DNA from: Clostridia bacterium
GTDB lineage: Bacteria; Bacillota; Clostridia; Lachnospirales; Anaerotignaceae
Assembly: GCA_009929735.1 (NCBI GenBank)
Contig: RZZU01000012.1
Span: forward strand, 6,894 to 70,893
Direction: 5' to 3'
Length of the DNA stretch: 64,000 nucleotides
Shown here: in pieces, positions 1 to 64,000 of the stretch
How positions within the stretch are numbered: position 1 is the first letter of the stretch
Layout: every line of letters starts with the position of its first letter
Made by a program: the position numbers and the translations under genes
Notes under the pieces: generated by a model
Databases searched by the model: none
What the model saw: only the letters and a program-made list of their open reading frames with translations
Told to the model about the DNA's origin: nothing

Positions 1-340
1 AATGGATACTATAGGTAATGCCTACAATTAATTCTAATAGTACAACACCCGTAGTATAAGAACATACAATTACCAACTTATTTCCAAAGCTCCCCGAATA
101 TGGAATCATTATCACAAATGTCAATAATACCTGCGTTAGAATATTTGTTATGGGAGAAACTTGCCAAAAATATGTAATAGTTCCAATAACGAAATATAAT
201 ATATAAACTACTACTTTAATACCGCTTTTGCTGTTTACCGCTTTTCGTTTTAAAAATAAGCTGATTGCATTATTTAATGTGTATAGCGATAACAGATTTA
301 TGGCCATATACAAAACAACTTGAAACTCAACCGCTAACAT
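1..340 (-). CDS. Partial CDS: multi-TM N-terminus of a probable sensor histidine kinase paired with the upstream LytTR regulator (3' end lies outside the window)
   Basis: ATG at 340-338 directly abuts the regulator stop (343-341). My hand translation (MLAVEFQVVLYMAINLLSLYTLNNAISLFLKRK...VVVYILYFVIGTITYFWQV...) is hydrophobic and stays open to position 1. Kinase identity is inferred from operon position only; no catalytic domain is in the window. Confidence 0.35.
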   Translation of the reverse strand, partial: MLAVEFQVVLYMAINLLSLYTLNNAISLFLKRKAVNSKSGIKVVVYILYFVIGTITYFWQVSPITNILTQVLLTFVIMIPYSGSFGNKLVIVCSYTTGVVLLELIVGITYSIH

Positions 341-1066
341 CTACTCTCTGCTCCTTTTTTCAATATATTTTAAATACCTTTCTTGGGTATCGACTTTGTA
401 TCTTTTTCCAATATTATAAATTTTATTTGTTTTTCTAACAACAAGCATATCATCTGATTTTAAAGAAATATAACTTAAATTAAAGATATATGAACGATGG
501 GGCATAATAAACCGATCCATTCTTTCCAATTTTAACCATATGGCTGACAACGTATCATAAAAAGTGTCTTCGTAACCACCTGTATAAACAGTAACTTCAT
601 TACGTCTACTTTCAAAATATAAAATTTCTTTTATAGGAATATATTTCAATGTTCTTCCTTTTTTATAACTAAATATGGTTTCACAATCTTTTTTTAAAAT
701 ATTATATGCCTTTCGTAAGGCTTCTTCTAATTTTTCAGTTTTAAGAGGTTTATCAATAAACGCTATGGTTCTAAAATCAAATAACTCTTTTACTCTATCA
801 TCATAGCTAGAAATAAAAATAATTAAATTATCTTTACCCATTGAACGTATTCTGGTCGCTGTTTCTATTCCATCTATGCCATCCATTAAAATGTCAAGTA
901 AAATAACATCATACTGATTTTGGACTATATCATCACATAATTTTTCTCCGTTAGAAAATGGTACAATTTCAAAGTCTTCTTTCCATTTTTCTTCTATAGA
1001 ACTTAGGGCTTTCATTACTGTGTCCCTATCTATTTTCATATCATCACAATATGCTATTTTCAACAT
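341..1066 (-). CDS. LytTR-family two-component response regulator
   Basis: ORF 341-1117. The receiver-type start MLKIAYCDD (ATG 1066) has AAAGGA about 8 nt upstream, whereas the 1117 start is TTG with poor spacing. N-terminal CheY-like receiver (YDVILLDILMDGIDGIE) and C-terminal LytTR DNA-binding domain (IPIKEILYFESRRNEVTVYT...MPHRSYIFNL). Confidence 0.85.
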   Translation of the reverse strand: MLKIAYCDDMKIDRDTVMKALSSIEEKWKEDFEIVPFSNGEKLCDDIVQNQYDVILLDILMDGIDGIETATRIRSMGKDNLIIFISSYDDRVKELFDFRTIAFIDKPLKTEKLEEALRKAYNILKKDCETIFSYKKGRTLKYIPIKEILYFESRRNEVTVYTGGYEDTFYDTLSAIWLKLERMDRFIMPHRSYIFNLSYISLKSDDMLVVRKTNKIYNIGKRYKVDTQERYLKYIEKRSRE

Positions 1067-1290
1067 AACAATCATCCTTTTACTGTAACATTCTAATTTG
1101 CTGTCCATTTCCTCCAATAGAGACTTATATTTATCAATACGTTGATTGATATCTTGTGCTGTAATATGTAAATATGTTGCTAATCGTTCTAATTTTTTTA
1201 TAGCTCATTACTATGTTCCGCCATGAATTTCATTGCAGACGGCATTCAGGTCAGAGTTATCAATCTTATTTAACCAAAATTGGTTATGTT

Positions 1291-1770
1291 CTAAATTTGT
1301 TGTTTCCATAAATCAACACACCAGCCAAACTCCAGAATGTTAATAACCAGTCCAATCACAATATCATGCATCTCTTGTGTTTTAGAAAAGCAGATAGATT
1401 TCCGTGTTAATCTTTTAATTCGAGTTCTCAGAGTGAGATTTTTTCTTTCAATTGTTTGCGTGTTGCGTTTGCCAATTTGATGATTGATTTTTTCTAAGTT
1501 CCGCTGATAGCTACCCCAGTCATCTGTATAAAACATAGAAATGCCGAAAGGTTCTAGAATTGACTTAAACTCTCTAAAAACTTTATCTTTTCGTTTGCCA
1601 AAAGTATATGCCAGAATATCTCCCGTTTCGTGATTAATTGCAAGCCAAAGCCATCTCTGGTTACTTTTGTTTTGAACGAAACTCCACATTTCATCGAGTT
1701 CTGCACAATCAACTTGATTGTATAAAACGACATCAAACTGAACTTCATATAATTTATCTTGCTTTAACAT
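1291..1770 (-). CDS. insB: IS1 transposase catalytic part (InsB-like)
   Basis: MWSFVQNKSNQRWLWLAINHETGDILAYTFGKR...FYTDDWGSYQ...GKRNTQTIERKNLTLRTRIKRLTRKSICFSK matches my memory of the IS1 InsB region. The stop codon lies inside the left inverted repeat. Confidence 0.8.
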   Translation of the reverse strand: MLKQDKLYEVQFDVVLYNQVDCAELDEMWSFVQNKSNQRWLWLAINHETGDILAYTFGKRKDKVFREFKSILEPFGISMFYTDDWGSYQRNLEKINHQIGKRNTQTIERKNLTLRTRIKRLTRKSICFSKTQEMHDIVIGLVINILEFGWCVDLWKQQI

Positions 1771-1790
1771 GTAGTCAGTATTTATATTAT

Positions 1791-2060
1791 TTATCGAACA
1801 TTTTGTTTTTTTAAAGTTTTAATAACAGTATCCGTTGATATCCCTACAACACGAGATATGTCTCTTATTCCGCTTGCATTTGCAGTCATTTTTATGATCG
1901 TTTCTTCTGTTCCTGGTTTATATGCATTATATGTATACTCTAACAGAAAACTATCCTTGCAATCTTTGCATAAATATCTCTGCGTTCCCGTTGATGTTCG
2001 TCCGTATTTAATCACATGGGCACTCCAACATTTGGGACATTTCACTTCTATAATTGCCAT
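1791..2060 (-). CDS. insA: IS1 InsA-like zinc-finger/HTH protein
   Basis: CPKCWSAHVIKYGRTSTGTQRYLCKDCKDSF zinc finger followed by an HTH-like stretch (GIRDISRVVGISTDTVIK), the InsA layout. The 20-nt gap to insB is compatible with a frameshift-fused InsAB transposase as in IS1 (inference). Confidence 0.75.
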   Translation of the reverse strand: MAIIEVKCPKCWSAHVIKYGRTSTGTQRYLCKDCKDSFLLEYTYNAYKPGTEETIIKMTANASGIRDISRVVGISTDTVIKTLKKQNVR

Positions 2061-2119
2061 TTTTATCCCCTATATTTTTTTACTACATTATATCACAAAA
2101 ACAAGTTTAGAACATAACC

Positions 2120-2403
2120 GATCTCAGTATACTGCTTTTACTTTCCGGCAGCTTCTGGATTCTCACAATGTCGTTCAGTCATTTTCAAAAAAGGGATATC
2201 CTTTCGATAATGCCTGCTGCGAATGTTTCTTCAAATATCTTAAGAAAGAAGAAACGAACAGAAAGACTTATCACTCCCTTAAAGAGCTGCAATTATCAGT
2301 CTTTGAGTATATTGAAGGATTCTACAACTCCAGAAGGCCACATGGCACACTTGGAGTGTTAACACCTAACGAAAAGGAAGAACTCTTCTGGGGACAGGCT
2401 TAG
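2120..2403 (+). pseudogene. 3' fragment of an IS3-family transposase (OrfB, rve integrase-core C-terminus) truncated by the IS1 insertion
   Basis: Immediately after the IS1 right end the + frame reads RSQYTAFTFRQLLDSHNVVQSFSKKGYPFDNACCECFFKYLKKEE...FYNSRRPHGTLGVLTPNEKEE. This is the DRGSQYTS...G.P.DNA..E.FF..LK.E...YN..R.H..LG..P pattern of IS3 OrfB C-termini. No upstream half is found on the other side of the IS1. Confidence 0.7.
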
Positions 2404-2554
2404 TGATCTGTTCTCAGAAAGTTTTCTTTAATAATTGTGTCTACTTGCTTGACTATGATCCACCTTTGCTCGGATAATTCACTACTCATAATGCACAGTT
2501 CAAAAAACAAACTTCTACATACTTATATTTAAAACGAAATTATACGACTTTATT

Positions 2555-2595
2555 ATTTCCTCACTTACCTATTTCCTCACTTACCTATTTCCTCA
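2555..2595. repeat. 16-bp tandem direct repeat ATTTCCTCACTTACCT, about 2.5 copies
   Basis: Read directly: copies at 2555-2570 and 2571-2586, plus a partial copy at 2587-2595. Confidence 0.9.
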
Positions 2596-2846
2596 AAAGC
2601 GCTTTGCATACCCACATCATAGGCAAAACTCCTAGCTAGATTGCGTGCTGAAAACCCTTTGCAAAGCGCCTGCGCTCGTTAACCGGATAGAATTTGAGAA
2701 AGCGGCGTTTGAAAAATTTTTCCCAGTGCAATATCACCTCAGTTATCCTGACAGCATGGTACTACAGTACCATCGCTCGGTACGGCCATCTGGTTACATG
2801 TCCATGCAAGTTGCAAATCTGCAGATTGTTTGCCACAATAATATAC
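2585..2846 (-). pseudogene. Decayed C-terminal fragment of a radical-SAM SPASM-domain protein
   Basis: Minus-strand hand translation gives ...CGKQSADLQLAWTCNQMAVPSDGTVVPCCQDN*GDIALGKIFQTPLSQILSG*RAQALCKGF... It resembles the SPASM C-terminal pattern (C..PW....DG.V.PCC.D..G...LGN......I.....A...R) but has two in-frame stops and no N-terminal part. The stretch is visibly GC-richer than its surroundings. Confidence 0.35.
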
Positions 2847-2869
2847 TGTAACTTATACCTTTCACTTAT

Positions 2870-3946
2870 TTAAGAAAAGATTTTATGTAATATTATATAT
2901 CTATGTTCAGCGGCAGCATGCATAAATCTAACCCAGTTAGAATTTTCAAAATTATTATTTGTAATAAAAGTATGATAATTGCTTATTTTTTCCTGATATC
3001 TTTCTACAAAATTCCACCAAGGTATTTTCTGTGCAAGAACTGCTTCTCTGAACCATTTTCTAGGTTGATAATCCAATTCTTGATCCTCTTGGCAAAAATC
3101 ATAGAATTCAAAAAAGTTATTATTAATCGAACTAAGCCAATTATTATGTCTATCTAGTGCATCGCCTTCGAACTCTAGTACAATAACAAATTTATCTTGG
3201 TAGTATTCAAATGGTTTGGGGTTAATATTGTTACTATTTTTCAAATAAGGATTGTTTTCTATATACTGAATAAGAAACTCATAAATATCTCTTAACGCAG
3301 GAATAAAGCGTTCTTTTAAGTTGTCAATTTCATATTTTTGATTTTCCCGTGCATAACACCAATTTAAGTACGGGATATCAGGATTAGTAAGAACTTCTCC
3401 ATGTCCAACATTCAAAAATTTGGTATTCTTACCGATTAAAGTTAAAACTCTTCCCTTTAAGCAATCCCAAAATTTTTTATGTTTTTCTCCACATATCAAA
3501 TCAACATTATTATATGAATTCCAAAACCCTTTAAAGTCTTGATGAGAATAAGTATCAGCAAAACAGTGCAATGCAATACCTAAACGGTACAATGCTAAAG
3601 AAGATTTTGATACAGCCATAACATTATTTAATAAATACTGCAACACTTCTGAATTTGTTCTCGTAATTTGAGATTCCTCATTTTTTATTTCAATACGAGA
3701 AGGTAAGAAATGATATGGCATCCATACTTCCAAAGAATTATTTATATCAAAGTTCTTCTCTGTTTCTGGTGGATGCGCAGTTTGTATTTGTTGGAATGCA
3801 CATCCGTTTTTGAAAACCAAAGCATGACCATAGATAGCATCGTCAACTTGCTGCGATGCATAAGCGACAATCTCCGCATAAGTACTTTTCATTCCCGCTA
3901 TTCGACACAAAACATAAATTCCAGTATGATGAAGATCAATTTGCAT
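2870..3946 (-). CDS. Hypothetical 358-aa His-rich protein, possibly a metal-dependent hydrolase (zinc phospholipase C / P1-nuclease-like)
   Basis: Clean ORF with AAGGAG 8 nt before the ATG. His/Asp motifs: MQIDLHHTGIY, HPPE, ALHCFADTYSHQDF, VGHGEVLTNPDIPY. The fold assignment is a guess from motif style only. Confidence 0.55.
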   Translation of the reverse strand: MQIDLHHTGIYVLCRIAGMKSTYAEIVAYASQQVDDAIYGHALVFKNGCAFQQIQTAHPPETEKNFDINNSLEVWMPYHFLPSRIEIKNEESQITRTNSEVLQYLLNNVMAVSKSSLALYRLGIALHCFADTYSHQDFKGFWNSYNNVDLICGEKHKKFWDCLKGRVLTLIGKNTKFLNVGHGEVLTNPDIPYLNWCYARENQKYEIDNLKERFIPALRDIYEFLIQYIENNPYLKNSNNINPKPFEYYQDKFVIVLEFEGDALDRHNNWLSSINNNFFEFYDFCQEDQELDYQPRKWFREAVLAQKIPWWNFVERYQEKISNYHTFITNNNFENSNWVRFMHAAAEHRYIILHKIFS

Positions 3947-4297
3947 ATTAATTCTCCTTAAATATATTCTTCAAAATATTGTTCATAGTAAGTACTGCAC
4001 AATGTTAGTCTAATCGATATCAAGCGTACAGCTAACCAATTCCTTCTCCATATATTTAAAAGACTCTTCTACAACAGCTCGAATATCTTCTACTTTAGTT
4101 TTTAGCATCAGGCCCTTGTAACGCTGTTTACGTTAATTGCTTTGATCGAAAAGCATTATATTTATTTCTGCTGTGTTTTTTTAATGGCATCGGAAAACTT
4201 TAATAAATTATCTTTTAAGACGTCTTTATTCATATGCACACTCCCCAATTTAATCATTACCTTAATATAGCTTTCTCAATACTGAAATCTGGATATT

Positions 4298-4786
4298 TCA
4301 CTTCAACTTTTCCACACAGTCCAAAACCATGTGCCCATTGTTAGAAAAAACATTAATAGAAATTTCCAAATTAATACTGCTACCTCCAATAATAATTAAT
4401 ATAGGTTCAGGACATTTTAATTTTTTATCTTTTGATAGTGAAATCATTTGGTTAATATCCGTATTGCTAGGAACTGCAGAAGCATTAGGATGATAATGCC
4501 ATTCCCCCAAATAATATTGTCCGCTCTTCCATGCTGTATCCAACGTTTGTTGCAATCCACTGCATCCTCTCCAAAAATTATGTTTTGCATATATAGAGTT
4601 TTTAGGTGGTGGTGTTGCTTGTAAAATATTAGCCATCATTTGATTGGAAGAATAGTCTCCAATTAAAATGCCTCCTGTTTCATAAGGATTAGATATTGCA
4701 CAATAATGGATCATTTGCTTATACGCCTTTTTTATGAGATTAACACTAAGTGATTGATTTGTATATTGAAAATATAAATTATCCAT
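4298..4786 (-). CDS. cap3: CBASS Cap3: JAB/JAMM (MPN+) isopeptidase
   Basis: JAMM motif EWHYHPNASAVPSNTD (HxHx7Sx2D) and an upstream ETGG. ATG 4786 overlaps the cap2 stop (4779-4781) by 8 nt. The longer 4852 start would overlap cap2 by 74 nt. Confidence 0.85.
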   Translation of the reverse strand: MDNLYFQYTNQSLSVNLIKKAYKQMIHYCAISNPYETGGILIGDYSSNQMMANILQATPPPKNSIYAKHNFWRGCSGLQQTLDTAWKSGQYYLGEWHYHPNASAVPSNTDINQMISLSKDKKLKCPEPILIIIGGSSINLEISINVFSNNGHMVLDCVEKLK

Positions 4787-6599
4787 GTTCTTTTTTATCC
4801 ACCACCTCATAACCTTCAAAAATTCCATCACTTTCTCTTTGCTCATAAACAAGAGAAAGTGTCCTTAGGGATTTTGATATAATATAATTTTCAATTGCTT
4901 TTACGGAAGTTGCAGCTGCAAGCCAAACATCATCACTTCTCCCTGGAAATGTTGGATGCCAACAGCCAATACCATTTCTCGGCAAGTCGAATTCCGCATA
5001 TAGTTTTTTTTCGTTCTGTAGATATGTAGAAATCAATTCATAAAAAACAGTGAAATTAAAATCATTTCCGCTCATCATCGTAATATATAAATGTTTTGCT
5101 CCCAAACCGACTGATACGGACGCTAGAATATGACTCTTTCTAAAATCAACATCTTGAAAAATATCAAGGACACTATTCTCTCCCGTACAATCAATAATTA
5201 TATCATATCTATCTAAGTCAATATTAGTTTTAAATTCTTCGTCAATCGAAAGCGTATGGTTTATTACCTCAACATTTGCATGTGGATTTAGGGAATTAAG
5301 ATGATTACGTAATGATAATTCTTTAATTTCACCAATATTGTTTAGATTTAGAACGTGGCGAGATAAATTTCCGACTTCAAATATATCATAATCTATTATT
5401 GTGAGATTATAGACTCCTGACCGTACAAATATTTCTGCCATTGATGCACCAATACACCCTACTCCAACAATCAACATCTTTTTTCTAAGGAAAAAATCGT
5501 TCATTTTACCCCTTTGTGATATTTCTTGTGGGTTCCAGTTTTCCGAAACAATCCAGTCTAACTTTGTTTTTCGATTTAACACTTCAATTTTGTCACGCAA
5601 CCACCAACCCTGCTCATTTGTTCTGAAACCATTTGCTGTCTTATTACCGTATGACAAAACTGGTAAATACAACGCCTTCCAAAAAACAATCTCAGGGTCT
5701 CCGCCAAAAACTTTTGGAATAGGAAAACCAAGTAAAAGTAAATGACGTCTTCCATCGCGAATTTTTGAAACAACATTTTTCAAAACACTCATAATGTCAA
5801 TGTGTTGACTATTGCATGCATCTATTAAATCGCCAAAAGTTTCTGGTGCTTGCCACTCATTAATTACTGGAAGCTGATTCAAAAGTATCCATGGAGTACT
5901 AATCAGAGGGGATATAACCGATTTTGAAAGATGGTTACCCCATTGTGTGTAGTGCTCAATGTTGCTATTTAATGACTTAAATGACTTTACATAATACACA
6001 AACGGTTTTCTTTTATAAATATCTAATTCTGCGATTCCATATCTACATTCAGTACTTTCCCATTGCATGAAAGTAACAACATCTTCTGAAAAAGCAAATT
6101 TCATCTCCAATATTTTGCTCAAAGTAAATTCAGGCAATTCAAATGGCTCATAATCTGAAACCAATTTACCTTTTGCAGCTGCCTCAAGCCAGTTAAGTGC
6201 CCGTTTCACATGATAAAGCAAACGTTCATCAACATTATGTGGCTCTGACTGGAAATCAGATATCGTATTTACCTCAAGACACAATGCTCCTTTTCTCCAT
6301 AAACCATTCTTTTCAACTTTAGAGTTGTTAGACTGGTGATATAAGGTCACGTTTATACTATTTACTACATCAGGATACACCTTAATACTGCCTTTTGGGT
6401 ATTCAGATTCTGCAACAATATACCACTGAGATAGTTGTGGGAAATACGGTGTTTCATATTCAACAGATATCCCTAAATGTAAAAACCAAATTTTCAATTC
6501 GTTATCAAATTTCCAATCATCTATTATCTCAACCTGAGATAACGAATCCAACGCCCTTCTAGCCTGATTTAATTTATCAATAATTCGTTTACCTTCCAT
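4779..6599 (-). CDS. cap2: CBASS Cap2: E2-like / E1-like (ThiF adenylation) fusion protein
   Basis: 606 aa. ThiF/E1 Rossmann motif MLIVGVGCIGASMAEIFVRSGVYNLTIIDYDIFEVGNLSRH in the C-terminal half and a long N-terminal E2-like region. Sits between a CD-NTase gene and a JAB gene. Confidence 0.85.
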   Translation of the reverse strand: MEGKRIIDKLNQARRALDSLSQVEIIDDWKFDNELKIWFLHLGISVEYETPYFPQLSQWYIVAESEYPKGSIKVYPDVVNSINVTLYHQSNNSKVEKNGLWRKGALCLEVNTISDFQSEPHNVDERLLYHVKRALNWLEAAAKGKLVSDYEPFELPEFTLSKILEMKFAFSEDVVTFMQWESTECRYGIAELDIYKRKPFVYYVKSFKSLNSNIEHYTQWGNHLSKSVISPLISTPWILLNQLPVINEWQAPETFGDLIDACNSQHIDIMSVLKNVVSKIRDGRRHLLLLGFPIPKVFGGDPEIVFWKALYLPVLSYGNKTANGFRTNEQGWWLRDKIEVLNRKTKLDWIVSENWNPQEISQRGKMNDFFLRKKMLIVGVGCIGASMAEIFVRSGVYNLTIIDYDIFEVGNLSRHVLNLNNIGEIKELSLRNHLNSLNPHANVEVINHTLSIDEEFKTNIDLDRYDIIIDCTGENSVLDIFQDVDFRKSHILASVSVGLGAKHLYITMMSGNDFNFTVFYELISTYLQNEKKLYAEFDLPRNGIGCWHPTFPGRSDDVWLAAATSVKAIENYIISKSLRTLSLVYEQRESDGIFEGYEVVDKKEHG

Positions 6600-7709
6600 T
6601 TATGCAAATCTTCCTTCTGGAATAGCGGTTGACTTTTCGGTACGAGTTGTAAAGCCTGTTGCAGAATTAGATTTTGAAGGTTCTGGAGCAGATGGGAATT
6701 GGCTACCAAACAATCTTCTCCATTCACAAACACTTTTGTATAGTTCTTCACAATCAAAAGCGTCACGAGCTATTGAGGCAGCTTCACAAACAGTGTCATA
6801 GAAGTCAGAATATTCTTCATCCGTTATTCTTGAAAAAACATCGTGTTCAGGAACACCCCTATCAGCTAAAAAAGGTTTACCTTGATATTGAGCAACTATG
6901 TTTTCCAGTGTCAGTACAACACCTTCAGCAACACTATTAATATCATCTGGACAGCAATCACCAATAAAATGTTCCAAAGGATAACTCTTTGGATGTTTCA
7001 TCTCCGGATATTGTGTTTTACGCCACCACTTCAATGCCTTAACGACATTTATATAATGGGTATTACAATTCTTGTTTTTCTCAACAGTCCACCTGATTTG
7101 CTCAAGTGGATGCGTTTTATCCCATTTTTCGGCTTCACGGTCAGGAATTAGAAGAGGTTCGGATTTCCATTGAGGTTCGCTATCTGTTTTGGAAAATATG
7201 TTATAAGCACTTTCAAACAAGATATTATCAAATGATTGTGTAAGTAACTTTTGTTGGAAGTCTTCAATTGTATATTCAGAAATAATAGCCTCGTCTTGCA
7301 GCACACCCGATTCGCTTTCACTTGGAGCAGAAGTAGGTACAATATCCAAATCAACATAACTTAAACTTATACCAATTGACCTGCCTTGAATTCTATATTT
7401 GTCTTTATAGTGCTTATCTAAAAAAGGAACAAATAAATTTAATGCTTCTTCTGGTGTAAATTCTTCTGAGTCTAATTTTGTTACCACAATAACATCGACA
7501 TCTGATTTGCTACCATTTTTAGGCTTTACTGCTGTAGAACGGCGATAACTTCCCTGCAAAAAAGTGCTAATAATAATTTTTGATAATATTTCATCTTCCT
7601 CTAATCTTTTTCTTAATGTTGTATGTCCTGTTTTCAAATCATTTACTTGATTATCAGACAAACGAATATTAGATAGGAAATCTTTAAAATATGACGGTAC
7701 AGCAGACAT
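6600..7709 (-). CDS. CBASS cyclic oligonucleotide synthase (CD-NTase / SMODS nucleotidyltransferase)
   Basis: Pol-beta-type NTase signature QGSYRRSTA...SDVDVIVV (GS...DxD) with a third acidic residue in VDLDIVP. 369 aa. The stop abuts the cap2 start. Confidence 0.85.
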   Translation of the reverse strand: MSAVPSYFKDFLSNIRLSDNQVNDLKTGHTTLRKRLEEDEILSKIIISTFLQGSYRRSTAVKPKNGSKSDVDVIVVTKLDSEEFTPEEALNLFVPFLDKHYKDKYRIQGRSIGISLSYVDLDIVPTSAPSESESGVLQDEAIISEYTIEDFQQKLLTQSFDNILFESAYNIFSKTDSEPQWKSEPLLIPDREAEKWDKTHPLEQIRWTVEKNKNCNTHYINVVKALKWWRKTQYPEMKHPKSYPLEHFIGDCCPDDINSVAEGVVLTLENIVAQYQGKPFLADRGVPEHDVFSRITDEEYSDFYDTVCEAASIARDAFDCEELYKSVCEWRRLFGSQFPSAPEPSKSNSATGFTTRTEKSTAIPEGRFA

Positions 7710-7722
7710 AAATAATCCTCCT

Positions 7723-9114
7723 TTAATTTGTAAAATCTATTGACGGTAAATATGAGCAAGTATTTCGTTGCTCTAAATCATATTCGTACAAAACACATTT
7801 ACCAAAGCCTCGTGAATTTTGTCCTAAGAAAAACATAAATGCGTTTGGTGCAGAAGCAAAAATATGTAGTGTTGCTCGTCGTTCTAAAGTAGTCCTTTGT
7901 ATTATGGCGTTATAAACAGAATTAGCAAGAGTCGCTGCATGGGTTCCATCTTCTATTGAAAAGTTTGTTGCACCAGCTTCATTTGGTGTACAGTTAATGA
8001 TACGTCCAATTGATAGATTGTTTTTTTTAATAAATTCAATCACGTCACTGTAAATGCTGCGGCTGACATTTAGTATTAATGCAGAATCGTATTGATTTTC
8101 ATTAAATATTTCATGTGAAATATCCCAATTAGAGTAGTTACCCTTAGATGACAGTTTCACATCCCATAATACCGTTCCATTTGTTGCTGATTTTTGTATC
8201 GGAAAAACATTGATACCTGATTTGCTATCGAGAATTCTTCCCGATGCAAAAGCTAAAGATGCATGCGTATCCAAAAATATTTGAAAAGCTTGTTCATTGC
8301 TTGTGTTTGTCAGAAGAAATTGTTCTAAATTTTTATAAACATTCTCTTTCCAATCATATCCATCTCTTATATAACGACCATCAAACATATCAATTAATAA
8401 CAAACAGCTTCTTGTTGTATCTTCCAATTTTTCCGCTCCACGAGCAAAACTTTTAACACCAATAGATATTCTTTTAGGAGAATACTTATCGGCTACAAGA
8501 AAAATACGTTTTTCCAATTCTTCGTTAAAAACTTTTTTGTCAATACCTTTGCCATGGGTTGAAGAAATCATTTGGTCGTTTATAGTAGCAGAAGCAATTA
8601 ACCTAATTTGTTCAAACGTCATCCAGTGCTCATTGTATGAAACATATCTAAATAGAGAGTCTCTTACGATCTGTTCTAATATCCCAATTTCGAATGGAAT
8701 GCGTTTAAATCCTATTTTTCTCCCTTTGATAATACTTGTATCAAACCCATTTAGTGATGCTTTTGCTGTATCATCTAATTTATCACTTTTAAACTTTTCA
8801 ATTGAATTAATAAAAGTTATAGCATCTTTATCACATTGACCTATTAAAAACAGCTCAAACTCGTTTGAACCAACATCATCTTTAATAAGATCTCCTAACC
8901 ATTTTTGTAGTGATTTCTTGCTAAAAGTATTGATCGTAGATTTTACTTGAATACTTTTAAAAATTTTATTATTTTTCTCTAATGCAATATCAATTTTGTC
9001 ATCATCAGAATCAAACTCTATGTAAATACAATCCCAATTTTGCTGACATAATGCCTCTAAAACGGATGCAAACGCTTGGTATAAATATCCGCGTGAACCT
9101 TCTTTTCCTCCCAT
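7723..9114 (-). CDS. cap4: CBASS effector Cap4: N-terminal restriction-endonuclease-like nuclease (DUF4297 type) fused to a C-terminal SAVED sensor domain
   Basis: N-terminus GGKEGSRGYLYQAFASVLEAL...IEFDSDDDKIDIAL...IQVKS (D...QxK nuclease core). C-terminus ...ATLHIFASAPNAFMFFLGQNSRGFGKCVLYEYD is typical of SAVED domain ends. Confidence 0.8.
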   Translation of the reverse strand: MGGKEGSRGYLYQAFASVLEALCQQNWDCIYIEFDSDDDKIDIALEKNNKIFKSIQVKSTINTFSKKSLQKWLGDLIKDDVGSNEFELFLIGQCDKDAITFINSIEKFKSDKLDDTAKASLNGFDTSIIKGRKIGFKRIPFEIGILEQIVRDSLFRYVSYNEHWMTFEQIRLIASATINDQMISSTHGKGIDKKVFNEELEKRIFLVADKYSPKRISIGVKSFARGAEKLEDTTRSCLLLIDMFDGRYIRDGYDWKENVYKNLEQFLLTNTSNEQAFQIFLDTHASLAFASGRILDSKSGINVFPIQKSATNGTVLWDVKLSSKGNYSNWDISHEIFNENQYDSALILNVSRSIYSDVIEFIKKNNLSIGRIINCTPNEAGATNFSIEDGTHAATLANSVYNAIIQRTTLERRATLHIFASAPNAFMFFLGQNSRGFGKCVLYEYDLEQRNTCSYLPSIDFTN

Positions 9115-9170
9115 ATGTCATTCACCTCTATTATTTAAATTTAATTTTTTCATATCTAATTACCTAATTG

Positions 9171-9199
9171 TTCATAGCTAACATTTAGGTGTCGGTCAA
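9171..9199 (-). promoter_or_regulatory. Candidate sigma-A promoter for the CBASS operon (TTGACC-17-TATGAA)
   Basis: Read on the minus strand: -35 at 9199-9194, 17-nt spacer, -10 at 9176-9171, about 55 nt upstream of the cap4 ATG. The -10 lacks the final T, so it is weak or uncertain. Confidence 0.3.
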
Positions 9200-9200
9200 C

Positions 9201-17555: not shown

Positions 17556-19739
17556 TTAATCAACGCCTAAAACTTTAAACACTGCTTCTTGAGGTGTATT
17601 ATAAAATATAATGCTAAATGCTCCCATTAATTCTGCTGGGACTGTCGCCATATCAGAAGCCGAAGTTATTGGCAAAAGTACTTTTTTTGCACCGCTATCC
17701 AAACAAACCTGCAATATACTAGCTAGATCATCGACTTTCATAATGGTACCGCTAATGCTTGTATCACCGAGAACTGCCAAACTGGATAATGTTGGTTTAT
17801 TAAGCGCAGCAGAGCAAATAGCAATTACTGTAGGTAGTGTTAAATACTTTGTCATTCCAATGCCTTGCAAGTCGCTATAATTGATAATGTAATCTTTTGT
17901 AGTTGTGCTTATGGAACTACTAATGCTATTTGCATTGGCTTTTAAGTAGTTAAGAGCTGTATTGGTTGCTTCTTTTGCTTCTCTGTCTGCACCAAGCCCT
18001 GTTCTTTCAAACTTCCCATTACCCGGCAACACTTGGGTTTCTAAGCGATAGACTCCTGCCATACCAGATTTCCCCCTTGATACGGTATAAATATTTCCGG
18101 GATTCAACATACCTTCTGGTATCAGTTTTCCGCCACCTTGTTCAGGAACAGATACATAATGCTCTTCAAAAGTTTCTGCATCAATATAAGAGAAATTGAC
18201 ATCATAGAATTCCATACCACCGATTTTTTTCATTTGTTCTTTTACTCTCCGTCGTAGTTCTAAAGCAATAGTGATGATTTCAGCAATATCTTCTTTTGAA
18301 TAATCAGCATTAGGATATACCAATTTTGTGAAACCAGATATTATTTTTCTAACTGCAATTACATCACGTTGATTTAGATTATTTCCAAATCTAAAGTACT
18401 TATCGCTTACATCACTAAATTGTTCTTTACGCATCTCACGCATAAACTCTGAAAAATAGTCTGTAATAAAGCCATACTCATTCGTGAAAAAGTCAGGTCT
18501 ATACTTTGGTATTTCCCAACCAGGAACATAGCAATGCATACGGTCAAGAAAAGCTGTATCATAACCTATTGCTTCCGGAAATGGTTCAAATAAGTGCGAT
18601 GATTTTAATAGCACATCTACACTCTGATTAATATTTCCTACAAAAACCATTGATGCACTAGCGGCTTTTTCTTCTTTACCACGAGCAAAAGAACCTGATG
18701 CCATATAGTCTTTCATGATCTGTATGCCATCTTTATCCTTAAATGTAATGCCAGCTACTTCATCAAAAGCAACACAGTCCCACATACCAACAAGACCAAC
18801 CGTTTTAGTTGTCATATTATAAAATAAGTTAGCAACTGTAGTTTGTCCACCAGACACTAAAATTGAGTTTGGCGAAATTTCTTTATATATATGAGATTTA
18901 CCAGTACTACGAGGTCCAAGCTCACATAGATTAAAGTTATTCTCAACAAGAGGTATCATACGAGCAAGTAACATCCATTTTTCACGGTCAGTAAACTTGT
19001 CTACTTCCATACCAGTAGAACGCAGGAGAACAGAAATCCATTCTTCTTTCGTAAAATAATGTCTTGCTTCTTTTATTTCTGACAAATCTATATATGGCAT
19101 TTGAATAGGTGTGAGTTTATCAATCATAATTGGAGATTTATCTTTAGCCTTAACAAGTTCGACTTCCCCAAAAATATTATCGTGCTCTTCGTATCTATCA
19201 TCCATTTTTACATAATTTAAGCTTACAATACACCATATACCACCACATAAAAGACGTTCATATTTTGAAACATCATTCTCACTCACAATAATTTGATTTA
19301 TACCTAAATTAGAAAACTCAGCTACATACACATCCTTCTTTATATCTAATTTTACAGAAACTTTATCAATAACCGTATGACGCCCATATTCTCTTAACCT
19401 AGCCATAATTTTCTGTGATTCATCTGGTCTAACGAAGTTCTCAGATAATATCTTCTTAACTGTTTTAACACCATCTTCTATAATGTCCGAATCATCTGAA
19501 CTACAATATTGCCCCAAAAGGAACTCTAAAACATAAATAGGTACATTAGCACCCTCTTTGATTGACTTAGTCAAATCCTTGCGTACAATTTTGCCATCAA
19601 AATATTGACGTAACTTTTTATTGATAATTTCATTGGAGGAGGGCTCATCTCCTAATGTGATTTTATCTTCATTACTATTTGGTTCATTTAACATAGATAG
19701 AATTTCCCCTCTCTCACTAGATGTTAAATCCGAAATCAT
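17556..19739 (-). CDS. brxL: BREX BrxL (Lon-like protease/ATPase)
   Basis: 727 aa. Walker A ELGPRSTGKSH and a C-terminal Lon-protease-like domain. Last gene of the BREX operon, overlapping the pglZ end by 23 nt. Confidence 0.85.
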   Translation of the reverse strand: MISDLTSSERGEILSMLNEPNSNEDKITLGDEPSSNEIINKKLRQYFDGKIVRKDLTKSIKEGANVPIYVLEFLLGQYCSSDDSDIIEDGVKTVKKILSENFVRPDESQKIMARLREYGRHTVIDKVSVKLDIKKDVYVAEFSNLGINQIIVSENDVSKYERLLCGGIWCIVSLNYVKMDDRYEEHDNIFGEVELVKAKDKSPIMIDKLTPIQMPYIDLSEIKEARHYFTKEEWISVLLRSTGMEVDKFTDREKWMLLARMIPLVENNFNLCELGPRSTGKSHIYKEISPNSILVSGGQTTVANLFYNMTTKTVGLVGMWDCVAFDEVAGITFKDKDGIQIMKDYMASGSFARGKEEKAASASMVFVGNINQSVDVLLKSSHLFEPFPEAIGYDTAFLDRMHCYVPGWEIPKYRPDFFTNEYGFITDYFSEFMREMRKEQFSDVSDKYFRFGNNLNQRDVIAVRKIISGFTKLVYPNADYSKEDIAEIITIALELRRRVKEQMKKIGGMEFYDVNFSYIDAETFEEHYVSVPEQGGGKLIPEGMLNPGNIYTVSRGKSGMAGVYRLETQVLPGNGKFERTGLGADREAKEATNTALNYLKANANSISSSISTTTKDYIINYSDLQGIGMTKYLTLPTVIAICSAALNKPTLSSLAVLGDTSISGTIMKVDDLASILQVCLDSGAKKVLLPITSASDMATVPAELMGAFSIIFYNTPQEAVFKVLGVD

Positions 19740-22230
19740 CTACAAATGCCAAATCCATCTGGACTTCATGCCTTATCACTTCAAGAGCATTTTTTTCGTC
19801 ATAGGCTACAAGATAATACTTTCGGTTTTTATCATATTGCTTGTTTTTGAAATTAAACCTCAAGCGGAATATTCTTTTGCTTGCATCGGTATCTTTTTTA
19901 TCTGCAACATAAATATTGTCGTTAGAGATTTTCTCATTGTCATCAGAAATAAAGAACACCTTATAAACAGTCTCCTTATTTACATCAGTAACAGCATCAC
20001 TTTGTATAAAATCAAGGTTCGTTGTAAGATTTGTAATCTTGTGAACAAGGCTTACAAGAGAAATAGAAACTGCCTTTATTTCTGTATGGTATTTGTTGGT
20101 ACGTACATCAATTACAGGAATAAGCATCTCTTGAAGTGACGCACCCCCATGCACAAAGTTAAGACCACCACCGGGCACTTTGAAAATATCACTACCTATT
20201 GGGAATGAAATAATTCTTGCATCTTGATTTCTTAAAACTTCGCCCAGTGCTACTGTGCCAATACCATCGGCATTCGTTGCTGCATCACCTACAACATACC
20301 TTTTTCCCACGAGAGCATTTTTCTGTGACAATCCACTTATTTTATCACTCTCTAACAATTTATCTCGCTTATATATAAAACCATGGTCAGCAGTGATGAT
20401 GAAATGTGTGTTGCTTGCACTGGTAAGTCGTTTAATCATTGTATGGATTTCTTCCACAGCTTCCTCACAGGCATTAAATACTTCATTTTCTGTTTTCAAA
20501 TCATCCCCACGAGCGTCTATTTGGTCATGGTAAACGTATACAACATCTTGTCCTGTGGTAACCTCTTTAGCAATTATGGTTGTAGTTATATCATCAAACC
20601 GTATCGTTTTACTCTTAGGTGAATAGCTTTGTAAAATTTGCTCACGGCTTTTAAGGTCATCACAAATTTTGCCATCAACCAAAACTCTAAAATCTTCTCC
20701 CATAGTAAGTTCTTTATGTGGTAGGAGTGCCGACATGCCAAACCTTGTGTAAGAAGGCAGAACACTCTGCATGGGGGTTATAGTAGCCGTGCATTTCTCA
20801 TCTTCAGTTAGACGTTTCATTAGAGTTTGTCCCACTTCAAACCGCAGTGCATCAGAGATAATTACAATGATTCTTTCTTTTACGTTTTTAACATATTTAT
20901 TGTAGAAATCCTGTTGTTTTGTAAGACCTGTTTCACCCTTGCACTCTACAAACTCATTGTTCCAAGCAACAGACAGCGGGTTTAGATATTCATTTGTGTA
21001 GATATTCTCTACAAGCTCTCGCAAATTATCATACATTGCATTGTTTGTAATTTTATCATAATGATAGTAAAAATAGCGGTACCGTTGGTCGAGCACATAA
21101 TCTGCGGATACATAGCGTTCCCACATGTTTTGCACAGTCTTTTCAGGCTCAAAGTGAGCCGCCATAATTAAATGATAGGCATTTTCTATGATGTAGTAAT
21201 GAGAAAAATAAAGGTTGCCATAGTGCAGTTTCCTTCTCATCCTACAGATTTCTGGAATAGAGAGTCCTGAAAGCTTTGCATCAGTATCTTCATTTTCAAG
21301 TCTTGCAATTAGCCATTTAATAATAAAAATATCCGTCTTGCGGAAAATTTCAAGCTCTGCAAAGCTACTGACTTCGAAACTTTTTAGAACAGACTCAATA
21401 TTTACCGTGTTATAAGTAAGCTCTGACAATTTGTCAAAGTTATCCCGGAAGATAACACTGTTCATCATACTGTCTACAAAGGCAATAATATTTCCCGATT
21501 TGAAAGAGCAATAGTTTTTGAGTGACTGTGGAAGCTCACGATGAATCACCTTTGCGAAGTAGGTTACAAAAAGCGTATATACAAATTTAGATAAGGTTGG
21601 CTGCACATCTGTATATCCAAAGGTTTCCTCGCACATTCTCCAAAATGGGATTATTAGGTCATAATTACCGAGAAGCTCCATGTACTTATTGTTCTCCAGC
21701 TCACCGTTGGTGATGATTGTACGAACAAGCTCCTCAAAAGAAACCACCTTTGTTCTGCATAATACACTCATCATTGCCACTTCAATTACATTCTCATTCC
21801 AGTTCTCTATCTCTAAATTATAGAACCTCTGTGTTCTCCCTTTTTCACCAAAGAAACTGATATAGTTCTGCAATACAGGTTTGTACTTTTCATCAATCCC
21901 TAAATCTATAGAAATTAGAGAGGCTCTATCAGCAAAAAACTCTTTAGAATAACGGATTGTATCCGCAAGATGATTATCACAAAGAGCAGGTTTCGGAAAT
22001 GGAGCATAAATCAAATAGTTTGTGTGCATATCCACACGCTCTAAAAAGTATTTGGTATAAAACTGGTTATCCTTTTCAAGGTGAAAAACCTTGGCATTAG
22101 GTAGTTCCATAGAGTCTATATCATCTACAAACTCAGCGTTTGCATCATACCAAAATATAAGTTTTCTACTTTCACCGACAAACTCGGCATTAAGCTTGTC
22201 GGTAATTTGTTTTAAATTAAGTTCTGTCAT
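19717..22230 (-). CDS. pglZ: BREX PglZ (alkaline-phosphatase-superfamily protein)
   Basis: 837 aa. PglZ-type motifs IIVIISDALRFEVG and HFIITADHGFIY. Positioned between pglX and brxL. Confidence 0.85.
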   Translation of the reverse strand: MTELNLKQITDKLNAEFVGESRKLIFWYDANAEFVDDIDSMELPNAKVFHLEKDNQFYTKYFLERVDMHTNYLIYAPFPKPALCDNHLADTIRYSKEFFADRASLISIDLGIDEKYKPVLQNYISFFGEKGRTQRFYNLEIENWNENVIEVAMMSVLCRTKVVSFEELVRTIITNGELENNKYMELLGNYDLIIPFWRMCEETFGYTDVQPTLSKFVYTLFVTYFAKVIHRELPQSLKNYCSFKSGNIIAFVDSMMNSVIFRDNFDKLSELTYNTVNIESVLKSFEVSSFAELEIFRKTDIFIIKWLIARLENEDTDAKLSGLSIPEICRMRRKLHYGNLYFSHYYIIENAYHLIMAAHFEPEKTVQNMWERYVSADYVLDQRYRYFYYHYDKITNNAMYDNLRELVENIYTNEYLNPLSVAWNNEFVECKGETGLTKQQDFYNKYVKNVKERIIVIISDALRFEVGQTLMKRLTEDEKCTATITPMQSVLPSYTRFGMSALLPHKELTMGEDFRVLVDGKICDDLKSREQILQSYSPKSKTIRFDDITTTIIAKEVTTGQDVVYVYHDQIDARGDDLKTENEVFNACEEAVEEIHTMIKRLTSASNTHFIITADHGFIYKRDKLLESDKISGLSQKNALVGKRYVVGDAATNADGIGTVALGEVLRNQDARIISFPIGSDIFKVPGGGLNFVHGGASLQEMLIPVIDVRTNKYHTEIKAVSISLVSLVHKITNLTTNLDFIQSDAVTDVNKETVYKVFFISDDNEKISNDNIYVADKKDTDASKRIFRLRFNFKNKQYDKNRKYYLVAYDEKNALEVIRHEVQMDLAFVDDFGFNI

Positions 22231-22242
22231 CTTGTTTGCCTC

Positions 22243-22548
22243 CTAAAAAGGTAGCCATTCCCTTATTTCTTTAAGCCCTTTGTATGTTTTCATTGATGCC
22301 GAATTGTTGTGTAAATACTCCATTCCTTTGACTGTCAGTTTTGTTCCTTCTAAAAATCCAATCAAAATTTGATGACTTTTTCCACCTTTTGTAAAGTTTG
22401 CACCTTTTATAAGTCCTTCATCTTGACACGCTTCAACGATGTCCCAATATTCCCAATTTTCAATACCATATTCACTTGCGTTCGGAATATTGCCGTCGTT
22501 TACTTCTCTCATAAAACTTAGCATTACTTTTAATTTATCAATAGCCAT
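22243..22548 (-). CDS. YjcQ-like small winged-helix protein inserted between pglX and pglZ
   Basis: Likely start MAIDKLKVML (ATG 22548) with AGGAGG upstream. The product (...GIENWEYWDIVEACQDEGLIKGANFTKGG...LTVKGMEYLHNNSASMKTYKGLKEIREWLPF) matches my memory of the SPbeta YjcQ family. Confidence 0.6.
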   Translation of the reverse strand: MAIDKLKVMLSFMREVNDGNIPNASEYGIENWEYWDIVEACQDEGLIKGANFTKGGKSHQILIGFLEGTKLTVKGMEYLHNNSASMKTYKGLKEIREWLPF

Positions 22549-22558
22549 TATTCTCCTC

Positions 22559-25500
22559 CTAAATCTTCCCAAGAATATCAAGTTTTTTCCCGTCTTGTCC
22601 TGTTTGCACTTTTTCGTAGTTTACCTTTACACCATCATCCAAGTCAATGGTAATACGAGATAGTGCAAGGTGGGCAATTTTCTCGTCATATTCTTTGGTT
22701 TCTTTCAGCTGTTTTACAATCTTTTCTTTTCGCTTTTCTGCCTGTGCTACCTCACGATCATTCTTTGAGTTATCCACCATGTCTTGCATACGCTCAATCT
22801 CACTTATATATGTTTTTTGCATTCTGTGGAGATAGTCTACACGCACAAGTCCTGTAGTGTCGGCAGTGTAACGGTGCATATACACAAGTGCCTTAAAGCC
22901 GTCCTGCTTGCCACTGTTATATAACCAATAAATAGGTCTCTTTTGATATATCTTGACATGGTCTTTGTAGAAATCCTTTATAAAATAATTGCGGATAATC
23001 TCTCTTGAAGTGTTGCCCTTGTTACCCAGTGCCTTTGCTATAAAATCAAGGTTTTCTTCCAAGGTTTCAGCACCATACACTTTCTTTACAAATGCCACAA
23101 ACAAACCAACGATATCATCTTCAAAATATTCTTCGTCAGTGATAGGAATACAGTTATCGGCATCGGGAATGAAGGTGCTATATTTGATATCGTCCCAGTC
23201 ACCGCCAGCATAGACAAGACCGTCTACATCGAGGGAGTAACGACCAAACATACAACCCACAGCGTAGGAAACAAAGGATTTTACAACCTCTTGCTTAGTT
23301 AGCAGATAATTGGAGTTTTTCATACTTTCGGGTGCTGTGTCCTTGCTGTCGCAGATGTAATGGACGGTAACATCTTTGTCATCCACATTTGGGGTTAAAT
23401 CGTCCTTCAAACCGTAGATCTCAATGAAAACACGGTTTAGTTCTTCTTCGTTGGCCTTTAATTCTTTAAATTGTTTTTCACATATGTCTTGCCATATTTT
23501 AAATGCTGATTGTATGGTATAGTTTTGCGGTGCATTTTTTTCATACACTTTTAAATTTCCGTTCGAATTATCAACTCCAAAATTGATACTCGATAGATAT
23601 ACTCCATTTTCCACATCACCCAGACCACCATACAAAGAAACGCCATATTTTAATAATGGATGCTTTACAAAATCCCATGAGGTTTCAAAGCTGTCCCAGT
23701 CGGTTTTGGAGAGGGAGATGTTTTGTTCGACCAGTTTGTCAACGGTTTCTCTATATTGAAATTTAGGTAAAGGTATTTTACCTATTGGCCCTTGGTTAAA
23801 ATCAAGCGTTGGAGCAAGTATTTGCAAAAAACACATTATGGAATTACTGTTAACCAATCCAAGCAAGAAAAACATATTTTCTTTATTTAGCGGATAGCAT
23901 ACCGGACCTTTAGAATCAAATAAATATCCAGTTGGAAGGTAACGAAATGATATGTTGCCACTTGTTAAGGCACTCCACGCTAACCCTTGTTTAAAATAAT
24001 AAGATGGATTTCGTATTACACTTCCAGAAAATGCTTTAATATCAAAGCCTTCATTTTCCCAATTCACATAATACTCTCCATTGCCATACCATTTTCTATA
24101 TGAACCACCTTTTGAATATGGGAACCATTTTTTATTTACATTACCTGTTGATATTTCAAACCACATCTTCAGAAATCTATTATTATCCCCTGTTGCCATG
24201 CCTTGTCGTGGTTCGGCAAATTCTCCCAATGATTTATTATTAGAAAATATATCAAATATAGCTTGTTTAACCCAATACGCAATGGGTGAGCCAGGAATTT
24301 TAGAGAAGTTTTCTTGATGTGCTATGTGCAAATCATTTTTTGCAAGGAAAGCATTTTCTTTTTCTTGTTGGCTGTTATAATTCACTAAGCGTGTAAAGAT
24401 TGCTTTGTAGTCTTTGATATTGCTTTTACGCATTACAAAAGATGTAGTTTGTACCACTTCGCCACCAATTTCTTCAAAAGCTCTTGCACCTAAATGCGCC
24501 ATATTTATAAAATCGGTATTGAGTAGCTTTCCACGCAATTTTTCATAGCTTGATAAAAACATAAATGCGTGTTGGGTTATCATAGCTATGTAAGCGTTTT
24601 GTTTTGCCATTTGCAAACATTTTTCAATAAACACAGCAAACAAATCTGACTTGCTATCAGGGTAGTTTTTCTTTACATAGTCAGATAGTTTTGCATTCAT
24701 GCCACTTGCCCCCATATATGGCGGGTTAGTGATAACAACATCATATTTTTGGTTTACAATATATTGTAACTTTATTTTGTCTTTAATTTCTTTTCGCTTT
24801 TCTTCCCAAGTCAAAGCAAATTCAATTCCAAAGTCAACATCTCTTTTACTATCAATCAACTGTAAAATCTCTTTATAATCAATAGGCGAACATTCAATTA
24901 ATGAACCTACAAGGGAGGAATTTTCTGTTTCTTGTAAATACTCAAGCATTTGTTTTGAATTGTATTTATTAGCAAATTCATAATCTATATTAGACGATGT
25001 ATAGATTAAATTAAGAGATATTCCACGAGTTAAAAATCTCCTGTCATATTGTCTTGCTTTCATCATCAATGCAAAATATGCAAGCTGATATGCTCTTTTA
25101 TCAATGTCAATACCGTACAAGTTGTTTTCTATAATAGACTGTGCTGCATCTCTTTGTGTATAACCTTGGCTTTCGTAAATCTGCATCAGCACATCAAAAG
25201 CATACACTAAAATATGCCCACTACCCATACAAGGGTCTATAAGCTTTATATCCTCAGGCGTAATCTTTTTGTATTCTGCTCTTATTTTTTCAAATTCCGT
25301 TTGTACGGCTTCTTCTTGTTCCGCTTCATCAAGATAGTATTTCCAATCAGCTTTTAAGTCGTCATTGGGGTGTCCCTCCAACCACAAACGGCCGAGGGAG
25401 TTTTCTGTCATATAACGCACAATCCAGTCGGGAGTAAAAAGCTGGGTAGCTGCGGGAATATGCTCTTTTGTGATTTTTACGTTCTTTTTAAGAAGTGCAA

Positions 25501-26221
25501 ATACTTGCTCTTTTGGCTCGGTATTGTAATACTGATACAACCAACCGATAATCTCAACTGCTTCTTTAAAATCATCTTCTGCAATGTCATTTACAAGGTG
25601 GCTAATAATGCCGTCTTTATCCGTAAAAGAGATATTCAGCAAAAACTCGGTATAGTCGTTTGTTTTTTCAAAAAGCTCTGGTAACACTTCATTTAGCTTA
25701 TTGCACTGCTTAATAAACAGCATACGAAACAGCTCGTCCAGCTTGTTTTCGTCTTTGAGCTGCACAATTCTATCTGTTTCAAAGGAGCTAAACTCCATAT
25801 CGGTTTCAAAAGGAGTGGTTACCATATCAGGCTCTGCCTTGCCACTCATTTCACTGGAAAGCACACGCACACGAGAGGGTAAATAGTCATTGACCTCCAT
25901 AAAACGAATAGCCACAAGGCGGTTAAACCAAGTGTAGGCAACTTCTTCTACCACAAACTGAAATGCAGTTTTGTAGTCGGAGGTGTTTTCTGTTTCTTCA
26001 ATTTTCTTAACTAAAGCCTTTCTTTGCTTGACTTCGACCCCGGTAAGTTCAGTTGGCTTGCCTGTGCCAACGTCATAGAACTCGATATTATCGGTAGAAA
26101 TTGGAAGTGGCGATAATTTACCCCCTTCACTAATACCGATAAGCCCTGCTTTATATGTTATTTCACTGATGAGCTTTCGTCTTGCCCATACAGCAAAGTT
26201 TTTAATGGCTGTTTTATTCAT
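22559..26221 (-). CDS. pglX: BREX PglX N6-adenine DNA methyltransferase
   Basis: About 1220 aa from MNKTAIKNFAVWARRKLI (ATG 26221, GGAGGG SD). SAM motif DPCMGSGHIL and catalytic VVITNPPYMG. Confidence 0.9.
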   Translation of the reverse strand: MNKTAIKNFAVWARRKLISEITYKAGLIGISEGGKLSPLPISTDNIEFYDVGTGKPTELTGVEVKQRKALVKKIEETENTSDYKTAFQFVVEEVAYTWFNRLVAIRFMEVNDYLPSRVRVLSSEMSGKAEPDMVTTPFETDMEFSSFETDRIVQLKDENKLDELFRMLFIKQCNKLNEVLPELFEKTNDYTEFLLNISFTDKDGIISHLVNDIAEDDFKEAVEIIGWLYQYYNTEPKEQVFALLKKNVKITKEHIPAATQLFTPDWIVRYMTENSLGRLWLEGHPNDDLKADWKYYLDEAEQEEAVQTEFEKIRAEYKKITPEDIKLIDPCMGSGHILVYAFDVLMQIYESQGYTQRDAAQSIIENNLYGIDIDKRAYQLAYFALMMKARQYDRRFLTRGISLNLIYTSSNIDYEFANKYNSKQMLEYLQETENSSLVGSLIECSPIDYKEILQLIDSKRDVDFGIEFALTWEEKRKEIKDKIKLQYIVNQKYDVVITNPPYMGASGMNAKLSDYVKKNYPDSKSDLFAVFIEKCLQMAKQNAYIAMITQHAFMFLSSYEKLRGKLLNTDFINMAHLGARAFEEIGGEVVQTTSFVMRKSNIKDYKAIFTRLVNYNSQQEKENAFLAKNDLHIAHQENFSKIPGSPIAYWVKQAIFDIFSNNKSLGEFAEPRQGMATGDNNRFLKMWFEISTGNVNKKWFPYSKGGSYRKWYGNGEYYVNWENEGFDIKAFSGSVIRNPSYYFKQGLAWSALTSGNISFRYLPTGYLFDSKGPVCYPLNKENMFFLLGLVNSNSIMCFLQILAPTLDFNQGPIGKIPLPKFQYRETVDKLVEQNISLSKTDWDSFETSWDFVKHPLLKYGVSLYGGLGDVENGVYLSSINFGVDNSNGNLKVYEKNAPQNYTIQSAFKIWQDICEKQFKELKANEEELNRVFIEIYGLKDDLTPNVDDKDVTVHYICDSKDTAPESMKNSNYLLTKQEVVKSFVSYAVGCMFGRYSLDVDGLVYAGGDWDDIKYSTFIPDADNCIPITDEEYFEDDIVGLFVAFVKKVYGAETLEENLDFIAKALGNKGNTSREIIRNYFIKDFYKDHVKIYQKRPIYWLYNSGKQDGFKALVYMHRYTADTTGLVRVDYLHRMQKTYISEIERMQDMVDNSKNDREVAQAEKRKEKIVKQLKETKEYDEKIAHLALSRITIDLDDGVKVNYEKVQTGQDGKKLDILGKI

Positions 26222-26234
26222 GGTGTGCCCTCCT

Positions 26235-27077
26235 TCATTGGATGTTATTAAAAAACACTTCCACAGCATTTACAAGCTCATTCCAGTCAAAACTATCTAC
26301 AGCTTGAACAGATGCACTAACGATAGCTTTTGTAGCTAATTGCTCCACAAAAGTTTTAACTCCTATTAATGCCTTTTTAAACCTACTTTTTTTTGGCACA
26401 TCTGATTGAATTTGCTCACTTAAAACTTCTAAGTCATCTTGAACTTCTTCTCTTAAATCATCATCTATATCTATAGATTTAACAACACTTATTGCTTTTG
26501 ATAGCAATTCAAATAATTTTTCATTATCACCTATGGTAACATTATTTATAGATGTGATTACACTACCAACATTGGTAGTTCCATAATTAGTCCCATTAAA
26601 GTTTTGGGTTATACTTGGTATTGTCACTTTTTCTTCCTCCAAGAGCATCATTTCTTTTGTAATGCTATCGTTAATAAAATCGATTAATGCTTTGAAAGCA
26701 TCATCTACAAAATTTTGAATAATGTCATCATACTTTTTAGCAGAATGAAAGTATGAAAGTGCAGCACCAAGCACATTACTACCGTTTCCTACTATTGTGC
26801 TCATATAATCATACATAGCTTTTATATGACACGCTTCATCCACTGGAACAACTATCTGATTCCATCCACCATTCTCATTTATAAAGCAAGACGTGTACTC
26901 GTAATCAATATTAGATATTTTCTTTTGAACTATATTTGAAATAAAAGGGTTTGAGTCGATGAAATTCTTAAATCTTTGTATGTTTGCACTTGCAGTTTCA
27001 TTTGTTGACCTTAGTAAATTACTGGATATTCTTCTAAAGTCTAAACTCAACTCCCTTAACTCTCTTTTTGTAATCAT
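26235..27077 (-). CDS. Hypothetical 280-aa protein embedded in BREX (function unknown)
   Basis: Start MITKRELREL at ATG 27077 forms an ATGA overlap with the stop of the upstream Zn-ribbon gene. Acidic helical C-terminus and no recognisable catalytic motif. Visibly more AT-rich than brxC and pglX. Confidence 0.6.
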   Translation of the reverse strand: MITKRELRELSLDFRRISSNLLRSTNETASANIQRFKNFIDSNPFISNIVQKKISNIDYEYTSCFINENGGWNQIVVPVDEACHIKAMYDYMSTIVGNGSNVLGAALSYFHSAKKYDDIIQNFVDDAFKALIDFINDSITKEMMLLEEEKVTIPSITQNFNGTNYGTTNVGSVITSINNVTIGDNEKLFELLSKAISVVKSIDIDDDLREEVQDDLEVLSEQIQSDVPKKSRFKKALIGVKTFVEQLATKAIVSASVQAVDSFDWNELVNAVEVFFNNIQ

Positions 27078-27535
27078 AGATCCACCCCACAATACGAACA
27101 AAATATTTTTGATATTCCCGCACAATATAGAACTTTCATATGATGGTTACAACATCCACATTTAAATTCTGTCTCAACGGTATCTTTATCTTTTAGTTCC
27201 TTTACGTACACTTTTTCAAGAGGCTTAAAAGACATTTTAATAATACTTCCATGCTTGTTTAAAGAGCGTTGCATAGAACCAAAGGTTTTATTTAATTCTT
27301 CCATCATATAATTCATAGCTATTGCTTGTGCTTTCTCTATTACTTCATCTGTATAAAAGGAACGAGTACTGTTAGACAATCCGCAATATGGGCAATACAA
27401 CTCATGAAATGGTTCATCAGCACTTTGAAATTCATCAGCACTAAGTTTAAATTCTGAGGAACAATATGGACAAGAAAAAGTTACATATCCATCACTATCC
27501 CCTTGAATAGTAAATTTAAATTGAACATCACTCAT
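27074..27535 (-). CDS. Hypothetical 153-aa protein with four CxxC pairs (two zinc ribbons) embedded in BREX
   Basis: CPYC...CPYC in the N-terminal third and CGCC...CSYC at the C-terminus. Starts 11 nt after the brxC stop. Confidence 0.6.
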   Translation of the reverse strand: MSDVQFKFTIQGDSDGYVTFSCPYCSSEFKLSADEFQSADEPFHELYCPYCGLSNSTRSFYTDEVIEKAQAIAMNYMMEELNKTFGSMQRSLNKHGSIIKMSFKPLEKVYVKELKDKDTVETEFKCGCCNHHMKVLYCAGISKIFCSYCGVDL

Positions 27536-27546
27536 TTAAAGCCCTC

Positions 27547-30500
27547 CTAAAACTCAATATTTAAAATCGTATCATCTTTTACGCTCTGTTTTAGTTTCTG
27601 CTTTAGAACTTCAACATAGCGTTCTACATCTTCCTCTGTTTCAATTCTCCATGTTGACTCCGAGTTAATAGATTTTATGCTAATGGTTTTTTGAATTTTT
27701 GCTTTCGGTGCCGGTGGAGGGGTAATTACTTCTTCGCCACTTGTAGTAATCTTTGGCGGTGTAACAGGCTGTTTTGCAGCGATTATTTTAGCTTCTTCCA
27801 CAGCAATTTCATTGAGCAAACGTACTTTTAAGGCATCAGCCTCTACCTTGATGTTTTGCAGGGTAGCTACACTATTGCAGGTTTCAGCTTTTTTCTTTAT
27901 CTCTGCAAAACGCTCTGCAATCTTATTCGATAATATACTACGACATTCTTTCCCCTCAAGTTCCTGCATCACACGCAATCTCGCTTCTTCAATGGCGGTT
28001 GTAATAGGTTCTTCCATTTGGGTAAGCATGTCATTGTATAAGTTTGTATATCGCTCAAGAAGCTCAGGGATTTTTCTAATTTCGCTATATGGTTTTGCCT
28101 TTGCCATTATTGCTTTAATTGCAGTAACAACATCTTCAATTTCGCTATTCACAATAAAAGTTTTGCTGTCATCATAAATCTTCATCAGCTTTAGGCTATG
28201 ATTCCAAATTTCGATTTGATCGCCATGAAAAAAGGCTTTAATAGGCTCATAATCTTCAGCAAAATCCAGTAAAACATCCTGCTTATCAGTAACAATATTG
28301 AAAAATTCTGCGGAATATTTAATTGCAAGTAAATCCATCATAAAAGCTTTACCATTCTTTACCACCTGCTTACCAGGATAGCTTTGTTCGTTCTTATAAT
28401 GTATTTCTAATTTTTCTAGATCATTTTTTAGTCTATCTGCATACTGCATAAAGCTCTTTAAGATTGCATCATCTTCTTCGCTCATTGGAGTGATGTTAAA
28501 GAGTTCTTTCATCACATCACGAACAGCTTTTTTCTGCTTATCATTGGCTTTTTCTCGCTTTTCTGTAAGTAGTTTTTCTAAAAACTCTTTTCTGCTTAGG
28601 TAGCGATACACTTCATCTTCACTCTTATTCAGAAGTGTAACAGCATCATTGTTTACAAAGAAAGCCAAATCACCCTCTTTAAACAGCTTTGCAACAAGCC
28701 ACTCTACATCATCCTCAATAAATCCATATGGTGCCTTTGTAAAGCGTTCCATAATGGATTTCAGCGATGTTTTAGCGTGTCTTTGGGTATTCATGCTAAC
28801 AAAATCAAGCACGTCATTTAAGGCAAGTCTGTTAGGAGTTTGTACTTGTCCATCAAGAGATAACTGTGCATTGTTAGTCCCTTTAAGCACTGCTCGTATA
28901 TGTGATTCATTCATTGCTGTATCAATATAAGACAACTTATGAAATACTGTGCTGATTAGCTTACCAAGTGCATCATTGATACGAGAAGAAATATCTTTCG
29001 CAGCAATTTGTACCTTATCCCCATTTACATAGATAGCAGCTTGTTTCATTGCTTCTTCAAGGAAAATCCTTGCGTTAGCATTCCTTTCACGCATTTCCAC
29101 TCGTTTGGCTTCTTTAATTTGCTCATACTTGCTATTCATATTATTAGAATTAGGCCGTAAATACTTTTCTATTTTCAGTGCAGAACGAATTTCGTTAATA
29201 AAAGCCTTATCATCGGGCAATGCTACGATAACACACTTACTCTGCCCACTCATCATTCGAAGAGTCGTTTCATTCATCTGTGCATCTGTAAAGTTTGGTG
29301 TTAATACTTTAAGAAATATGCCATAGTTTTGATTTCCCTTGTAAGGTCTATCATCTACAATTTGATTGAACCCAAAAGTATATCTACCATTGAAAGCTGA
29401 GTATCTGTATTTCTTGTCATCATACAGTCCATCAAAAATAAGTTCTGCTGTTTTGCCTGTCAACTCATAGGCTTCCACACTTAGAGCTTCAATCTCACGA
29501 TTGATTTCCTGTTCTTCATCAGTAAGAAACACATATAGTTCACCATTTTTTTGGACAAGTGTTTGACGACATAAACGCATCAGGGCTTGTTCCACTTTGT
29601 CTTTTAGGGCAATACGGTCATCATCAATATCAGAAACCATAAGGCTAGTGATATTTTCAAGGTTCGGAGTAATTTCTTTGACATATTTAATCATAAATAA
29701 TGTCTTTAGAACATTGACCTCAAAACAATCTTCTAGCTTATTAGGGTTTAAATACTCGTTGTCATAAGCTCTAATGATAACGCCTTTATGACTATGGTCT
29801 AAAAACTGCTCCAGTGCATCATAAAACATATTGAATGGTACAAGGGCACCCTCGTTCTTTGCCATAACTCTCATAGCGGACTCTTTGAACAAGGCAAGCA
29901 TTGATCGTTCACCTTCAGCCAAATGCTTACCACTGGCACCGTGGGTTCTAATGGAGGTTAATACATCTCCAAGCAAATTGAATTGATATGGAATAAATGG
30001 GTAAACATCAGAAAAATTTTCTCTATCCGAATATAACTTCTTTTCAATGCCATCGTTAAAAATAATCAGGTTTTTTATAATGGTATCTTTGTCATCATAA
30101 AGAAGTGCTAATGTCTGATTACCTGTTTCTGTTTTTTCAAGAATTCTCTTATGAATCACTTCATCCACGTTGGCAGATGAGAGGGACAGCCTTGTATCAA
30201 AACGACCTTGAATTTTAGAGAAGTCATTTCCTCTGGTTTTTGTGATGCTATCAATGTCTTGCTGGCTTGTTACAATAATCCAAGCTTTGCCTTTGCACTC
30301 AGTGCCTAAATCCTCAGCAACTGTTTGCAAGTTTAACATAAGGTCAGTTTTTTCGCCTATGTACTGCCCAATTTCATCTACCAAAAATATTACATGATGA
30401 TTATTGCCTTTTTTCTTTATATAATCGCTTACCATTTTTGCAAAGGTACTAATATCCATATTATAGGGATTAGTGAAACTCTCACAAGTATTTTTCGCTG

Positions 30501-31170
30501 CTTCCATACTCATATATTCAATTTGAACCAATGCTTTGCAAACATAGTCTTGAATAAATCTAAATTGATGGCGTGAGTCTATCCATTCTTTTCCACGAAT
30601 GGATAAAAAAGCACTTTTGAACTCCTCATATTTACCTTCTTCGGTAAGAGTTCTTTCTAAATCAGCAAGGTGGGGGTTTGCTCCGTAAAATCCCAAATGC
30701 TGATTAAATACTTTTAAGAAAACAGACAGGATAGCTTCTTTATTGTTCTGGGTATCTGCCATTCCACTCTTAGAGTCAATATTAAATAGGATAACATCCG
30801 CAGATGTATTTGCTGCAAGCTTCATATCACCAAGAACCACTTCATCCTTGATTTTTTTGTCTTCAACAAAGTAATCAATTGCTGTTTTTCCATCAACCAC
30901 ACGATTTTCAAGAAGGTAGGATAAAATCTTTAAGAAATGAGACTTACCACTTCCAAAGAAGCCAGAAATCCATACTCCCATTTTATCGGTATTTCCTACG
31001 ATTCCTTTTTTATAGCTCGCAAAAAAGTCTGCAAAATGCTTCTGCAGTTCCCTTGTTACAACATATTCTTCAAGCTCTTGCTTTACATTCTCATCATCAC
31101 CCTGGCCAACCTTAATAACGCCTTTAATATCTCTATCAATTGGCTTAGAAAACATATTTTTAATAATCAT
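27547..31170 (-). CDS. brxC: BREX BrxC (large P-loop ATPase)
   Basis: 1207 aa. N-terminus MIIKNMFSKPIDRDIKGVIKVGQ and Walker A GFFGSGKSHFLK. Follows brxB. Confidence 0.9.
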   Translation of the reverse strand: MIIKNMFSKPIDRDIKGVIKVGQGDDENVKQELEEYVVTRELQKHFADFFASYKKGIVGNTDKMGVWISGFFGSGKSHFLKILSYLLENRVVDGKTAIDYFVEDKKIKDEVVLGDMKLAANTSADVILFNIDSKSGMADTQNNKEAILSVFLKVFNQHLGFYGANPHLADLERTLTEEGKYEEFKSAFLSIRGKEWIDSRHQFRFIQDYVCKALVQIEYMSMEAAKNTCESFTNPYNMDISTFAKMVSDYIKKKGNNHHVIFLVDEIGQYIGEKTDLMLNLQTVAEDLGTECKGKAWIIVTSQQDIDSITKTRGNDFSKIQGRFDTRLSLSSANVDEVIHKRILEKTETGNQTLALLYDDKDTIIKNLIIFNDGIEKKLYSDRENFSDVYPFIPYQFNLLGDVLTSIRTHGASGKHLAEGERSMLALFKESAMRVMAKNEGALVPFNMFYDALEQFLDHSHKGVIIRAYDNEYLNPNKLEDCFEVNVLKTLFMIKYVKEITPNLENITSLMVSDIDDDRIALKDKVEQALMRLCRQTLVQKNGELYVFLTDEEQEINREIEALSVEAYELTGKTAELIFDGLYDDKKYRYSAFNGRYTFGFNQIVDDRPYKGNQNYGIFLKVLTPNFTDAQMNETTLRMMSGQSKCVIVALPDDKAFINEIRSALKIEKYLRPNSNNMNSKYEQIKEAKRVEMRERNANARIFLEEAMKQAAIYVNGDKVQIAAKDISSRINDALGKLISTVFHKLSYIDTAMNESHIRAVLKGTNNAQLSLDGQVQTPNRLALNDVLDFVSMNTQRHAKTSLKSIMERFTKAPYGFIEDDVEWLVAKLFKEGDLAFFVNNDAVTLLNKSEDEVYRYLSRKEFLEKLLTEKREKANDKQKKAVRDVMKELFNITPMSEEDDAILKSFMQYADRLKNDLEKLEIHYKNEQSYPGKQVVKNGKAFMMDLLAIKYSAEFFNIVTDKQDVLLDFAEDYEPIKAFFHGDQIEIWNHSLKLMKIYDDSKTFIVNSEIEDVVTAIKAIMAKAKPYSEIRKIPELLERYTNLYNDMLTQMEEPITTAIEEARLRVMQELEGKECRSILSNKIAERFAEIKKKAETCNSVATLQNIKVEADALKVRLLNEIAVEEAKIIAAKQPVTPPKITTSGEEVITPPPAPKAKIQKTISIKSINSESTWRIETEEDVERYVEVLKQKLKQSVKDDTILNIEF

Positions 31171-31181
31171 AATTTATCCTC

Positions 31182-31760
31182 TCAATCTACAATCCTAAAA
31201 GCCCTATAATAATTATCGTCCTTAGTTTCGCCAAATAGCATCAATGACTGACCATCATACTTGCCAGGAAAGAACATTACAACCGGGACATTATCTACAA
31301 ATTGGTGCATATTATTTAGTATTTTATGAGAACGCAAAAGCGGATAACATTTGCCAATTCCAGTTAAAAAAACAATAGCATCTTCTGGGGTATTGTCCTT
31401 AATATGAGCTAAGAGCTCGTTGCCGTAATTATCTTCTTCCATGCGTAGCATTTCGTTAATTGCTTTGGTTATCTCAGGTAAGCCTTTCGTCTTTTCGAAC
31501 TCTATGCAAAGGTCAAGAAATCCCTCTTTCTTTAGCGAGTCAATAATTGTATCGTACAAATCAAAAACAACCAACTTAATATCACTGTTTTCATATTTTG
31601 AGACTAGATATTGAACTCTCTCTCGAACCACCATCTCCTGCTCAGCAGGATAGTCAAATACATAATATCCAACCTCATTGCCAAGACCTTTATTTTCCCG
31701 GAAATTCGGGAGCTTAATCTTGTCCTCTAACTTGTTTAGTCTGCTTTCTAAATCCAGCAT
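31182..31760 (-). CDS. brxB: BREX BrxB (DUF1788 family)
   Basis: 192 aa. FRENKGLGNEVGYYVFDYPAEQE is the BrxB-type N-terminal motif. Abuts brxA. Confidence 0.8.
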   Translation of the reverse strand: MLDLESRLNKLEDKIKLPNFRENKGLGNEVGYYVFDYPAEQEMVVRERVQYLVSKYENSDIKLVVFDLYDTIIDSLKKEGFLDLCIEFEKTKGLPEITKAINEMLRMEEDNYGNELLAHIKDNTPEDAIVFLTGIGKCYPLLRSHKILNNMHQFVDNVPVVMFFPGKYDGQSLMLFGETKDDNYYRAFRIVD

Positions 31761-32360
31761 TTAGCTCACCCCCGTAACTGCTTTTATTAATTGTATTTCT
31801 CCATTATCTTTAAAGTAATGCTCTAGTTTAATATCCATCACTGGAGGAGTAAGCTCTTTCTTTTTACCATTTACAGTCAACAGCCCCGCATCAACCATAA
31901 AATTCATATAAGTGCTTCTAAGTCTTTTCAGTGTAGTGTCTGTCCAGTTCGCAACATCTTCATTTTGATCTTGCTTGTTTTTGAAGAATATATTAATATC
32001 ACTGTCGTTAAGTTCACATACCCCTAGGATTACTTTTTCTCTATACACTTCATATAAAAATTCATAAAACAATCTATTTTGCTTTGCAGCTGCAATAAGA
32101 ATTATAATTTTTTGTGTTGCCAAGTCACCCTCTAAAAAGATTTTCATCACCTTTTTATCTAGCGTGCTAATTCTATTTTTTAAATATCCAAATATTCTTT
32201 TGGCTCGATACTCTTTGGATATACCCAGCAAATTTTCTTCTAAGCACATTGCTCTTATCCCATCCCAAGAATAACCATCATATTTTAGTTTGATAATTTT
32301 TTTACATTCAATAAACCAAAAGGATTCGGATACTAATCCAGAGCTATATTTTTTCTCCAT
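31761..32360 (-). CDS. brxA: BREX BrxA (DUF1819 family)
   Basis: 199 aa, with the size and position (first structural BREX gene) typical of BrxA. Family assigned from position and general resemblance. Confidence 0.75.
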   Translation of the reverse strand: MEKKYSSGLVSESFWFIECKKIIKLKYDGYSWDGIRAMCLEENLLGISKEYRAKRIFGYLKNRISTLDKKVMKIFLEGDLATQKIIILIAAAKQNRLFYEFLYEVYREKVILGVCELNDSDINIFFKNKQDQNEDVANWTDTTLKRLRSTYMNFMVDAGLLTVNGKKKELTPPVMDIKLEHYFKDNGEIQLIKAVTGVS

Positions 32361-32395
32361 ATATCTTCCTCCATACCTAACTATATTCGTCTATA

Positions 32396-32632
32396 TTATT
32401 TAGCATCTGTTGTAGCAGACTCAGCATCTGTCACCGCCGAGCAAATGTCGCCGATATCACAGTTTAAAATTTCACAAATAGATAGTAAGACAGTAATAGA
32501 AACAGGCTCGTTTTTATTTAGCCTAGTAATAGTTCCTGCTGAAAGTCCTGTTAACTTTCGTAAATCACTTTTCTTTATATCTTTTTCAATCAACTTAATC
32601 CATAGTTTTTTATAGCTAATGTTCATTCTCAT
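32396..32632 (-). CDS. Small XRE-family HTH protein heading the BREX operon (candidate regulator)
   Basis: 78 aa. HTH KKSDLRKLTGLSAGTITRLNKNEPVSITVLLSICEIL. Lies 35 nt upstream of brxA. Confidence 0.7.
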   Translation of the reverse strand: MRMNISYKKLWIKLIEKDIKKSDLRKLTGLSAGTITRLNKNEPVSITVLLSICEILNCDIGDICSAVTDAESATTDAK

Positions 32633-32676
32633 CCCTCATTCATCACAGATATATTACTATGCTTCAACTTAACTAT

Positions 32677-32705
32677 ATTATAAAGCATTGAGGTTATCCT
32701 TACAA
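32677..32705 (-). promoter_or_regulatory. Sigma-A promoter TTGTAA-17-TATAAT upstream of the HTH-BREX operon
   Basis: Minus strand: -35 at 32705-32700, 17-nt spacer, -10 at 32682-32677, about 45 nt upstream of ATG 32632. Confidence 0.55.
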
Positions 32706-32971
32706 GATTTTACACCAAATATATAAAGAAATATCACAACTTATTGCGACATTTTCTCATTCGAGTGCAAGAACGAAGAATCTATCTAAAAATACAGAGG
32801 TTTTTTTCATATAATATATAATGAACAATCTTGGCAAGCAATGCCTGCCAGTACACACTGGCAGGCGCTTGTTGGGGAAGTATCCCCAATCCCCACTAAA
32901 ACACAATCAGCCTCTGTTGTGTTTTTAATACTCTCATTTTGAGAGTAGCAGCACCTTGCTTCGCTAGCGGT

Positions 32972-34354
32972 TTATAAGGACTGTTCAGCTTTTTTCTTTT
33001 GCTGTTGTTCCTCTTTTTCATCAAGCTCAAGGAGCTGTTCAACATTGGCTTTCGCATTCAAAATTTCCTGCATTTCTTTTTTCAAAGAATTATATTTAGA
33101 GTATGCCTTTTTCTTCTCGGTAAAGAGAGTAGCATACTCTATTTTTAGGTCTGCCATCTTTGGGAGCTTACTTAAACCCACCTCTTTAAAATAATTTTTA
33201 GCAGCCTGGTGGAGCAGAATTTCAGTGATATTTTCTTCTTTGAATTTAGAAGAATATCCAAATTTTTTATAATCCTCATAAACAGCCTTTGTTTTTGCAA
33301 AGTCGATAATATTTTTCTGCAAAATAGATATTTCTGCCATCTGTTTTTCAGTAAATTTTATGCTGTCAGAAAGGAGGGAAAACTCGTTTATAATGCCCTC
33401 GGCTTTTGCCCTTAAATCTTCATAATTAAGCAAGTTGTTTTCGGTTAGATAGTTCATCGTTTTGGCAAGCTGTTTTAGGTTGAAAGTCTTTGCCCAACGC
33501 TCATATCCAGCGCCTTTCTTCTGACTGATTTTAGACTGCAAGTCAATGACAAGATTAATTTTTTTATCGTTATATTGTCGAACTCTTTTTTGTGGCTTAT
33601 GCTCCTTTTTACCCTCGATAACTTCTCTTAAATTATCCTCTTGATAACTTTTTCCAAGTGACCTTAAACGGATAAATTTCCTTTGTCCAGCACCCTTAAA
33701 AGCGAGATATTTTCCTGTCTTAATTTCAAAGCCTTTAGACTTCATTTTGCTAAAAAACTCATCTAAGTTTTCCGGTTTTTCCGCTAAGACTTCATCAATG
33801 GCAAGCCGCAATTTATCAGAAAAATTAAGTGGCTTTTCCTCCTCTAGCCAACTGCCATAATCTTTAGATTTCCCCCTTGGATTTTCTACAATAGACAGAC
33901 CATTTTGCAAGCAAAGTAAGTCATTTATTTTTTGAATCGCTTTGGTAGAGTTCCAAAAATTTCTAAACTTTTTCTTGCAGTTTAGATTAGTAGAGTTCCA
34001 AATAATGTGATTATGAATATGGGACTTATCTATATGGGTAGCCACAATAAATGCGTGGTTACCCTTTGTTACTTTTTCGGCTAATTGGTAGCCAATTTGA
34101 TTGGCAAGCTCCGGAGAAATTTCCCCTGGCTTAAAAGACTGCCTAAGCTGATAAGCGATCACATCATTCTTTTGTATTCTGCCTGTTTTTTGTAGGTAAA
34201 TTTGCTTGGATAAGAGAAACTGACTATCCACTAAATCGGCATCACACATAAAGCTACTGACTAATTCTCCGCTATTGGTTTTGTCAGGGTTTTTAGCATA
34301 ATCGGTTCTATCTGTAAGGCACTGGGCAAGGGTTTTACCCTTGTTGATGTGCAT
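32972..34354 (-). CDS. Conjugative relaxase (MobA/VirD2-type relaxase/mobilisation nuclease domain)
   Basis: His-triad motif ATHIDKSHIHNHIIWNS. N-terminal MHINKGKTLAQCLTDRTDYAKNPDKT. Follows mobC. The true start may be 8 codons upstream (see findings). Confidence 0.85.
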   Translation of the reverse strand: MHINKGKTLAQCLTDRTDYAKNPDKTNSGELVSSFMCDADLVDSQFLLSKQIYLQKTGRIQKNDVIAYQLRQSFKPGEISPELANQIGYQLAEKVTKGNHAFIVATHIDKSHIHNHIIWNSTNLNCKKKFRNFWNSTKAIQKINDLLCLQNGLSIVENPRGKSKDYGSWLEEEKPLNFSDKLRLAIDEVLAEKPENLDEFFSKMKSKGFEIKTGKYLAFKGAGQRKFIRLRSLGKSYQEDNLREVIEGKKEHKPQKRVRQYNDKKINLVIDLQSKISQKKGAGYERWAKTFNLKQLAKTMNYLTENNLLNYEDLRAKAEGIINEFSLLSDSIKFTEKQMAEISILQKNIIDFAKTKAVYEDYKKFGYSSKFKEENITEILLHQAAKNYFKEVGLSKLPKMADLKIEYATLFTEKKKAYSKYNSLKKEMQEILNAKANVEQLLELDEKEEQQQKKKAEQSL

Positions 34355-34389
34355 TGGAATAATTCGTGTTGTGGCGATAAAATCATCTC

Positions 34390-34731
34390 CTATTTTTCAT
34401 CAGCAAAAAGATCATTTGTAAAGATGCGAATATCCTCTTTAATTGCCTTTATATCACCGCTCAAGACCTCAATATCATCAATATAAATATTGCCTGTTTC
34501 GTTGGCTCTTTTGGTAAGCTGATTAAGGTTGTTGCCTATGCGTGAAAGCTCCACAGTGAGCCTATTTAATGGCTCCATATCCAGTTCTATCATATAACCG
34601 TAAATAGCCATACGGCGAATATATGCACCTAAATTATTGGTGCCGATTAACTCCATTTTTGCATCTATGATTTTGCGTTCCTGCTCATCAACCATAAAGT
34701 GCAGCTGTATTTTTCGTATTCTATTTGCCAT
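34390..34731 (-). CDS. mobC: MobC relaxosome accessory protein
   Basis: 113 aa with the MobC-family motif LSRIGNNLNQLTKRAN. Immediately upstream of the relaxase. Confidence 0.8.
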   Translation of the reverse strand: MANRIRKIQLHFMVDEQERKIIDAKMELIGTNNLGAYIRRMAIYGYMIELDMEPLNRLTVELSRIGNNLNQLTKRANETGNIYIDDIEVLSGDIKAIKEDIRIFTNDLFADEK

Positions 34732-34742
34732 AAATCCTCCCT

Positions 34743-34777
34743 AAAAAAATAAGGCTACCTCCAAAGAAGTAGCCTAT
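34743..34777 (-). terminator. Hairpin plus T-run between the small membrane gene and mobC (possible partial terminator)
   Basis: Stem AGGCTAC (34752-34758) / GTAGCCT (34769-34775), followed on the minus strand by T7 (34749-34743). It sits only a few nt before the mobC SD. Confidence 0.4.
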
Positions 34778-34794
34778 AATATGATGATTAACTT

Positions 34795-35082
34795 TTAAAC
34801 TTGTCGTAGCTTTCTTGTAACGCAATCTACACCATTTAGAAGGAGGTTTGCCAAGCCAAACAGTCCGATTTCACTGAATACAAGGCAGAGAAGCAACAAT
34901 CCTTTTGCCTGTTCCCACTGGGCAAACCCCATAGCCAAACATACAAGGGTAAATAGAAACAGTAGTGAAGAAATTGTACCAATAATTGTTCCGCCGACTA
35001 CGGTTATCAATCGACAACCTAAGCTTAATACGGTTAAAATTGCGATGATGGGAAATAGGAATATTTTAAATAAAGTCCTCAT
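34795..35082 (-). CDS. Small 3-TM membrane protein (ICE-associated, function unknown)
   Basis: 95 aa, almost entirely hydrophobic helices (FLFPIIAILTVLSLG..., LLFLFTLVCLAMGF, LLLLCLVFSEIGLFGLANLLL). Confidence 0.6.
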   Translation of the reverse strand: MRTLFKIFLFPIIAILTVLSLGCRLITVVGGTIIGTISSLLFLFTLVCLAMGFAQWEQAKGLLLLCLVFSEIGLFGLANLLLNGVDCVTRKLRQV

Positions 35083-35170
35083 TTTTTCGACCTCCTTGAT
35101 GTTTGCTTTTCTATCTTTATTCTATCGCTTTAGAGCATTAAAGTCAATATAGAAGCATAAATATTCTGAT

Positions 35171-35212
35171 AAAAAAATAAAGGAATGGTCTGCAAAAAAC
35201 AAACCATTCCTT
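35171..35212 (-). terminator. Rho-independent terminator after the polyvalent gene
   Basis: Stem AAGGAATGGT (35180-35189) / ACCATTCCTT (35203-35212), with a T-rich run on the minus strand at 35179-35171. Confidence 0.6.
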
Positions 35213-35243
35213 GTTTAATTTTGCAGTCTACATGAAGGGATAG

Positions 35244-38200
35244 TTATCTTTCTTCATAAGACTTTTCAGGGCTTTCAGTTGTGCAATCATCGGCTCGAAT
35301 TTCTTCTTTGAAGTCCTTGAGTGCCTTTAGAACAGATGGCTTTTTCTCCTGTTCGGTGTCGGTATGATCGGCTTCTTCTTCCTCCTTTTCTGCATTGTCA
35401 AGCTCGATATTAAGCTGTGTAAGCCGTGTCTGTTTTTCCTTATATTCCTGCTCTTTGGGAAAAGAGGTATCCACCTCAGACTGTGCTGCTGCCTGCTCAG
35501 CATTTAGGTTTTCTAAACGGTTTTTGAGGTTGTCAATGGTTTTAGGCATATTTTCAAGAGCATTGTTAATACGCACAATATTACCTGTAATGTTGTTCTC
35601 CAGTTCTGCTATATGGGTGATATTGTTTTTCATTGCAATCTTAAATGTGCCATTGTCAATATACAGGGTCATTGAAAATCCTCTAAACTCACCAAGTTTC
35701 ACTCTATCCTCGGGGTTCTGGATAGCCTTACAAGCCTGTAAAACAGCTTCCCCGGCAGCTTTTCTTTCAGTATATAGTTTGCCTTTAACGGTCATAGAAA
35801 AGCTATCTTCAGCTATGGGGTGCGTCTGTACCACCTTGTAATCCTTGGTTAGTCCGTCTATACGTTCCACAGTCTTTTTAATCTCCTGTGGGTAGTATTT
35901 AATGAGCCTATCCTCCATATCGTATTTCTGACTTTGGTGGTTAGAACGCATTAGCTTGAGCTTTGCAACAGCAATATCGAGATCCATCTTTTCCTTAATT
36001 CTTGGATCACCGGTGGCGAGTGCTTTAACCTCAGCATAAGAAAGAGCCGTAGCATCAATATCGTCTGCACTGCGGGCAGGCGATTTACTGGTGAATATCT
36101 GACCGATAAATTTCTGTTTATTTTCGATCAGGCTCCAATTGTACGCATCGAAGGTGTTCTCGGTAACATACTTGAAGATTTTAACCTCTTTATTCTCATT
36201 ACCTTGCCTTATAATTCTTCCCTCACGCTGCTCCAAATCCGCCGGACGCCACGGGCAGTCTGTGTGATGAAGTGCCACTAATTTCCGCTGTACATTGGTG
36301 CCCGCACCCATTTTTTGTGTTGAACCAATCAGCACACGAACATCACCACTTCGCACCTTTGCGAAAAGCTCAGCCTTTTGTTGCTCGGTGTTGGCATCGT
36401 GAATAAACTTGATTTCTTCCGGTGGGACACCTTTTTCCATCAGCTTGTTTTTAATATCATCATACACATTAAAAGTGCCGTCATAATGGGGAGTGGAGAG
36501 GTCGCAAAAGATTAGCTGTGCTCCTCTGGTATCGGTACTTTGCTCCCAAATGTCGAATACATTGTTTACACAGGTATTGATTTTACTGTTTTCATCATCG
36601 GAGAGCAGATCATTTTGTAGCCTTTGGTCAAGTGCCAGCTTTCTACCATCAGATGTAATACGCAGCATATTATCCACGTTAGGCTCTACCTCTTTTTTAC
36701 GAACGCTATTTGCTCTGTCTGCAAGGTCTTTTACCATTTCTCTTTGAAACTCGGAGGGCTTGGTTACAACGGTTGTGTGATATGCTACGGGGACAGGTAG
36801 GTTTAGCATATCGGCAGTTTGAATATCTGCTGCACCTTTCCAAATGTTAATCAGTTCTGGAAGATTAAAAAATTTTGCAAAGCGTGTCTTAGCACGAAAA
36901 CCCGTGCCCTCCGGAGCAAGTTCAATAGCCGTAACTTTTTCACCAAAGTTGGCTGCCCAGCTATCAAAATGGGTTAAATCAAGCCTTTGGAGGGTTCCAT
37001 ATTGTAAATATCTCATCATTGTGTAGAGTTCCACCATTGAGTTACTCACAGGGGTTCCAGTGGCAAAAACAACACCTTTACCGCCTGTCAACTCGTCCAT
37101 ATAACGGCACTTAGTAAACATATCGGTAGATTTTTGTGCTTCACTTTGTCCGATACCGGCAACATTACGCATTTTTGTTTGAAGGAACAAATTCTTAAAA
37201 AGGTGTCCCTCATCTACATAGAGCTTATCTACCCCCAATTCTTCAAAGGTTACTACGCTGTCCTTGCGTTCTTGCGAGGACAATTTTTCTAGCCTTGTTT
37301 CAAGACTTTTCTTTGTTTTTTCAAGCTGTTTTATGGTATAACGTTCACCATTTTGGCTTTTTGCATCCTGTATTGCAAAGAGAATTTCATCAATTTGGGT
37401 CTTTAGGATTTCCTCCTGCCTTGCTACCGATAGAGGAATTTTCTCGAATTGAGAATGTCCGATAACCACAATATCAAAATCACCTGTGGCAATGCGAGAG
37501 CAGAATTTCTTGCGATTCGCAGGCTCAAAGTCCTTCTTTGTGGCAACAAGGACATTTGCACCAGGATATAAGGTAAGAATATCTCCACCCATCTGTTCGG
37601 TTAGGTGATTGGGCACAACAAATAGAGACTTCTGTTGCAAACCAAGTCTTTTGCCCTCCATGGCACTTGCCACCATTGTAAAACTTTTTCCAGCACCAAC
37701 CACATGGGCAAGTAAGGTATTACCACCGTAAAGAGTACGAGCTACGGCATTACTTTGATGTGCATTTAGCTTAATGATTGGGTTCATACCATCAAATTTA
37801 ATATGCTGACCATCAAACTCACGAGGACGGATAGAGTTGTAAATTTCATTGTATTTCTTTGCTAAAACCTCTCGACGCTGTGGGTCTTTCCATATCCATT
37901 CCTTAAAGGCTTCACCGATGGCTTCCTGCTTTTGCTGTGCTAGGGTGGTTTCTTTACCATTTAGCACTCGTTTCTCCTTGCCGTCATCATCAATGACGGT
38001 ATCAAAAACACGCACATCACGAAGATTTAAGCTATCCTCTATAATCTGATAGGCATTTTTGCGTTTTGTGCCATAGGTAGCAATGGCACGAGGGTTTGCC
38101 CTATCCTCCATTTTCCCCTTAACATTCCACTCGCTTGTATGCTTTGAATACATAACATCAATTCTGCTACTGTGCATATAACGTGGAGTGCCTAAAGCTT

Positions 38201-41200
38201 CAAACATAAATTGCTTATAGTATTCTGGATCTACCCAAGTCGCACCAATACGAACATCAATCTCAGCTGCGGATAAATCTTTTGGCTGTATTTTTGTAAG
38301 CATATCTAAGTTGACTTGATACTGCGGATTATCTGAAACAGATAGCTTTGCAATAGCAAGCTTTTCACGGACATTGCCAGATAGGTATTCATCTGCTGTT
38401 TGCCAGCCAATAAGGTTATTGTCTGCATCACTTAAAGGGTCTTTGAATATAATCCCTTTTAAGTCCTCAATGATAACAGGTATGTTATCCTCCCCACCTA
38501 AAAGCTGTGCCATAAAACCAATATCCACACGGGCTTTTTCAGAAATAGATACTGCCAGCGCTTCCGTAGGAGTATCAACAGAGGTAACCTTAACCGATTG
38601 TTTTATGGTGCGTTTGGTGAACATATCAGCTTTGGCTTTTAGATTGCCATTCTCGTCTAATTGCTCCAAAGAGCAAAGGAGAGGATAAGAAACATCATCT
38701 GCAAAGGCTTGCTTATTAGCTTTGCTGTTAATTAGTCCAAATTTCTTATTAAAATCGTCATAAAGTATGTTTAATGTTAGCTGTGCCTTTTGCAAATCAT
38801 CATCAGAACACTCATTCAACTGCATTTCAATGATTTCTCTGGTTTTATCACGAATGCCAAGTAAGGCATTTACTCGCTTTTGTGCTGTATCAGATAGAGA
38901 AACAGGCCTCATTCTGCTGTTTTCTCTAAAATATAGCTTGTCATCAATAAGAGCATAGCTGAAATTTCGCACATCGGGAGTGGCTTCAATAGTGGCAGCT
39001 TCTTTTTCTCCATCTATAGCGGTAACAGGGTCTTTTAGCAGTGCTTTATCGGGCGGTAGAATGTGGAGTATTGCTTGTTCAAGCTGTTGTGCAAGGGGGA
39101 TTTCATGGTTTGGAACACAGGTGGCTTCCATTCCAAAAGGACCCGATACCATTTTCATTCTGCCCATAATCATTTGAGGGTTTTCCTCAAAGTATTTATT
39201 CACTGCAATACCGTCCTCAGTTTCGCCAAGCTCTACCCAAGAAGGTAAACGCTCCGGTGCGTGGTCACGCTTTTGAAGGAAAATAATATCACTGGTGACT
39301 TCCGTTCCCGCGTTGGCTTTAAAGGCTGTGTTAGGCAATCTGATAGCACCCAGCAGGTCGGCTCTCCCAGCAAGGTGTTTTCTCACTTCACTGCTTGCTT
39401 TATCAAGAGTGCCTTTAGAAGTAATAAAGGCTACCACACCGCCACTTCTAACCTTATCAAGGGATTTTCCAAAAAAGTAATCATGTATCAAGAAACCCAG
39501 CTTATCATATTTTTTGTCATTGAGCTTGTAGTTACCAAAAGGCACATTACCCACCGCCATATCAAAGAAGTCGTTGGAAAAATCGGTTTTCTCAAAGCCT
39601 TTAATTTGAATATTTGCCGTCTGATAAAGCTGTATTGCTATTCTTCCAGTTAGACTATCCAATTCCACACCGTAGAGTTTTGAGGTTTGCATACTCTGTG
39701 GCAGCATCCCGAAAAAGTTACCACTGCCCATTGCAGGCTCTAAAATGTTGCCATTTGGAATATCCATAATTTCCAGCGCCTTATACATCGCTCGAATAAC
39801 AGTGGGTGAAGTATAGTGGGCATTTAGGGTACTGGCTCTTGCCATTTCGTATTCATCGGGTGTCAGTATGGCTTTTAGCGCAGCATACTCACTTCGCCAA
39901 TTATCCTTGTTCTCATCAAACGTATCGGTAAGACCGCCCCAACCGACATACTGTGATAAGATTTCCTGCTCTTCAGCATTAGCTCGTCTATTTTCCGTTT
40001 CAAGTTGTTTTAGGATTTGAATAGCAAGAATGTTGTGGGCATATTTTTCTTTGGCTGTGCCGACACCCAAATCATCATTGGTAATTGCGTAATTGATTTT
40101 AGGTGAAGTATCCGTAATTTCATTTTCTACTTGTTTAGTGGGAGGGGTAAAAGGTGTATCCTCTAAACTGCCACCGTCAAAATCAAAATTGATTATTCTT
40201 TGCGGCTCCGGCTGCTTTTCATCAGTAACAATAGAGATATTTTGCTCTTGCAGCTGTGATTGCTTTTGCTCCACAAAATAGCGGATATAGTCCACAGTTT
40301 CACTGCGAAAGATAGGAAAGCCAGTGCCATTTTGGAAGGTTGTATCACGCAAGGAAACCTTGTCGAAGTCATAATTTACGCTGTCAATGACAAAATCTCT
40401 ACCACCGATTGTAAGCTCCATACCAATAGGAATATAATCCTTTGCATAATGCTCAGTAATGGTGTGGTACTCGCCGTTTTCTTGTCCAATGAAACAGAAG
40501 TTAATTCCTCTATCTTTAAGGTTTTTTGTTGCCACTTGCCAATCCGCCACATAACCGCCAGTTACTTTGGTATTACCGATAAGGGGTATGTCTCGCTCAA
40601 TTACCTTGCGACCAAGAATAGGTGCAGCTATCTCGGCATCATCACCATAAAACAAAAGCAGACTACCCGATTGTATACCTACAATCTGATGTGGGTGGTC
40701 TGCTTTTTGGTTTAAATATTCGGTTATTGTTTTTTCGTCGCTAAGGAGCTGTTCCATTCGCTCACGGGAGAGTTTTTCGCCAATTTCTTCTACAATGGCT
40801 GTTTCGACTCCCTCATGAAAATCAGCAAAATTTTCATCAAAAGCTGTAACTGCTTGTAGTTCCTCACCTGCTTGTGTTTCTGTTTGCTCTAAAAGGTAGT
40901 TGTAGTCAATCTCCTTTGCATTGCCCCTGTCAGTAAGTGCGGAAATACCCTCTACCAAATCATCTTCACAAATCAGGTTAATGGCTTGCTCCATAGAAAT
41001 AGATGGATCATCATAAACGCCACCATCAATAAGGTGGAGGTTTTCATCAAAGATAGAATAATCGTAGCCTTCGTCAACCTCTCGGATGGAGAAGTAACGG
41101 TTGCCTACTTGATATGCAAGTTTAGCAGGCTCGGTCATTCTGCTTTCTTTCTTGATAATTTCTTCTACCTTGGCAACTATATTTTCATTTGTGGGATCCT

Positions 41201-44102
41201 CAAGGCTTTCTGTAGCAAAGTCGATAAGTTCTTCGGATACCATAAGCCCCCTATCTTCTAAGATGGAGGATACGGAACCGCCTACCAAATCGAGAGTGAG
41301 CTGTCCACTGTCTGTTTCTTTGTGGGTGGATTTTCGCTTGCGTTCCAGTTTTTTGGCGATATTGGTAATATCGTCGATACTGTCCTCGTCCAGTTCCTCA
41401 TGGTCTTTTTCCACCCGCTTTATGGCGTATTCTTGGCTTTTGAAAATAGAGTAATCACCGGTTTGAAAATCCTTTAAATTCGCAAAAGCCTTCTGCATAT
41501 AGTCAAACCCACGCGCATCAGAGAGGGTATGTCCTAACACATATTCCATCTGTCCAATAAGATTACCTACAAACTCGCTATCCTCAAGTTGTTCCGCAAC
41601 CTCTTTTACAACCTTATCCATATAGCTGTAATCACTGCTTGGAGCAGTAAAAGGCTTTTCTATATCCGGTGGAGCATAACTGTAAAAGTAAACAATGCCT
41701 CTTGCAATTTTTTCTTTCTCATAAGTGGGAATGTAGGCAAGCTCCGCACTGCTAAGATAGCGATTTTCAGCAATCAAACGTTCAATTCGCTTTGTTACTT
41801 GTCCCCAGTTTTCCATAACGGTTGCGTAGGGCTTAAAGTCAATTTCCCTTGCGTATATAGTACCCTTTGCGGAATGGTTCAAGCTAATACCCCAGTGTGC
41901 ACTGCCACTCCAGCCATAATAATTTTTTAGAAAGTCGGATTTCTCTTTCTCTGTATGCCCTTGTTTGAAAAAGGCATAGGTATCAATGTGAGAAGTATTA
42001 AAATGCCTTGTGCGGTTATCAGTTGCATAGATAGCATTTAGTTCATCTTGGGTAATAAAAGACGGGGTAATTGGAGCAAATTCCTCTTTGGATGGGAACA
42101 TAACAGGCTCATTTTGCAAATCCTTTGCCATACCAATAATCTCTGTTGGTGTATGAAAGGTCATTCGCATAGTTGCATCTTTATCTGCAATAAAATCTTG
42201 CTCCATTTGCTTTAATCCAAGCATTAAAGTAGACAACTTTTCTTTATCCGTCAAATGAGTATAAATTTCCTCTGTGCAATCAGGATATACAAACCTCGTT
42301 ACAATAGGATCAAGTTTTTCATTGGTGTAATCCTCGGCTTTATCCCGATACATAAAGGAAAAATATTCAGCCACATATTTTTGATAAACTTCTTTTGACT
42401 GTTCCAGTTTATCGGCAGTGAGATATTCGCCCTTTTCCAGTAGATTTCTAATCCTTTCGGCAGTCTGCACCCAAGAAAGATTTATTTTGTTCTGTGCGTG
42501 ATAGGTCTGATTTCCCCTTGCAATGGTAATGCCGTCTTCATCATACCAAAAAGAGTATTTTACTCCATCAATCTCAAAGCCCTTGCCACCTCTACCATAA
42601 TGATTTTTTAGATAATCTGCATTTTCAAAAAGGTCAGTATTAAATGCCATATATCCAGCGATAAGGGAAGTGCTGTTTTTTTCTTCGCCACCCGTTGCTA
42701 AAATCTTATCCACCACTTCAAAGGAGATAGATTCAGCATCAAATATGCTGTTTTGGGCAAAAGAAAAAGCAGCAAGCGTGACGCTTGACCCATTTAGGAC
42801 TTCGTCGCTTACTGCTTTACTTTCTGCAATAGACTCAATTTGTTCATGGATAGTAGGAAATATAGATACTTGATTGCCACTTACCTTGCGTAAATCAAGT
42901 CCTTCATCACCACTTCCTCGGCTTGTAGCTTGATGTTTGTTGCCATCTGCACCCATAGAAGTTGATCTTTGGCTTTCAGCGCCTCGGTTACTCCCTGTGC
43001 TTTCATCATTTCTTCTGTCATCTGATCTACTTGGCTGTGAGCTGTCCTGTCCACCTCCACCAAGTGTGGCCACAGACTCCCATCTTGCAGCATTCGGCCG
43101 TAGGTTCCCCTGCGGTTCTCCTTGAGATGCGTTTCTCTCATCATTCCATACTTGCCCACTGTGTCGGGTAGATTGTCCAAATCCTCCATCTGTAAATCCG
43201 GTATCAGATAGTCCCCGTTCTGAATATAATTCACCTTTTCTACCACTGTCATTTTCCTCCTTTGTATTTTTACTTTCACGCTTTAGAGTGCTAAATTCTA
43301 TATTGTCAGTATAATCTACTTTCCGCTTATTATCAATAGATTTTGCAAGTAAATTTCGCTCACTTTCTCTTATCACTGCACCGATGGTGAGGAGCATTTC
43401 ATTTGATACCAAGTTAATGGCATTGCCCAAATGAGAGAAGACGGCAGGGCTATTGAAGTCGGTAATTCCTCTAAAATCGTCCTCATCAAGATATTCTCTT
43501 GCATCAATGCCACACCGTGTAAGCACCATATACTGAACGCTTGTAGTAACAGCATTTCTAAAGGCAACATCCATATTCAGTTCATCAATTCCCTCTAAAA
43601 AGCTATCCTCAAGATCGTAGTTTAAATCGTGCAAAAACTCTCGGTAATGCTCACCCACGGCTCGCTCAGTAAGCTCCATAAGGCTACTTGCAAAATCATC
43701 TTTTTTAATCTCGCCATAAAACCCTGTGAGCTGCTTTAGCACATCCTCGTGATAGTTTGGTAGCATTTCCCACAGATACGGCGTTTTTGCTCCTCGTACC
43801 TCGTTGGTATCGGAAACCTCGAAAACATATTCAATACGAGGTTTTCCACCTTGATTTTGACGGATAAGGGCAATGCCTTTGCTACCTCGTTTCACCCAGC
43901 GGTTCATCTTCTTGTTCCAAATTTCGATATTGGCACAAGCGGTGGCATCGGGACGTTGTGCGTAAATCATAATCTGGTCATCAAAACTGTACTTATAGAG
44001 TTTGCTTGCGGTAGTAAGATAGTCCTGCCAGTTACTGATATTTTTCAAGACATCTTCTTTGGTATCGGTAAATAGCTTTGAAACTTCGTTTATTCTGCTC
44101 AT
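35244..44102 (-). CDS. Giant polyvalent conjugative-element protein: ArdC-like N-terminal domain, disordered linker, uncharacterised middle domains, N6-adenine DNA methyltransferase module, SNF2-type helicase module
   Basis: One continuous ORF. The likely start is ATG 44102 with AAGGAGG upstream; the listed GTG 44147 lies inside a terminator hairpin. ArdC-like YSFDDQIMIYAQRPDATACANIEIWNKKMNRWVKRGSKGIALI. MTase motifs LEPAMGSGNFFG (about 39.72 kb) and GNVPFG (about 39.55 kb). Helicase Walker A VGAGKSFT (about 37.69 kb), DEGH box LYVDEGHLFKN (about 37.21 kb) and motif VI QREGRIIRQGN. Confidence 0.85.
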   Translation of the reverse strand: MSRINEVSKLFTDTKEDVLKNISNWQDYLTTASKLYKYSFDDQIMIYAQRPDATACANIEIWNKKMNRWVKRGSKGIALIRQNQGGKPRIEYVFEVSDTNEVRGAKTPYLWEMLPNYHEDVLKQLTGFYGEIKKDDFASSLMELTERAVGEHYREFLHDLNYDLEDSFLEGIDELNMDVAFRNAVTTSVQYMVLTRCGIDAREYLDEDDFRGITDFNSPAVFSHLGNAINLVSNEMLLTIGAVIRESERNLLAKSIDNKRKVDYTDNIEFSTLKRESKNTKEENDSGRKGELYSERGLSDTGFTDGGFGQSTRHSGQVWNDERNASQGEPQGNLRPNAARWESVATLGGGGQDSSQPSRSDDRRNDESTGSNRGAESQRSTSMGADGNKHQATSRGSGDEGLDLRKVSGNQVSIFPTIHEQIESIAESKAVSDEVLNGSSVTLAAFSFAQNSIFDAESISFEVVDKILATGGEEKNSTSLIAGYMAFNTDLFENADYLKNHYGRGGKGFEIDGVKYSFWYDEDGITIARGNQTYHAQNKINLSWVQTAERIRNLLEKGEYLTADKLEQSKEVYQKYVAEYFSFMYRDKAEDYTNEKLDPIVTRFVYPDCTEEIYTHLTDKEKLSTLMLGLKQMEQDFIADKDATMRMTFHTPTEIIGMAKDLQNEPVMFPSKEEFAPITPSFITQDELNAIYATDNRTRHFNTSHIDTYAFFKQGHTEKEKSDFLKNYYGWSGSAHWGISLNHSAKGTIYAREIDFKPYATVMENWGQVTKRIERLIAENRYLSSAELAYIPTYEKEKIARGIVYFYSYAPPDIEKPFTAPSSDYSYMDKVVKEVAEQLEDSEFVGNLIGQMEYVLGHTLSDARGFDYMQKAFANLKDFQTGDYSIFKSQEYAIKRVEKDHEELDEDSIDDITNIAKKLERKRKSTHKETDSGQLTLDLVGGSVSSILEDRGLMVSEELIDFATESLEDPTNENIVAKVEEIIKKESRMTEPAKLAYQVGNRYFSIREVDEGYDYSIFDENLHLIDGGVYDDPSISMEQAINLICEDDLVEGISALTDRGNAKEIDYNYLLEQTETQAGEELQAVTAFDENFADFHEGVETAIVEEIGEKLSRERMEQLLSDEKTITEYLNQKADHPHQIVGIQSGSLLLFYGDDAEIAAPILGRKVIERDIPLIGNTKVTGGYVADWQVATKNLKDRGINFCFIGQENGEYHTITEHYAKDYIPIGMELTIGGRDFVIDSVNYDFDKVSLRDTTFQNGTGFPIFRSETVDYIRYFVEQKQSQLQEQNISIVTDEKQPEPQRIINFDFDGGSLEDTPFTPPTKQVENEITDTSPKINYAITNDDLGVGTAKEKYAHNILAIQILKQLETENRRANAEEQEILSQYVGWGGLTDTFDENKDNWRSEYAALKAILTPDEYEMARASTLNAHYTSPTVIRAMYKALEIMDIPNGNILEPAMGSGNFFGMLPQSMQTSKLYGVELDSLTGRIAIQLYQTANIQIKGFEKTDFSNDFFDMAVGNVPFGNYKLNDKKYDKLGFLIHDYFFGKSLDKVRSGGVVAFITSKGTLDKASSEVRKHLAGRADLLGAIRLPNTAFKANAGTEVTSDIIFLQKRDHAPERLPSWVELGETEDGIAVNKYFEENPQMIMGRMKMVSGPFGMEATCVPNHEIPLAQQLEQAILHILPPDKALLKDPVTAIDGEKEAATIEATPDVRNFSYALIDDKLYFRENSRMRPVSLSDTAQKRVNALLGIRDKTREIIEMQLNECSDDDLQKAQLTLNILYDDFNKKFGLINSKANKQAFADDVSYPLLCSLEQLDENGNLKAKADMFTKRTIKQSVKVTSVDTPTEALAVSISEKARVDIGFMAQLLGGEDNIPVIIEDLKGIIFKDPLSDADNNLIGWQTADEYLSGNVREKLAIAKLSVSDNPQYQVNLDMLTKIQPKDLSAAEIDVRIGATWVDPEYYKQFMFEALGTPRYMHSSRIDVMYSKHTSEWNVKGKMEDRANPRAIATYGTKRKNAYQIIEDSLNLRDVRVFDTVIDDDGKEKRVLNGKETTLAQQKQEAIGEAFKEWIWKDPQRREVLAKKYNEIYNSIRPREFDGQHIKFDGMNPIIKLNAHQSNAVARTLYGGNTLLAHVVGAGKSFTMVASAMEGKRLGLQQKSLFVVPNHLTEQMGGDILTLYPGANVLVATKKDFEPANRKKFCSRIATGDFDIVVIGHSQFEKIPLSVARQEEILKTQIDEILFAIQDAKSQNGERYTIKQLEKTKKSLETRLEKLSSQERKDSVVTFEELGVDKLYVDEGHLFKNLFLQTKMRNVAGIGQSEAQKSTDMFTKCRYMDELTGGKGVVFATGTPVSNSMVELYTMMRYLQYGTLQRLDLTHFDSWAANFGEKVTAIELAPEGTGFRAKTRFAKFFNLPELINIWKGAADIQTADMLNLPVPVAYHTTVVTKPSEFQREMVKDLADRANSVRKKEVEPNVDNMLRITSDGRKLALDQRLQNDLLSDDENSKINTCVNNVFDIWEQSTDTRGAQLIFCDLSTPHYDGTFNVYDDIKNKLMEKGVPPEEIKFIHDANTEQQKAELFAKVRSGDVRVLIGSTQKMGAGTNVQRKLVALHHTDCPWRPADLEQREGRIIRQGNENKEVKIFKYVTENTFDAYNWSLIENKQKFIGQIFTSKSPARSADDIDATALSYAEVKALATGDPRIKEKMDLDIAVAKLKLMRSNHQSQKYDMEDRLIKYYPQEIKKTVERIDGLTKDYKVVQTHPIAEDSFSMTVKGKLYTERKAAGEAVLQACKAIQNPEDRVKLGEFRGFSMTLYIDNGTFKIAMKNNITHIAELENNITGNIVRINNALENMPKTIDNLKNRLENLNAEQAAAQSEVDTSFPKEQEYKEKQTRLTQLNIELDNAEKEEEEADHTDTEQEKKPSVLKALKDFKEEIRADDCTTESPEKSYEER
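42881..43252 (-). CDS. tnpV: TnpV-like ORF (123 aa) fully embedded, out of frame, in the linker region of the polyvalent gene
   Basis: AAGGAGG (43262-43256), ATG 43252, TAA 42883-42881. The product MTVVEKVNYIQNGDYLIPDL...GKYGMMRETHLKENRRGTYGRML...AQGVTEALKAKDQLLWVQMATNIKLQAEEVVMKDLIYAR has globular composition and resembles the clostridial TnpV family from memory. Expression is unproven. Confidence 0.5.
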   Translation of the reverse strand: MTVVEKVNYIQNGDYLIPDLQMEDLDNLPDTVGKYGMMRETHLKENRRGTYGRMLQDGSLWPHLVEVDRTAHSQVDQMTEEMMKAQGVTEALKAKDQLLWVQMATNIKLQAEEVVMKDLIYAR

Positions 44103-44136
44103 TCGCTCCTCCTTAAATTTGATTTTGGACATAAAA

Positions 44137-44174
44137 AATCCCGACACAAAGAGGTTTGCCCTTGTATCGGGATT
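44137..44174 (-). terminator. Hairpin terminator, copy 1 of a duplicated hairpin
   Basis: AATCCCGACACAAAG (44137-44151) / CTTGTATCGGGATT (44161-44174), with T-runs on both sides. Follows the 71-aa gene and precedes the polyvalent gene. Confidence 0.6.
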
Positions 44175-44186
44175 TATTTTTTGTTA

Positions 44187-44402
44187 TTAAATTGCTTTTA
44201 TCTTGTTGACAGCATATTTTATAAATTCTTCGGGTGTGGGGACTTCTCCCCTGCGGGGAACTTGCTCCTGATAGGCTTTTATAATACCATCGTCATTCGA
44301 CGTAAAAGCGTATTCAAGTGCTGCCTGCATTTCGGTTTTGACTTCTTTCATGCTTACACCATTTTGCTTTGCTATTTTTCTATAAATACTTCGATTGCTC
44401 AA
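44187..44402 (-). CDS. Small conserved-looking helical protein (71 aa), function unknown
   Basis: TTG start at 44402 preceded by AAGGGGGA (6-nt spacer). Product MSNRSIYRKIAKQNGVSMKEVKTEMQAALEYAF... looks like a small DNA-binding helical protein. Family not assigned. Confidence 0.55.
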   Translation of the reverse strand: MSNRSIYRKIAKQNGVSMKEVKTEMQAALEYAFTSNDDGIIKAYQEQVPRRGEVPTPEEFIKYAVNKIKAI

Positions 44403-44513
44403 ACTTAATCCCCCTTATATTTTAACAAATATATCGTATATCTATATAACCCATTATATCATGGTTTAGATGTAAAATAAATACACAATATATCTAAAAG
44501 AGGTGTTTGAATT

Positions 44514-44717
44514 ATGTCTATAAAAAGTGTATCCATACGTATCGAAGAAGAAATGCTTGAAAAAATAGCTTTTGTTGCTGACTATGAGGGACGTTCTGTT
44601 AATAGTCACATTCTCGTATTAATTCGCAACAATATCAAAGAATACGAAAATGAGCATGGCAAAATAATCGGGGATATAAACCCCGAAGTGAACGTAAAAC
44701 CAGCAAGAAAAAAATAA
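44514..44717 (+). CDS. Ribbon-helix-helix (Arc/CopG-like) protein
   Basis: Only plus-strand gene in the ICE part. SIKSVSIRIEEEMLEKIAFVADYEGRSVNSHILVLIRNNI is a typical RHH beta-strand plus two helices. AAGAGGTG SD. Confidence 0.65.
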   Translation: MSIKSVSIRIEEEMLEKIAFVADYEGRSVNSHILVLIRNNIKEYENEHGKIIGDINPEVNVKPARKK

Positions 44718-44720
44718 ATA

Positions 44721-44758
44721 AATCCCGATACAAAGAAATTCGTCCTTGTATCGGGATT
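44721..44758. terminator. Hairpin terminator, copy 2 of the duplicated hairpin
   Basis: AATCCCGATACAAAG (44721-44735) / CTTGTATCGGGATT (44745-44758). Arms are nearly identical to copy 1. Lies between the convergent RHH and higA-like genes. Confidence 0.6.
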
Positions 44759-44766
44759 GCTTTTCA

Positions 44767-45066
44767 TTATTTTGCGACAATTTCTTGTTTTGGAATAAAC
44801 TCAAGTTTCAACTGCATATCCATTCCTTCAGCAAGCCTTTGTAAAAGGGAAAGAGTGGGATTTGCATTGCCATTTTCAAGTTTGCTGATGTCTGCTTGGT
44901 TGATGCCGGTTTTTTGTGCAAGCTCCTTTTGTGTAAGGTGACTATTTTTTCTAGCATCTATCATTGCTTGAATGATATTAAACTCTGGCTCAAGAACATT
45001 CCATTCTTTTTGAAATTCAGGATCTTTCAATTCTTGTTCTAAAAGTCTATCAAAATCATCACGCAT
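44767..45066 (-). CDS. XRE-family HTH antitoxin (HigA-like)
   Basis: HLTQKELAQKTGINQADISKLENGNANPTLSLLQRLAEGM. Starts 2 nt after the toxin stop. Confidence 0.75.
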   Translation of the reverse strand: MRDDFDRLLEQELKDPEFQKEWNVLEPEFNIIQAMIDARKNSHLTQKELAQKTGINQADISKLENGNANPTLSLLQRLAEGMDMQLKLEFIPKQEIVAK

Positions 45067-45068
45067 AA

Positions 45069-45428
45069 TTACAACTCCTTTCCACTTTTTTCTAAATAAT
45101 CCTTGCGATACTTTTCAGCAAGGTCAATTTCTTTAGGTGGTGTTTTCGCCGTTTTTTTGATAAAACCGTTTGTTAGTACTATTTTTCTCCCAATTACGAA
45201 AAAATATAACACCCTTGAAATATCACTACCTTGTTTTGCTCTAAGTTCAAATATGCCATTACCTAAAGGCTTTGTATATGGCTCTCGTAAATCATTTCCG
45301 TTCTTCCTTAAAATTTCAATGCACCGCAACATCTTGGCTCTCATTTTTGTATCAAGAGAAAGGACAAAATCTTTAACCGGAACATCTCCATTTTGATTTT
45401 TATAAAATTCGATTTCAAAATCTGTCAT
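45069..45428 (-). CDS. RelE/ParE-superfamily toxin (HigB / phage Gp49-like)
   Basis: 119 aa. FYKNQNGDVPVKDFVLSL...LGNGIFELRAKQGSDISRVLYFFVIGRKIVLTNGFIKKTAKTPPKEI matches the Gp49-like/HigB pattern. Toxin-first gene order as in higBA. Confidence 0.75.
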   Translation of the reverse strand: MTDFEIEFYKNQNGDVPVKDFVLSLDTKMRAKMLRCIEILRKNGNDLREPYTKPLGNGIFELRAKQGSDISRVLYFFVIGRKIVLTNGFIKKTAKTPPKEIDLAEKYRKDYLEKSGKEL

Positions 45429-45505
45429 TTGTAATCCACCTTTATAGGATATGTGTTTATCCTCATTAATATTATATGGGATTTATCCCATATTGTCAAC
45501 AGGTA

Positions 45506-46615
45506 TTATCGCTCAACGTTTTTATTTTTATGAATTGCACCTTCGCTTTGGTTTTCCAGTTCTTTAAAGGCTTTTAGCTTTGTGGTAACTGAGTGGCTTT
45601 TCGTAGCCACTTCTTCCAAAGCATCTTTGATGCGTTCCTTAAAATCGGAAACGGCCTTGTCTTTGTCACTGAAATAATGCCCCCAAAACCAGTTATCACC
45701 ATCAGCTCGTTCTTCATCGTTTATAATATTCCTTTGCCAAGAGCCATAAGGTGAGGGAGCCTTTTCATTTTCGCCAAAGGCAAACTCATAATTGCCAACA
45801 ATATGGCTTTCGGTAACAGCATATCCACCAATGGTGCGAGGTAGCTCGTTGTTGATAATACCATCAATTTGATTATAATTTTGCTCACTGCTCATTTCAG
45901 CGGTCTTTAGGTAGTTTTCTCTTTCCTTTGCAAGAGTAATTAGAGCTTTCATTGTGTTTTCCGAAATGCCGGAAAGAGTATGGCTGCCACTTAAAAAAGT
46001 TGCCCGCCTAGCAACAAATTCATCGGTATCAATATCGCCCAGTTCTTGTTTTGCTCTGCTTTCTAACTGGTCATAGAAAAAATCCTGTGGATTACTTGTA
46101 ATTTTAGCAACCTCTAAAATCTGTTCATAGGACAGCATATTCTGCACAAATTGTCCACCTGCAATGCTATCGGGATTGTAGTATAGCCAAGTCAGTGTAC
46201 CATTTTCTTTGTCAAAGAAAAGCCGATCATCAGTATTTTCTAATGCAGTCAGTGCAGCTTTATACAGCGCATCGGTATTATCATCACAAAGGGCTTCAAT
46301 AAACTCTCTGCGAGGAATGAGGGAAAGAGAAGATGCATCAATTATATTGTAGTTAATTGCCTTTGCTGCAAAATACTGAATATCTGCCAGAGCATAATCT
46401 TCTGACTTTAACCAAATATCCTTTGTGTAATCGTAAATCATACTTAGCTCCTCAAAACTGTGGGGAGTATCCAAGTCCTGCCCAATATCGCACATATTTA
46501 CAAGCTTTTTCACTCTATTCCTCAAATTCTGATCGTTGGTTAGAGCAAACAAAACCTCTTTTGGATTTTGATTGACCAATTCTATGAAATCTTTTACTTG
46601 ATAATCACTCATCAC
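45506..46615 (-). CDS. ICE-associated hypothetical protein (369 aa)
   Basis: Clean ORF abutting the topoisomerase III stop. No catalytic motif recognised. Confidence 0.6.
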   Translation of the reverse strand: MMSDYQVKDFIELVNQNPKEVLFALTNDQNLRNRVKKLVNMCDIGQDLDTPHSFEELSMIYDYTKDIWLKSEDYALADIQYFAAKAINYNIIDASSLSLIPRREFIEALCDDNTDALYKAALTALENTDDRLFFDKENGTLTWLYYNPDSIAGGQFVQNMLSYEQILEVAKITSNPQDFFYDQLESRAKQELGDIDTDEFVARRATFLSGSHTLSGISENTMKALITLAKERENYLKTAEMSSEQNYNQIDGIINNELPRTIGGYAVTESHIVGNYEFAFGENEKAPSPYGSWQRNIINDEERADGDNWFWGHYFSDKDKAVSDFKERIKDALEEVATKSHSVTTKLKAFKELENQSEGAIHKNKNVER

Positions 46616-48688
46616 TTATCCCCTTTTTTCAAATTCTAAAACAAAATTTACATATTTACCGCCTGTATCATCAAAAGAAACAGTAGCATTGTAGGTTTTA
46701 CCAGTTTTTTCTGAATAACAGCCAGTTAACTTGCATTTGCCTGTGGTTAAAAGGTCTTTTACTATTTTTTCGGTTAAGGTTTTCTTTTTTGAAGTAAAAA
46801 ACTTATTTTCTTTCCAGAGGGCAAAACCGCAGGTTCTGTTTTCACAGCAAAATCCTTTTTTGTTCTCAATTACATTACTACCACACCTTGGGCATTTTCC
46901 AATCACCTTGTTTTGTGAGGGAAAAAGCTGTTCACTGCCTTTTACCACATCATAGGTTATGACAAGGTTTTCGGTCATTTTAGAAATTTCCGATAGAAAT
47001 TCATTTGCGGACAAATCGCCTGTTTCAATGGATTTTAGCTTTTCTTCCCATTCAGCCGTAGTCAGTGGGGATTGGATACTTTCGGGCAAAATAGTGATGA
47101 GGGCATCGCCCTTATCTGTCGGCAGAAGATACTTTGTTTTCTTATCCCCCTTGCGTTCCAAAAGATTAACACTAATGAGTTTTTCAATAATGCCTGCACG
47201 AGTAGCAGGGGTTCCAATACCACAAAACTCTTTTTCAATATTTTCGTCTTTACCCGTTGTTTCCATAGCGGAAAGCAAGGTGTCCTCGGTAAATTGCTTA
47301 GGTGGAGAAGTCTTGCCTTCCTTTATTTCTGCGTTACAATTTTCAATGACCTCGCCTTCAGCCATAAGAGGAAGTGATTTTTCGTCCTGTTTCTCCGCCA
47401 TGTTAAGGAGTGCTTCGTATTCCTTAAAGCCATTTTGCAAAATAGTTTTGCCTTTGGTTGTAAAAACAGCATCACCACAGGCTGCCGTTACCAACGTTTC
47501 GCTATATTTGTGGTTATCCCCTAAAGCAGAAAGCAGCCTTAACATGATGAGTGTCAAGACCGCTTTTTCTCCATAAGGAAGCTGTTCTATATCATAGTTT
47601 GCTAGGCTCTTGGTGGGGATAATGGCATGGTGGTCGGTAACCTTGCTGCTGTCAATCACAAGCTGAGCATTGCAAGGTACATCAAATTCTTCGTCCCTTG
47701 GAAATGGCAAAGTTGCCAAAGCATATAGTGACAGCTCCGGTAAGATTCCTGCCATATCCTCGGTTAAAAATCGACTGTCGGTTCTTGGATAGGTACATAG
47801 CTTCTTTTCATAAAGGCTTTGGGTATATTCCAATGTTTGATTGGCGGTAAAGCCTAATTTACGATTGGCTTCTCGCTGCAAAGTGGTAAGGTCATACAGT
47901 TTTGGCGGCTTTTCTGCCTTTTCCTTATTTTCAATGCTTGTAACTACTAAATGCTGATTTTTGCACCTTTTAAGAAGTTCCTCCGCCTGTGCCTTGCCCT
48001 CCGTTTTTTTAGAGGTAAAGACCACTGCGCCGTTATCAAGGACAATAGTATAAAAGGGTGTGGGATGAAAGGCTTTTATGCTTGCATTACGTTCCACAAT
48101 CATAGAAAGCGTGGGGGACATCACTCTGCCTACATTTAGCCGCTGATTGTAGAGCAGTGAAAACAACCTTGTAGCATTGATGCCCACAATCCAATCAGCT
48201 TTTTGTCTGCAAGCAGCACTTTCAAAAAGCAGATCAAAACTAGTTCCGTCTTTTAGATTTTCAAAACCTTTTTGTATGGCACTATCCTCCATAGAAGAGA
48301 TCCAAAGCCTTTTCATCGCCTTTTGACACTTGGCAAATTGATACACCAGGCGAAAGATAAGCTCGCCCTCACGCCCGGCATCACAGGCATTGATAACTGC
48401 ATCTACTTTAGGGTCATTTAACAACTTGCAAAGGATTTTAAGCTGTTTTTCCTTGCCCTTTGATACCTCGTATTCAAAGCTCTGTGGGATAATAGGCAAA
48501 TCCTTTAAATCCCATATTTTATAATTTTCATTATATTTCTCGGTGCCGGCAAGACCTACCAAATGCCCAACGCACCACGATACGAAATACCCATTGCCCT
48601 CAAGGTATCCATCTTTTTTATCGGTAGCACCCAGCACCTTTGCAATACTCTGTGCCACCGAGGGCTTTTCTGCAATGACTAGTCTCAA
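46616..48688 (-). CDS. topB: DNA topoisomerase III
   Basis: Toprim start MRLVIAEKPSVAQSIAKVLGA, active-site region LCTYPRTDSRFLTED and C-terminal zinc ribbon CPRCGSNVIENKKGFCCENRTC. Confidence 0.9.
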   Translation of the reverse strand: MRLVIAEKPSVAQSIAKVLGATDKKDGYLEGNGYFVSWCVGHLVGLAGTEKYNENYKIWDLKDLPIIPQSFEYEVSKGKEKQLKILCKLLNDPKVDAVINACDAGREGELIFRLVYQFAKCQKAMKRLWISSMEDSAIQKGFENLKDGTSFDLLFESAACRQKADWIVGINATRLFSLLYNQRLNVGRVMSPTLSMIVERNASIKAFHPTPFYTIVLDNGAVVFTSKKTEGKAQAEELLKRCKNQHLVVTSIENKEKAEKPPKLYDLTTLQREANRKLGFTANQTLEYTQSLYEKKLCTYPRTDSRFLTEDMAGILPELSLYALATLPFPRDEEFDVPCNAQLVIDSSKVTDHHAIIPTKSLANYDIEQLPYGEKAVLTLIMLRLLSALGDNHKYSETLVTAACGDAVFTTKGKTILQNGFKEYEALLNMAEKQDEKSLPLMAEGEVIENCNAEIKEGKTSPPKQFTEDTLLSAMETTGKDENIEKEFCGIGTPATRAGIIEKLISVNLLERKGDKKTKYLLPTDKGDALITILPESIQSPLTTAEWEEKLKSIETGDLSANEFLSEISKMTENLVITYDVVKGSEQLFPSQNKVIGKCPRCGSNVIENKKGFCCENRTCGFALWKENKFFTSKKKTLTEKIVKDLLTTGKCKLTGCYSEKTGKTYNATVSFDDTGGKYVNFVLEFEKRG

Positions 48689-48691
48689 TTT

Positions 48692-49348
48692 TTATTCCTC
48701 CCTATAATCTGTATTTTCTTCATCTGCTAAATAGCTATCATCCTCGTCAAGCTGATATTCTTCCTCATCGTCGGAATATTCATCGTCGCTGAGTTCATTC
48801 AAATTGGTAGAACCTTTATGAGTATTTTTGTCCTTAACGAACTTCAGATAATAAAAAGCACCTCCGCCGCACATAGCCAATACAAACACTAACAGCGGTA
48901 AGGTGTTACTTTTGGTTTCATCTGTTTTATCATCTGTGGGTTCTTCTGTTGGCTCTGCGGGGGTAGGCACGGGTTCTTGGATTGTTGGCTTTTCCTCAAT
49001 CTTAGCGGGTTCGCCCTCCATCAATGACATTAAATCGGCTTCATCAATCATATTAAGTAGGTATACATTATCACTATCCCCTGCACGATCAATGACTAAG
49101 TAAAAATAGTTGCCATTTTTTGAAACTGCCGTGATAAACTGCTTGTCAGTTTCGTCAGTGGTGGTAATATCATCAACAAGGGTCAAATTGCCCTCTGGCG
49201 TAAGGGGTGTGGTTTCTTCCTTTGGTGTCACAGCCACAGGCGGGGTTTCGTCGTATTCAAAACCGCCACCTGCAAAGGCTACGGTTGACATTGAACAAAA
49301 TAGTACGCTCATCACCAGCATTGTAGTAAACATTTTAAATCTTTTCAT
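48692..49348 (-). CDS. Secreted/membrane-anchored mobile-element protein (DUF4366 / CD1107-family-like)
   Basis: Signal peptide. PLTPEGNLTLVDD...DKQFITAVSKNGNYFYLVIDRAGDSDNVYLLNMIDEADL matches my memory of this ICE family. C-terminal TM helix and acidic tail. Confidence 0.75.
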   Translation of the reverse strand: MKRFKMFTTMLVMSVLFCSMSTVAFAGGGFEYDETPPVAVTPKEETTPLTPEGNLTLVDDITTTDETDKQFITAVSKNGNYFYLVIDRAGDSDNVYLLNMIDEADLMSLMEGEPAKIEEKPTIQEPVPTPAEPTEEPTDDKTDETKSNTLPLLVFVLAMCGGGAFYYLKFVKDKNTHKGSTNLNELSDDEYSDDEEEYQLDEDDSYLADEENTDYREE

Positions 49349-49592
49349 TTTGTTGTTCCTCCGTATTGTTTATTTTAAGTGGTACACTTGAACCTTTTTC
49401 TTCCTCGAAAATCTGCAATATTGTAGGCAAATCGTTGTGATTTACCTTGTGTTTTCTAAGCACATCAATCATCATTAGATTTTCAAGGTCTGTCTTTTCC
49501 TTTTGCAAGGATTTTAGCTTGCTTTGGTATTCAGTGATTTTTACTTCTGTTCTCTGAATATCCTTTTTGATTTTAGTTAGCTTGTTTTGCAA
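49335..49592 (-). CDS. Small coiled-coil ICE protein (DUF4315-like)
   Basis: 85 aa. KLTKIKKDIQRTEVKITEYQSKLKSLQKEKTDLENL coiled coil. AAGGAGGA SD. Confidence 0.65.
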   Translation of the reverse strand: MQNKLTKIKKDIQRTEVKITEYQSKLKSLQKEKTDLENLMMIDVLRKHKVNHNDLPTILQIFEEEKGSSVPLKINNTEEQQNEKI

Positions 49593-49613
49593 TGAATTTT
49601 CCTCCTTAAATAC

Positions 49614-49638
49614 GCAAAAAGACGAGATTTCTCCCGTC
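49614..49638 (-). terminator. Short hairpin plus T-run after the CPCC gene
   Basis: Stem GACGAGA (49621-49627) / TCCCGTC (49632-49638), 1 mismatch, with T5 on the minus strand at 49620-49616. Confidence 0.4.
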
Positions 49639-49708
49639 TTTCTTGACTTCGCATAATTTATTATTTAGATTTTATTCGCTTCTATTTTGGTTCTCAATGC
49701 AGGGGTGC

Positions 49709-50059
49709 TCATTTTGCAAGTTCTTCTGATTTTGGTTTTCTAACATAAATAAGCACATCTTGGGAGCAAGCTCCAATCAAGCTGTAATTCCTTCGACCTT
49801 CATTTAATGTCATCCCATGGTTTTCATCACTTGGCTCATCATCACTTGATGTGAAAACATCATTCTCCCAAAAACATACAGGACATATATAAGCTATAGC
49901 TTCTTCTTTAGGAACAGGAAATGTATGATAACCACAACATGGGCAAGGGTAAACTCCTTTTGCTTCATAAATTTTTTTAGACTCTGGTTTTTTCTTGCAG
50001 TCGCTTGTTATTTCAGGCAAATACAAATGCTTAAATCTCAATTGTTTCTCACCGCCCAA
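49709..50059 (-). CDS. Cysteine-rich CPCC-family protein
   Basis: YPCPCCGYHTFPV...YICPVCFWENDVF...NHGMTLNEGRRNY is the CPCC-family pattern. No ATG start is available (the listed start is TTG), so the N-terminus is uncertain. Confidence 0.6.
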   Translation of the reverse strand: MGGEKQLRFKHLYLPEITSDCKKKPESKKIYEAKGVYPCPCCGYHTFPVPKEEAIAYICPVCFWENDVFTSSDDEPSDENHGMTLNEGRRNYSLIGACSQDVLIYVRKPKSEELAK

Positions 50060-50154
50060 TATAAATTTCCATCAAAAAGCTTTATTCAAAGACTGCTTAA
50101 TTATCAAAATTATCTTGCATATAAGTATACCTCCTTTGAAATAAAATATCTACT

Positions 50155-51885
50155 CTAGGGTTGTATTCTCCCATAGGCATAAAAATGATCTTGCCAATAA
50201 CCACTGTTTACATTGGCATAGCCTATAGGGTTTCCGCAATGGATCATCATTCCGTCACCGACATAAATACCAACATGGGACACAGCCCCTGCACTATCAT
50301 AAGTACCCTCAAAGAAGATTATATCTCCCGGCTTTGCTTCGCTTTTGGGAATTGGTGTTGTTTGATTATATATCCCTGTTGCTGTGGTACGAGGGATGTT
50401 GCCAACACCCGATTGATTGATAACCCAGCATACAAAACCACTGCAATCGAAAGAGGTAGAGGGATTACTGCCTCCCCAAACATAGGGGTAACCTATATAT
50501 TTCTCAGCTTCCTTGAGCATTTTTCCAAACTCCTCATCAGTGAGGTTATGGGCCGGTACTTGATATTCTAAATCTTGATTACTATCGGTTTCACTGTATT
50601 TGTCTCCAAAAACGTTGGGCTTATTGCCTTTGGTTTCAAGATAAACTCTAAATAATTCAAGCTGATCGGCAGTAAGCAACTCCTCAGCCACGTTTTTGAT
50701 AGGTGTATTGGTAAGAGTGATGTTTAAAATATAATACTTATAAGGTACTTTTACCTTATAAGTATTCCCCTCGCTGTCCGTTCTCGTTTTAGTTCGGTAA
50801 CGAATTTCTACCACTCGTTCCAATTCCAACTCATACTGTAAATCAAAAATCTGTTGCAGTTCGCCTTGTACCTCATTTGGCTTATAATATTTCAATAAGG
50901 CTGTAAGATAGGACGCAAGTTCATGGGCGTTATGACCGATCTCATCAAGGTTATAACGATACTCATCGTAACCGGGATAATCACTTTCGATGTTGTCAAT
51001 TTTATTCTTCAACTCTTTTTCAAGATTTTTGTAATCGTTGTCAACCTCTACAATATCCTCATCCTCAGAGTTATAAGAAGTACCCACAATGGAATTGAAA
51101 CCACCTTGGAGCATCACAGCGCAAGAGGAAAACGAACCACCACAAATGATGATGATTAGCAGAAAGCACCCGCTGATAATTAAAATCCTAGGGTTTTTCA
51201 CAGCATTAGCTGCAATCGCAGCAACTGTATCAACACCTTTTTTAGCAATATCTTTAATGGTGGTGGCTGTGTTACGGGTAGCAGTACCGGCTTTGCGAGC
51301 ATTGGCATATTGCTTTTTGATATTTTGCTTTTGTTGCCACTTGGAAAATAGATTACTACCTAACTGCGGATTTTCAGCCATAGCCCTATTGTAGGTGTAA
51401 TTAACCTGTGATTTTTTCAGCTTCTTTTCCGCTTTTGCAAGGGTTTTATAGGGCTTTAATTTCTGATGCTCGTATGCTGATTTCAATTTTCTACCCATAA
51501 ATTCAGCAGACTGCTCACTGCTGTGGGTGGCTTTAACACCCACATTGTCATCTTCACTTTCGGAAATTTCTTTATGCATATTGCTGGCAACTGCCTTTTG
51601 TGGTGCGTTTTTGAATTTTCCCACTATAGTGGATTGTGGTTTTACTATATCCACCAAGCTATCAGATGGTTTTGGTTTATCTGTTAGCTTATCAGAAGGT
51701 TTTGACTTGTTTTTGCCAAAATCCAGCTTTGACTTTGGCTTTTCTTTCTCATAGAACTTTCTTTGCATTTTGAGTTGTTTCTTATTCTTGAGTACCTTTT
51801 CCCGTGCTTTATCTCGTTCCAACTCAGCTTTTTCAAGTTTTAAACGAGATTTATTTAATTTACCCTCCATCTTACACTTCCTCAA
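50155..51885 (-). CDS. Conjugation-associated cell-wall hydrolase (C-terminal NlpC/P60 domain; CD1108-family-like)
   Basis: TM helix in the middle (ILIISGCFLLIIIICGG). C-terminal NlpC/P60 catalytic Cys FDCSGFVCWV and His SHVGIYVGDGMMIH. Alternative start ATG 51870, 1 nt after the virB4 stop. Confidence 0.8.
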   Translation of the reverse strand: MRKCKMEGKLNKSRLKLEKAELERDKAREKVLKNKKQLKMQRKFYEKEKPKSKLDFGKNKSKPSDKLTDKPKPSDSLVDIVKPQSTIVGKFKNAPQKAVASNMHKEISESEDDNVGVKATHSSEQSAEFMGRKLKSAYEHQKLKPYKTLAKAEKKLKKSQVNYTYNRAMAENPQLGSNLFSKWQQKQNIKKQYANARKAGTATRNTATTIKDIAKKGVDTVAAIAANAVKNPRILIISGCFLLIIIICGGSFSSCAVMLQGGFNSIVGTSYNSEDEDIVEVDNDYKNLEKELKNKIDNIESDYPGYDEYRYNLDEIGHNAHELASYLTALLKYYKPNEVQGELQQIFDLQYELELERVVEIRYRTKTRTDSEGNTYKVKVPYKYYILNITLTNTPIKNVAEELLTADQLELFRVYLETKGNKPNVFGDKYSETDSNQDLEYQVPAHNLTDEEFGKMLKEAEKYIGYPYVWGGSNPSTSFDCSGFVCWVINQSGVGNIPRTTATGIYNQTTPIPKSEAKPGDIIFFEGTYDSAGAVSHVGIYVGDGMMIHCGNPIGYANVNSGYWQDHFYAYGRIQP

Positions 51886-54250
51886 GCTTTGTGGTCATAA
51901 TCTTGTAAAGCTCTGTATCTTTCGGGAAGTGGTCAATAAAGGGAATGATGGTACTGCCATAAATAAGCAATCCTTCGCCTGCACCCGAATTAGTCACATA
52001 GGAAAGCTGATGCGGGGAGATATTAAGCTGTTTGGAGAGGATTTCTCTATCACCACCTGCTTGGTTCAGTAGATACACAAAGTCCGAGTTTTCAAAGATG
52101 TTTGCCACCTGTGGAGAGCAAAGAAAGTCTTTTACATTTTGCGTTAAGCCTGTCGGAATACCTCCCCATTTACGAAAGCGTTTCCAAATCTCCACCGTAT
52201 AATTGGCGGTTTGCTCCTTGCCCAAAAGCAGATGCATTTCATCAATATAATAACGTGTTGATTTTTTATCATTTCTGTTTCTACTGACTCTGCCCCAAAT
52301 CTGGTCTTGCACCACAAGCATACCAAACTCTTTTAGAGCGTTGCCCAGCTCCTTGGTATCAAAGCACACCACACGATTGCTAATATCCACATTGGTGCGA
52401 TGATTAAACACATTCAATGAGCCTGTGACATAAATCGCCATACAATCGGCAATGTGCTTTGCCTGTGGGCTGTTTCGCTCTAAAATCGTGTTATACAAAT
52501 CCTCTAAAATTGGCATTTGAGTATTTTGGGGGTCTACAAAATACGGCATATAAACCTGTTGCAAGCAGCTGTCGATGATACTTCTTTCATCAGCTTGTAC
52601 CTTTCCCATCATCACCTCAAAGAGAGAAAGAATAAAATCACTCTTTAAGATAAGTGGATTTTCTTCCTCCATATTATCAAGGCTAATATCCATTGGATTG
52701 ATAAACTGTTTGGAAAGTGGAGAGATTTTAATGACCTGACCGTTCAGCTTTTGCACCAGGGGTGCGTACTCGGCTTCTGGGTCTAATATTGCAATATCAT
52801 CATCAGTAATAAGAAACACATTGACGATTTCTCTTTTGGCTGAGAAAGATTTTCCCGAACCTGGTGTGCCTAAAATCAGTCCATTGGGGTTTTTAAGTAG
52901 CTTTCTGTCAGCCATTAAAAGGTTGCTGGAAAGAGCATTGATACCATAATAGAGGGCATTGCCATTTTGGAACAGTTCGCAAGTAGTAAATGGCACAAAG
53001 CCTGCGGTTGCCGTGGTGGTCATACACCTTCTGATGTCAATTAAGTTTTTCCCCAGTGGCAAGCAGCTCATAAATCCCTGCTCCTGCTGATAATCAAGCC
53101 TATGGAGAATACAGTTATGCTTTCCGGCAAGGCTTGTTGCTCCAAAAACGATATTATCTAGTTTATCTTTAGAAGTTTCAGTGTTCACAATCATAAAGGT
53201 AAAATAGAAAAGTCGCTCATTTCTGCTTTGTAAATCCTGTAATAGCTTTTTCATCTCGGTGAGGAACAGAGCAAGGTCAGCGGGCATTATATCCATATCA
53301 TATCCACCTCTAACCGCCTTTTTTTGCTCGTCAATCTTCATTCTCTCAAGGTCAGACAGCTTGCGTTTTACCATTTTAATGGCTTTGGTATGGTCGATAG
53401 ACTGAATGTGCATTGTTACATTTTGATTTCCCTCAATTTCAAGAAAATCTGCAAGCACACGGTCCGAGAGTTCAGGAGCCAGTATCTCCATAAAGGATAC
53501 TGCACCAAATTTATCTCCGGTCTTAAATCGCTTGGCATCTCCGAAATAAAAGGACGAAGGAACAATAAAATCTTTGGTGGATAGCCCCGATACAGGTAGC
53601 CAATTCCATTCAAAATTAAAGGATTGTTTCTCGTCCAAATAAAGCATATTTCTAAGTAGATGGAGCCGTTCTTTTCCGTCAAGGCTTTCCATACGCACAC
53701 CCAACTTTTTTAAGTTGTTGTAGATGTCGGTTTCAATGCGTTCAAGCCTTGTTTTTGCCTTTTTGTAGCTGTCTGCGTGAATACCAAAAGTGAGATACTT
53801 ACGCTTGATAATGCCGTTATTGCCCTTGGAAAGCTGCTTTAGGAGCATATCAGAATATTCCTCACGAATAGAGTTGAAATCATCCTCCTGTGGTGCAATT
53901 GTAATGCTATCTTCAAATATCTTTTCGTTGCCTGTGATATTAAGGAAAGAGAGCTGAAATTTAATGGACGTATCAAAGTAGTTAAGAAAGTTGCTCCAAC
54001 CATCAAAAATAGCGGATTTATCCTCGTTTTCCGCAAGCTGATAGTTGATGTCCTCAAATAAAATGCTCTTGGAATAAAAGTCCTCATCCACACGGCAAAT
54101 ACCATCGGGATAAAGGCGTTTATAGGGGATACTTTGCTGTGCAGACATTGTTTTTTTATCATCGCCTTTATACTTTGCGATAATGTTATTGATTTCCTTT
54201 TTCTCAGCTCTTGTGAGCTTTACTTCCTGTTTTGTGTTGTCCTTTGACAA
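51872..54250 (-). CDS. virB4: VirB4-like conjugal transfer ATPase
   Basis: 792 aa. N-terminal SAQQSIPYKRLYPDGICRVDEDFYSKSILFEDINYQLA, Walker A GTPGSGKSFSAKRE, Walker B YYIDEMHLL. Confidence 0.9.
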   Translation of the reverse strand: MSKDNTKQEVKLTRAEKKEINNIIAKYKGDDKKTMSAQQSIPYKRLYPDGICRVDEDFYSKSILFEDINYQLAENEDKSAIFDGWSNFLNYFDTSIKFQLSFLNITGNEKIFEDSITIAPQEDDFNSIREEYSDMLLKQLSKGNNGIIKRKYLTFGIHADSYKKAKTRLERIETDIYNNLKKLGVRMESLDGKERLHLLRNMLYLDEKQSFNFEWNWLPVSGLSTKDFIVPSSFYFGDAKRFKTGDKFGAVSFMEILAPELSDRVLADFLEIEGNQNVTMHIQSIDHTKAIKMVKRKLSDLERMKIDEQKKAVRGGYDMDIMPADLALFLTEMKKLLQDLQSRNERLFYFTFMIVNTETSKDKLDNIVFGATSLAGKHNCILHRLDYQQEQGFMSCLPLGKNLIDIRRCMTTTATAGFVPFTTCELFQNGNALYYGINALSSNLLMADRKLLKNPNGLILGTPGSGKSFSAKREIVNVFLITDDDIAILDPEAEYAPLVQKLNGQVIKISPLSKQFINPMDISLDNMEEENPLILKSDFILSLFEVMMGKVQADERSIIDSCLQQVYMPYFVDPQNTQMPILEDLYNTILERNSPQAKHIADCMAIYVTGSLNVFNHRTNVDISNRVVCFDTKELGNALKEFGMLVVQDQIWGRVSRNRNDKKSTRYYIDEMHLLLGKEQTANYTVEIWKRFRKWGGIPTGLTQNVKDFLCSPQVANIFENSDFVYLLNQAGGDREILSKQLNISPHQLSYVTNSGAGEGLLIYGSTIIPFIDHFPKDTELYKIMTTKLEEV

Positions 54251-54602
54251 TTTGCGTTACCTCCTTATTGAGATTATATTGCTTTTCCAAAAGTGTGTAG
54301 GCATTTTGAATTTTATAGGGTCGCTCCGATGGCAAGCCTTTTTTGACCATATATATCTGCTTAATGATCACTTCGGGTTTTTGTCCGTGCTTTTCATACA
54401 TTGCAAATAAGAAAAAAGGTAGCATAACAACCATCATTGCAAGAGTTGCAACGGTAATGTCAATGCTGCCTTTTAAGATGAAAAATATGGGTAATCCCAC
54501 AAGCCCTGCAAGAGAGAAGAAAATAAGCTGTCTTTTGGTAAGGTTAAACATAACCTTTGTTTTGACCGCATTAAGGTCTTTTGGAACAGATACATAAGCC
54601 AT
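54204..54602 (-). CDS. PrgI-family small membrane protein of the T4SS
   Basis: 132 aa. LTKRQLIFFSLAGLVGLPIFFIL... and a second TM helix. Lies immediately upstream of and overlapping virB4, as in Gram-positive T4SS loci. Confidence 0.7.
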   Translation of the reverse strand: MAYVSVPKDLNAVKTKVMFNLTKRQLIFFSLAGLVGLPIFFILKGSIDITVATLAMMVVMLPFFLFAMYEKHGQKPEVIIKQIYMVKKGLPSERPYKIQNAYTLLEKQYNLNKEVTQIVKGQHKTGSKAHKS

Positions 54603-55402
54603 TAGCGTTCCCCCTTATCCTGTTTTTTGTCTATCACAGGGGCAAGACTACCCTTCTTCATTTGATCCTTGTTTTCCTTTAACTGCTGTAGAACGGAGGG
54701 CTTTCGTTCCTTCGTCTTTTCAGCAAGTTTTTCCTTTGCCCAGTCGGGTAATAGGTCTATTTTGGCTTCGCCCAAAAAATCAAAGCGATAGAAGTTGGTT
54801 TTTTCTCCATCAGTGAGAAATTCACCCATTACCTTTTTATTACCCTTTTCACTATCACAGCCAAAGCCACCAAAGGCATAGAACAACTGCTCATCCCTTG
54901 TTTTATGCTGTTCATTTAGAATTTCCGGCTTTAAAACCATAACCTTGCCCTCAAAATTCATATCCTTGGGAGGGTTCACCTGTGTTTTATCCCACAAATT
55001 CAGTTTTTCATATTCTTGCTTGTACTGGTTGATAAAGAGGTCCACAAGCCCCGTAGAAGAATTGACTAAAAATTCATTTCTTCTATCTCTATCCATAACT
55101 GTGTCCTCCGGCACAAAGGTTTCTTTTGCCCAAGCCTTGTTATTGCTGCTGATACGACCATCATAGTCAAAATGCTGTACCGTATAAGAAAGCACATATT
55201 TCATACGGTCAAAGCCAAATTCCTCAATGACAGGCTTCGCGATATCTTTGCCAAGTCTATAACCATCGTAGTTTTCTCTGATAACTTTTTCTATAGCATT
55301 TTTACAATCAATATTGGCACTGTGGGAAAGTACATATCGCTCGGCATCGTCATTTCGTTTTGCTTCCCCAAAGCTGTGGGGATAAAAAGGTCTTGTATCC
55401 AT
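54602..55402 (-). CDS. DUF3849-like ICE protein
   Basis: FYPHSFGEAKRNDDAERYVLSHSANIDCKNAIEKVIRENY...DYDGRISSNNKAWAKE matches my memory of the DUF3849 N-terminal pattern. Confidence 0.6.
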   Translation of the reverse strand: MDTRPFYPHSFGEAKRNDDAERYVLSHSANIDCKNAIEKVIRENYDGYRLGKDIAKPVIEEFGFDRMKYVLSYTVQHFDYDGRISSNNKAWAKETFVPEDTVMDRDRRNEFLVNSSTGLVDLFINQYKQEYEKLNLWDKTQVNPPKDMNFEGKVMVLKPEILNEQHKTRDEQLFYAFGGFGCDSEKGNKKVMGEFLTDGEKTNFYRFDFLGEAKIDLLPDWAKEKLAEKTKERKPSVLQQLKENKDQMKKGSLAPVIDKKQDKGER

Positions 55403-55713
55403 TAGGCTAATTCCTTTCTTTCAAAATAATCCCTTGCCATTTTAATATTTAGCTGTGAGGTGTCAAGGGTACGGATATGCTCCAGCTGCTGTATAGAGAA
55501 ATCTTCAAGCTGTTCCAAAAGCAAATTAATAAAAGGCTGCTGAGCTTGACAGTTCTGCAAATAGTGGAAATCCCTCGCCGTCATAATCACAAAGGTTTCA
55601 CCCTCAATCTGCTCATAGTGGCTGTCCACCATATTTTCTAAGCACTCCTCTAGGTTGCCAAAAAACTCGGCAACAGCTTCATTATCAATGGTAGGTGCGT
55701 TTTTCATATTCAT
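55402..55713 (-). CDS. Small ICE hypothetical protein (103 aa)
   Basis: ATG 55713 with AAGGAGAA 7 nt upstream. The longer listed ORF (to 55860) would overlap the virB6-like gene by 125 nt. Confidence 0.55.
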   Translation of the reverse strand: MNMKNAPTIDNEAVAEFFGNLEECLENMVDSHYEQIEGETFVIMTARDFHYLQNCQAQQPFINLLLEQLEDFSIQQLEHIRTLDTSQLNIKMARDYFERKELA

Positions 55714-55735
55714 ATAAGCGTTCTCCTTTATAAAG

Positions 55736-56605
55736 TTAGTGGGCATTGAAAATACCCTTGGCAATGTTACCTGTTTTGAATAAGGTAAAGCACAATAGCA
55801 ATGTGTATCCAAGACAAGTCCAAATTGCACCCATTGGGTCATCGCCCATTGCAATATCATTGATCAGTACGGAGTAAATGCCCACGCACACCATAATGAG
55901 GAACGCTTGAAATGCCAAGGCACAGATGGATTTAATGTAGTTTTGTCCCATGCTACCCCATTCTTTATTGCTCATTGTAGCAAAGGGAATAGGTGCAAGG
56001 GAGGTTACCATATAGATTTCCATCATTCTTCCGTAAATGACAATGAAAATGCAGAATGACAGTGCGTGCATCGTTACCTGTATCACAAAGCTTTGAATAA
56101 AAAGCCCCATCAATGGTCCGATGTCCATTTCTTGCAATACCGTTTCCAAGTTGCCGATGGCACTTTCAATATTGATACCTGTATCACCTATAATCAAGCC
56201 TGCGGAGCTTGCCACAACGCTCTGAGATACATCAAAAATCGCCATTACAATATCAAACACATTGGTAACAATTAACACTGCAATAAAGGTTTTCATAATC
56301 CATTTGAAAATATCGGAGGGTGGAAAATCGTGCATATTGTTTTTATCAATGATCATTGATATAAGCTCGTAACACATTACAAAGGTTAATACTATCCCTG
56401 CTATGGGAATTACCACGGTCTCGGAAAGATTTTGAATAAGGGAGAAAACTCCGCCATTCCACGCTGACGGAGTTTTTCCCACTTCACTTGCAATCTCACC
56501 GACACGGGAATTAACGGTATCAAACATCCCTGTCAAGTTTCCAATAATACCGCTGATTAAAATCTCCTTAATCCATTCGGTTATAGCGTCGATGATACTT
56601 TGCAT
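55736..56605 (-). CDS. VirB6/TrbL-like polytopic T4SS membrane protein (CD0415/CD1112-family-like)
   Basis: 289 aa with 6 or more TM helices. N-terminal MQSIIDAITEWIKEILISGIIGNLTGMF is typical of this family from memory. Confidence 0.75.
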   Translation of the reverse strand: MQSIIDAITEWIKEILISGIIGNLTGMFDTVNSRVGEIASEVGKTPSAWNGGVFSLIQNLSETVVIPIAGIVLTFVMCYELISMIIDKNNMHDFPPSDIFKWIMKTFIAVLIVTNVFDIVMAIFDVSQSVVASSAGLIIGDTGINIESAIGNLETVLQEMDIGPLMGLFIQSFVIQVTMHALSFCIFIVIYGRMMEIYMVTSLAPIPFATMSNKEWGSMGQNYIKSICALAFQAFLIMVCVGIYSVLINDIAMGDDPMGAIWTCLGYTLLLCFTLFKTGNIAKGIFNAH

Positions 56606-56618
56606 TTGTTACCTCCTA

Positions 56619-56834
56619 TTAACCGAAAAGTCCAGAAAGAAGAGGAACAAGTGTCATTCCGATAAGTGCAACCCCGCCGCCTGCCATAAGCTGCTTCATA
56701 CCTTGCGATTTTGCACCAGGATTGTCATTACCATACCCCTCCAAAAGGTTGATAACGCCCCAAATTCCAAGACCTGCACCAAGTGCAATTACTAGTGTTT
56801 GCAATACGCTAATTGCTTCGTTAAAAAATTCCAT
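56619..56834 (-). CDS. Maff2-family small membrane protein
   Basis: 71 aa. LQTLVIALGAGLGIWGVINLLEGYGNDNPGAKSQGMKQLMAGGGVALIG is the Maff2 pattern. Confidence 0.8.
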   Translation of the reverse strand: MEFFNEAISVLQTLVIALGAGLGIWGVINLLEGYGNDNPGAKSQGMKQLMAGGGVALIGMTLVPLLSGLFG

Positions 56835-56904
56835 AATATAAAATCTCCTTTAATTTTTTATTTTGAGTAAAATAAAAGACACCACTGATTTTTTTGGTAG
56901 TGTC

Positions 56905-58665
56905 TTATTCGCTGACTTCGCCCATATTGTAAACTTCATATATATCATCGGGCTTTGTTTTTAATTTTGTGGATAGATATTTTACAATGCTAAAGGTGTT
57001 TCTTTTATCATAATCGGCTAAATACTGATAGTTTTTGTGCTTTGTAATATCATATTTATCCGAGAGAAATGGGCGAACACCTCGAAGCTGCAAAATACAC
57101 TTACTGCCGTCCATAACAGCAAGCTCATCTATGCTCATAAGCTCCTTTCCCAACTTCTGATAATTTTGCCCATAACTTCTCTGACTTCCTCTTGTGTCGG
57201 AAGTATTATAAGTATCAATCGTTTCCTTGCCCATTGTTTCAGTTAGTTCTTTTAATGTAGTTTTTTCTTTGCCACCGAGAAAAATCATGCTGTCGCAATT
57301 GCCGATAATAGTATCGGCATTATCCTTGTAGAGTGCCTTTAACTGGCTCTGTGCCTGCAATACAAGACAAGCCGATATTTCTCTGGATCGGATAGTTGCC
57401 ATCAGCTTTTCTAGCTTTGGTATCTGCCCAATATTAGCAGCTTCATCAATTAGACAACGAACGTGGATAGGAAGTCTGCCACCATACACATCATCAGCCT
57501 TTTCACAAAGTAGATTAAATAACTGTGTGTATGCCATTGATACCAAGAAATTAAAGGTATCATCAGTATCGGAGATGATGAAAAACAAAGCAGTTTTCTT
57601 ATCGCCCAAGGTATCAAGCTCCAGTTCGTCATATTCTGTTAAATCCCGAAGCTCCTTAATGTCAAAGGGGGCAAGCCTTGCCCCACAAGAAATCAAAATA
57701 CTTTTGGCTGTCTTGCCCGCAGCTAGCTTATATTTTGCATACTGCCTTACTGCAAAATGGTCTGGGGACTTCTTCTCCAAGAGTTCAAACACTCTATCCA
57801 CGGAATTTTTAAAGTTCTCATCCTCTTCTCGCACCTCACTTGCGTTAATCATTTCGATAAGGGTGTTAAAATTCTTTTCTTCCTCTGGTGCTTCATAGTG
57901 GATGTAGCCAATCAGGGCAGTATAGAGCAGTGTTTCGGCCTTCTGCCAAAAATCATCGCCGCCTTTGCCGTCACCCTTGGTATTGGTAATTAGGGTAGTA
58001 ACCAGCTTCAAAATATCCTTTTCTGATCGGATATAAGAAAAAGGATTGTATTTCATCGACTTATTGAAGTTAATGGTATTGAAAATTTTAATTTTATAAC
58101 CCTCTTTCAATAGCAAATTACCACACTCGATTACAATACTGCCCTTTGGATCAGTCACAACATATGAAGAATGGCACTGCATAAGGTTGGGTTTCAACCA
58201 AAATCTTGTCTTACCACTGCCCGAACCGCCTATAATCAGCACATTTTTGTTCCTCGCATCCTTTGGGTTCTTGGGCCTACTGCTCATTGTTAGGCTTTCT
58301 GTTTTGGTGAGAATAATATTGTTTTCAAATACAGGGTCGGCAAACGGCGCAATATCCTTTGGAGTACCAAAACGAGCAGAGCCGTACTCTCTACCGTGCC
58401 TATACTTTTTTGCACTTTTCCCTCGTATGTACACCACAAGCCTTATAACAACTGCAATAAGCAGTCCGAAAAGTAAATCTCCAAGGTGAAAACTTGGAAT
58501 AAAGCTTTTAAAAGCAAGGGCAAATCCATCACCAATATGAAGTAGCTTTTCTGATAAATCTACACCATTCGCAAGGCGGAAGCCCTGCACCACCTTAGTC
58601 ATAAACAAGCCGATGAACAGATACGGAATGTGCAGGATTAATTGTTTTTTCACTTTATCTGTCAT
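56905..58665 (-). CDS. virD4: Type IV coupling protein (VirD4/TraG-like)
   Basis: 586 aa. Two N-terminal TM helices, Walker A VLIIGGSGSGKTRF, Walker B CLIDEAANIG. Confidence 0.9.
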   Translation of the reverse strand: MTDKVKKQLILHIPYLFIGLFMTKVVQGFRLANGVDLSEKLLHIGDGFALAFKSFIPSFHLGDLLFGLLIAVVIRLVVYIRGKSAKKYRHGREYGSARFGTPKDIAPFADPVFENNIILTKTESLTMSSRPKNPKDARNKNVLIIGGSGSGKTRFWLKPNLMQCHSSYVVTDPKGSIVIECGNLLLKEGYKIKIFNTINFNKSMKYNPFSYIRSEKDILKLVTTLITNTKGDGKGGDDFWQKAETLLYTALIGYIHYEAPEEEKNFNTLIEMINASEVREEDENFKNSVDRVFELLEKKSPDHFAVRQYAKYKLAAGKTAKSILISCGARLAPFDIKELRDLTEYDELELDTLGDKKTALFFIISDTDDTFNFLVSMAYTQLFNLLCEKADDVYGGRLPIHVRCLIDEAANIGQIPKLEKLMATIRSREISACLVLQAQSQLKALYKDNADTIIGNCDSMIFLGGKEKTTLKELTETMGKETIDTYNTSDTRGSQRSYGQNYQKLGKELMSIDELAVMDGSKCILQLRGVRPFLSDKYDITKHKNYQYLADYDKRNTFSIVKYLSTKLKTKPDDIYEVYNMGEVSE

Positions 58666-59114
58666 CGCACCTGCTCCTTTTTCTTGACCTTTTCCACCAC
58701 GGCATTTTTGATTTTTTCTTTCTGTTCCCGAAGTTCTTGCAATACAGACGGTTTTTCAACCTTTCGCATTCTGTCTGCTGTAAATTCCTTAAAAGCAGAG
58801 AGAATAGCATCATTATCTTTTGCCTTAAAGAAAACAAGATACTTAGGTGGTGTTTCGGTAATGTCTTTTTTGAGAGCAAAATCCACGCCGTATTTTTTCG
58901 CATACTTTTCAAAGCACTTGATATTTTTATCCGTAACCTCAATGTTTGTCATCCCTTGACCGTGCTTTGCGAGCTGTTTGACCGTCTGTTTACCGTGGGG
59001 CAGTTCCTTTTGGTGTGCAAGATATAGCTTGATTAACTTAAGCAACAACTTTCCTGTCATTTTAGAGCTGTTTACAGCAAAGGTTATGCTTCTATGGTTT
59101 ATATCTTCTTGCAA
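58662..59114 (-). CDS. pcfB: PcfB-family (DUF3801) conjugation protein
   Basis: 150 aa. TTG start with AAGGAG 7 nt upstream. ATGA overlap with virD4. Position and sequence style fit PcfB. Confidence 0.65.
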   Translation of the reverse strand: MQEDINHRSITFAVNSSKMTGKLLLKLIKLYLAHQKELPHGKQTVKQLAKHGQGMTNIEVTDKNIKCFEKYAKKYGVDFALKKDITETPPKYLVFFKAKDNDAILSAFKEFTADRMRKVEKPSVLQELREQKEKIKNAVVEKVKKKEQVR

Positions 59115-59141
59115 AAAACCACTCCTTCCATCAGAAAATAC

Positions 59142-62100
59142 TTACTCAAAGTAATATTCAACAGAATAAGTAATGTTGGATTTGTTATACATGCAATCAT
59201 GATTTGTGTAGTAATAAAACTCCAATTGCGAGTAAATTCCAGCTTCAAGTGTGTTGTCAAAAGTGATACCGTTGCTTGTTGTACCATAACTTAACTGATC
59301 CCATTGCTTCGTCTTAACATTATAGCCGCGCACTCTGCCAAAATCTTTACCGCTGTGACCGGATACCGGAGGAACCGTAAATGTATATTTTGTAATAGTT
59401 GCACCTTCAAGACCGTTTTCATTAATAGTGGATTCGGGCCCTGTTAAAGTCATACCGCCACCACTGCTTGCATCTGCTACAAAGAATACAATAGCAGCCC
59501 AAGGTGATTCAGCACCTGTATCATCAACAGCTTTTACGCGCACCACATTTTTACCGAGAGGATAAGCCTGTCTTTCACTATCTCGTCCTTCCCATATATA
59601 TGTGACCATATCTCCATCGGGGTCGGTACTGCTTGCTGAGATTGTAACGGGACTTCCGGGGGCTACACAATTACCATTGGGGGTTCTTGTAATCACCGGT
59701 GTAGTTGGTGCTGAATTGTTGATCGTAAATGTTTGGCTTACCCATTCTGAATAAACCCCGGCCTCATCTTTTGCTCTAACCTTGATAGTATGAGTGCCAA
59801 TTGCATAATAATCGTCACTTGCTTTACCACTCCACTCAAGTGTTGTTTTATCCCCATCTGCATCCGTAGCAGCAACAGAAGTTTTTACAAAGAAATTTCC
59901 GTTTTTTGCAGTTCTTGTAGGCACTGCTGCCATTGTAACTATAGGTGCATGATTGACAACCTCAAAAGTAGCTGTCTGCCAGTCAGAATAGCTGTCAGCA
60001 ATATCTTTTGCTCTTACTCTAACAGTGTAGGCGCCAACGGAATAGTAATCGTCCGCTGCTCGTCCATCCCATTCAAGAGTCGTTGCATCACCGTCAGTAT
60101 CATTTGATGTGGCTGAGATATTTACTAAGAAATTACTGTTCTTCGTGGTTCTTGTGGGAACCGCTGTCACTGTAACCGTAGGTGCATGATTCATAATATC
60201 AAAAGTTACGCTTTCCCATTCGGAATAGGTATTTGCAATATCCTTCGCTCTTACCTTAATGGTGTGGCTACCAACAGAATAGTAATCATCTGCTGTGCGT
60301 CCGTCCCATTCAAGCGTGGTTTTGTCATTATCTTCATCATTTGCAATAGCAGAGATATTTACTAAGAAATTACCGTTCTTCGTGGTTCTTGTAGGAACTG
60401 CTGTCACCGTAACTGTAGGTGCATGATTGGTAACCTCTAAGGTAATACTCTCCCATTCAGAGTATGTTCCTGCAATATCCTTTGCTCTTGCTCTAATTTC
60501 ATGTATCCCAACAGGATAATAATCATCTGCCGTTCTTCCGTCCCATTCAAACGTAATTTCATCATTTTCCGGGTCCGTGGCAGTGGCACCGATCTTTACT
60601 AAAAAGTTATTATCTTTCGTAGTTCTAGTTAATTCAGCTGTAACAACTGGCTTATTAGGTGCTGTGTTTAGCACCTCAATATTTTCACTGTGAGCAAACA
60701 ATCTTCCTTCTTTATCGGTAATGGTTGCTGTTAATGTGAATGTTCCCAGCTTGTCAATAGCCATTGTACCACCACTATTACCAAGAGAACCTTCAAAGGT
60801 TACTACACCGTTTTTATCGTTCAGTACCCAGTTCACATCATACATATCAGCGTGAATGGTATTATCTATGGTAACCTCAAAATCTGCTCCATAGTGGATA
60901 CTGTTCGGTACCGAAAAGCTAAATTCAACAAATGGCATAACAGTTATTTCTTCGCTGTGAGAAAACTTACGACCAAGGTAATCTGTCATGGTGCCTGTTA
61001 AAACATAAGTGCCATATTCCTTGAAACGGAATTTACCGCCATTAGCATTCAGTGTGCCATCAACCGCACTGTCAAACACTATTGCAATTCCGTCCTTAGT
61101 AATTGTCCAGTCCACAGGCAATACTTGATTGTTTCCGTGGGTTCTGACATCAAGCACGGTATCGGTATAGGCAAGCTTTGGAAGTGTAAATCCAAAGTCC
61201 AAAACAGGGAAAACCTCAATTTTATCTTTGGACTCAAATAGGAATACTCGTCCAGTTTGGTCAGTAATTCTTGCCACCAACTCATAAACACCGGCTCGTT
61301 TGAAATAAATCTTACCTCCATTGTTATCCAAGTTCCCATCAACATAGGTGTTCCAATCTTGATACCCGTAGGTATTATCAATAAGCCACTCAATTTTTAA
61401 ATCACTTACATTTTCAAGAGTTGATGTAATCTCGATTTCTTTATCCGTATGAGCAAATTCCGGTATATTGTAGGTTACAACAGGAATTGCGAACACTTGA
61501 AAATTTTGCTCATAACTGTATGCTCTGCCACCCTCATCGCTAAAGGATACGGAAAGTGTGTACTTACCGGCTTTTATGAATTTTATAGAGCCACCGTCAT
61601 TATCAAGTGTACCCTCGATAAATTCAGCCATAGAAACTACTTTACCGTCTTTTTTAAGTACCCAGTTTGCTGTACTATTACCAATCTCAGCAAAATTGGT
61701 ATCTACCATAACCAAGTTGTCGGTGTGGAATATCTCCGGTAAATAAAATCCGGCAAAGCCAACAGGGTATACGGTAATATCTATACTGCACGAATATTTA
61801 CGACCGTTATCGTCGGTAATGGAAGCTGTCAGCTTATAGACACCTTTTTCTTTGAAACGGATATTTTCACCGTCTTCTAAAATGCCCTCAATGTATTCGT
61901 CAATTATGACATCTGTACCATTACGGGATAACTCCCAGTTGATTTTCAGCATATCTGCATTCTGGGAATTTACATCAATGCAAACAGGCTTATCAGTATA
62001 GGTGTTGTTTGGCAAATCCATACTAAGTAAAACTTTAGAATAAATCGTAATTTCTGCTGAAGCTGAACTAGGGTTGCCCATACCAGCTACCACCGAAGCT

Positions 62101-63371
62101 GTTACGGTATATAACCCTTTTTCACTAAAAAAGACAGAACCACCTGTGTCACCAAGTTTTCCGTCTATTACATCATCAATATTTACGACTGTCCCATCTT
62201 TGGAAATGGTCCATTTTACTACACTGCTACCAAGATCTTCAGAGACAAAATCTATATCAACTTCCCTGTCGGTATAACTAATCTTTGGTGCATCAAGTTG
62301 TACTGTAACTACTGCATATACTGTAAAACTATTCCTGGCGATCGTGGTTTTTCCTTGACTGTTTTTGGCTGTGGCAATTAATGTGTAGTTTCCACTTTCT
62401 TTTGCTTTGATACTTCCACCATTATTGCCAAGTACACCGTCCAAGAATTTGTCATAGGCAACAGTAACACTGTCTTTTTCTAAAGACCAAGTAACAGTAC
62501 TAACAGATTTACTATCGGTAGTAACACTTAAGGTATCTCCAACATAGCCAGCTTGTTGTAAATCAAAGCTAAAAACAGGGGTAGTGTTATCATTCCCACC
62601 ACTACTGCTACCGCCACCGGAGGAAGAACCACTTGAAGGCCTTGATGGTTTTGTAGGCTTATTTTTTTCATCCTCCTGCTGTTTCTGTTCCTTATCAACT
62701 AATTCCTTGTCTGCTGATTCCTCTTTTATTATTTTATCGGCCTTGTTTTGGTTTAACAGCATAGCAAAGGCTTCTGCTCTGGTTGCATTCCAAAAGGGTT
62801 TCAGCGTTCCATCGGGAAAACCGTCTACAATGCTGTATTTCTTTGCAATACAGATATATTCAAGCTGTGTTTTCGATACTGCTTCAAGGTCTGTAAAGCC
62901 TGTTTCGCATTTGCAGTTATCTTCATGCAAACCATTACCTAATGTTCTTACAAGCATACGGAGCATTTCATAGCGTGTAATAGGTTCATCAGGGGAAAAT
63001 TCACTGCCGTAATCGTTTGGCTCGATTATGTCAGTAAGAATAAGATGATTTATTTCTTTTTCAGCCCAATGACCTTTGATGTCTGTAAACTCAACATCAA
63101 GGATATTGTCATCTGTGGTAGTGTTATTTGTGTTTCTTGCCGCCAATGCCGAAAACTCTGCTCTTGTAATCGTAGCATCGGGGTGAACCAATCCGTCGGG
63201 ATATCCGCTTACAACACCTTCTGCCACAAGTGTATTGATAATATTTTCTGCCCAATGCCCCACACTATCCGAGAACATCTTTTGCATTGCAAAAGCTGAA
63301 CCGGTTAAGCTCATTAGCACCAAGCATACAATCAATATGACTTGGGTTGATTTATTCAACTTTAGTCTCAT
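59142..63371 (-). CDS. Giant surface protein: signal peptide, three SLH domains, about ten Ig/PKD-like repeats, five 79-aa tandem repeats, C-terminal beta-rich domain (putative ICE adhesin)
   Basis: ATG 63371 (AAGGAG, 7-nt spacer) gives MRLKLNKSTQVILIVCLVLMSLTGSAFA. SLH motifs FSDSVGHWAENIINTLVAEGVVSGYPDG, FTDIKGHWAEKEINHL and FTD...IVDGFPDGTLKP. Repeats are described separately. Confidence 0.85.
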   Translation of the reverse strand: MRLKLNKSTQVILIVCLVLMSLTGSAFAMQKMFSDSVGHWAENIINTLVAEGVVSGYPDGLVHPDATITRAEFSALAARNTNNTTTDDNILDVEFTDIKGHWAEKEINHLILTDIIEPNDYGSEFSPDEPITRYEMLRMLVRTLGNGLHEDNCKCETGFTDLEAVSKTQLEYICIAKKYSIVDGFPDGTLKPFWNATRAEAFAMLLNQNKADKIIKEESADKELVDKEQKQQEDEKNKPTKPSRPSSGSSSGGGSSSGGNDNTTPVFSFDLQQAGYVGDTLSVTTDSKSVSTVTWSLEKDSVTVAYDKFLDGVLGNNGGSIKAKESGNYTLIATAKNSQGKTTIARNSFTVYAVVTVQLDAPKISYTDREVDIDFVSEDLGSSVVKWTISKDGTVVNIDDVIDGKLGDTGGSVFFSEKGLYTVTASVVAGMGNPSSASAEITIYSKVLLSMDLPNNTYTDKPVCIDVNSQNADMLKINWELSRNGTDVIIDEYIEGILEDGENIRFKEKGVYKLTASITDDNGRKYSCSIDITVYPVGFAGFYLPEIFHTDNLVMVDTNFAEIGNSTANWVLKKDGKVVSMAEFIEGTLDNDGGSIKFIKAGKYTLSVSFSDEGGRAYSYEQNFQVFAIPVVTYNIPEFAHTDKEIEITSTLENVSDLKIEWLIDNTYGYQDWNTYVDGNLDNNGGKIYFKRAGVYELVARITDQTGRVFLFESKDKIEVFPVLDFGFTLPKLAYTDTVLDVRTHGNNQVLPVDWTITKDGIAIVFDSAVDGTLNANGGKFRFKEYGTYVLTGTMTDYLGRKFSHSEEITVMPFVEFSFSVPNSIHYGADFEVTIDNTIHADMYDVNWVLNDKNGVVTFEGSLGNSGGTMAIDKLGTFTLTATITDKEGRLFAHSENIEVLNTAPNKPVVTAELTRTTKDNNFLVKIGATATDPENDEITFEWDGRTADDYYPVGIHEIRARAKDIAGTYSEWESITLEVTNHAPTVTVTAVPTRTTKNGNFLVNISAIANDEDNDKTTLEWDGRTADDYYSVGSHTIKVRAKDIANTYSEWESVTFDIMNHAPTVTVTAVPTRTTKNSNFLVNISATSNDTDGDATTLEWDGRAADDYYSVGAYTVRVRAKDIADSYSDWQTATFEVVNHAPIVTMAAVPTRTAKNGNFFVKTSVAATDADGDKTTLEWSGKASDDYYAIGTHTIKVRAKDEAGVYSEWVSQTFTINNSAPTTPVITRTPNGNCVAPGSPVTISASSTDPDGDMVTYIWEGRDSERQAYPLGKNVVRVKAVDDTGAESPWAAIVFFVADASSGGGMTLTGPESTINENGLEGATITKYTFTVPPVSGHSGKDFGRVRGYNVKTKQWDQLSYGTTSNGITFDNTLEAGIYSQLEFYYYTNHDCMYNKSNITYSVEYYFE
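59481..60668 (-). repeat. Five tandem 237-bp (79-codon) coding repeats; the three central copies are highly similar at DNA level
   Basis: The anchor GGTGCATGATT recurs at 59944, 60181 and 60418 (period 237). Protein units NHAPTVTVTAVPTRTTKN.NFLVNISA..ND.D.D.TTLEWDGR.ADDYYSVG..T..VRAKDIA..YS.W. By eye, stretches of about 70 bp are near-identical between copies. Confidence 0.85.
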
Positions 63372-63494
63372 CAAAAAACTCCTTTTCAAATTTATTTTTT
63401 TAACTTTTTCTATTCTTGAAAATTAAGGCGGTATCACCAATCTGTATAAAAGATATTTCTGCATAAAGGAACCTCCCCTCTTGATGTTGTTATA

Positions 63495-63533
63495 TATAAA
63501 AAAGCCATCTAACCGAAAATGGTTAAGATAGCT
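63495..63533 (-). terminator. Imperfect hairpin plus T-run after the replication-initiator-like gene
   Basis: AGCCATCTAACC / GGTTAAGATAGCT imperfect stem (63503-63533), followed on the minus strand by T6 (63502-63497). Confidence 0.4.
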
Positions 63534-63554
63534 TTGCGCTCACCTAATTGTATT

Positions 63555-64000
63555 TTATTTGCCGTATAAATCGTGATTGACAAGGGCCGAATAGTAACTA
63601 CTCATCGTAACAGGTGCATTATATAGGCTTGTCAACAGATATGCCTTAATGTTATTTATCTTTGTAGTGTTTTTGGAAAGACTGTCAAACACATACTCAA
63701 TGTGGCTACTATCCAATTTCAAAAATCTACTTTTTACAACTGTCGTTGGAATATCCTGTCCAGCTATGCGGGTAGTCTGTGCATTACTACACACAATATC
63801 AAGCATCAATTCCACAATTCCATCAATTTCACCTGTATCATAAGGCTTTTTTTCTACAAAATGATTGTACCCGATATTTTCTTTGATAATTTCACTGTAC
63901 AAGTTTCTTTCATCCATCCTATCCATCAAGAACGCCGAGCTTGTCAAGTCTTCCTTTTGTGTCTGCCTCTCTTTTGACAGATTGATAGAGTCAGTATCGC
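63555..64000 (-). CDS. C-terminal part of an ICE replication-initiator-like protein (DUF6017-like); 5' end outside the window
   Basis: The frame stays open to position 64000 (my translation upstream of the listed TTG: ...DTDSINLSKERQTQKEDL...). The C-terminal IAGQDIPTTVVKSRFLKLDSSHIEYVFDSLSKNTTKINNIKAYLLTSLYNAPVTMSSYY resembles the conserved end of ICE/plasmid initiators seen upstream of such T4SS modules. Confidence 0.5.
   Translation of the reverse strand, partial: DTDSINLSKERQTQKEDLTSSAFLMDRMDERNLYSEIIKENIGYNHFVEKKPYDTGEIDGIVELMLDIVCSNAQTTRIAGQDIPTTVVKSRFLKLDSSHIEYVFDSLSKNTTKINNIKAYLLTSLYNAPVTMSSYYSALVNHDLYGK

Follow-up and report, generated by a model that had tools for sequence, protein, structure and literature searches.

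How does a stretch of DNA that encodes a complete tnpV gene also stay open, without a single stop, in the frame of the giant polyvalent gene around it? The question is raised by a 64,000-nucleotide stretch of a Clostridia bacterium contig (RZZU01000012.1; hereafter the window), in which a polyvalent open reading frame of about 2950 codons (35244..44147, minus strand) runs continuously and encloses tnpV wholly, at an offset of +1 nt (895 nt from its GTG). Very probably, the shared segment is genuinely dual-coding and has been maintained as such in evolution, and the evidence for this comes from the distribution of stops, from the pattern of substitution and from the initiation signals retained in related loci.

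Anatomy of the nested gene and its host

The similarity to TnpV noted at the outset was borne out by a Pfam HMM search, in which PF14198 (TnpV) matched the 123-aa product over its full length (profile positions 1-111 of 111; E 3.9e-36; 123.8 bits, cut-off 27); phrog_24764 also matches it (E 4e-33). The coordinates originally assigned to the Shine-Dalgarno sequence, the start and the stop, as well as the strand and the count of 123 codons, all hold (Table 1), while a 132-aa version extended to a GTG corresponds to the mechanical ORF 42881..43279. The 14 kDa product is modelled by AlphaFold2 as a beta-hairpin with a helical bundle (pLDDT 88). A Foldseek search of this model against the PDB gave nothing better than E 3.8, with no excisionase among the 20 matches listed, and the searches of which it formed part found no structural or functional analogue of TnpV. 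Stand-alone tnpV copies are found immediately downstream of large serine recombinases, and our working guess is therefore that TnpV helps, as a small accessory factor, in the transfer or recombination of elements. Upstream of the gene lies a sigma-70-like match that could conceivably be an internal promoter, the count of such sites in a consensus scan of the region not being above the shuffled expectation.

Table 1. Features of the tnpV/polyvalent overlap (positions in the window)
Feature	Position	Strand	Description
Nested tnpV CDS	42881..43252	-	ATG 43252, TAA 42883-42881; 123 aa; +1 frame relative to the polyvalent gene
tnpV Shine-Dalgarno, AAGGAGG	43256..43262	-	followed by AAA, then ATG (3-nt gap); the polyvalent frame reads part of K-E-E here
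Sigma-70-like promoter match, TTGATA-17-TATACT	43308..43336	-	consensus scan, 10/12 matches; ~55 nt upstream of the tnpV ATG; possible internal promoter
Polyvalent-frame reading of the tnpV DNA	42882..43253	-	codons 299-422; rich in G/S/R/D/E/N/Q; stop-free
Predicted disordered tether enclosing the overlap	42855..43304	-	polyvalent aa 282-431; pLDDT 25-34, no secondary structure (AlphaFold2)
Polyvalent N-terminal folded domain	43320..44102	-	distantly ArdC-N-like; pLDDT ~90 (AlphaFold2)
Rest of the polyvalent gene	35244..42854	-	LPD16, Eco57I-like N6-methylase, ResIII/SNF2-type helicase and Helicase_C (Pfam scan)

The polyvalent gene is accompanied by topoisomerase, CD1107-like, DUF4316 and relaxase genes, and its true start is probably the ATG at 44102, which has AAGGAGGAG upstream, rather than the GTG at 44147. 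The label ArdC-like, attached to its N-terminal domain in the original prediction, survives only as a weakly supported one: the top PDB match of the domain model in Foldseek is ArdC of R388 (6sna_F; E 3.9e-3, prob 1.0), and Pfam ArdcN gives a weak match in two of nine homologues (best E 0.0031). The family of this domain comprises 4677 clusters at 50% identity (E<=1e-3). In the AlphaFold2 model of the polyvalent protein, built on a 43-sequence alignment, residues 1-276 have a pLDDT of about 90 as against 25-34 for residues 282-431, which are flanked by confident domains on both sides; over tnpV the protein is thus predicted to form an intrinsically disordered tether between the N-domain and the remaining domains. 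The composition of the tnpV DNA as read in this frame agrees with its earlier description as a low-complexity linker, with G at 17%, S at 14.5% and R at 10.5%, versus 5.7%, 5.7% and 4.5% in the remaining polyvalent protein.

Persistence of the stop-free second frame

That such a frame is unlikely to be free of stops by chance had been supposed from the window alone, and the supposition proved right: synonymous resampling of the window's tnpV, using the host polyvalent gene's own codon usage, puts 8.6 stops on average into the polyvalent frame, and all 5000 resamplings contained at least one. Across 35 non-redundant nested genes, 3.3-12 stops are expected in each, with P(0) per gene between <2e-4 and 0.022, values that are not independent as the nested loci are phylogenetically related. 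Within-gene permutation is weak in GC-rich lineages (P(0) up to 0.47), since third-position T is rare to begin with in the codon usage of these lineages. The null is validated by 14 non-redundant stand-alone tnpV genes, whose 1-17 stops in the corresponding frame lie near the permutation expectation of 2.7-18.

The polyvalent frame is kept open because T-ending tnpV codons are avoided wherever the next codon starts with AA, AG or GA. All 39 such at-risk junctions in the window lack a preceding T-ending codon, and none is found at these junctions in the 35 non-redundant nested genes. At tnpV third positions T has a frequency of 0.13 and G of 0.40, versus 0.36 and 0.18 at third positions elsewhere in the polyvalent gene. 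This avoidance also accounts for the local rise in GC noticed at the outset, which is real (about 0.50 at 42925-43224 versus about 0.31-0.45 in the flanks).

Comparison with relatives bears on the most prosaic reading of the locus, that it really consists of three genes (ardC-like, tnpV and methylase-helicase) joined by sequencing indels or by a chance absence of stops. Some observations lean that way. A close relative, P0003 (96% identical, 393 aa), has a different frame relationship, a deletion having fused its N-domain in frame to TnpV; in two further loci (L010 and L035) the polyvalent ORF begins only at the tnpV start; and the exact polyvalent protein, tried from two ATG starts, is absent from the protein collection in which the window's TnpV is present. 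Against these stands the recurrence of the arrangement. A first pass covered 84 loci, drawn from metagenomes and the genomes of 80 species; in 82 of them (86 of 90 tnpV genes when re-scored) no stop interrupts the frame at +2 to tnpV, and the ORF in this frame starts about 300 codons upstream and runs for more than 2000 codons downstream, while the third frame carries 6-18 stops. A further 17 nested cases occur on IMG/VR contigs and one in L148. The stops that the original prediction had envisaged in relatives were met with in neither frame: the polyvalent frame stays open in 104 related loci, of which 43 are non-redundant (<90% TnpV identity), and independent assemblies agree on the frame relationship, so that it cannot be due to indel errors where the two frames join. 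These loci extend down to 42% TnpV identity with the window and over background GC3 values from 0.23 to 0.77, and gene callers give continuous proteins of 2000-3300 aa through the linker. With stops expected at every locus and present in the stand-alone genes, the three-gene reading is refuted by the comparative data, and we regard it as extremely improbable.

The constrained frame and its initiation signals

If both frames are open, only the polyvalent one might be functional, with the TnpV-like ORF left as a relic that is not translated or arising as a by-product when the linker is selected. In keeping with this, neither the GDYLIP motif at the N-terminus nor a clear start survives in the nested copy of Streptococcus suis, and the RefSeq annotation of S. 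suis pID32563-SS1 omits the nested gene, giving only 'DEAD/DEAH box helicase family protein'. Variability, however, follows the tnpV frame, with nucleotide entropies of 0.87, 0.69 and 1.18 at codon positions 1, 2 and 3, and 4832, 2480 and 8364 substitutions, respectively, in 332 close pairs. In the same pairs omega is about 0.22 for tnpV versus about 1.65 for the polyvalent frame; both values come from naive counting over pairs that are not independent, and the overlap itself confounds them. In identity to the window, TnpV (0.42-0.79) is at least as well conserved as the folded N-domain (0.33-0.80) and much better conserved than the linker frame (0.26-0.57). Moreover, the start codon and the stop position of tnpV are conserved among nested loci, homologous stand-alone tnpV genes exist with the other frame closed, and the TnpV fold is predicted with confidence where the linker frame is predicted to be disordered. 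A relic or by-product is thus improbable, and the alignments indicate that tnpV is the constrained frame, under purifying selection.

A different route to the same peptide would be programmed +1 ribosomal frameshifting, with TnpV made as a C-terminal extension of the N-domain (about 420 aa) and the Shine-Dalgarno-like element serving as stimulator. Internal elements of this kind are known to stimulate frameshifting in prfB and dnaX, and the deletion in P0003 illustrates that an N-domain-TnpV fusion is at least encodable. Yet in nearly all loci the Shine-Dalgarno-like element is followed by an ATG at the distance usual for initiation. Of the 52 nested tnpV loci scored, 48 have an SD-like core (in most cases AAGGAG) 8-10 nt ahead of the start codon, and 31 have the exact GAAAGGAG Shine-Dalgarno. 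A stop closes the tnpV frame of relatives just 1-9 codons upstream of the ATG (e.g., '...KKGA*IMAELTY' in L003), which leaves no conserved slippery window, and stand-alone TnpV proteins share their start position with nested ones. Frameshifting is thus very improbable, and internal initiation is the route to TnpV that these signals suggest.

Origin of the overlap and its place among known systems

The tnpV-linker segment behaves as an indel, since at least one homologous polyvalent gene is without it: the homologue P0256/L147 shares the N-domain and the topoisomerase gene that precedes it, but has neither tnpV nor linker. Nested and stand-alone tnpV genes interleave in a neighbour-joining tree (120 residues), so that the stand-alone copies may have arisen from nested ones.

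TnpV of Tn4451/Tn4453 belongs to the same family (about 115-125 aa, with GDYLIP, GKYG, W and AEE motifs) and is likewise carried on mobile elements, in that case clostridial mobilisable transposons. Unlike the gene in the window, nested in a gene of 2950 codons, tnpV is there separate, directly after a large serine recombinase (as in L088 and L076), and stops abound in its alternative frame. A parallel might also be struck with out-of-frame genes nested on the same strand, namely comS in srfAB of Bacillus subtilis, Rz1 in Rz of lambda and E, B and K of phiX174. These too are complete genes with their own SD and start in the +1 frame, and in their case both frames are demonstrably translated, but such classic cases are short (46 aa for ComS), lineage-restricted or viral, and usually deemed the younger, overprinted frame. 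In contrast, tnpV has 123 codons, a widespread family, a confidently predicted fold and the more constrained frame, and it is the host ORF that supplies the 'new' disordered reading; tnpV is presumably the older of the two.

The proposed explanation is that tnpV, a pre-existing small mobile-element gene, is wholly contained in the giant gene that encodes the polyvalent protein of a clostridial conjugative element. Ribosomes on the polyvalent ORF would read its 372 nt as a G/S/R/D-rich disordered tether of about 125 residues, while others would start internally at the conserved GAAAGGAG Shine-Dalgarno and ATG, on the same mRNA or an internal transcript, and release free TnpV; both products would thus be translated. 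Initiation at the internal SD should be impeded by ribosomes that are elongating in frame 0, so TnpV output may be low or dependent on a separate transcript. Selection would act on the amino-acid sequence of TnpV and, in the polyvalent frame, essentially only on the absence of stops, purging T-ending tnpV codons before AA, AG and GA codons and leaving a stop-free frame with raised local GC. Dual coding, an internally translated tnpV and a captured cassette read as linker, at first offered as separate options, are mutually compatible, and the comparative evidence fits all of them.

Hidden coding genes missed by standard annotation have been reported before, as with ardD inside tniA of Tn5053 (PMC3533173) and in Escherichia coli (e.g., PMC7103648, PMC9927249), but those overlaps are antisense and of narrow distribution, whereas that of tnpV is same-strand with deep comparative support. 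The host gene conforms to the polyvalent proteins of conjugative elements and phages (Iyer, Burroughs, Anand, de Souza, Aravind 2017, PMC5512222), being a giant multidomain protein of a conjugative element with ArdC-N-like, LPD, N6-methylase and SNF2/ResIII helicase domains; the text of that paper nowhere mentions TnpV, frameshift, overlapping or linker, and a gene encoded within an inter-domain tether falls outside the concept it describes. No published description of tnpV nested in a polyvalent gene was found in the literature. The pair, kept across many Clostridia and with more distant nested copies in Cohnella and S. suis, can be seen as a real and old bacterial overlapping gene pair, apparently undescribed.

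The nested gene and its host reading frame

The giant polyvalent gene on the minus strand of the window contains, in another frame, a tnpV gene complete with its own start and stop. Its ATG lies 895 nt past the GTG of the mechanically delimited polyvalent ORF, i.e., in the +1 frame, and opens a 123-aa product (MTVVEKVNYIQNGDYLIPDL...LIYAR). Over the same DNA, polyvalent codons 299–422 read NDSGRKGELYSERGLSDTG...GDEGLDLRKV without a stop codon, and the GC content is ~0.50 (42925–43224) as against roughly 0.31–0.45 on either side. The factual elements of the original prediction—ORF coordinates, SD, ATG, TAA, +1 shift, open second frame and GC rise—are all confirmed by the sequence and its translation, and its family assignment is upheld by a Pfam HMM matched along its full length.

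Features of the window, with coordinates
Feature	Position	Strand	Remarks
Polyvalent ORF (mechanical)	35244..44147	-	ORF listing, 2967 codons
Polyvalent start region	44102/44132/44147	-	ATG at 44102, GTG at 44147
Terminator-like hairpin + T-run	44136-44175	-	17-bp hairpin; overlaps GTG
TnpV-like ORF (mechanical)	42881..43279	-	ORF listing, 132 codons, inside polyvalent ORF
tnpV SD AAGGAGG	43262-43256	-	sequence
tnpV start ATG	43252	-	sequence
tnpV stop TAA	42883-42881	-	sequence
Expected tryptic peptides of TnpV			e.g., VNYIQNGDYLIPDLQMEDLDNLPDTVGK, DQLLWVQMATNIK
Promoter-like TTGATA-17-TATACT	43336..43308		10-of-12 match
65-codon ATG ORF	43373-43570	-	alternative frame
HTH antitoxin	44767-45066	-	
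Gp49/HigB-like toxin	45069-45428	-	
BREX-like cluster	17556-31170	-	
BrxC	27547-31170	-	BREX-like cluster
PglX-type methylase	22559-26269	-	BREX-like cluster
PglZ	19717-22230	-	BREX-like cluster
BrxL	17556-19739	-	BREX-like cluster
CBASS-like module	4779-9114	-	
SAVED-domain effector	7723-9114	-	CBASS-like module
SMODS cyclase	6600-7709	-	CBASS-like module
ThiF/E1-like (Cap2-type) protein	4779-6599	-	CBASS-like module
UvrD-like helicase with topoisomerase-type zinc ribbons	9255-11984	-	adjoins CBASS-like module

The match to Pfam PF14198 (E 3.9e-36, 123.8 bits against a cut-off of 27) takes in residues 8–120 and profile positions 1–111 of 111; phrog_24764 is matched too (E 4.1e-33), while the NCBIfam scan and PADLOC yielded no family model. 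The product displays the features of the family, namely the small size (about 110–125 aa class), its own start, SD and stop, and the motifs GDYLIP, GKYG, W100 and AEE, with P18, Y35, G36, L64, W100, A111, E112 and E113 as invariant or near-invariant columns. An AlphaFold2 model from a 33-sequence alignment (mean pLDDT 88) has an N-terminal beta-hairpin (residues 9–18) followed by five helices. Foldseek searches with this model returned nothing meaningful from the PDB (best E 3.8, mTOR FRB helical bundles) and no informative match from BFVD (best E 0.39). TnpV was once suggested to be a lambda-Xis-like excisionase (quoted in PMC3158075), a postulate that is not a defining feature of PF14198; it receives no structural support here, as there is no excisionase among the 20 PDB matches listed.

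The carrier of tnpV is a mobile element, for the window encodes a coupling protein, a VirB4-like ATPase, a relaxase, NikA/MobC, Topo III and a CD1107-like protein. Its large ORF encodes a polyvalent protein of the type usual in conjugative elements, by the criteria of Iyer et al. 2017 and including an LPD domain: a Pfam scan finds LPD16 (E 6.5e-22), an Eco57I-type N6-methylase, ResIII, SNF2-rel and Helicase_C. AlphaFold2 predicts a folded N-terminal domain (first ~276 residues, pLDDT about 90), then a stretch devoid of secondary structure (residues 282–431, pLDDT 25–34) that encloses the tnpV overlap, and folded modules again from residue 433. The N-terminal domain is at best distantly ArdC-like. 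Its own sequence has no Pfam match, ArdcN (PF08401) matches two of nine homologues at a best E of 0.0031, short of the curated cut-off, and neither a single query nor a profile retrieved a PDB entry by sequence. Its model has ArdC of R388 as the top Foldseek match (6sna_F, E 3.9e-3, prob 1.0, TM(target) 0.42), the sole one below 0.01, with the next at E 0.55. The terminator-like hairpin overlaps the mechanical GTG, and the ATG at 44102 has AAGGAGGAG just upstream and agrees with the N-termini of homologues (MSRINEV...); this ATG is probably the real start (about 2952 aa), with the terminator ahead of the gene. A second small ORF in an alternative frame, within the region coding for the N-terminal domain, is probably due to chance.

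Immediately upstream of the polyvalent gene lie a Gp49/HigB-like toxin and an HTH antitoxin. In a related nested locus, L148, the equivalent position is taken by a ParE/Phd pair, so toxin-antitoxin modules may recurrently precede polyvalent genes. Elsewhere in the window the element bears a BREX-like defense cluster as cargo, and there is a CBASS-like module.

Conservation of the nesting and the open second frame

Searches with the first 549 residues of the polyvalent protein gave 1271 scored matches and 4677 clusters at 50% identity (E<=1e-3), and homologues at 32–40% identity still show a recognizably similar "linker", as the out-of-frame reading of the tnpV DNA may be called. In the DNA of four metagenomic relatives with proteins 39–63% identical to the window's, an intact TnpV ORF lies each time in the +1 frame at the equivalent place. 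A TnpV alignment run against one genome per species recovered at least 553 tnpV-encoding stretches, the best 80 of which come from Anaerotignum, Lacrimispora, many Lachnospiraceae and Oscillospiraceae, Faecalibacterium, Peptococcaceae and others; the closest to the window among the matches listed is from Anaerotignum neopropionicum DSM 3847 (96% TnpV identity). The polyvalent frame, which is +2 relative to tnpV, has no stops across the gene in 82 of 84 loci and belongs to an ORF starting ~300 codons upstream and extending >2000 codons downstream of tnpV, whereas the remaining same-strand frame has 6–18 stops. Once gene boundaries were taken into the scoring, 86 of the 90 tnpV genes (counting that of the window) proved to be nested, and these reduce to 35 non-redundant ones at <90% TnpV identity. 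IMG/VR contigs, in a scan seeded with stand-alone TnpVs (those encoded by separate genes), added 17 nested and 31 stand-alone genes, and a representative search added L148. The total thus stands at 104 loci with no stops in either frame over the overlap, comprising 43 or more non-redundant nested genes. Detection of linkers by BLASTP misses the GC-rich ones (24 of 120 scored as "none", including the homologue P0008 with a proven nested gene) and was left out as a census. The segment 42300–44200 of the window has no blastn match among the PLSDB plasmids.

Stops in the alternative frame of relatives, which the original prediction had named as counting against it, are thus absent from these 104 loci. 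These comparative data also leave a negligible probability that the locus is an artefact. Four nested loci (L009, L013, L019 and L060) come from MAGs assigned outside the Bacillota (to Odoribacter, Brevinema, Hallerella and Prevotella); the labels reflect either binning contamination or cross-phylum transfer.

Whether such openness might arise by chance can be computed, because a stop appears in the polyvalent frame wherever a T-ending tnpV codon precedes a codon starting with AA, AG or GA. As the null, synonymous codons were resampled for each TnpV at the frequencies with which its own polyvalent gene uses them outside the overlap. The window's tnpV would be expected to have 8.6 stops, and none of 5000 resamplings was stop-free; the 35 non-redundant nested genes have expectations of 3.3–12 stops and P(0) values from <2e-4 to 0.022. 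Every nested gene has 27–61 at-risk junctions, none preceded by a T-ending codon. A stricter permutation within the gene yields P = 0.036 for the window; this test loses power when the lineage is GC-rich and T3 scarce to begin with. The 14 non-redundant stand-alone tnpV genes, serving as a control, have 1–17 stops in that frame as against permutation means of 2.7–18, and this closeness to expectation validates the null model. The third codon positions of tnpV have T3 of 0.13 and G3 of 0.40, as against 0.36 and 0.18 in the rest of the polyvalent gene; thus, the GC bump results from the purging of T-ending tnpV codons. The open second frame therefore exceeds chance, and the nesting is conserved rather than accidental.

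Selection on the two frames and initiation signals of tnpV

In a codon alignment of nested representatives, the mean nucleotide entropy at tnpV positions 1/2/3 is 0.87/0.69/1.18. This order is the signature of the tnpV frame, since selection on the polyvalent frame would make the first position the most variable and the third the least. Similarly, 332 close pairs (1–25% nucleotide divergence) have 4832/2480/8364 substitutions at these positions. A naive omega normalized by mutational opportunity comes to ~0.22 for tnpV and ~1.65 for the polyvalent frame, values from non-independent pairs that are confounded by the overlap, though the direction of the difference is unambiguous. Identity to the window ranges over 0.42–0.79 for TnpV, 0.33–0.80 for the folded N-terminal domain and 0.26–0.57 for the linker reading, so that TnpV is conserved at least as well as the domain and far better than the linker. 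Judged from these substitution patterns and naive counts, the nested TnpV frame is under purifying selection at the protein level. As for the polyvalent frame within the overlap, amino-acid-level selection beyond openness was not found by either omega or identity. What look like motifs in the linker are TnpV motifs read in the shifted frame—ERGLSDT for NGDYLIPD, GQVW for GKYGM and RGAESQRS..MG for GVTEALKAKDQLLWV—so that this frame appears to be selected merely to stay open. In the light of such comparisons, it is very unlikely that tnpV is a shadow ORF.

An SD core stands 8–10 nt before the nested ATG in 48 of 52 loci scored, as AAGGAG in 37 and as the exact GAAAGGAG in 31, while the four without it are apparently mis-chosen starts or a degenerate copy (Streptococcus suis). 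The polyvalent frame reads the SD as part of a conserved K-R-E-S-x-E-R-S stretch. In nested loci the ATG always follows the SD, and relatives have a stop in the tnpV frame just 1–9 codons upstream of it, which argues for internal initiation over a frameshift fusion as the source of TnpV; on these comparative data the latter appears very unlikely. We infer, with the conserved SD and ATG as support, that both frames are translated. A promoter-like element about 55 nt upstream of tnpV points to a possible internal promoter, in a region where such matches are not above shuffled expectation.

Taken with the conservation of the nesting, these patterns indicate that the segment is very probably a maintained dual-coding one, in which a functional, internally initiated tnpV is overprinted by the polyvalent ORF and read there as a disordered inter-domain tether. 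The interpretation originally offered, namely dual coding, an internal tnpV or a cassette read through as a disordered linker, is in this way supported by the comparative data.

Origin, variants and significance of the overlap

Stand-alone tnpV genes are annotated by PGAP as "TnpV protein" on plasmids of Campylobacter, Streptococcus, Enterococcus, Salmonella and others. In the two loci examined (L076, 4142–6354; L088, 714–2941) they directly follow a large serine recombinase, overlapping or abutting it, much as in the tnpX-tnpV pair of Tn4451. The pair in L076 is apparently inserted into a coupling-protein-like gene (truncated ORF 3529–4194). One homologue of the N-terminal domain (P0256 at locus L147, Logan SRR31670575 contig, gene 1501–4239, 912 aa), lying behind the same topoisomerase gene, lacks both the linker and any TnpV-coding potential and leads straight into LPD28, LPD18, DUF3849 and LPD16. 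Homologous polyvalent genes thus differ by the presence or absence of the segment, the kind of indel that the alignment of orthologues proposed at the outset was meant to discern. By the usual criteria tnpV would be the older frame, since TnpV is folded and constrained and the polyvalent reading disordered and unconstrained. Capture of tnpV followed by read-through is accordingly favored, the alternative being the reverse route, by which tnpV escaped from polyvalent genes into small transposons. In a neighbor-joining tree of 57 TnpVs, the nested and stand-alone forms interleave in poorly resolved clades, and no direction was drawn from it.

Several variants depart from the usual arrangement. 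The NCBI protein P0003 (393 aa), from a 96%-identical relative of positions 43000–44102 in the window, has a ~76-nt deletion that fuses the N-terminal domain in frame to TnpV from residue ~29 onward; its C-terminus differs too, and it may represent either an element in decay or an error of assembly. P0244 is a deletion chimera. In L010 (Chakrabartyella piscis, 5983–12353) and L035 (5979–12347), the polyvalent ORF starts at or a few codons inside tnpV with the N-terminal domain outside it, and these are possibly domain-less or split variants. On the S. suis plasmid pID32563-SS1 (L085, NZ_CP135064.1, 5905–6300), a diverged TnpV-like ORF (31.6% identity over residues 28–121) without the GDYLIP motif or a clear SD/ATG is nested in an annotated helicase gene; hence, the nesting reaches the Bacilli, possibly decaying there.

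Long conserved same-strand out-of-frame overlaps are textbook matter for small viruses, whereas bacterial examples are considered very rare and difficult to prove, and annotation is held to suppress them systematically. The same kind of same-strand nesting is seen in comS/srfAB, Rz1/Rz and the phiX174 genes. tnpV/polyvalent is unusual beside them in its length of 372 nt, its deep and broad conservation in cellular mobile elements and its polarity, the nested gene being the folded, constrained one and a member of a named Pfam family. The comparative support is also unusually strong, with more than 100 loci, a wide GC range and stand-alone tnpV as a matched natural control, and the host gene belongs to a well-known class of conjugative-element proteins. 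No description of this nesting was found in full-text literature of incomplete coverage, so that an earlier one is possible; the reference paper on polyvalent proteins (Iyer et al. 2017, PMC5512222) has none of "TnpV", "frameshift", "overlapping" or "linker" in its text.

The annotation records examined list one gene of the pair. RefSeq has only a "DEAD/DEAH box helicase family protein" across the nested gene of pID32563-SS1, and the PLSDB gene table, which omits pseudogenes, has only "TnpV protein" in Monoglobus and Cohnella, though an ORF of >1300 codons passes through. The window's TnpV is present in NCBI protein sets, while the polyvalent protein, taken from two candidate ATG starts, has no exact match in the protein collection. 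Many Clostridia genomes and ICE catalogues may hence lack TnpV or the polyvalent protein, or have it in pieces.

A more tentative and on balance doubtful proposal is that of an ancient "fusion by overprinting", whereby two flanking genes became one deliverable giant protein through an intervening gene read out of frame as a disordered tether, with that gene staying functional by internal initiation and possibly acting as a translational switch. Ribosomes translating the polyvalent frame would block access to the tnpV SD, and TnpV would then be made mainly at low polyvalent translation or from an internal transcript, its dosage being thereby inversely tied to the synthesis of the polyvalent protein while the element is transferred and becomes established. 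If true, this would be among the longest and most widely conserved same-strand nested pairs in cellular prokaryotes, and the family of the N-terminal domain would have the overprinting fusion in hundreds to thousands of its 50%-identity clusters.

The overlap may be seen as a natural experiment on how the gene for a folded protein tolerates a second frame, the host ORF bearing the "cheap" disordered reading. Its signature, the removal of NNT codons ahead of AAN, AGN and GAN ones, leaves a measurable GC bump usable for finding other cases. The function of TnpV is physically tied to an anti-restriction/establishment protein of widespread gut-microbiome ICEs with defense and resistance cargo, which makes it experimentally approachable.
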